Below, piece by piece: positions 1-39,059 of a DNA stretch of 39,059 nt. This DNA is from Octopus bimaculoides (taxonomy: Eukaryota). Numbering within the stretch: position 1 is the first letter of the stretch; each line of letters begins with the position of its first letter. The notes beneath the pieces are model-generated. The model saw only the letters and a program-made list of their open reading frames with translations, made no database searches and was not told the origin of the DNA. The position numbers were made by a program, and so were the translations under genes. The stretch is taken from the NCBI RefSeq assembly GCF_001194135.2, contig NC_068990.1, positions 86,076,908 to 86,115,966 of the forward strand. Reading direction: 5' to 3'.

Positions 1-232
1 GGCACATAAAAGACACCATTTCGAGCGTGGCCGTTTTCGTGCGGGTGACACGTAAAAGCACCCACTACACTCTCTGAGTGGTTGGCGTTAGGAAGGGCAT
101 CCAGCTGTAGAAACTCTGCCAAATCAGACTGGAGCCTGGTGTTGCCATCCGGTTTCACCAGTCCTCAGTCAAATCGTCCAACCCATGCTAGCATGGAAAG
201 CGGACGTTAAACGATGATGATGATGATGATGA
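1..232 (+). mobile_element. (GAT)n-tailed dispersed repeat (retroposon 3' end/SINE), young-looking copy
   Basis: Shared body (ggttggcgttaggaagggcatccagctgt...aacccatgctagcatgg) and GAT tail; at least 8 related copies in the window. Confidence 0.85.
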
Positions 233-378
233 TATGTTGAGCAGTTAGTATTTTTGCATGAAAACATAATGAAACACTTACACGCACACACACACATGTG
301 TTTATGCTTATGTACATAAATACACATACAGACATAGTCCACCAATATGTCTAACATAAGAATCATTTCTCCCTGTAG

Positions 379-425
379 ATCCACTTGAATGCCCATGGTT
401 CATATTCAAATATTGATGTCGACAG
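379..425 (+). CDS. JmjC/EF-hand/HEEL gene, first in-window exon (IHLNAHGSYSNIDVD-R); upstream exons lie outside the window
   Basis: Acceptor tttctccctgtag|ATC and donor AG|gtaatt. Phase 0 start and phase 2 end join in frame to exon 2298 (AG+A=Arg). SNIDVD fits the S-x-VD motif preceding the last JmjC strands. Confidence 0.75.
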
Positions 426-751
426 GTAATTAAAATACTAAAATATTCTTTATAATATTTATTAATGATTTTCTTGCACAGATACACTCTTAATTGAATT
501 ATTTCTTTATACTACCATAAATTTGTATAGAAGCTTCTAAAAATTATTATCAGACTTGAAATATCATACAGTTCCTCTTAAATTTCTGTGTTCTATGAAT
601 TTATTGGTTGGCATCCTTTTTGTCGTGGGAGACAATGGAGTTGCGCATAAAATAATCTAGTCCGGTTTTTACATTTCATGTCCTAATGCATCTCCTGCTG
701 TGGCTGTGTTGTCCTATTCTGGACAAACACTCCCTTTGGCAGGTGCTGCAA

Positions 752-910
752 ATGTAGTACTTTGATCTTTGCTAAATTAACTCTAAGGCCCTTTGATTGT
801 AGACCTTGCTTCCACACCTGAAATTTCTTTTCTAGTTCTGGTAGTGATTCAGCAATAAAAACAAGATCGTCAGCATAAAGGAACTCCCAGGGGCAGCCAG
901 TGTTAAATTC
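752..910 (-). mobile_element. Non-LTR retrotransposon (RTE-like) reverse transcriptase fragment
   Basis: Translates EFNTGCPWEFLYADDLVFIAESLPELEKKFQVWKQGLQSKGLRVNLAKIKVL, containing YADD and GLxVNxxK motifs. Confidence 0.88.
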
Positions 911-1099
911 CTCTCACACACACACATACACACATATGCACACACATTCATATATATATATGTATATCAGCAAATCATGTGAGATCGTAGCCGTGGCCAA
1001 TGCTTGTGTCGCATAACCGGCCTGTTTAAAAGTACCCTTCAATTGTTGAGTAATATGGTGTGCAGGAGAAGACCTGTTGAGTCAAGCAAAATCATTGTC

Positions 1100-1450
1100 A
1101 TAGCTAATGCCAGTGTTGCATGACTTGCACCTGTGCTGGTGGCACATAAAAAGCACCATTTGAGCATGGTCGATGCCACTGCCGCCTGACTGGCTCCCGT
1201 GTCAGTGGCACGTAAAAAACACCATATGAGCGTGGTCAATGCTAGTGCTGCCTGACTGGCTCCCATGCCGGTGACACATAAAATGCATCCACTACACTCT
1301 TGGAGTGGTTGGCATTAGGAAGGGCATCCAACTGCAGAAACATTGCAGATCAGATTGGAGCCTGGCGCAGCCCTTGGCTTGCCAGTTCTCAGTCAAACCA
1401 TCCAACCCATGCCAGCAAAGAAAGTGGACGTTAAATGATGATGATGATGA
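1100..1450 (+). mobile_element. (GAT)n-tailed element with about 2.8 internal 66-bp units
   Basis: Units start at 1141, 1207 and 1273, followed by the shared body and GAT tail. Confidence 0.85.
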
Positions 1451-1749
1451 AAGATATACATAAGCATACATATATATAAATATATTTGACATCATCATCA
1501 TCATCATCATTGATGTAGTCACCATTTGAACACCTGTTTTGTTCCTGTTGACATAAGTGTTTCAGAATGTTAGTTTGTCACATCAACCAATAAATACCAT
1601 TTTCTAATTCAACATTCTTGTCCAACAATCTGACATGTTGTAATTACAATTGCAATCTAACTTCCCAGCCTGTGTGTTTGTCTTTCATGGGAAATTAAGT
1701 TTTATGAGTTATTTCCATTAAAAAAATTAAAAAAAGCATTTTAATAACA

Positions 1750-2010
1750 TCATCATCATCATCATCATCGTTTAACGTCCGTTTTCTATGCTGGCATGGG
1801 TTGGACTGTTTGACTGAGGTCTGGGGAGCCAGTGGCTGCACCAGGCTCCAGTCTGATCTGGCAATGTTTCTACAGCTGGATGCTCTTCCTAATGCCAACC
1901 ACTCTGAGAGTGTAGTGGGTGCTTTTTTACGTGCCACTGGCACGGGAGCCAGTCAGGGGGTACTAGCATCGGCCACGTTTGGATGGTGCTTTTCACGTGA
2001 CACCAGCATA
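1750..2010 (-). mobile_element. (GAT)n-tailed element, reverse copy
   Basis: Begins (CAT)n-cgtttaacgtccg; reverse complement of the family body. Confidence 0.85.
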
Positions 2011-2297
2011 TATATATATATTTGCTTCCTAACCATTATTTCAGTCCTACTGCATGGCACCTTGGGTGTCTTTTGCTATAGCCCTAGGTCAACCAATGCC
2101 TTGTGGATGCATTGCATTTGCAAGAGGGAAACTAAAAGAAGCACTATTGTGTGTGTGTGCGTGTGCACTCACATGAGTGTGTGTGTGTGTGTGTGTTTAC
2201 ATCTGCCTCTAATCATCTAATCTACCACTACAACTCGTTTTAATTAACTTTGTTTCTGAAACAAATCAATTAATTGTGTTCCATTTTATCTTTTCAG

Positions 2298-2390
2298 AAT
2301 GGATTACACCCAAAACCCTGAACTGGCTGAGATTGAGTATCACCTGGGCAACATGACTTCAGGGGACTGTCTTTACATCCCCTACCTATG
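2298..2390 (+). CDS. JmjC gene exon (MDYTQNPELAEIEYHLGNMTSGDCLYIPYL-W)
   Basis: ttttcag|A and TG|gttagt. Contains the GDxLYIPxxW motif of JmjC/cupin_8 domains. Confidence 0.9.
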
Positions 2391-2514
2391 GTTAGTTCTT
2401 GTTATTTTTTTTTTACAACATCTAACACGATAGTAGAATGTGACCCTTTCTGTGGTAAAAGGCAAGTTTTGGTGAGAGGTGACCTACAGCGGTGGTGGGA
2501 GATGTTTTCTCTCC

Positions 2515-2645
2515 TTGTTTCTTTCTGTGTTCCTTTCTGTTGAAGAGCGTAGGCTCGAAACATTAAAGACTTTCTCTATTCCTGAGCATTATACTAATAC
2601 ATCCATTTGTTGTTTACACCACCTGTCTTCGTCTGTTGTTTTTTC
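2515..2645 (+). mobile_element. Short dispersed repeat resembling a Penelope-like terminus (tgaagagcgtaggctcgaaac)
   Basis: Reverse-complement homologue at 23555-23820; class assignment is inference. Confidence 0.55.
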
Positions 2646-2655
2646 ATGAATTCTC

Positions 2656-2692
<37 letters not shown>

Positions 2693-2976
2693 TACATACA
2701 CACACACACTATATCCATCTTTTTATCTGTCAAGTTCTCTCTCTCTCTNNNNNNNNNNNNNNNNNNNNNNNNNNNNNNNNNNNNNNNNNNNNNNNNNNNN
2801 NNNNNNNNNNNNNNNNNNNNNNNNNNNNNNNNNNNNNNNNNNNNNNNNNNNNNNNNNNNNNNNNNNNNNNNNNNNNNNNNNNNNNNNNNNNNNTATATAT
2901 ATATATATATGTACACACACTTACACACACTTTTACAAACACTTACTTATATTCTAAATATTGTTCTGTATATCAG

Positions 2977-3153
2977 GATCCACCAGGTCCGTTCTTATGG
3001 AAGCAATCTGGCTGTTAATGTCTGGTGGAATAATTCCAAAAACCACCTCATTGATGTCAACAAGTGCTTGAAGCCGTGTAGATATGATCTCACTTTGGCA
3101 GATGTGAGCTTTTCCTTTAGAGAGGATGACAATGATGACCTGACCGACTTTCA
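2977..3153 (+). CDS. JmjC gene exon (IHQVRSYGSNLAVNVWW...DDLTDF-Q)
   Basis: tatcag|G and CA|gtgagt. Completes W-I-H-Q-V-R-S (distal Fe-ligand His) and AVNVWW, the end of the JmjC fold. Confidence 0.92.
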
Positions 3154-3628
3154 GTGAGTATGTCTTTCGTTGGTTCTTATATCATTCACACTCATTCTGA
3201 AATATTTTAATCTGATTCTTGACAGCTAATGTTGCAAGTATTCTTGAAACAAATCTTGAAATATTTTACACAAACTTTTAACAGCTTGCAATGACATATA
3301 CTGTATTTTAGCTTGTATAATTTGTCAAAAATTAGGTTAAAAAATATGGGAGTTTCTTATACATGGATAGTATTAGAACAATTGCCACTAGGTTTTTGTT
3401 TTCTTTCTCCAAAAAGAGGGAAATTTCACTGAATTGTTTTAACTGAATTATGCAAATTCATACATTAGTCTATCTGTTTTTTTTTTTCGTGTTTTCTTTT
3501 ACACAACTGATTTTATTTTAAAATTATACCAGTGTTTTTGAACTGTAGACAGACTCCCTATCAATTCAGGTTAATTGGATCCCTTTTTGCATCTGTTGGA
3601 CTAAACGTATTATGTTAATTTCTTTCAG

Positions 3629-3698
3629 AAATAGAATGTTTGATATAGCCGAAACGAAAGACATTGAATTGGATGATATGAAACTCGTTCTGTTTGGG
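3629..3698 (+). CDS. JmjC gene exon (NRMFDIAETKDIELDDMKLVLFG), possible degenerate EF-hand
   Basis: tctttcag|A and GGG|gtaagt. Phases 2 and 0 match the neighbouring exons; open frame. Confidence 0.8.
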
Positions 3699-4050
3699 GT
3701 AAGTAACACCATGAAGCCTACATTAATTAATTAATGTGTGTGTGTGTGCATGCAAACATGCAAGGTAATATTTCCCAATAGGTAGAGCTGTTTTTCACAT
3801 TAGAGTTACAAAATGAACAACACTGCTTGTATGATGATGATGGTTCACTGCATTTACAGTGACAAAAGTAACAAGGGATTGTCTATATGCTATGGGTGGA
3901 ACAAATACCACACAGCATTTTTATTCAAATGCATATTTTTTTTTCAGTTTTATCCTCAATGTTTACATTTTTTGTTGATGTACTTCGTCAAAAGATAAAC
4001 ATGCTCACAGATACACAATTAACAAGCAGCAATCCTTCTTAATGTTCCAG

Positions 4051-4116
4051 GAGGAATTCACCCAAGAGCTGGAGCAGATGAACGCCGGTTACGGATATGT
4101 AGCCCATATAAAAAAG
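4051..4116 (+). CDS. JmjC gene exon (EEFTQELEQMNAGYGYVAHIKK)
   Basis: gttccag|GAG and AAG|gtaagg. 66 nt, phase 0/0, open. Confidence 0.8.
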
Positions 4117-4642
4117 GTAAGGCATTTATCTTCAGATGCCTTAGACATGCATTAGTATTGTCATCGTCCTCCTCATCATCATCGTCATCATCATCATTTT
4201 CATCATCGTCATCATTTTCATCATCGTCATCATCATCATCATCATTTTCATCATTGTCATCATCATCATTTTCATCATTGTCATCATGTTATTGGCTTTA
4301 AAAGATATTGACATAAAATGATTTTTGACACGAAATGATATTTTGGCATTAAATGTTTGTTGACATTAAAATGTTTTTGACAAATGATATTTGACATTGA
4401 ATGTCATTTGATGTTAAATGATATTTGACAATAGATAATATTCAACATTAAAACATCATTTTATGATAGAAACGGAAAACCCTTCCGCTGACATCTGCAA
4501 TGAGTCTTGTCTCAAATTGCTGCTTAATATCAACAACATTGAAATCATAGAAGTTTAGTCATAAAATTAATATAACAAAGTTGAGAGCAAGTTTTGTTAC
4601 AATATTGTTAAGACTATTTTTTCCTGTCTTTTCTTGTGCCAG

Positions 4643-4714
4643 TTATTTCAAAAATTTGATTTGAATGGAGATTTGAAGATCACCGAAGAAGAACTGAAAT
4701 CTCTACTGGATGTG
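4643..4714 (+). CDS. JmjC gene exon with canonical EF-hand (LFQKFDLNGDLKITEEELKSLLDV)
   Basis: cttgtgccag|TTA and GTG|gtatgt. Loop DLNGDLKITEEE matches D-x-N-x-D-x-x-I-x-x-x-E. Confidence 0.88.
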
Positions 4715-5143
4715 GTATGTGTCTTTTAACTACAAATGTTTCAGTTTACATTTAGGGTAGACACTTGGCCGTTGCCAGTACCGCCTGACTGGCCTTCGTG
4801 CGGGTGACACATAAAAGCACCCACTACACTACTTGAGTAACTCCCAGGCCATCATGGCTTGTACCCACAACAAACTCTCTGTAGAAATCTAATATTATTT
4901 TCCTGCTGACAGCATTGTCCAACAGGTGGTGTACTGTGAGAGCCAAGCAGTTCTTGTATGATTAGTACATTAACTGCTGTGTTATAGGTTTGTTAACTAT
5001 ACTATACTGTGTTATACCATACTACCATGTATATAATTGTTAACTGATGTATAAACTCTTGGATTTGGTTGATGGTAATTATAAATTGGTGTTGTGTGAT
5101 TATTAATCTATATTTAAGAGATGAGGAATTATGTACAATATTT

Positions 5144-5238
5144 ACATTATTTACATTTGACGGATATTTGTCCTACGCCATATGCTCACTGGCATATGGC
5201 ATAGTGGTTAAGATTCCGAGTTCGATTCCAAGCAGTGA

Positions 5239-5286
<48 letters not shown>

Positions 5287-5426
5287 CATCGAAAAATACC
5301 TTAGGTATGAGAACCCAGGTTCAAAATTTCCCTAAGACACCTGATGACGGCTGGAGGGTATATCAGCCGAAACGTTGTTAACAACAAACAAGGTGAGGAC
5401 TAATACCCGTCAAATGTAAATAATGT
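5144..5426 (+). mobile_element. Fold-back element: 31-bp terminal inverted repeats, tRNA-like A/B boxes, (AAT)n and a hammerhead-like core
   Basis: 5144-5174 versus 5396-5426 inverted (2 mismatches); TGGCATAGTGG 5197-5207; GAGTTCGATTCC 5218-5229; CTGATGA 5341-5347; GAAAC 5369-5373. Confidence 0.7.
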
Positions 5427-5564
5427 TCTAATTGTTAGCTAATGTGTTGATTTGTTGGTGTTGTGTGATTATTAATGATTTAATTGGAAGATATCAACTG
5501 ATGTTTCTGTTGATTCTCCCTCTACTTGCTTCTGACTTTTTATATTTTGTCTCTTTCATTTCAG

Positions 5565-5657
5565 ACATGGGAAGAGTGTATGGATCTTATCATTGACCTT
5601 AGCCATCTCATCGAGGCTATCCAAAAAACATCGAAAATGTCACATGAAGAATTATGA
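5565..5657 (+). CDS. JmjC gene terminal exon (TWEECMDLIIDLSHLIEAIQKTSKMSHEEL*)
   Basis: Long pyrimidine tract tttcatttcag|ACA. TGA at 5655-5657; ends in HEEL, a KDEL-like signal. Confidence 0.85.
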   Translation, partial: TWEECMDLIIDLSHLIEAIQKTSKMSHEEL

Positions 5658-7186
5658 ATGGCCTGTCTCTTCTAGGGACTAACTTGAGGTGGAAATGGTC
5701 TAAAATCTCACTCGCTGCATTATAGGCAATTCATCACAAAATATTTATGGGTCAAACAAACCTTTCATGAACTTCATCCCAAAACATTTAGATATTTAAT
5801 GTCTCAATTAACCCTCATCAATCAGAATTTCTTTGTAGGGGGAAAGCAAAAGAAATATGCAGCTCAGCCCAATGTTAAATTTATATCTTGGGTAAGAATT
5901 TCAAATTTAAATTTCTATGAAAAAATTTGGGGTTTTCCTTTTTAAATTTTTCAGAAGTGGGTGTTTGATCCTTCATTTATTTATTTATATTTTTAATTAC
6001 CTACTGAGGAGAGAAAGGCAGTGCCCATGGCCCTTTACGGAGCCCCTGTGATTCGAGTGGAGGGACAGAGTGTATCTTCAAATCAGAGATATGATCTGAA
6101 TGCTTGCTGTAGAATTGCCTCTGTTAAAGGTACCCGTGGACTAGGTGGTGATGTTAACCTGGACATCATATTGTGTCTGTGACCTTGTGTGTTCCTTCAT
6201 CATTGTCACAAACCCTTTTTGGAGCATTTATAGAATTGTTTTTATTTTTTTGAATGGTGGCTTAGCAAAAATACTTTTATTTTGCACATATGCTTTTGTA
6301 AAAAGAACAATAAACACATTAAAACATCTTTCAAGTTTCCTTTTGTACCTGATACAATGTGCGTGTACATACATACACAGATGTTTCTGTTTGTGCTTTT
6401 ATATATATATATATAAATATATATATATCAATATANNNNNNNNNNNNNNNNNNNNNNNNNNNNNNNNNNNNNNNNNNNNNNNNNNNNNNNNNNNNNNNNN
6501 NNNNNNNNNNNNNNNNNNNNNNNNNNNNNNNNNNNACACTTGAAATGCTTACCTGCTTAAGTTGTGTTGTAACTTTGCTAATTAAAAAATTAAAAATTAT
6601 TTCTTTAATGTATACATTTTAGATTTTTGTTTTGAATTTTTATCTTAATTTGAACCATGTATAATATTCATGGATATATATATATATATGTACTGGGGTC
6701 GATCTAATCAGCTGGCCCCCTCCCCCAAAATTTTGGGCCTTGTGGCTTTCTCAGTAGCAGCAAGCCACAAAACCCGCAGTTTCTTGTGAGTATATGATAG
6801 AAAAGGTATCCAACCATAGAAAATCTGCCTCAATAAATTGTCCAACCCATGCAAGCATGGACAAGTGGACATTAAAATGATAAAGCAGAATCCATACAGA
6901 TTATGAATGGCTGACATTTCCGCTGGAGTTTGGTGCCTCATAGAATAAGATATCCACATTCTTCACAACAATATTTGAATTTAAAATGGAAGTGCCATGC
7001 TCATTGTTATACTTGATATTCAAACTAGGACATCTGTGTTGAAAATGTGGCCAGGAAGGAGACTAAGAAAAAATGGTCATCTTTTATGCATTCACAATAT
7101 TGACAATTACAAAGACAGAAATAATAATAAAACAAAAAGGTTTGTAATTAGATTTTGTGATTTTCTTTCTTTATTGACAATCTCAA

Positions 7187-7219
<33 letters not shown>

Positions 7220-10200
7220 CAAGCAATAACTATTTACAAACAATAAATAACAAGTATAAAATTTAATTTAATGTGAGCTTGTTGGTAGGTCCATGACACG
7301 ACCGATTCTATTTTTTTTTTTTTGTTTAAATCACAAGGATTGTATCATATGACCAGAATATCTCAATCTGTACACTTGGTATGGCTTGGAATATTCCACA
7401 AAGAGAAGAAACACTGACATGAAACTCTATATTATATATATATATACATACACACCCACATATATGTATACACACACACACACACATATATACATTCATA
7501 TACGCAATTGTGTTTTTTTTTTACCATTTAAAAAATTTTTTATTCTACGGAAAGATTTTCAAAATACATCTGAATTGTTTTTGGCAAAAGAAGGGATTAT
7601 TATTCGAGTCAAAATCCCTATTTTATTTCATAAAAGAAATTCTGTGTTGCTAAAGGGATAAGATAGGACAGCTTACAATGTCTGTGAGGTGAAGGTAGTG
7701 GGTTATGGACTACACACATAGTTCCAACATTCAGATCTTAATTACTAGTCATGTTATGCCTCCTGAGTAAGACCCCATACCTCTGCTTGCTCCAGTATCC
7801 TCCTTGATTGGTTAGAGCAATCATGCACAAACTGTGACCCATGGCACTTTCTGAATGGCACGCCAACAAAAAAATTACCTTGAATTTTTTTTTAGTAGTG
7901 CAACCTGCCTGATGAATGAGCCATGTCTCATGTGGCCTGTTTCTTGAAGAAGATTGTCCATGACTGGTTTAGAGAAACAGAAAAAAATCCCCCACTTTTT
8001 ACTTCATAGATGAGTAGTTAGTAATATGAAAGGAAAGGAAAGGAGAATCATCCAGCTGTGAAAAAAAACCCCAAAACAAAACAGAACACTTGCTCCAAGT
8101 AAACAATTTAAGCTGTGTAAATAATTAACCCCCCCAAACAACAAGAGCATTAGGAAAATACTTAATTGAGACCTTCACACATGTGAGAAGAATGCTAAAA
8201 TGAAAGATAAATGATTTGGACAGACTCCTTCTTTGGCTGCTGCTGTGCTGAGGGAATTCAGATGGCATCTCCTTGTCTCAGGAAAAGACAAAGTACTGCA
8301 GGTCATTTTACAGTCAGTTGGTAGGTTCCAAAAGACAAATTTACCAAATGGGTAAGGTGGGGAGGGGATTATAAGAAGACCTCAGAGTACTGTGTGTACA
8401 TTGGTGCAAGATACCATGACCAGATGGTATAAAAATTCACTTCCCAATTGTAGCAGTCAATGGTTCAATTTTGACATTTCATGGTGAAGTGTGTGTCTAC
8501 TAAAATCTGAAGTTGAATCAAACCTTGTGATTGAATTTAGGGAGATGGTACCATCAGATGAACTCTACCTGTAATTTGAGGGGTTCCACCCATAACATAC
8601 TGTGTAACAATGATTCTACTTGAGGAGCTGTGGAACATGCAGTCATTTACACCAATTGGACAGTAACAGATACATTGGCAGAAGAGACAAACACAGGACA
8701 TCAATAAGTTTTATGATTTACACTTTGGAGTTCATTTTCCAGAAAGAATTTCCCAGATGATAGAATTTTACATTTGAAAAGATTAAATTTTGACTGGATA
8801 TGCATCGAAGAGACCTAACATAAGCAATCTTTTGAATCATGTAAATGAAGCCTATGGGGCTTTGTGAAAGACAAGTTAACAATGATCTAGAAAAATGGAA
8901 AATGGGATTTAGTAAAGCTGTTGACTTTGCTATGAATAGGGACCAAGGGCTAGTGTTGAGTGTACAACTCAACAGCTTTTGGAAATGGAAGATATCAGAA
9001 AGTTTTTTTTTTTTTTTTTTTTTTTAAAGTGGGTAGAAATTTTAACTTCTGCTTGTGATAGAAAAACTAGAAATGATTATTGACTTCAAGGATCATTGTG
9101 ATTAGGACAGAATTTGCTTAATCCCTGAAATTCTGGAGTCTGATACACCGGTTGGTCATTCAAATGAGTTAAATCTGACTGTTGTAAAAAGCAGTGCTAT
9201 TTGAACCAGACAAAACAAGATCGGGTGACATGTTACTTTTGGTAGCAGGAAAACCCCTTCCAAATCAAACAAGATTATGCTTTAAGTTTCATAATTTCTA
9301 TACAAACTTAGGTAAGACATTCATGGCCAAGATCAGCTAGGATGTAACTTGATGTGGGTTGGATTTACAATAAACGAATGACATGGAAAGTTAGACTTCT
9401 CCCCAATAGTGACTGCTGTGTGTGTAAAAAGTGGGGTCTCTATCATTATATTACAGTGGTAGTTCCCATAACCAAGTGGATTAAAGAGACAGAATTGAAG
9501 ACATTTGTCCTCAAGTAGTGTAACTGTTGTAGTTTGTGCAACACATTTTCATAGTTTATCAAATGACTTTTATCACGAATAGGGACAACACATTCCATGT
9601 GCATTTTTGCCACATGTGTCACATCTATTTGGCTACAAATACAGGAGACACCTCGTAAAATTGAAAAATTACAGTTGATTCCTATATACAATTCAACCAT
9701 GTTCCTTCTTGTTAGGGGTGGCAGCATAAGATTTCAAGATAATATTACTGGTTTCTTTAAGAATTAAAGGTTCCAGAGATTTAACATAACAGAACATTGT
9801 TATACAAACTAATTGCATAGATGTTATAAAATGTATTTGTTGTTGCAAGGCAAGGGATCCTGATTGAACCTAGAATTAATCACCAACATTAAAGATTTGA
9901 ACTCAGCATAGCAAGGTAATAAAACAACCATCAATTATACAATCAATGCTCACAATGATAATTAGCACCTACTGTAGTACTTATTAACAACTAAGGTAGT
10001 TTACTGAGATGAATTCATATTTCACAGTAAGCATGTTGTGTTGCTCAGTTAAACATTTAATTATCTTTTGTACCTCTATTTTAGGTACCATAACAGCAAG
10101 GGACACATAATAACATAGTTACAGTTGTGAACACAGTATTTTACTACAGATGGGGACATAGACAACAGATAGCTTTAGTTGGGGACATACATAACATGGT

Positions 10201-11569
10201 GGCAAGATGGTTAAACTGGGGCCTAATGTTTCAAGTATTTCCTTCCCTTTGAGAAATAACCATTTTCAAGTTTGGTAGAATTCCAAAATCTGAAGAGACT
10301 GGTTAAAAATAAACAAACAAACAAAAAAATATTAAAAAGACATGAAACAGAATTGACATCAAACCTGGCTCTAAACTGTCTTTTCGTAATATTTTCTTCT
10401 CTTCATGTATATACAAACATTTTTTTTTATACAATTGTATACACTCATATGTACATATAACACAAACATGTTCATTCTATATTTCTGTGGCAAACCCCTT
10501 TATAAAAAGCCCCTATGTTTGTGTGTGTGGCAGTAAGTAGGATTTCAAGCAGCCAGCCTTATATTGAGATGACTGTGTTTGTCACAGATACAAGATACAA
10601 AAAAAACAACAAACAAAACAAACTATTGTTGACTCACTGAGTGGGTAGCTGTACAAAACTATCCTGGAAGTGTTTGTTATCCTATTTACTATGCACAACC
10701 AATCTTTACACAATTTCCTATTTTCGTAGGAATGCAAAAAATAAAAAATAAAATAAAAAACCCCCATAATATTACAGAAACCAGCAAACATACACATCTA
10801 AAACCAAACTCAACATATAGCTTATATCCAGTGCTGACAGGGTATTAGTATGTTTATATTATACATACTCTATAATACAGAGACAATGCTTAGACGCATA
10901 CACATATATGAAACAAGGATGCACTGTCTGGGTAGACAATATCTCGGTAGGCAGTATCTACCTAGACAGAAAAACTATAAATATTAATTACAAAGAAGTA
11001 ATTGATATCCAATTCGTTATAAAACTGATAATTTAATGATTCATAGGATCAAGTGAATAATTCTGTAAATGGCTAATATTTTGACATTAGACAAACACAA
11101 TATCCAATATATTTCAGGTTTAAACTATATATAATATGAACAACCTTATTTAATAACCTTATGCCCATTAGATGAGCTTAAAAAAAAAAAAAGACAGTAG
11201 CCAGTTGTCAAGAGAGGGTTGAATGTCAACAGTTCTAGTCAGTGTCTTGTGGAACTATCATCGATAGCAAGACAGAAAAAGTGTATTACTATTCTGGTAC
11301 GAAGAGATATAATGGTATCCATTGACTAGTAACTATTGTGGCTACTAGAGTAAAACAGCAACTACAGTACAATGGCAGTCACACATCACACCAGTGGGAG
11401 GAACCCACTTTGCAACAATAACATGTATATATAAGAGTGTTAATGTTTCTTTATGTGCATATGTAAGGCGGTAAAGCCCTCCTAGCAGCTTTTCTTCTCT
11501 CTCTCAATATATACACACACACACAAATATATATGTGTACATACACACATCAATGTATGATGCAGGCAA

Positions 11570-11880
11570 TGCTTAGTGGTTAAAGAAGTTTGCTTCACAA
11601 TCATGAGACCCTGGTTTAAGTCTCAATGCAAGGCACTAAGGCTATGGTACGCACACCATAGCTTTGACTTCACTCAAGCCTTATTAGTGCATTTGGGTCA
11701 ATGGAAACTGCGTAGAAGCCTGTCTTATGGACTGTACTTGTAATTCAAAAGTCCAGCCTTGTCACACACTGTGTCAGGCTGATTTACTTAAGAATTACAT
11801 TAAGAGCACACATGTTTGTGGAATACTCAACCACCTGGCGTGTTAATTCAGTGAGTAGGTTGTTCTATTGACCGAAGAGT
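11570..11880 (+). mobile_element. Diverged tRNA-headed SINE
   Basis: gcttagtggttaa head; ctcaagccttattagtgcatttgg body similar to the reverse copies at 27969-28110 and 28450-28498. Confidence 0.55.
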
Positions 11881-12125
11881 TAAACACTCATATGCTGAAA
11901 TCAACATAAGATATATTCCATTATTTTTTTTCAGCCATGTGGCTGTGATCATGCTGGAGCATATATATTTTATTAATAATTGGCAGAAGTTACAGAGTGT
12001 CTCAAGGGCCAAGAGTTCTGTGCATTGACTGGCATTTATCAAAACTTGATAGAGTTTGATAAGAGTGTCAAAACATGAAAAGCTCTTGAATCACTCTATA
12101 ACTTCAGGCAATTTGTAATAAAAGG

Positions 12126-12161
<36 letters not shown>

Positions 12162-12636
12162 ATACACACCTGCGTTTATGTTTTTAGTTCTATTTTCCTC
12201 TTTGTATCACCACACGCACACATACACAATTTGATTTTCTTTTTGCCTGAACCATTTTATGTATTTCTCAGAATGATAAATAATTGTTAATTGCTGACAA
12301 TCTACTTTAACGCCTACTGCCTACCCTGAGTATTTACCGACACCACATGACTGATGTAAGCACAACATACACACACACACTGCACAAGGCTTTGAACCAC
12401 ACAAACACGACATACTCACCTCGTTAGTGTCACCACTCATCTACATATACCATTATATATAAGCACAAACCCACAGGAGACTTCACATGCTCACTACTGC
12501 CTTGAGGACACTGTTATCGCTGTAACTATTGTTCTTTTCACCGGTTCATATTGTATATGAAGAACACAAGAACAACAGTGACAGCGGAGTCAGAATGTGC
12601 AACCAATGGCACAACTGCACATTCTGCAATCATTCC

Positions 12637-12684
<48 letters not shown>

Positions 12685-12768
12685 CATCATCATTATTATT
12701 TTCATTTCAAAATAAAGGTAAAAAAAATATGAAGAGAAATGTACAATAAGGGAAAGATACATTAGTAC

Positions 12769-13452
12769 NNNNNNNNNNNNNNNNNNNNNNNNNNNNNNNN
12801 NNNNNNNNNNNNNNNNNNNNNNNNNNNNNNNNNNNNNNNNNNNNNNNNNNNNNNNNNNNNNNNNNNNNNNNNNNNNNNNNNNNNNNNNNNNNNNNNNNNN
12901 NNNNNNNNNNNNNNNNNNNNNNNNNNNNNNNNNNNNNNNNNNNNNNNNNNNNNNNNNNNNNNNNNNNNNNNNNNNNNNNNNNNNNNNNNNNNNNNNNNNN
13001 NNNNNNNNNNNNNNNNNNNNNNNNNNNNNNNNNNNNNNNNNNNNNNNNNNNNNNNNNNNNNNNNNNNNNNNNNNNNNNNNNNNNNNNNNNNNNNNNNNNN
13101 NNNNNNNNNNNNNNNNNNNNNNNNNNNNNNNNNNNNNNNNNNNNNNNNNNNNNNNNNNNNNNNNNNNNNNNNNNNNNNNNNNNNNNNNNNNNNNNNNNNN
13201 NNNNNNNNNNNNNNNNNNNNNNNNNNNNNNNNNNNNNNNNNNNNNNNNNNNNNNNNNNNNNNNNNNNNNNNNNNNNNNNNNNNNNNNNNNNNNNNNNNNN
13301 NNNNNNNNNNNNNNNNNNNNNNNNNNNNNNNNNNNNNNNNNNNNNNNNNNNNNNNNNNNNNNNNNNNNNNNNNNNNNNNNNNNNNNNNNNNNNNNNNNNN
13401 NNNNNNNNNNNNNNNNNNNNNNNNNNNNNNNNNNNNNNNNNNNNNNNNNNNN
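12769..13452. other. Assembly gap (others at 2749-2893, 6436-6535, 22216-22240, 27809-27968, 29941-30312, 37659-37959)
   Basis: Runs of N, mostly abutting SSRs or repeat copies. Exon phases join across the intragenic gaps, so no coding exon is needed inside them. Confidence 0.98.
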
Positions 13453-13897
13453 ATACATGTGTACATACATATATATACACACACATATATACATACACAC
13501 TTGTATGCAAATACACACAAGTATGTGTGTGTGTATATATATATGTACATACATACATGCATATATATATATACATACATATATATACATACACACATAT
13601 ATATATATATATACATATATATATGTAGTGGGGACCATTAAAAGAATACAAGAATGAATTCATAGACTTATGAGTGTGAAGGAGAGAAGAAGAGGTTTTT
13701 TTTTTAATATTTTACAAGGGTGCCATATGAGTATTTAGTGGAGTGATGTGAGGAAGTGGGGGGATGAAATGTTAAGAGGAATTTATGTACAAGTGGACGA
13801 AGAGAAAGAGAAACAAGCAGGAGTATAAAGGGAGTATCAATGTGTACAGCTATGGCTTCAAATATGCAACACTGTCTCTGAACTTTTTTTTTTTTAA

Positions 13898-14103
13898 CTC
13901 TTTAGCATTTATACTGACCATATTCGGCCCAAATATTCCACCCGTTTAATCTTCAAACTGACCAGATCCAACCTCTCATGCCTACCCTACAATATCATTC
14001 TAAAAATAAACAATCACATCATCGAAATCTATAACGCAAGATTCATTTAAAACTGTGAATAAATAAGTATCATATCTGACACAGTAATCTGAATGCTAAA
14101 GGG
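13898..14103. mobile_element. piggyBac-like MITE
   Basis: TTAA on both sides (13894-13897, 14104-14107); TIRs ctctttagcattta / tgaatgctaaaggg. Confidence 0.75.
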
Positions 14104-15443
14104 TTAATTTTGTTTGTGTGAATGATTGCATCTCTCTGGATATTTCTGTGATATCATCATCAAAATTTCCATCTCTGCTTTTCCACACTACCATGAGTTG
14201 GACTTTTGGAGGTAATGCTTTATAACCAGATGCCCTTCCTAACACCAACCCCTTTTAGTACATGTAAAGGATAAGGTATGCCTTTCGAAAACTAGGAATA
14301 CACTCAAATAGCAAGACTGCTGCTGATTTAACATGTTGGCTCCTGAGCCCCATTTCTTGTTTTGTCCCAGGGTACCAGCACAATATCTTGATTAATTTTG
14401 ATTTGGGTACCATATCATATGTGATGCAAAGATTATGGAAGTGACGTTTGGGTCTTGCAAACATTCCATCACAACCTTCTGCTGGGCTGTGTGGGAGACA
14501 ACGTGTTAAATAACAAACAGCTCTTCTATATTGAACCCTTCACACGATATGACTATGAACGATGATGGGGATCAAGACAGTGCTTACCCCTCATCTGGCA
14601 ACATAGAGCCTAAATTTATGTTCTTAGAGATAGATAGATATGGCTGTCTCTTGGCAGTATTCCACTACATCGTTCAGGTGTGTGAACGGATAACAACAAA
14701 GAGCCCATGGAATGGCGATTGTACTGCTGCAGGAATGGACAACATTTTGATGCCGTCATCCTGCCAGATGGGCACTCATTTCGAAAAGTGGACATTTATA
14801 CTCAACCAGGTTAGCTGGGTCGAAAGGAAAAGGAGAAGGCCAGCCATGCAGCAGGTCCATGTTGGCAAATTCTACACATTGTAGTAATGGATTTAGTTTG
14901 GCTTCCTGTTTCGGCCACACCACCATCTTATTCTGCATTTACACACCTGTATCTAAGCAGGTGTTTTATTACAAAATCTGTGTATACAACAAGGTATATA
15001 TGAGAAGAGGATTTAGAGGTGGCACACACAGAATTATGAGCCAAGGAGAAAACCTCAATGTGGTTGCTCATCTCACAAGAAACGAGGAATCAAATCACAC
15101 TCAGCGGTCTTAAAGAAAGACAAATTGGACAATGCAGTCCCTGATACACACACACACACAAAAGACAGGATGTCCATGGCTGGAATGCCTTTGATCATAG
15201 CTCTGCTAAAAGCACACACATAAATGTACATGTACATATCTGCACATAGGTTTTTGTACATGTGCAGGTATGCGATAATCCTTAATACCTGCCAATGAAT
15301 GATACTAGCAGCAGGTTTTTGAGTCTCGTCTGCCTGTTTCTCATTCTGCTTGTTTGTCTTCTGAAAAGTGAGCTGAGAGGGTGTCGGTGAGGGAAAGGGG
15401 TCACTTCTGGGGGCTACAGCAAAGTGTGTATGTTGTTGCACAC

Positions 15444-15477
<34 letters not shown>

Positions 15478-16287
15478 GTACACATGTGCTTGTGATTATA
15501 ATATCCATATATATATATGTATGTAAGTAACTGAATGAACTTCATTAGTCTAAAACTCCAGATAAGTCTGTAACTTGTTATTCTCATAATCATTGCTAAT
15601 TAAAAACCTTTCTTCTAATGCAGTTGTAGCAATGAGCTGTCAGGGCTTGGTTCCTGTCATTCAGCTGTTCTTTGGTTCAATCTCAAGTGACTTTACTAAT
15701 GGGAGGAAAATTTCATTAGAAGACAGCAATCTTTTTTTGTTTTTTTTGTTTTACATACATATATATACATATAGATATATACATATACATACATATAAAT
15801 CATATTTGTTCTGAGAAAAAGAGTTATTGGGGTAGGGAAGCAACTTTTATCAATAACTTTTCCCCCTTTTTCTCTCTCTATTTTTTGATTCTTGTATCCT
15901 TTTTAATGAAAAAATCTCAACAGATTCCCCAGCACACTGTAAAGTCTTTGATGCCTTTCCCTCACGGTTTTGGTTAGTAGTGCGAACATTTTGGTAGCAA
16001 GGAAAACAATTCCTGAGCAGTTCCCTGAATGAATGATAGATCTAAGGAAGGAAAAAAAAAAAAAAAGGGTGGGGGAGGGGTTGTTGGTTTCAGTAGGTGG
16101 GGAAAAAAAAAAAATCTCTTTTTTGGTAACTATTATACAATGTCTACATTGGAAGACATCTCCCCCTCCTTTGAATATTATACAGTAATTGCGGTGGGGG
16201 GAGGGGAACGGGCTGATTTGAGATCGGAGGAACTAAAATGGGTTTTGGTTAACAGTTGTAATATACACATCTTAACTACCAACCAAA

Positions 16288-16319
<32 letters not shown>

Positions 16320-16357
16320 TATATATATATATATATTTCATTAATAAAAAAAAACAA

Positions 16358-16442
16358 CTAAAAATAGTCTTCATATATTTTTGGGTCTATAAAGGTCGGT
16401 CGAGGAATTCTGAAGTCTCCTCCTTCATGTAGTCTTTGTAAA
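16358..16442 (-). CDS. SUSD2/Mesh-like terminal exon (LQRLHEGGDFRIPRPTFIDPKIYEDYF*)
   Basis: ctcttttgcag|T acceptor. TAG at 16360-16358; in frame with the previous exon. Confidence 0.8.
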
Positions 16443-17409
16443 CTGCAAAAGAGAGAACAGAATGTGTTGTTAAGATGATGATTTGAAATGGCAAAGAGTT
16501 TTAATAAATAAACGATCAAAATTGATGGATTAGAGTGAAAGAAGTGAGAAAACTAATTAAGTCTTTCCTGACCATAACTCTAATGAAATATTTTGTCTGT
16601 CATAATTCTAATTTTGAAAAAATAATCAAAAATTCAAAAGGGTTTAGTCAATTAATTTTATCATAATTAAGTTGATGCCTGGAACATAACAAAAGATCTG
16701 ACATAAAATTATAAAGGGGAAATGGAATTTAAAAGAAAGAAGCATTTAAAAATTGGTCAGTTTTGTATCCCTAAACAGAGATGGTCTCTGGTGAGTTGGT
16801 GTCAAAAGGGTGTTAGTTAATATATTGGGACTGCGTCTAGATCATGGATTAGGGGTCAATGCAGGAGTTAGGGCATAGTAATAGAGAACTTTTGGAGAAA
16901 TTACCCTCAACAGGTCAAGGGGTCAATTAATATTTGGGTTCTGTTGTGAGTCAGGAGTTCACATGGATGTTGGGGATAGGGATCAGAAATCCTAGGAAAT
17001 ATGCTTGAAAGAGATGTGCAAGTTTTCTAGGAAAGAGAAACAGGTCTCATCTGTTTGATACCTTAGGGACCAGAGTTGAAAATAGGCCCTCAGGAACTGT
17101 ACCATGTCAACGTCTATATACTCATTAGTTTATGACAGGATGCAGAATGTCAAAGGTGAGAAGATAATAAATGCACTTTACTGACCACACACCGCTGCCT
17201 CTTGGTCTTTGAATGCTTTTAGTAGAATGTTTTAGAATTGGCAGTCATTACAGAAAAGGAAAGAATACCACATGGTAATTATTCTAAACTTTGCCCGTAA
17301 GCTCTCAGAGTTGATAAAAAAAATTACTACAACAGCATAGTAGCTAAAATATTCCTATATGAGGAACTGAATCAACATTAAATGATACGAAACCACCTGT
17401 CTGTTGTTA

Positions 17410-17625
17410 TGAGGAGGTGCTGAAAAGTTCCTGGCTTTAAGGGTATCACAAAAGGCCTGGTTGGAAGCCCAACTTTCTGAGTTCTTTTCCAGGGCTTATA
17501 AAAACTGAAGGACTGCTGCAAAAGTGTGCGGATCTGAGAAAGGAATATATTAAATAAAATCCTAATTAACTGATCCTCCTGTATTTTCTTTTACTCAAAG
17601 CCAGGAATTTTTTCGGAACACCTTT
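17410..17625 (+). mobile_element. mariner-derived MITE
   Basis: TA flanks; TIRs ggtgctgaaaagttcctggcttt / aaagccaggaatttttcggaacacc. Internal remnant QKCADLRKEYIK* resembles the mariner transposase C-terminus. Confidence 0.75.
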
Positions 17626-18013
17626 GTATAGTGCTCTTACTGCTACTTAGGGATGTGAAGATGTTTTCTACTCTGTGTTACCTATTGACAGTCAGATAGA
17701 CTGGATCATTTCACATATAACTGTCTTGGACATAACAATGTGCTAAAGACAAGGTATGAAATGCCAAGCATTTAGTTTGTCATCCAGTATCCTATCCACT
17801 TTGCCAACACACACAATAAAAGGTGGAACCCCTTAGTACCTAGGTGAACTTAGGCAATACAAAAATAAAAAATAAAAAAAACACGTCCTACACCTTGGTA
17901 CATAGCACAGGCGGTAGATCTGATTGAACCCACAACTGTGGATCTGTAGTCCAATGCTGTATTCATCTAAGCAAAAAATAACGAAAGAAGATGGCGAGTG
18001 TCTGTTTACTTAC

Positions 18014-18097
18014 CTTTGTAAGAAAAGAGAGTTTGTGAAAATTGGTTGTGGTGGTTTATGGAAGCGTACAATGGGAGGTAGAGGTACGTCGTCTTTC
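18014..18097 (-). CDS. SUSD2/Mesh-like exon, cytoplasmic tail (KDDVPLPPIVRFHKPPQPIFTNSLFLQ-S)
   Basis: ttcccccacag|G and AG|gtaagt. 84 nt, phase 2/2, joins both neighbours in frame. Confidence 0.8.
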
Positions 18098-18354
18098 CTG
18101 TGGGGGAAGAGAAATACAACAGTAAAATAGCAGCAGTACAGATGCGGTGGAGGTAGTGGTGGTTGTTATGTCTGTTGGGGTGTGTGGTATTATTGTTGTT
18201 TAACTCAACACCGACTCTGGGCAGGTAGAACTCGGCACAGATTCATGGCACACGGGTAATCAACTGATCATAGGTGGAGAGTTTGGAGTAAAGGTACCAA
18301 ACAAGTGTGTGTGTGTGAGAGGGAGAGAGAAGAAGGGAGAGAGAGAGAGAGAGC

Positions 18355-18500
18355 ACCATCATTATTTAACATATGTTTTCCATGCTGGCATGGGTTGGAT
18401 GGGTTGACAGGATCCAACAAGCTGCAGAGCTGCGTCAGGCCCTAATGTCATCTTTGTCAGTTTCCATAGCTGGACGCCCTTCCTAATGTTGATCACTTTA
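18355..18500 (-). mobile_element. (GAT)n-tailed element, diverged reverse copy
   Basis: ttccatgctggcatgggttggatggg...cccttcctaatg family body. Confidence 0.7.
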
Positions 18501-18751
18501 TAAAGTTCACTGGATGCATTTTTGTTCATGACAATAGCCACTAACACAGTCACCAAGTGTTTTGCAAGATAAATGAAAGGAAATGGCAAACGTTGCTTCA
18601 ATTTAGAGGGACTGCATTTGAGAATGGGAGGTGGCTTTATGCCAGATGTTGAATGTTAAAGTGTGACAGCGGGGGACAAGCACAGGCTTTTTGCCATAGA
18701 GAAGATACATGGCTACCTCCGCATTATATGAGGATGGGTAAGAGTAGCTGA

Positions 18752-18987
18752 AAGGCGACAAGTTGGCAGAATCGTTAGCACGCCGGGCGAAATGCTTAGC
18801 GTTATTTCGTCTGCCGTTACGTTCTGAGTTCAAATTCCGCTGAGGTCGACTTTGCCTTTCATCCTTTCAGGGTCATTAAATTAAGTACCAGTTATGCACT
18901 GGGGTTGATGTAGTCGACTTAACCCCTTTGTCTGTCCTTGTTTGTCCCCTCTGTGTGTAGCCCCTTGTGGGCAATAGAGAAATAAGA
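18752..18987 (+). mobile_element. tRNA-derived SINE family A, full length
   Basis: Box A TGGCAGAATCG 18764-18774; box B GAGTTCAAATTCC 18826-18838; central gcctttcatcctttc..ggtc..taaattaagtaccag domain shared by 4 copies. Confidence 0.85.
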
Positions 18988-19433
18988 GTAGCTGGAAGAG
19001 AGAGAGAGATAAAGATGGTATTTGGTAGCTGTAAATTCACCATAAGTCAACCAATTGAGGAATAAGTGCACACGTACCCACAGGTTCCCTACAAGTTGAA
19101 TTTACAAGTGCAGCACAGCTTTGCAACATTGTGGGACCCAGGTTCTAGGTATGCAGAGCATCTTCAGGGGCAGATATGATATGATCTTGCAGCTGCTGAT
19201 GGAGTTAATGAATATCAAACATTACAGTGATGGCGAGGATGATAGTTTTGGCAATGCAGCTACTACTGATGACAATTTTGTCATCCTCTTTTCCTTAATG
19301 GCATGGGCTGCATGGTGTTTGACAAGAACAGACAAGCCAAAGGGTTCTGTCAGGTATTATGTCTACTTTGGCATGGTTTCTACAAGTGGATGCCCTTCCT
19401 AACGATGCAGATGTAAAATCAGAATGAACTTAC

Positions 19434-19563
19434 CTGAACGTTTGACGTACTGATGGTCTTCGACATTTAAAAAATATAATTAGGAATATCAGGATGAGAG
19501 CTAGCAAGGCACCGGTACCACCTGCCCAGTAGTACCAGACCTCTGGTTGTCCTGTGTCTGCAA
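19434..19563 (-). CDS. SUSD2/Mesh-like exon, transmembrane helix (WAGGTGALLALILIFLIIFF-KCRR)
   Basis: Acceptor at 19563 (alternative in-frame AG gives start 19557) and AG|gtaagt donor. Hydrophobic run followed by a basic stop-transfer sequence. Confidence 0.88.
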
Positions 19564-20223
19564 CTGGAACCAAATGGAAAACAAGATATATAAATCACTG
19601 AGAAAGTTATGTTTATAAGTTGAAAAAATTTGCAAATTTCCACAAAATATCCTTATAGCTATGATCATTATCAGAGCTAACTTGTATCAGAATGAGATAT
19701 CTTGTAGGTGATGAGAACATCTGTGCATGGGGTCCACAGATAAAAAAATGGTTAAGAGCCTTTGGTTTATATGATGTAAGTCTTGGAATTGCTTACATGA
19801 CTGACTACGAGTAGTTGATAAGGTAAAAACAGTAGCTAAATCTCATATCATATCTATGCTATACCGATAGGTGAAAAATTGAGGAAAGGAATTTGAATTC
19901 AATGCAGCAAACTAGTGGAACATCTGTTCATACAGTGTGCTCCCTCTTGCTATAGACATCATCTTTATTCTTTGATTCCTTTAATTGCATCAGTCATTGG
20001 ACTGTGGCGATGCATGAGCATTGACCAAACCAACCCCGGTACTTATTTCAAATCTGGTATTTATTGTGTTCGTCTCTTTTGTCAAATTGCTGTTACAGGG
20101 ACATACACAAACCAACACTGGTTGTCACATGGTGGAGAGACAAACGCAAAGTCATTATTTACAGAAACTAGAGACTACTTAGGTTAGTTGAAAAGAAGCA
20201 GTGAAAATGAAACTGTTAAGAGT

Positions 20224-20226
<3 letters not shown>

Positions 20227-20306
<80 letters not shown>
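20227..20306. repeat. (GA)n microsatellite, about 80 bp; other long SSRs include (AAT)n 5243-5283, (ATT)n 12638-12690, (CAT)n 4160-4290 and many (TA)n/(CA)n
   Basis: Read directly from the sequence. Confidence 0.95.
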
Positions 20307-20311
<5 letters not shown>

Positions 20312-20352
20312 GGAGAGATATATAGAGATGATTTTTGAGCAAAACCACTGAC

Positions 20353-20532
20353 CACTTTTGAGACATTTTGCCACTGTGCCATTCCAAGTGCCATTTGATG
20401 AACAGAGCAGCTGGTGGGCATGGAAATGTGTGAAGCCTGGGTCACACTGGAACAAGGCATAATCGCCTGGTAAATGACCACTGATGGTCATATTACCATT
20501 CTCCAAGAACTCAATTGAAGGACATCGAATTT
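20353..20532 (-). CDS. SUSD2/Mesh-like exon, Sushi/CCP domain (IRCPSIEFLENG...FQCDPGF...LCSSNGTWNGTVAKC)
   Basis: tgtttcag|AA and G|gtcagt. Four Cys plus the conserved Trp of Sushi domains. Confidence 0.93.
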
Positions 20533-21028
20533 CTGAAACAATAAAATTGAAAGGATATATTTAATACATAGCTGGGTTTTTTAAAAATTTGATTTGTGAC
20601 TTTTGTTTTAATTTATATATTCTTTTATTCTTTTACTTGCTTCAATCATTGGACTGCAGCCATGTTGGGGGTTTAGTTGATCAAATCAATACCAATATTT
20701 ATTTTAAGCCTGGTTCTTAAGCCAGTATTTCAACATTTACCAACAGCATAACTCACACACGAAGGGAGAGAATCCCTACATAATCATTTGACTAATTAGA
20801 AACAGCAACACAATTCTATCAAATCACATGCCACCGTCTTAAAACAAGAAGGACACATTGGACAATGTAGACCCTGATAAACAGACAGATAGGGTGGTCA
20901 AAGCTGGAGTGTGTTTGATTATTGGCCTGTTCAATCAGGACTGATCCAGGATCAAACAGGCAACACATCATTGAAATATCATTTGAAATACAAAGTCTAC
21001 TAATGAATTGTCAGGCACGGAAACTTAC

Positions 21029-21277
21029 CAATTTCTATGTCTTTTTTGAGGGCTGAAAATTTAGCCACAAAGTTCTTTATAGCCAAGGCAACTGATGGCT
21101 TCCCAATAACCTGAAAGTCAAATCGACAAGGTGCTACATCCCCACAGAGCTTAATGGTGCCATTTCGAAGGTTGTTTTCATCCAGTTTGTCGATGAAAAC
21201 TGGTTGGTAATTGTCTTCTTCTGGCGTTGCTGGTTTGTAGGACTTGGAAAACAAACTGTCTTTCGCTGCAACCCTCC
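21029..21277 (-). CDS. SUSD2/Mesh-like exon, post-vWD Cys region (SLFS...YQPVF...LCGDVAPCRFDFQVIG...)
   Basis: catcaacag|GG and G|gtaagt. CGD...C.FD...G pattern of SUSD2/MUC4. Confidence 0.9.
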
Positions 21278-21710
21278 CTGTTGATGAAAATCAAAGTAGT
21301 CCATTGTTTATCATTGGTGAAACACATTTGTAAAATTAAGATATTTTGTATGACATGAAGAGAGGTGAAGAAAATCCTAATATTGCATGCAGAGATAGGT
21401 TAGGACTAGAAATGAGAAATGGTTTTGGAAGGATGTAAAGAATAAAATTGAGTGACATGTGTGGAGTGTTGTAAAAGAAGTTGGAAAACTGTTCTTTGTC
21501 AGACATCAGAATTTACTTAATCTCTCCTCACAGCATGTAAACTTATCTTATTTCATAAATCTTATCAACGGTTTTGCTTGTTAGTGGCACAAAATTTCCC
21601 ACTTATCTAATTCACTAATCTGGTCCATGAAATTTTCCAAGGGTGTTGGGGAAGATAACAACAACAACAACAACAACAATATATAAAGTTAAGTAACAGT
21701 GTGAACTTAC

Positions 21711-21836
21711 ATGTATTACCAAATTTATAATGGATGTCCTCCATACTGGAACTGGTTGGTATTATGGTTCCATCTCGTGCTCTGAAGTCATCTGATATGT
21801 TGCCATTATAGTTACCTAGCAACCCTTCTACATTGT
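21711..21836 (-). CDS. SUSD2/Mesh-like exon, vWD end (NVEGLLGNYNGNISDDFRARDG...HYKFGNT-W)
   Basis: ttctcaccag|AC and T|gtaagt. GLLGNYNG..xDDF motif. Confidence 0.93.
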
Positions 21837-22127
21837 CTGGTGAGAAAGCAAAATACAAATAAATTTACTCTGTGTGTGTGTGTGTGTGTGTGTGTATACA
21901 TATGTGTCAACATGAAACAGAAAACACAGAAAGAGACATAAGAATTCTGGAGCAAAACACTTCATCTCATGCTGCTTTATGATCACTTTGGCATCTAATG
22001 TGTGGCACACTTTGTACCTGGACAGGGAATGTCAATTTGGTCACTGTAAGCAAATCATCTGTGCAGGTTGTTGAGCGAGAAATTGCAGAATGCTAACCTG
22101 TTGTCTATTGTCTATGGCAAGAATGTC

Positions 22128-22198
<71 letters not shown>

Positions 22199-22314
22199 CA
22201 TATATATACATATATNNNNNNNNNNNNNNNNNNNNNNNNNTATATATATATTTAAAATACAGAGATGCCTATAATAGGACATCTAACCCTGCCCTATGAT
22301 TTATTAATAATGTG

Positions 22315-22350
<36 letters not shown>

Positions 22351-22369
22351 GTCAGGTGCCCCTGCAGGA

Positions 22370-22665
22370 GTCCTGTGCAGGTGCCATGTAAAAAGCACCC
22401 ATGCCAATGCTACATGAAAGTGCCTGTGTGATGTCAGGTAAAAATACCATGCAGTGCTAGCCATGTGAAAATTCTCATGTGGTGCCACATAAAAAGCAAC
22501 CAGCTCACTTTGTAAAGTGGCTGGCATTAGGAAGGGCATCCAGCAGTAGACACCAAATCAAATCGGACTGGAACTTGATTAGGGTATTGGTGCAGCTCTG
22601 CTTGCCAGCTCTGGTCAAACTGTCCAACCCATGCCAGCATGGAAAATGGACATTAAATGAACAAA
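22370..22665 (+). mobile_element. (GAT)n-family element with degenerate upstream subunits
   Basis: ggcattaggaagggcatccagc...aacccatgccagcatgg body, preceded by repeated gccatgtaaaaagcacc-like units. Confidence 0.75.
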
Positions 22666-23208
22666 AATAGTGTTAACATATTTAATGCAGGGATTATTAA
22701 AGACTCAACTAGAGATAATTATGTTGTGTGAAAAGAAACATTAATCACTGACTCCTATCATTTTACATTTCAGATAAGTATGAGAAACAACTCTTTCTAT
22801 ATTTCAGCTTTATTATGACCTCATTAGCAAAGTAGAGACTCCACTGTACTTTATGAGAGAATCACAAGTATAAGAGATAGAGTTGAGTAACATAATGGTA
22901 ACAGTGTTTTTATAGGATACACACACACGTATCGTTGATAACCCCACTGTTAATGGATGAGGAAACCCTGCATTACACTGATAACAACAACACAAATGAA
23001 TTCAGAGAACCTCTACACAGCTACTTGGCTTACAAGAAATAGTAACCATATTGTTCTAAAAATCTCACATACCATCTGAAAGAGAATGACACAAGGGAAT
23101 GTGTAGACGCAGTAACAATGTGCGTGTGTGGGGGTGTGATTGTTAAAATTAGGTATGCTTAATTAGCGCTGACCTAGTTGGCAGTAAATAAGAATGAAAA
23201 ATACTTAC

Positions 23209-23352
23209 TTCTTAAAGCTTTTGATCCCATCAGAACAAGAATATTCATGACGTCAGGAGTGACCTCAATTTCAATAGAGAGTTCGTGAGAAGAGAAGACA
23301 ACCATTATGTCTGTGGAGTTCTCATGGTTCTCATGGATGTTGATTGTCAGTC
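23209..23352 (-). CDS. SUSD2/Mesh-like exon, vWD (GLTINIHE...VVFSSHELSIEIEV...MNILVLMGSKALR)
   Basis: tctgttacag|GA and A|gtaagt. 144 nt, phase 1/1, open. Confidence 0.88.
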
Positions 23353-24083
23353 CTGTAACAGAGAAACAGAAGTTAAGAGTGGAGTTAATATTGTTGGGGA
23401 GTGACTGGTCTATAACTGGTAAAAGTTAGTATAGTGAGATTGGGGTTAATATAAAAAAAAAGAGGGCATCTGTAATACTGAAATGACCTGGTATAATACA
23501 CTAGAGTAAAGCTAGGTATGATAATACAGTAGTTAGTTGAGATTTACAAAAAAAAAAAAAACAAAGACGGGTGTGTAAACAACAAACAGATGTATTAGTT
23601 TAACGCTCGGGAAGTGAGAAAGTCTTTACATTTCAGATAAGTATGAGAAACAACTCTTTCTTTATTTCAGCCTTATGATGTCCTCATTAGCAAAGTAGAG
23701 ACTCCACTGTACTTTATGAGAGAATCACAAGTATAAGAGATAGAGTTGAGTAACATAATGGTGAGAAAGTCTTTTATGTTTTGAACCTATGCTCTTCAAC
23801 AGAAAGGAAGACAGAAATAAGCAGAGAGAGAAAATACAAAAGGTTTAGTGGTTAGTGATCAATCATGGCGAATGCCGGACAGAGGTGGTCAGACAAGAGA
23901 GCTAGGAAGAAGGGGAGATAAATAAAAGTAGTGGTGATCCCAAAACGAAGGTGCACGTGCGTGTGCATATGAGAGCATGTATGTGCATGTGGATAGGGCC
24001 TGGTGACCTTGATGTGTGTGTGTGCATGTGTAGGTTTGTGGATGATGGTGTGGGTGCTGGGAAGTGGTCGGTGCTAGTGTAAA

Positions 24084-24197
24084 CCAATACCTTTGACCAC
24101 CCAGCTGGTAGTCCAATACCTTTAACCACCCAACTGGAAGCCCAATATGTTAACCACTCAGCTGGTCATCTAACAACCCAGCTGGTACTGTTTTTGT
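24084..24197. repeat. 29-bp minisatellite (ccaatacctttaaccacccagctggtagt), about 3.5 units; second array at 24437-24506
   Basis: Unit starts at 24084, 24113, 24142 and at 24442, 24471. Confidence 0.85.
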
Positions 24198-24571
24198 AGA
24201 GCTGACTGCAACAATATGATATAGAAGTGTTGGCCATGGCATCACAATGCAATCGATTGGACAGCAGAGTAGAGATGGCCATAACAGTACAGGAGAGCTG
24301 GCTCTGAGGAATTTTTTATGACAGTATAATACAGTAAATGCCATTATAACAGGCACATCTTTAAAAATGGTAATTTATACAAAACTAGAAACATAAAAAA
24401 GATGCTTGTATTGGATTTAAATCAAAATCCCCTGCTGTAGTCCAATACCCTTAACCACCCAGCTGGTAGCCCAATATGTTTACCACTCAGCTGGTACTGT
24501 TTTTGTTTCTGTTCTGGTCCCCAACCATTGAAACAGAATCTCCCACAAAACCATCAAATTTCAAATCTTAC

Positions 24572-24721
24572 CTTGAAATTCAAGTTTTTCATATTTATAT
24601 TCTTTCTCATCAAGCAGCAGTCTATAATTAGTCTGCTCATTAATTTCAATTTCAATTATTTCTGATATGCCTTTCATTTTCATAGCTATCCCAGTAAACA
24701 CCGTGGCATTTTGTAGTTTAT
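24572..24721 (-). CDS. SUSD2/Mesh-like exon, vWD (KLQNATVFTGIAMK...EKLEFQ)
   Basis: aatcacag|AT and G|gtaaga. 150 nt, phase 1/1; ATVFTGIA matches SUSD2/MUC4-type vWD. Confidence 0.88.
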
Positions 24722-25989
24722 CTGTGATTCAAAACAAACAAACAATTACACAACATATTTTCATGTGGTCATCAATAGTGTATCATTATGTAAATACATT
24801 ATATTTTAGTAAATAAATTTCAGTTATTTATGGTTGGTATTTTTGGAAGGTTAGTTGTTCCTAATTTATTGGTAAATAACAATGAAATCATGGGTTTCAT
24901 GGGTTCGATCCTCACTCCAAGCTATGAGATAGGTAGCTATGGGTTTTGTTTCCCCAGCAAGATTAAATACATATAAATGTGTCTATATATTTATTAATTA
25001 AAAAATGAAATGGTGTTAACATGTTGAATGCAGGGATCATTAAAGATGTGTGGTGAGGAAAACAATATTGGTTATTGACTAATAGTGTTTTACATTTCAG
25101 ATAACTATGAGAGACAACTCTTGCTATATTTCAGCCTTATCATGACCTTGTTAGTGAAGCAGAGACTTCATTGTACTTCATGAGAGAATCACTAAATAAA
25201 TGTATGAGACAATATACACTGATGAATGATCAACACACTCCAGCATACAATTCAAGCTGGACCGCTCCATAACACACTTAATTTAAGTATCATTGACTTC
25301 AGTAAGCAGGAAAAACTGCAGAGTATTCCAAGGCTATTTCATTAGCTTCACATGCCAAGTTCAACTCCACAAGTCTAACATCAGTATGGTCACACAACCT
25401 GAAAGAAATAACAGCAAAATCTCCCTCAAATCATACTTTGTTGTCTTAAAATTAAATAAAAAACGTTGGATAATAAAATCCAAGATAAACAACAAGATTA
25501 GATGGCCAGGACTGTAATCTTTGATCATAAGTCTACTCAACCAAAGTTAACTCTAGGTTAAACTACTACTACAATTTTGGAATGAGATGAACTCCACTAA
25601 GCCAACTTGTGCTTCCTACTCAATGGAGAAGGAGTGTTGAGTGATGTATAATCTACTGAACTATTAGTCTCAGCACCAAAATTTTCTTTCTCCCATTCAC
25701 TACAGAGACCTTGAGTTTGCTAAAAATCCAGCAAAATTTTTACAGTTCACCAGAACACACAGCTCTGGTATTTATCATAGGTTTTGGAAGTGTTAATTGA
25801 ACAGATGGAGATGAACTTATATATCACAGATAGGAAACTGGACTGTCATCAAAAACTTTGCCCATACAATGAACTGAACTCAGCACAGCAAGTCAACAAA
25901 GTAGAGAGATGTCACATTACAGTAGTGAATCATCTCACCCTGTAGTGCCTACATACAGCCAAGTGGACTGGGTTGTATGTAGTTTAGTC

Positions 25990-26195
25990 ATTGATTGATC
26001 CTTCTTGAGTCACTTCGACTCATAAGGCTGGCTTCCTGTTTTTTGTGACATGTATATCCCCCACTGGACAGGGCGTTGTCTGTTGCAGGATTACTCACGT
26101 TTACCAGCTGAGTAACATGGCTAGTCAAGGAATCGAAACCACAATTTTACAATTATGAGTCCAACACCCCTAACCACTAAGCCACGTGCCTCCAC
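25990..26195 (-). mobile_element. tRNA-derived SINE family C
   Basis: Box A TGGCTTAGTGG (26184-26174) and box B GGTTTCGATTCC (26140-26129) at tRNA-like spacing. Confidence 0.7.
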
Positions 26196-26329
26196 AGTTA
26201 ATCATTGATACAATACACTAAACTCTATCCTATCACTTTGTGGGCTGTCGATGGTTAAATGACTTAATCACTGACACAGCACAATGAACTACAAAGCTTT
26301 GTACTTACTTAAGCTGGTCACTCTCTACG

Positions 26330-26625
26330 AAGCAGAGGCCAGCAATGACCTCTGTCTTCTATTGTTCTCAACTCCGGACTGTCTTCACTTTCTCCCCCAA
26401 GTTTCATCCTCATCAGTTCTTTTGCATCTTTGTTTAGTCTTTTTCTAACTAGCAGGTGTTGGCCTGACACAAACCCATTTTACCTCCGGGAAGAGGTGGT
26501 CCATATTCGTCTGGCCCCTATCCTTTGACCTGTCCAGCATGGGAGGCCCTTCCTGGAGCTTGTGGCTCCGCTGGCATAGCTCTCGGGGTCACTGAGGCAC
26601 ACAAGCCACCACACCGCAGCAAGGA
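26330..26625 (-). mobile_element. Short RTE-related non-autonomous element (5'-end-like motif gaccccgagagctatgcc)
   Basis: 26455-26625 is homologous to 32779-32950; motif resembles RTE/BovB 5' UTRs (from memory). Confidence 0.55.
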
Positions 26626-26974
26626 CTGGACCTTGTGGTGGGACGCACTTTTGCGGTACCTACTAACAGCTAAGTACCACAGTTGATAGCTGTGTGTCAT
26701 GGCTAGTGATACAACTGAGTGGTACCTACGTACAGTCAGGCAGACTGGAAGTTGATAGTTACATGATCTTTTCAGTAATACAGCACAATGCTGCTCAGAT
26801 GATTTAAACCGGACATTTTGGCTGGTAGTTTTGGTCAGTTATTGTATCTCTAAGAGAAAGGGGTAAAATGGTTCCATTAACTCAGTTTGTGAATTTAAAG
26901 CATTGTTTTAATCAATGGTTCCCAACAAGGGTTCATATGCCTCCAAGGGCCATATGGAACCCATATAGTCCTCA

Positions 26975-27465
26975 GTTTTCATCATCATCATCGTCATCGT
27001 TTAACATCCGTTTTCTATGCTGGCATGGGTTGGACGGTTTGACTGAGGTCTGGCAAGCCACAAGGCTGCACAAGGCTCCAATCTGATCTGACAAGGTTTC
27101 TACAGCTGGATGCCTTTCCTAATGCCAACCACTCCGAGAGTGTAGTGGGTACTTTTTACATGCCACAAGCACAAGGGCCAGTCAGGCGGTACTAGCATCG
27201 ACCACTCTCAAATGGTGCTTTTTATGTGCCACCAGCATGGGAGCCAGTCAGGTGCCACTGGCAATGATCACGCTTGAATGGTACTTTTTACGTGCTACCA
27301 GCATGGGAGACAGTCAGGCAGTACTGAAATTGGTCATGCCCAAATGCTGCTTTTTATGTGCCACTGGCACAGGAGCCAGTCAGGCCACACTGGCAGGGAT
27401 CATGCTCAAATGGTGCTTCTTACGTGCCACTGGCATGGGTGCCAGTCAGGTGGCACTGGCATCTG
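26975..27465 (-). mobile_element. (GAT)n-tailed element with about 4.5 internal 66-bp units
   Basis: Unit starts at 27162, 27228, 27294, 27360 and 27426. Confidence 0.88.
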
Positions 27466-27513
27466 CTCCGACAATAGCTTAGTTATGTTGTTAAAATTTC
27501 TGTGCATTTAACT

Positions 27514-28110
27514 TTCTTTTACTTGTTTCAGTCATTTGACTGCGACCATGCTGGAGCACCGCCTTTAGTCGAGCAAATTGACCCCGGGACTTATTCTTTG
27601 TAAGCCTAGTACTTATTCTATCGGCCTCTATTGCCGAACTGCTAAGTGACGGGGACATAAACACACCAGCATCGGTTGTCAAGCAATGCTAGGGGGACAA
27701 CCACAGACACACACACATATCATCATCATCATCGTTTAACGTCCGCTTTCCATGCTAGCATGGGTTGGACGATTTGACTGAGGACTGGTGAAACCGGATG
27801 GCAACACCNNNNNNNNNNNNNNNNNNNNNNNNNNNNNNNNNNNNNNNNNNNNNNNNNNNNNNNNNNNNNNNNNNNNNNNNNNNNNNNNNNNNNNNNNNNN
27901 NNNNNNNNNNNNNNNNNNNNNNNNNNNNNNNNNNNNNNNNNNNNNNNNNNNNNNNNNNNNNNNNNNNNCGTCTACCAAATCCACTCACAAGGCTTTGGTC
28001 GGCCCGAGGCTATAGTAGAAGACACTTGCCCAAGATGCCACGCAGTGGGACTGAACCCGGAACCATGTGGTTGGTAAGTGAGCTACTTATCACACAGCCA
28101 CTCTTGCGCC
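27514..28110 (-). mobile_element. tRNA-headed SINE family B, interrupted in its microsatellite by a (GAT)n element (27721-27808+) and a gap
   Basis: Head ggcgcaagagtggctgtgtg...gggttcagtccc; tail cagtcaaatgactgaaacaagtaaaag; comparison with the neighbouring copy at 28204-28498. Confidence 0.8.
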
Positions 28111-28203
28111 TAATATAACTGTTTATATTTAACTGTTTATATTTCTACAATACACAAAATGTTTAAACAAATTTTTTATCCAATTCATAATAAAATTTAA
28201 ACT

Positions 28204-28498
28204 CCTTTACTTGTTTTAGTCATTTGACTGTGGTCATGCTGGAGCACTGCCTTTAGTCGAACAAATCGACCCCAGCACTTATTCTTTATAAACCTAGTAC
28301 TTATTCTATCAGTCTCTTTTGCCAAAACCGCTAATTACAAGGACATAAACACACCAGCATCGGTTGTCAAGCAATGATGGGGAGACAAACACAAACACAC
28401 ACGTATACATGCATACATATATATATATATACATGCCAGGCTTCTTTTCAGTTTCCATCTACCAAATCCATTCACAAGGCTTTGGTTAGCCTGAGGCC
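28204..28498 (-). mobile_element. SINE family B, 5'-truncated adjacent copy
   Basis: Colinear with 27514-28020 without the nested insert. Confidence 0.82.
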
Positions 28499-28926
28499 AA
28501 AACTTATGAAAAGAAGACATTTGTACTACAGAGCCAGAGGTGGTTTTAGCCGGGTTGGTATCGAAAGGGTTAAAAATCAGACACTGTTTTTTTATTAAAA
28601 GTTGGGCACATTGGATAATGTAATCCTAGATACATTATTTCTGCAGAGAAATAAGACAGAGAGTCATGGCTATAATACTTCCAAACAGATCGGTGGAATC
28701 AGAACTGACCTCAGGTCAAACTACAAAAAGAAAGAACAGATTGGTAGTCTTAGAGACACTGTGTCAAGACAATGAAAGACGATCTGGTCCTGACAGTGAA
28801 ACATCTCACTGGAGAGCTGCTGGATTACGGCTGGCCAAGGGCTAAATTCCAACCATAATTAATTATTAATGCTGCTATCAATGAAACACACATCAAATTG
28901 AATGTAAACAAACCAGACATACTCAC

Positions 28927-29070
28927 CATCAATATCACGAGCTTGGGCAGCTCTCACCTGGATCACAACAGATTTGCTTTTGTCCTGCAGCAGAATGAAC
29001 TCACCCAGACCATTGAATGTGTACTTCTTGCCATCTAACGTTACCAGGTGAGGGTCACCAGCTGCCTGCG
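28927..29070 (-). CDS. SUSD2/Mesh-like exon, start of vWD domain (AQAAGDPHLVTLDGKKYTFNGLGEFILL...)
   Basis: ttttcag|CG and G|gtgagt. GDPH..TLDG..YTFNG.GEF is the vWD signature. Confidence 0.95.
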
Positions 29071-29875
29071 CTGAAAACGGAACAGATTTTAGTGAGATTC
29101 TTCTTCTGAATTTATTAAACAAAAATGATTTCAGATTTAGGCACAATGCCTGCAATTTTGTAGGGGGAAGGGTTAGTCATAGTGATTGACCCAGAAAGGA
29201 TAAAAAGCAAAGCTGTCTTGGGTGGGATTTTAAAATCAGAACATAGAGAACTGCAACAAATACCACAAGGCATTTTTTCCCCAAGTACTAATATTTCTGC
29301 CACTCAATCATGTAACAACAACAACAACAACATTTTCTAAGTCAGTTACAAAGACACACATCTTTGGCAGGTAGGTATTGACAACACTAACCCTAATATG
29401 ATAACAGACAATCCAGAATCACGCCGGACACAGAGGAGGAGAGAAAATAGTAATTCAGTGAAGGAGAAGTAGTGAGAGGAGTAATAGCCCTGACTGAGAG
29501 GGAGTGAAAGAAAGTAATAGCAATGAGAGAAAGGAAGGGGTGAAAAAAAATCAGCGCTTAAACTCTGTGTGTGCGTGTACAAGGGAAGTATGTGAATGTG
29601 TGATTATTTTGTACCTTATTTATTATACAAAATACTACAATTAGCCATCGTTATTGCCGCCACATGGTCAGCTAGTTGCATATATAAAGCAACTTTTCTC
29701 TTTAAATTCTGTAAAAAAAAAAAAGGTCAAAGTTCTCTTTACCCCCAGTGTAATGCAGTTTCCACATTTTACAGGATCAGGAAGTGACTCTTGTTTTTTA
29801 AGATTGTTTATATGAACTTACATCCAACTGACTTGAAAAAAAAAAACAAACACATAAAACATTGTAACTCAAGAG

Positions 29876-29940
29876 CAGTGGTTCCCAAAGTGAGCAGTGC
29901 TGCCTCCTTGGGGTTCATTGGAAAGATCCAGCGGGACGGT
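29876..29940 (+). mobile_element. hAT-type MITE left end running into a gap
   Basis: Begins cagtggttcccaaa; similar starts at about 26915 (caatggttcccaac) and 33547 (caggggtcaccaaactttt). Right ends not seen. Confidence 0.4.
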
Positions 29941-30508
29941 NNNNNNNNNNNNNNNNNNNNNNNNNNNNNNNNNNNNNNNNNNNNNNNNNNNNNNNNNNNN
30001 NNNNNNNNNNNNNNNNNNNNNNNNNNNNNNNNNNNNNNNNNNNNNNNNNNNNNNNNNNNNNNNNNNNNNNNNNNNNNNNNNNNNNNNNNNNNNNNNNNNN
30101 NNNNNNNNNNNNNNNNNNNNNNNNNNNNNNNNNNNNNNNNNNNNNNNNNNNNNNNNNNNNNNNNNNNNNNNNNNNNNNNNNNNNNNNNNNNNNNNNNNNN
30201 NNNNNNNNNNNNNNNNNNNNNNNNNNNNNNNNNNNNNNNNNNNNNNNNNNNNNNNNNNNNNNNNNNNNNNNNNNNNNNNNNNNNNNNNNNNNNNNNNNNN
30301 NNNNNNNNNNNNATGAGTAGAACATGTTTGATCATAGGTTTACCAAGTGAAGGCTGACATACGATTCACTGCCACTGCCGCCGCCACCACCACCACCACC
30401 ACCACCACCACCATCGCCGCTGCCGCCTACACTATGATATAAACAGCAGGAATGGGGAAGAAACAATATAAAACAAAGGACGTTTGAATTGGCACCTGAA
30501 GAACTCAC

Positions 30509-30774
30509 CAGGCGATGGAGGATTGTAAGCGTTACATTTGGTAGCAGGTCTCCATTGGAAGAATTTCTGGCACAGTTTCTGTTTTCCTGAGTACATGCAG
30601 CAGTGTAAGAATGGTATAATATCTGACTCGAAATGTGTTAAGTGTGGCACGATTCCATCTCCCTGAGCTTGGTTGTTATATCGGTAAACATAACCACAGT
30701 CTGAATGAGACTGCCACTCTAGTAAACTGTTGTTTCTGCCACCATAGCAACACGACTGGCCTGCATTGGTTGTA
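30509..30774 (-). CDS. SUSD2/Mesh-like exon, AMOP C-terminal half (AGQSCCY...HFESDIIPFLHCC...LCQKFFQWRPATKCNAYNPPSP)
   Basis: tttcag|T and G|gtgagt. GQxCCY, D..P..xCC and RP..xC..Y.PP motifs of AMOP. Confidence 0.92.
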
Positions 30775-30949
30775 CTGAAATAGCGACATGAATATTACAG
30801 TTTAGGTTATAGTACAGCAGGGTTAGAACAGTTGTAAGTTATAGCAGAGTATGACACAGTGGTGTGTTAGACACTACAGTAAAACTAAGATCTCCAAAGA
30901 AGAGTATATACCACAGTAAGTAGAATAATGTTCACAGTAAATACATACT

Positions 30950-31420
30950 AGTACAATAGTACCAACTTGTATAGAGAACACTGCGGTAAGTACAATGAAT
31001 GTTATCTAGTACAGTGGTACCAAGTTATATAAAAAGTACACTAAATAAGTACAATAATGTTTGTAGTTAATATATAGCACCAAATAGTGCTGTAGTTCTA
31101 TGTTATACAAAGCAGAGTACACTGTGGCGAGTACAATAATCCTTTCTACTAAAGGCACAAGGCCTGGAATTGGGAGGAGGGGGACCAGTCGATTACATTG
31201 ACCCCAGTGCTTCACTGATACTTAATTTATTGACCCCTGAAAGGATGAAAGGTAAAGTCGACCTCGGTGGAATTTGAACTCAGAATGTAACGACCGGTGA
31301 AGTACCGCAAAGCATTTCATCCACCATGATAATGATTCTGCCAGCTCGCTACCCTTGGTGAGTACAATAGTGTTAACAAGGAAAGTGGTACCAAATTATA
31401 TAAAAAGTACACTAAATAAG
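30950..31420. repeat. Degenerate tandem array (agtacaata/agtacact units) split by a SINE
   Basis: 36-mer gtggtaccaa(g/a)ttatataaaaagtacactaaataag at about 31014 and 31385, with the SINE between. Confidence 0.6.
31143..31350 (-). mobile_element. tRNA-derived SINE family A
   Basis: Reverse complement of the 18752 and 33866 copies. Confidence 0.82.
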
Positions 31421-31904
31421 GATGTGAGTTTGAGTCTCATGGCTGGCCACTGACAGATTTTTCTCCAAAATATGGACAGTTTATCCGGTTCATGCTATTT
31501 TATTAGCATTATTCTGCGATTGAGAATAAAATTATTTCCTTATCTGCATCTTTCAATACATCTCAACGCTTCTAAAGCAAACTTTGTTGACTTTCAATGT
31601 AAGTTGAATTTAACGTACGATAGTATCTAAAAATGCTAGATTTATATATCCTATATCATACTTGAACGGTGCTTTTTACTTGGTTTATTCTTCTACAAAA
31701 TATTTGACACTTTTTTTAATACAATTTCTAATAATATTTAATTATAAAAATACAATAGTTTCCCCCCCCCCCCTTAACATTGGTGGGGGAAAGAGGTCCA
31801 GTAGAGTAAAATAGGAATTGAAGGGTTTTATAGGCAAGAAATGGCTGAGCACCACTAATGTAGAGTATTGAACTGAACAAAGCAATGTGAGTAGTGATAC
31901 GAAC

Positions 31905-32168
31905 CTCTGTGAGTTTAAAATGACACATTCAGTAGCTTTTGGATGATATATACAATTGAGGGCTTTGTTTGGGGAATTAGTATTACAAAGGGGATCTTTT
32001 TGATAACGGCTTGTGTCCCGACTTGCTTGCCGTAACGCACATGGACACATGTTGGGGTTAATATCTAAATTGGGGTGGTCTTCTGCCAACCATCTTTCAC
32101 ATCTTTCTTGAGAATTTTTCTCTCCACCATTGACAGGAAACATGTCAGACCAAAGAGTAACTGGAAAA
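31905..32168 (-). CDS. SUSD2/Mesh-like exon, AMOP N-terminal half (ERCERWLAED...CPCALRQASRD...C...C..HPKATECV)
   Basis: ttattacag|T and AG|gttcgt. Cys/Trp pattern typical of AMOP domains. Confidence 0.9.
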
Positions 32169-32257
32169 CTGTAATAAAGACAAAGAGATAAATAAATACA
32201 TGTATGTATGTATGTATGTGTATATATATATGTGTGTGTGTGTGTGTGTACATATAT

Positions 32258-32440
32258 TTATTTCTTTGTTGCCCACAAGGGGCTAAACATAGAGGGGACA
32301 AACAAGGACAGACAAAGGGATTAAGTCGATTACATCGACTCCAGTGCGTAACTGGTACTTATTTAATCGACCCCAAAAGGATAACAGGCAAAGGCGACCT
32401 AGGTGGAGTTTGAACCCAGATTGTAACGGCAGACAAAATA
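32258..32440 (-). mobile_element. tRNA-derived SINE family A, 5'-truncated
   Basis: Shares the ttgcccacaaggggctaaacatagaggggacaaac tail with the 18752 copy. Confidence 0.82.
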
Positions 32441-32589
32441 CCCAAACCGCAAGGATTTAAAAAATTATCTGTCTGCAAAAGGGTTAAGAATTCATCAAAG
32501 TAAATCAAATAAGACCTAATAAAAAAACCATCTGTATGTTACCAGAGTCACTTGATTAACTTAAACACTTGACTCCCTAAGGACCACAG

Positions 32590-32950
32590 GTCCTCAATGA
32601 CCTTTCTCAACTGTTGTCAACTCTGGGTTGTTTTTTCCTACTGCTGGATCCCTGCTTTTCTTTGCAGCTTCCTTTCAGATTTCGGTACACTGTCATGTTT
32701 CCTTAAGAGAAGGCCCTCCTCTCCCAGGTTTTGGATTGTCAGCAAGCTTCTGTAACTTCGATTTTTTTTCTCAGTAGGGGTGTTGGCCCAATGCAAACCC
32801 GTTTTTACCTTTGGGAAGAGGTGACCCAGGTTAGTCTGGCCTCTATCCCTTTACCTGTTTAGATTGGGAGGCTCTGTTTACAACTTACACACCACTGGCA
32901 TAGCTCTCAGGGTCACTGAAGGGATGAAAGCCACCACATCACAACAAGGA
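32590..32950 (-). mobile_element. Short RTE-related non-autonomous element, second copy
   Basis: Homologous to 26330-26625. Confidence 0.55.
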
Positions 32951-33222
32951 CCGGACAACTTGTGATTGAGACCTGCTAGAACCAAGAGCTGTATCTACCT
33001 CAAATACCACCCTACCATCTTAGGAAAGGAGAATGAGTTACCAATGTGGCTCCCAATGCACTGAGCCTGATAAAAAAGGTAGAATGGTCATAAGTCGGCT
33101 TGACTGGAGCTGACTCAGAGTTAAGTAACAACAACATATTTGTAGATAAGTACAAGATGAGAAGGGGAAGAGAAAGAGAGGAGAAAGCAAAAGAGGATAA
33201 GCAAGAGAGTGTACCGACTGAC

Positions 33223-33371
33223 CTTAGCTGCCGCCGATTGTCATCTTCAAGGACTCGTATGATAGCTGTACTATAGTTCAACAGGTTATCTTCTAGAGCC
33301 AACGTCATGCTGTGTTCACCAGTGCTGTGGAAATTCTTCACCAAGTGCCATTTAAAAAAACTACCATTTAA
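33223..33371 (-). CDS. SUSD2/Mesh-like exon (LNGSFFKWHLVKNFHSTGEH...DDNRRQL-S)
   Basis: ttcttatag|TTA and AG|gtcagt. Phase 0/2 links to both flanking exons. Confidence 0.8.
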
Positions 33372-33433
33372 CTATAAGAAATAAAAACGGGTACAACAAA
33401 GGTAAATAGGGAGTTGCTACGGCAATCTCTTCA

Positions 33434-33464
<31 letters not shown>

Positions 33465-33865
33465 CCACACACAAACAGAGTGCACTATTAATAGTTATAT
33501 GACCAAAGGGCAGAGACAGTTGCGCAGTGACCTCAACCCTTTACAGCAGGGGTCACCAAACTTTTCCGACCATCGACCCCCTTTAGCCACTTCTCTTTCC
33601 ACACTGGCCACCCTCCTCATTTAAAATATCTTAATTCCCTGCCGTACCATACCTTAAATGTGTACCGGGTTCTGATGCTGGCAATTAAAATGTTAGCTAA
33701 AATATACAGGTACGACAAATTAAGTAATTTAAATTTCCTTCAAGTCGCCCCCTACCCTCCACCATGTTAAACAAGCAAATGAAAGGTCCCGTTTAGTATT
33801 GTAATCTAGAACGTTCATACAATACTTGGCAGGGTGAAATAGAGGTAAATGGAATGCTTTTGATG

Positions 33866-34078
33866 AAGGCAGCGAGCTGGCAGAATTGTTAGCACAGCAG
33901 GTGAAATGCATTGCGGTATTTCACCTGACGTTAAGTCCTGAGTTCAAATTCTGCCGAGGTCAACTTTGCCTTTCATCCTTTCGAGGTCGATAAATTAAGT
34001 ACCAGTTACACACTGGAGTCGATGTAATTGACTATCCACCCCCCACCAATTTCAGGCTTTGTGCTTATAGTAGAAAGT
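33866..34078 (+). mobile_element. tRNA-derived SINE family A
   Basis: ggcagcgagctggcagaattg head, gagttcaaattc box B and the shared central domain. Confidence 0.85.
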
Positions 34079-34271
34079 ATTAAATGTTTGATGCTAAACT
34101 AAAGCCAAACAAATACCAACAATACTCTATCATTAACCACACAAGGGCAGTCCGTGAATTGGTCAAAAACGAAACAAGAGGGCATTACGGCTGACACCTG
34201 CATTTGTCTTGTAGTCTGTGAAATCAATTTAATCACAAAGGAAGAAAATCCTGATAAAAACCTTCACTTAC

Positions 34272-34408
34272 CTCTAATCCTAAAAGGTCAACACGGAATT
34301 TAGAAGAAGGAAGTTCACTTGCATTCCATGATATGAAAACTTCGCTTCCAATTATCCATCGACGGGGTTGCTCACGTATTACTCGTGGTACTGCCATGGC
34401 AAAGTTTA
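34272..34408 (-). CDS. SUSD2/Mesh-like gene, most upstream exon found (NFAMAVPRVIREQPRRWIIGSEVFISWNASELPSSKFRVDLLGLE)
   Basis: Minus-strand ttttcattctag|TA and GAG|gtaagt. Open frame; resembles the pre-AMOP region of SUSD2-like proteins. Confidence 0.8.
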
Positions 34409-35169
34409 CTAGAATGAAAAGAAAAAAATGGAGATGTAGATCAGAGAGAGGTGAGACAAGACAGATATTTTGTCAAAGATACTATATTCACAAAATATAT
34501 TTTATAGTGTTGATATCAATTAAGCAACACTGTATATACAATTAGTGAAAATGTGAATTTATCTCCAAATAAAAACATATTTTATCAATAATATTAATAA
34601 GCCAGCTTGTTAAATATAAATTTATCAAACAAGGGACGCAACTCGGCTGAATCAAGGTAGGTAACTGCTTCTGCACAAAGTTAAGAGAAAGAAACCGAAT
34701 GCCCTTCAAATAAAACATCTGTCACCTTAAGTAAGTCAGGGAGCCTTAGATAATATAGTTCTAAACACTCTTAAAAAGACAGGATAATCATGGCTGGAAT
34801 GGCCTTGATCATAGATCTATTTGTTCAATCAGGATTAACAAGAGATAACGAGAGATCCTTCACACCAGGGACGGTGAACCTATGACGCTTTTCAGCAGCG
34901 ATACCTCGAAAGTTTTTAGGTGACACGTGATGGACTTTTGGAAAAAGAGAAAAACGACCCTCCTTGCGACATCATAGTATAAGAGTTTATCTATAAGCAT
35001 TTATTTAAAATCAAAATGCATGTATAGATGGAAAAGGACACTCCAGCAACAGTATTATTACAAAAATAAATATTATGACATGCTGGGGTTAGAAAAAATA
35101 AAAATAAAAATAAAAAAATAAAAAGGTTTGCCATTTACTACTCTCCTCGAATCCTCAATCGGCTAAAAA

Positions 35170-35600
35170 TACTAGCAAAGTCTATTTCCAGTTACACTCT
35201 ACTCCAATTATTATTGATATAAATGTAAATTTTTTTTAATGGATCTAGAAGCTGGATGTTTTTGAAACAATTATCCATGGTTTCCTTCTTTCTCTTAGAT
35301 TCTCAAAGAGTTCACACCAGCAGGACAGCTGACCTCTATGACGGTCCATACTTTTTCCTGTCTGTCTAAAATAACAATATCCGGTCTGTTAGGCTTACAC
35401 TTGACAGATGTCTTGGTGGGAATATTCCACTAGTATTTCTAGTGCCGATATTTGTGTATGTATTCAGGAAGAGGGTGGGGTTCTCTATATTTATTCCAGG
35501 ATAGTCTTTTCCCCGAATGGTATTATATATTGTTTTTGTAACAACGTCGGGTTGCAGAGAGACGTAGTAGTAGCTTGATGACATTCGTGGGGAAGCTGCA
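35170..35600 (-). mobile_element. Decayed C-terminus of an RLE-type (R4/Dong-like) non-LTR retrotransposon
   Basis: Frameshifted translation: PRMSSSYY..L.PDVVTKTIYNTIR / WNIPTKTSVKCKPNRPDIVILDRQEKVWTVIEVSCPAGVN / FTFISIIIG; in-frame stops present. Confidence 0.8.
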
Positions 35601-35989
35601 AATCACGAGTTTATTAATTTTTTCAGTTTTGTATTTGTTATAAAAAATATTCTCAGATTCAACAAGATGTTTTATCTTTCTATTTTTCATATTTATTAAT
35701 TTTTTTCATTTTTTCTTTTTGTTTTATTGAGGGTTAAACAATTTTTTAGTTGAGGGAGATCACCCAATTTTTTAATGGGGGTGAGATAACCAAAAAGTGC
35801 CTGATGTTTTCCACAGAAATATGACAATCTACATTTTCAGTTGCATCTCGAAGCTCCAAGAGTTTAACTGTCACTTTTGTTTATTAGGTATTTCATACCA
35901 ATCTCCTGCTATTGGATTGCAAACGCATAACCTTCGCAATGTGATGTGATGTTGCAGTGACGAGTCCAAGAGAGACTTCGCTTCATGTT

Positions 35990-36206
35990 GATATTATCAG
36001 CAGATTCACAGTCAACATCAGAAGATTCACTGTTTCATCTTTCCATACAGCGTCATCCTGAGTACCATCCAGTGCAGATGATATAAAACATTTGATAAAA
36101 CTTTTCACAATAATCTGGGGGTCAAGTTCATTCCATGCATACACAATCCATTTACATATCAGTCAGGTCGGGAGCGCGAACCCTTCCACCTTTAGCGAAC
36201 AACTTT
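35990..36206 (-). mobile_element. pogo/Tigger-type transposase C-terminal remnant
   Basis: KGGRVRAPDLT / LICKWIVYAWNELDPQIIVKSFIKCFISSALDGTQDDAVW, with one frameshift. Confidence 0.82.
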
Positions 36207-36248
36207 TAGGATTCTTTTATGACTTCATTGCTTTCAACCTTAGCTTAA

Positions 36249-36526
36249 CCCATTACCTACCAGTGATCTCATATGAGATCACTTAAAAATTACAAATTTT
36301 GTAATTATCTGTCAATATTTACACATATCTAACCTTTTTGCTATATCTACTCGGTATATTTCTCTGATATTCAAATGAGGTTTGCTAATTTTTCACCCAA
36401 TATCTCGCTTATTTATATTTAAAAATGTTATTTTGATCATTCCAGCGTGTTTCTAAGGCTGTTTTATGCTAGAAATCAAAGTTTCATAAAAAAATTCCAG
36501 TTAATAGAATTATGGGAGGTAATGGG
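36249..36526. mobile_element. piggyBac-like MITE with internal 22-bp palindrome
   Basis: TTAA flanks (36245-36248, 36527-36530); TIR cccattacct(a/c)cc; palindrome 36262-36283. Confidence 0.78.
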
Positions 36527-36631
36527 TTAAGATATTTTCGCGCCCGATATCACAAAATGCGTCTGGTATAAACATTGCCGGGCAGCAAATAGAAACTCGG
36601 ACATTGCTTAGAAAATATTTTCAATTTTTAA

Positions 36632-36713
36632 CCTCGTATATAGTACGCACCAGGGATTTTGACCTTTAAATTTTGGGGAAAAAAATGCGGATTATACTCG
36701 AGGATTTACGGTA
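36632..36713 (+). mobile_element. pogo/Tc2-like terminal inverted repeat end
   Basis: ...tgcggattatactcgaggatttacgg|TA, with subterminal inverted copy cctcgtatatagtacgcac. Confidence 0.6.
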
Positions 36714-37570
36714 TATACGGACACATGTGCTGTGTCAATCTATATTTTATTTATTTATTTAATCCACCAGAAGCATTTTTGGTGCATGGGGAATAACTGC
36801 GATGCTGAATGGCAACTAAGACAGTTATTTTACAGGTCACGCCAGTGAGAGATGACGACGACGATGACTGCATGCAGATGCGTCTGGCTGTGGCGGGTGT
36901 CATAAGGTGGAGAAAGAAAGACAAGTTGAGTAAGGTGGCAAGTACATCACTGATGGAAAAAGATGGGTGGATGATGGAAGAGATAAATGAGGTCAGAGAA
37001 CTACGACGGAGAGAGACGGGGAGAGGGCGGAGGGAGGTGGCTGAGAGCAGTTGTAACAGAAAACATGTAAAAACTGAAAAACAAGGTTTAGTACGCCGAT
37101 CTGGCTCACACAACATGTTTCACAGATACGCCAGCAGATAGAGGGTGTGGCTCCCTAAATAAATAACCCACACTAGCCTTGTTGTACATAATGAGATAAT
37201 CATTTGTTTGTTGACAAATAAATAGTCTACCATAAAAAAAAAAAAAAACTGGCTTTGGCTCGTCAACAAAATATGAGAGATAAGCATTCTGTTTACCTCT
37301 CTCTCTGTGGTACAGGCACCAAGTCCGTATTTATGGACGCGTGCGCGTTTGTACACACACACATACGCTGACACACATTAATAGAGGCACACGCGCAAAT
37401 GAATCTCTCTCTCTCTCTCTATATATATATTTATATATATATAAATAATACAAAAGATATATAAGCATGTATACACACATATATGTACATACTTGCATCT
37501 ACATGTGTATATATAGATGCATATTCGGGTACAGGACGTTAGAAAAATGAACTACAGACAACGGAATGAA

Positions 37571-37658
37571 CCGTTTTCGTGCGGGTGACACGTAAAAGCA
37601 CCCACTACACTCTCTGAGTGGTTGGCGTTAGGAAGGGCATCCAGCTGTAAAAACTCTG
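37571..37658 (+). mobile_element. (GAT)n-family element fragment ending at a gap
   Basis: 87/88 identical to positions 31-118. Confidence 0.88.
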
Positions 37659-38035
37659 NNNNNNNNNNNNNNNNNNNNNNNNNNNNNNNNNNNNNNNNNN
37701 NNNNNNNNNNNNNNNNNNNNNNNNNNNNNNNNNNNNNNNNNNNNNNNNNNNNNNNNNNNNNNNNNNNNNNNNNNNNNNNNNNNNNNNNNNNNNNNNNNNN
37801 NNNNNNNNNNNNNNNNNNNNNNNNNNNNNNNNNNNNNNNNNNNNNNNNNNNNNNNNNNNNNNNNNNNNNNNNNNNNNNNNNNNNNNNNNNNNNNNNNNNN
37901 NNNNNNNNNNNNNNNNNNNNNNNNNNNNNNNNNNNNNNNNNNNNNNNNNNNNNNNNNNNGGTAAGGAACACTACATCCTGAAGTGTTGAGTACATTATAT
38001 TGTATCAGTATCCTGTGAAGGAATAAACACACGAG

Positions 38036-38073
<38 letters not shown>

Positions 38074-38237
38074 TAATTTAGAGATGAACCACCACGGTGC
38101 ACCTCAAACGATGAAGGAGATCAGACACCATCAAGAAAAGCATACTATACAAAATACTAGGTTAAAAATCTGAAAAATCCAAGAGAAAATTTGTGATCCA
38201 TAAAATCTATAAAATATTATTAAATTGTATATGTATG

Positions 38238-38280
<43 letters not shown>

Positions 38281-38803
38281 TAGTTTTTATGTATATATGT
38301 ATACATACACATATGCAAGTGTATGTGTGCTTGTATGTATATGCAAGCATACGTGTACGTTTTGAGTATAAAAAGCACGAGAGTGCAAGTACTCAATACA
38401 GAGGTAGCGTGTTTTGTTGTAGTGCTAAAGTTGATCTTTTACTCTGCATTTACAGAAACACATTTTCTCATACACACACTGTATGAGAAAAGGAAAATCA
38501 CAAAACACACAATACATTCTGTGGAACACATTAATATTTATCTATTTATTTATTTCTTCTTTGGCGACATGAACACTATTAGAAGTTTGTATGTGTGTGT
38601 GTGTGTGTGTGTGTTTGCTCAACTATGTTTCTATTTAAGACATATTTCTTTATATCTTTATTTTAGTATATATAACTGTCTATCTGTGTCTTATTTACCT
38701 AGCAGTCTACCTGTGTGTGTGCGTGCATTCACGCACGTATACATGCACATGTATCATACACACCTACTAATCCATCTATCCATTTCCTATTTTTATATGT
38801 ACT

Positions 38804-38836
<33 letters not shown>

Positions 38837-38915
38837 GTTTATCTCTTTGCTCAACTTCTTTATATATATATATAATCGAACTCAAATATTTACCTCTATT
38901 TAACCATTTCCCACC

Positions 38916-38963
38916 GTCTCTGATGAAGGGATATCCATAATATCCCAGAAACAGCTGTAAGAC
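38916..38963 (+). ncRNA. Candidate minimal type I hammerhead ribozyme
   Basis: GTCT / CTGATGA / A / GGGATAT-ccata-ATATCCC / A / GAAAC-AGCT-GTA / AGAC. Stems I, II and III are all identifiable by eye. Confidence 0.6.
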
Positions 38964-39059
38964 TATATTTATACCTTTTTCCTTATAAATGTCCTGAGAA
39001 CTCCACATAGACTTGGCTTTGTTATCTCATTTTGTCTAATATATATATATATATATATA

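What the first reader, a model, noticed from the sequence alone, without database searches (positions are those of the whole stretch)
379..5657. Putative ER-luminal, calcium-binding JmjC oxygenase (JmjC + EF-hand + HEEL)
Seen: seven phase-consistent exons give a JmjC C-terminal half (GDCLYIPYLWIHQVRS...AVNVWW), a canonical EF-hand loop and a C-terminal HEEL. Established: most JmjC enzymes are nuclear or cytosolic; the characterised ER 2OG oxygenases (P4H, P3H, PLOD, AspH) are not JmjC-family; HEEL is an ER-retrieval variant, e.g. in FKBP10. Inference: this could be a secretory-pathway protein hydroxylase under Ca control, an architecture whose function I do not know to be characterised.
Basis: partly seen in the sequence, partly recalled or inferred. 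Interest (0 to 1): 0.72.

Follow-up and report, generated by a model that had tools for sequence, protein, structure and literature searches.

The report
ER-resident JMJD5-like oxygenase gene, octopus
These are the last seven exons of a real, expressed Octopus bimaculoides gene for a JMJD5-like iron/2-oxoglutarate oxygenase that carries a signal peptide, a calcium-binding EF-hand and an ER-retrieval tail. The enzyme family was predicted by computer in 2010, and no biochemical study of it turned up in the literature searches run here.

Summary
Seven AG/GT-bounded exons (379-5657) give a 205-aa frame ending in HEEL. RNA-seq shows every junction. The N gap (2749-2893) is intronic, and reads join exon 2 directly to exon 3. 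The peptide is identical to the C-terminal 205 residues of O. bimaculoides XP_014786508.1 (419 aa). That protein's upstream exons lie outside the window and supply a signal-like N-terminus, a GHxxxhG motif and the HxD iron ligands.

The protein belongs to the "secreted JMJD5-like family" defined in silico by Iyer et al. 2010 (animals only; lost in vertebrates, arthropods and nematodes). Of 159 full-length relatives:
- 92% have a signal-like N-terminus.
- 90% end in a KDEL-type tetrapeptide.
- 77% keep an EF-hand loop.
- All Fe/2OG ligands and four cysteines are at least 96% conserved.

The closest solved fold is the JMJD5 catalytic domain. It is not JMJD8, which has HxH and no EF-hand.

Best reading: a soluble ER-lumen protein hydroxylase whose substrate is unknown. 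Calcium control is untested, and the octopus loop has Leu where Gly is usual. The ER-retrieval tail and EF-hand refine the 2010 "secreted" label. The gene and its family are already on record, so interest is moderate.

The parts
379..425 (+). Coding exon, first in the window and 4th of 10 in the gene. Encodes IHLNAHGSYSNIDVDR (residues 215-230 of XP_014786508.1).
   Evidence: AG/GT sites. RNA contigs and reads cover 377-425. The loose end behind 425 is the start of exon 2. The loose end before 377 reads ...VFVDPKYQDK, matching the orthologue.
2298..2390 (+). Coding exon. Carries the N-M-T sequon (2350-2358) and the conserved GDC cysteine (2368-2370, Cys254), and ends ...IPYLW.
   Evidence: Cys254 is conserved in 97% of 159 relatives.
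2749..2893 (.). Assembly gap (145 N) inside intron 2, flanked by (TA)n/(CA)n microsatellites. It is not coding.
   Evidence: RNA reads join 2390 directly to 2977. Orthologues have the same uninterrupted peptide.
2977..3153 (+). Coding exon. Carries the distal Fe-ligand His (2981-2983, His263, in WIHQV), AVNVWW, the NNS sequon and conserved Cys291 (3065-3067).
   Evidence: His263 is conserved in 98% and Cys291 in 99% of relatives. His263 aligns with JMJD5 His400.
3629..3698 (+). Coding exon: linker and first helix of the C-terminal helical domain.
   Evidence: Joint 3153>3629 seen in 4 runs. The model shows helices from residue 310 on.
4051..4116 (+). Coding exon: second helix of the degenerate first EF-hand-like unit.
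   Evidence: Joint 3698>4051.
4643..4714 (+). Coding exon with the EF-hand: entering helix and loop DLNGDLKITEEE (4658-4693).
   Evidence: Pfam EF-hand_6 at 25.1 bits against a cut-off of 25. The loose end behind 4116 is the start of this exon. Loop ligand positions are conserved in 83-91% of the family.
5565..5657 (+). Last coding exon: final helix, HEEL (5643-5654) and the TGA stop (5655-5657).
   Evidence: HEEL is recorded on an ER-localised human protein in Raykhel et al. 2007 (PMC2140024).
5658..6328 (+). 3' UTR, with an AATAAA signal at 6309-6314.
   Evidence: RNA depth is continuous to about 6328, and contigs from two runs end there. AATAAA position.

Best explanation
The region is the 3' part (7 of 10 coding exons) of the Octopus bimaculoides gene for XP_014786508.1. 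This protein belongs to the animal-only 'secreted JMJD5-like' JmjC family.

Domain order of the full protein:
- a signal-like N-terminus;
- a GHxxxhG motif;
- a JMJD5-type double-stranded beta-helix with a complete Fe(II)/2-oxoglutarate site and four conserved cysteines;
- a helical C-terminal EF-hand pair with one near-canonical Ca loop;
- a C-terminal HEEL.

Inferred mechanism: the protein is translocated into the ER, folded with disulfides, and kept there by KDEL-receptor retrieval through HEEL. In the lumen it uses Fe(II), 2-oxoglutarate and O2 to hydroxylate a side chain on proteins passing through the secretory pathway. Arg or Lys is the first guess, by analogy with JMJD5 and JMJD7. The EF-hand most likely binds lumenal Ca2+ to stabilise the C-terminal domain. 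Ca-dependent regulation is possible but not shown.

Shown here: gene structure, expression, sequence features, family-wide conservation, and fold similarity.
Inferred: localisation, catalysis, Ca binding, substrate.
For: Gene and transcript:
- Exon structure and frame.
- RNA support for every junction and for the HEEL exon.
- Identity to XP_014786508.1 residues 215-419, and placement in GCA_001194135.2.
- Upstream exons carry MFYLFYLSLLLYTSVIFAQ, GHLKKFG and SVIHTD.

Family size: 3620 representatives at E<=1e-3 and 142 at E<=1e-30.

Family features, from 159 full-length relatives:
- 146 have a signal-like N-terminus.
- 143 end in a KDEL-type motif (KDEL 27, HDEL 26, RDEL 19, HQEL 11, KEEL 10, HEEL 9 and others).
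- 123 have an EF-hand loop.

Active site: residues matching JMJD5 Y272, W310, S318, H321, D323, N327, K336 and H400 are each conserved in 96-99% of relatives, and four cysteines in 97-99%.

Fold:
- PDB profile search finds JMJD5 best (6.5e-33), ahead of JMJD7, TYW5 and FIH.
- AlphaFold model of the O. vulgaris orthologue: pLDDT 90.5, pTM 0.83.
- Foldseek best match is the JMJD5 catalytic domain: TM 0.84, rmsd 2.6 A.

Literature:
- Iyer et al. 2010, Table 1, describe exactly this family: GHxxxhG, disulfide cysteines, lost in vertebrates, arthropods and nematodes.
- The taxa among the hits fit that pattern.
- HEEL, KEEL, KTEL and KVEL are listed on ER-localised human proteins.
Against: - No experiment of any kind supports localisation, Ca binding or catalysis.
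- Signal peptides were judged only by a hydrophobicity heuristic. The octopus N-terminus has no basic n-region.
- The octopus EF loop has Leu at position 6, and the O. vulgaris orthologue scores below Pfam EF-hand cut-offs.
- The Argonauta orthologue ends in HLEL, a less typical variant.
- About 10% of full-length relatives lack a KDEL-type end, though some of these may be faulty gene models.
- Iyer et al. predicted action on cell-surface proteins, not ER residence.
- The substrate residue is a guess. JMJD5 residues that bind the substrate arginine could not be mapped reliably.
Confidence: 0.7

Rival explanations
1. It is a truly secreted or cell-surface-acting hydroxylase, as Iyer et al. 2010 predicted for the family. 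On this reading the C-terminal tetrapeptide is only a leaky or regulated retention signal.
For: Iyer et al. call the family 'secreted' and predict hydroxylation of cell-surface proteins. About 10% of full-length relatives lack a KDEL-type end. From general knowledge, some KDEL-bearing proteins do reach the cell surface.
Against: 90% of 159 full-length relatives, from sponges to amphioxus, keep a KDEL-type C-terminus. That is hard to explain without selection for ER retrieval. Fe(II), 2OG and ascorbate are available to ER-lumen oxygenases but are poorly available outside the cell (general knowledge).
Confidence: 0.12
2. It is the invertebrate counterpart of vertebrate JMJD8, the known ER-lumen JmjC protein, and shares its still unclear function.
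For: JMJD8 is a lumenal ER JmjC protein with an N-terminal signal and N-glycans (PMC5684140). This family is absent from vertebrates, so replacement is conceivable.
Against: JMJD8 has HxH instead of HxD and no other domain. This family has HxD in 97-99% of members plus an EF-hand. Iyer et al. list JMJD8 as a separate family found in animals, plants and stramenopiles, in another part of their table. None of the roughly 60 source-named relatives is called JMJD8-like; they are named after JMJD5, TYW5 or JMJD7. The nearest solved fold is JMJD5.
Confidence: 0.05
3. It is a non-catalytic, Ca-binding ER protein: a pseudo-enzyme or chaperone that uses the JmjC fold only for binding.
For: JMJD8 has no demonstrated catalytic activity and may act in protein folding. 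EF-hand plus HDEL-type ends recall the CREC family of ER Ca-binding proteins (general knowledge).
Against: Every Fe and 2OG ligand known from JMJD5 is conserved at 96-99% across the family. That is the pattern of an active enzyme.
Confidence: 0.06
4. It is the octopus orthologue of JMJD5/KDM8 proper, a nuclear/cytosolic arginyl hydroxylase, as the RefSeq product name says.
For: RefSeq names it 'bifunctional peptidase and arginyl-hydroxylase JMJD5'. JMJD5 is the best PDB match.
Against: The match covers only the catalytic domain, at about 25% identity. The protein also has a hydrophobic signal-like N-terminus, conserved cysteines, an EF-hand and HEEL. Iyer et al. separate this family from JMJD5. 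Relatives are named inconsistently as JMJD5-like, TYW5-like or JMJD7-like, which is typical of automatic best-hit naming.
Confidence: 0.03

Closest known systems
Secreted JMJD5-like family (Iyer, Abhiman, de Souza, Aravind 2010, NAR 38:5261; PMC2938197)
   Same: Same family. It is animal-only and absent from vertebrates, arthropods and nematodes. It has the N-terminal GHxxxhG motif, conserved cysteines and a JMJD5-like catalytic domain.
   Different: The paper's main text does not mention an EF-hand, a KDEL-type tail or the ER. It predicts action on cell-surface proteins. The data here point to ER residence (90% KDEL-type ends) and a conserved Ca loop.
JMJD5 / KDM8 (human arginyl C-3 hydroxylase; PDB 4qu1, 6f4p and others)
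   Same: Closest solved fold and sequence: TM 0.84, rmsd about 2.6 A, about 25% identity. Same Fe ligands (H321, D323, H400) and 2OG ligands (Y272, W310, S318, N327, K336).
   Different: From general knowledge, JMJD5 is nuclear/cytosolic, has its own N-terminal domain, and has no signal peptide, EF-hand or KDEL tail. The octopus protein has all three, plus four conserved cysteines.
JMJD8 (vertebrate ER-lumen JmjC protein; Yeo et al. 2017, PMC5684140)
   Same: A JmjC protein of the ER lumen with an N-terminal signal and N-glycans. It is grouped with JMJD5, JMJD7, TYW5, FIH and HSPBAP1 in that paper's tree.
   Different: JMJD8 has HxH rather than HxD and no EF-hand. No KDEL-type motif is reported for it; retention is proposed to be through an uncleaved signal peptide.
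Classical ER-lumen 2OG oxygenases (prolyl 4- and 3-hydroxylases, PLOD lysyl hydroxylases, AspH)
   Same: Same compartment, same cofactors, and the same kind of job: hydroxylating side chains of secretory proteins (general knowledge).
   Different: They belong to other branches of the 2OG oxygenase superfamily, not to the Cupin_8/JmjC branch.
CREC family (reticulocalbins, calumenin, Cab45)
   Same: Soluble secretory-pathway proteins with EF-hands and HDEL, HDEF or HEEF tails (general knowledge). HDEF also occurs in this family.
   Different: CREC proteins have six EF-hands and no enzyme domain. Here there is one good loop attached to an oxygenase.

Membership tests
Secreted JMJD5-like family (Iyer et al. 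2010) | Unique N-terminal GHxxxhG motif | tested here: met
   GHLKKFG is present in XP_014786508.1, in an exon upstream of the window. G, H and G are each conserved in 99% of 159 relatives.
Secreted JMJD5-like family (Iyer et al. 2010) | Conserved (disulfide-bonding) cysteines | tested here: met
   Four Cys are conserved at 97-99% (C162, C196, C254, C291). Two are encoded in the window, at 2368-2370 and 3065-3067. Whether they form disulfides could not be tested.
Secreted JMJD5-like family (Iyer et al. 2010) | Animals only; absent from vertebrates, arthropods and nematodes | tested here: met
   Named hits come from sponge, placozoan, cnidarians, flatworm, annelids, molluscs, brachiopod, bryozoan, nemertean, echinoderms, hemichordates, amphioxus and tunicates. 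None is from a vertebrate, arthropod or nematode. Only the best 120-150 hits were listed, and a few unnamed metagenome or Logan sequences could be from protists.
Secreted JMJD5-like family (Iyer et al. 2010) | JMJD5-like JmjC catalytic domain | tested here: met
   PDB profile search: JMJD5 at 6.5e-33. Foldseek: TM 0.84 to JMJD5.
Secreted JMJD5-like family (Iyer et al. 2010) | N-terminal secretion signal | tested here: inconclusive
   A hydrophobic stretch lies within the first 35 residues in 146 of 159 relatives and in the octopus protein. This is a heuristic only; no SignalP was available.
Fe(II)/2OG-dependent JmjC oxygenase (active enzyme) | HxD/E...H iron triad plus 2OG-binding Lys, Asn, Ser and Tyr | tested here: met
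   H187, D189, H263, K202, N193, S184 and Y141 are present in the octopus protein and conserved at 96-99%. Only H263 lies in the window. Activity itself is not testable with these tools.
KDEL-type ER-retrieval clients | KDEL-like tetrapeptide at the extreme C-terminus of a lumenal protein | tested here: met
   HEEL is followed directly by the stop codon. HEEL is listed on an ER-localised human protein. 143 of 159 relatives end in a KDEL-type motif. Actual retrieval is not testable here.
EF-hand Ca-binding domain | 12-residue loop with ligands at positions 1, 3, 5 and 12, and Gly at position 6 | tested here: inconclusive
   In DLNGDLKITEEE, positions 1, 3, 5, 9 and 12 are correct but position 6 is Leu (family: Gly in 52%). 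Pfam EF-hand_6 passes by 0.1 bit and the other models fall below cut-off. The family profile hits calmodulin at about 1e-7. The model shows a helix-loop-helix pair.
JMJD8 | HxH instead of HxD at the iron site; JmjC domain only | tested here: not met
   The octopus protein has H-T-D and an added EF-hand domain. No JMJD8 sequence was available for a direct alignment.
JMJD5 / KDM8 proper | Intracellular protein with the JMJD5 N-terminal region; Glu in strand N-3, aromatic residue between strands N-3 and N-4, DxxxP in helix N-4 (Iyer et al. 2010) | tested here: inconclusive
   The signal-like N-terminus and HEEL argue against an intracellular protein. The three sequence motifs were not checked. 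Similarity to JMJD5 is limited to the catalytic domain.

The most novel reading that the evidence does not exclude
The family is the missing secretory-pathway hydroxylase behind unusual hydroxylated residues in secreted proteins of marine invertebrates. One example is the 4-hydroxyarginine of mussel adhesive protein Mefp-3; the papers read here name no enzyme for it. On this reading, activity or folding would be tied to ER calcium through the EF-hand. The family is JMJD5-like, and JMJD5 is an arginyl hydroxylase. It is ER-resident, has many copies in bivalves, and is absent from vertebrates, arthropods and nematodes.
Probability: 0.12. Interest if true: 0.75.

Novelty: new member of a known kind. 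Interest (0 to 1): 0.4.

Why it matters
If the in-silico reading is right, many invertebrate animals, from sponges and cnidarians to amphioxus and tunicates, have a JMJD5-type protein hydroxylase working inside the ER. Vertebrates, arthropods and nematodes have lost it.

That would add a JmjC branch to the small set of ER-lumen 2OG oxygenases (P4H, P3H, PLOD, AspH). It would imply an unrecognised hydroxylation of secretory or matrix proteins in these animals. It would also correct both the 2010 label 'secreted' and the RefSeq product name 'JMJD5'.

The family is an orphan enzyme with a clear, cheap route to testing. It is not a new discovery as a gene or as a family.

Tried and rejected
Repeat-free sub-stretches were used instead.
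The signal-peptide exon therefore has no direct read support here. The only indirect support is that the 1927-nt transcript contig extends about 631 nt upstream of window exon 1, close to the 642 nt of upstream coding sequence.
- The first homologue search with the 205-aa fragment found one protein only. The exhaustive representative search and a profile search were needed to find the family.
- A literature search for JmjC + EF-hand + KDEL found nothing. A search for JMJD5-like + secreted + ER found no experimental work on the family.
- JMJD8 orthology was considered and rejected on HxH versus HxD, domain content and published classification. No JMJD8 sequence could be fetched, so no alignment or tree was made.
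- Orthology to JMJD5 proper was rejected (see rival explanations).
- Mapping of the JMJD5 residues that hold the substrate arginine was abandoned. The HMMER alignment around JMJD5 E238-Y243 is ambiguous by two residues.
- The bacterial-style ORF list was uninformative for this intron-rich gene.
- Model coordinates are not returned by the tools, so cysteine pairing could not be checked.

Full report
**What is in the sequence.**
The region holds seven short exons on the + strand: 379-425, 2298-2390, 2977-3153, 3629-3698, 4051-4116, 4643-4714 and 5565-5657. Each has an AG acceptor, and all but the last have a GT donor. Joined, they give one 205-codon frame that ends ...KMSHEEL followed by TGA.

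Pfam places residues 8-68 at the C-terminal end of Cupin_8, the JmjC-type cupin (E = 3.4e-13). It finds one EF-hand at residues 149-174. EF-hand_6 scores 25.1 bits against a cut-off of 25; the other EF-hand models fall just under their cut-offs.

**Is it transcribed as read, and what about the gap?**
Two raw-read RNA-seq runs and two sets of transcript contigs from the same species were laid on repeat-free parts of the region.
- Joints 3153>3629 and 3698>4051 are seen directly in reads and contigs.
- The unaligned read ends at 425, 2391 and 4116 are the first bases of the next exon.
- One 1927-nt contig is collinear with all seven exons. It runs through the HEEL exon to about 6328, just past an AATAAA at 6309.
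- Depth in the HEEL exon matches the other exons, and no competing joint was reported.

The assembly gap 2749-2893 lies in intron 2, between (TA)n and (CA)n runs. Reads join 2390 straight to 2977. The joined peptide IPYLW|IHQV is uninterrupted in two other Octopus species. The gap therefore hides no coding sequence.

**Which gene it is.**
The 205 residues are identical to residues 215-419 of Octopus bimaculoides XP_014786508.1 (UniProt A0A0L8FVL0, 419 aa). In assembly GCA_001194135.2, window position 1 is the first base after a 3,068-N gap. The three upstream coding exons lie on the other side of that gap.

The upstream exons encode:
- a hydrophobic, signal-like start, MFYLFYLSLLLYTSVIFAQ. The ATG is the first in-frame ATG after an upstream stop;
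- the motif PGHLKKFGSG;
- the iron-binding SVIHTD.

The transcript read end upstream of window exon 1 translates to VFVDPKYQDK, as in that protein.

**The family.**
An exhaustive HMMER search found 3620 representatives at E <= 1e-3 and 142 at E <= 1e-30. A profile search with source names found about 120 close relatives.

The relatives come from a sponge, Trichoplax, cnidarians, a flatworm, annelids, many molluscs, a brachiopod, a bryozoan, a nemertean, echinoderms, hemichordates, amphioxus and tunicates. None comes from a vertebrate, arthropod or nematode. Their automatic names disagree with one another (JMJD5-like, TYW5-like, JMJD7-like, uncharacterized). That shows no curated orthologue exists.

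Features of 159 full-length-looking members:

| Feature | Members |
|---|---|
| Signal-like N-terminus | 146 |
| KDEL-type C-terminus | 143 |
| EF-hand loop in the last 150 residues | 123 |
| G-H...G of the N-terminal motif | 99% each |
| Four cysteines | 97-99% each |
| Residues matching the JMJD5 iron and 2OG ligands | 96-99% each |

- The KDEL-type ends include KDEL 27, HDEL 26, RDEL 19, HQEL 11, KEEL 10 and HEEL 9.
- Two of the four conserved cysteines are encoded in the window.
- The JMJD5 ligands matched are Y272, W310, S318, H321, D323, N327, K336 and H400.
- In the EF loop, the calcium-ligand positions 1, 3, 5 and 12 are conserved at 83-91%.

**Fold.**
An AlphaFold model of the O. vulgaris orthologue, 86% identical to the window peptide over the shared part, is confident (pLDDT 90.5, pTM 0.83). 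It shows a beta-rich catalytic domain followed by five helices arranged as a pair of helix-loop-helix units.

Foldseek's best matches are human JMJD5 catalytic-domain structures (TM 0.84, rmsd about 2.6 A, about 25% identity). TYW5, JMJD7 and FIH follow. The sequence-profile search of the PDB gives the same order.

**What is already known.**
Iyer, Abhiman, de Souza and Aravind (2010) list a "Secreted JMD5-like family". [quoted passage not shown] They predict that it hydroxylates cell-surface proteins. That description fits this family point by point, so the family is not new.

Their main text does not mention an EF-hand, a KDEL-type tail or the ER. I found no paper combining JmjC, EF-hand and KDEL, and no experimental work on the family.

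JMJD8 is a different family. It has HxH instead of HxD and no further domain, and Iyer et al. list it separately.

**How it most likely works.**
Shown: the gene, its transcript, its motifs, their conservation, and the JMJD5-like fold.

Inferred:
- The protein enters the ER through its signal peptide.
[quoted passage not shown] HEEL and several of the family's other endings are recorded on ER-localised human proteins.
- It uses Fe(II), 2-oxoglutarate and O2 to hydroxylate a residue on proteins in the secretory pathway.

A KDEL-type end kept in 90% of members across animal phyla argues for ER residence rather than secretion. The substrate is unknown. Arg or Lys is a first guess, by analogy with JMJD5 and JMJD7.

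The EF-hand is probably occupied constantly in the Ca-rich lumen and so is more likely structural than a switch. In octopods the loop has Leu where Gly is usual, so Ca binding in this particular protein is less certain than in the family at large. I put about 0.7 on this overall reading.

**Rivals.**
- A truly secreted enzyme: 0.12.
- A non-catalytic Ca-binding protein: 0.06.
- A JMJD8 counterpart: 0.05.
- JMJD5 proper, as RefSeq names it: 0.03.

**A more adventurous reading.**
Secreted mussel adhesive protein Mefp-3 contains 4-hydroxyarginine, and those papers name no enzyme for it. An ER-resident, JMJD5-like enzyme with many copies in bivalves is a candidate. JMJD5 hydroxylates C-3 rather than C-4, and nothing here links the two, so I give this about 0.12.

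**Verdict.**
The gene is already annotated, although probably misnamed. Its family was described in silico in 2010. What this analysis adds is that the family appears to be ER-retained and carries a conserved Ca loop. Interest is moderate.

Noticed in passing
window 20200-32300, minus strand: Exon-sized ORFs on the opposite strand match AMOP (31745-32257 and 30435-30794), VWD (28862-29176), the Mucin-4-like C8-3 domain (21003-21290) and Sushi (20219-20560). Together they look like a SUSD2 / mucin-4-like secreted-protein gene lying tail-to-tail with the JmjC gene.
   Followed up: partly
window 40-221, 1107-1445, 1761-2003 (inverted), 4773-4835, 18357-18522, 22481-22660, 26990-27463, 37580-37654: There are many copies (73-88% alike) of a roughly 300-bp SINE-like repeat, several of them in introns of the JmjC gene. 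Other short intronic stretches (2505-2644, 3321-3375, 5290-5400) show very high RNA depth with mismatches, which suggests repeats transcribed elsewhere in the genome.
   Followed up: partly
window 1; L002 6694-9761: The window begins at the first base after a 3,068-N gap in assembly GCA_001194135.2. That is why the gene's first three coding exons (signal peptide, GHxxxhG, HxD) are not in the window.
   Followed up: yes
whole gene (XP_014786508.1): The RefSeq product name 'bifunctional peptidase and arginyl-hydroxylase JMJD5' looks like a best-hit misnomer. Relatives in other species are variously named TYW5-like, JMJD7-like, KDM8 or uncharacterized.
   Followed up: partly
window 2749-2893, 6436-6535, 12769-13452, 22216-22240, 27809-27968, 29941-30312, 37659-37959: The window has seven N gaps. 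The two inspected (2749-2893 and 6436-6535) are bordered by (TA)n/(CA)n microsatellites.
   Followed up: no
L001 (Logan contig, 1750 nt), positions 1-150: The first homologue found (P0001, ending HDEL) is N-terminally truncated by its gene call. The same frame continues upstream (…GHGKPFGSERPF…, the GHxxxhG motif) until a stop near the contig start.
   Followed up: partly
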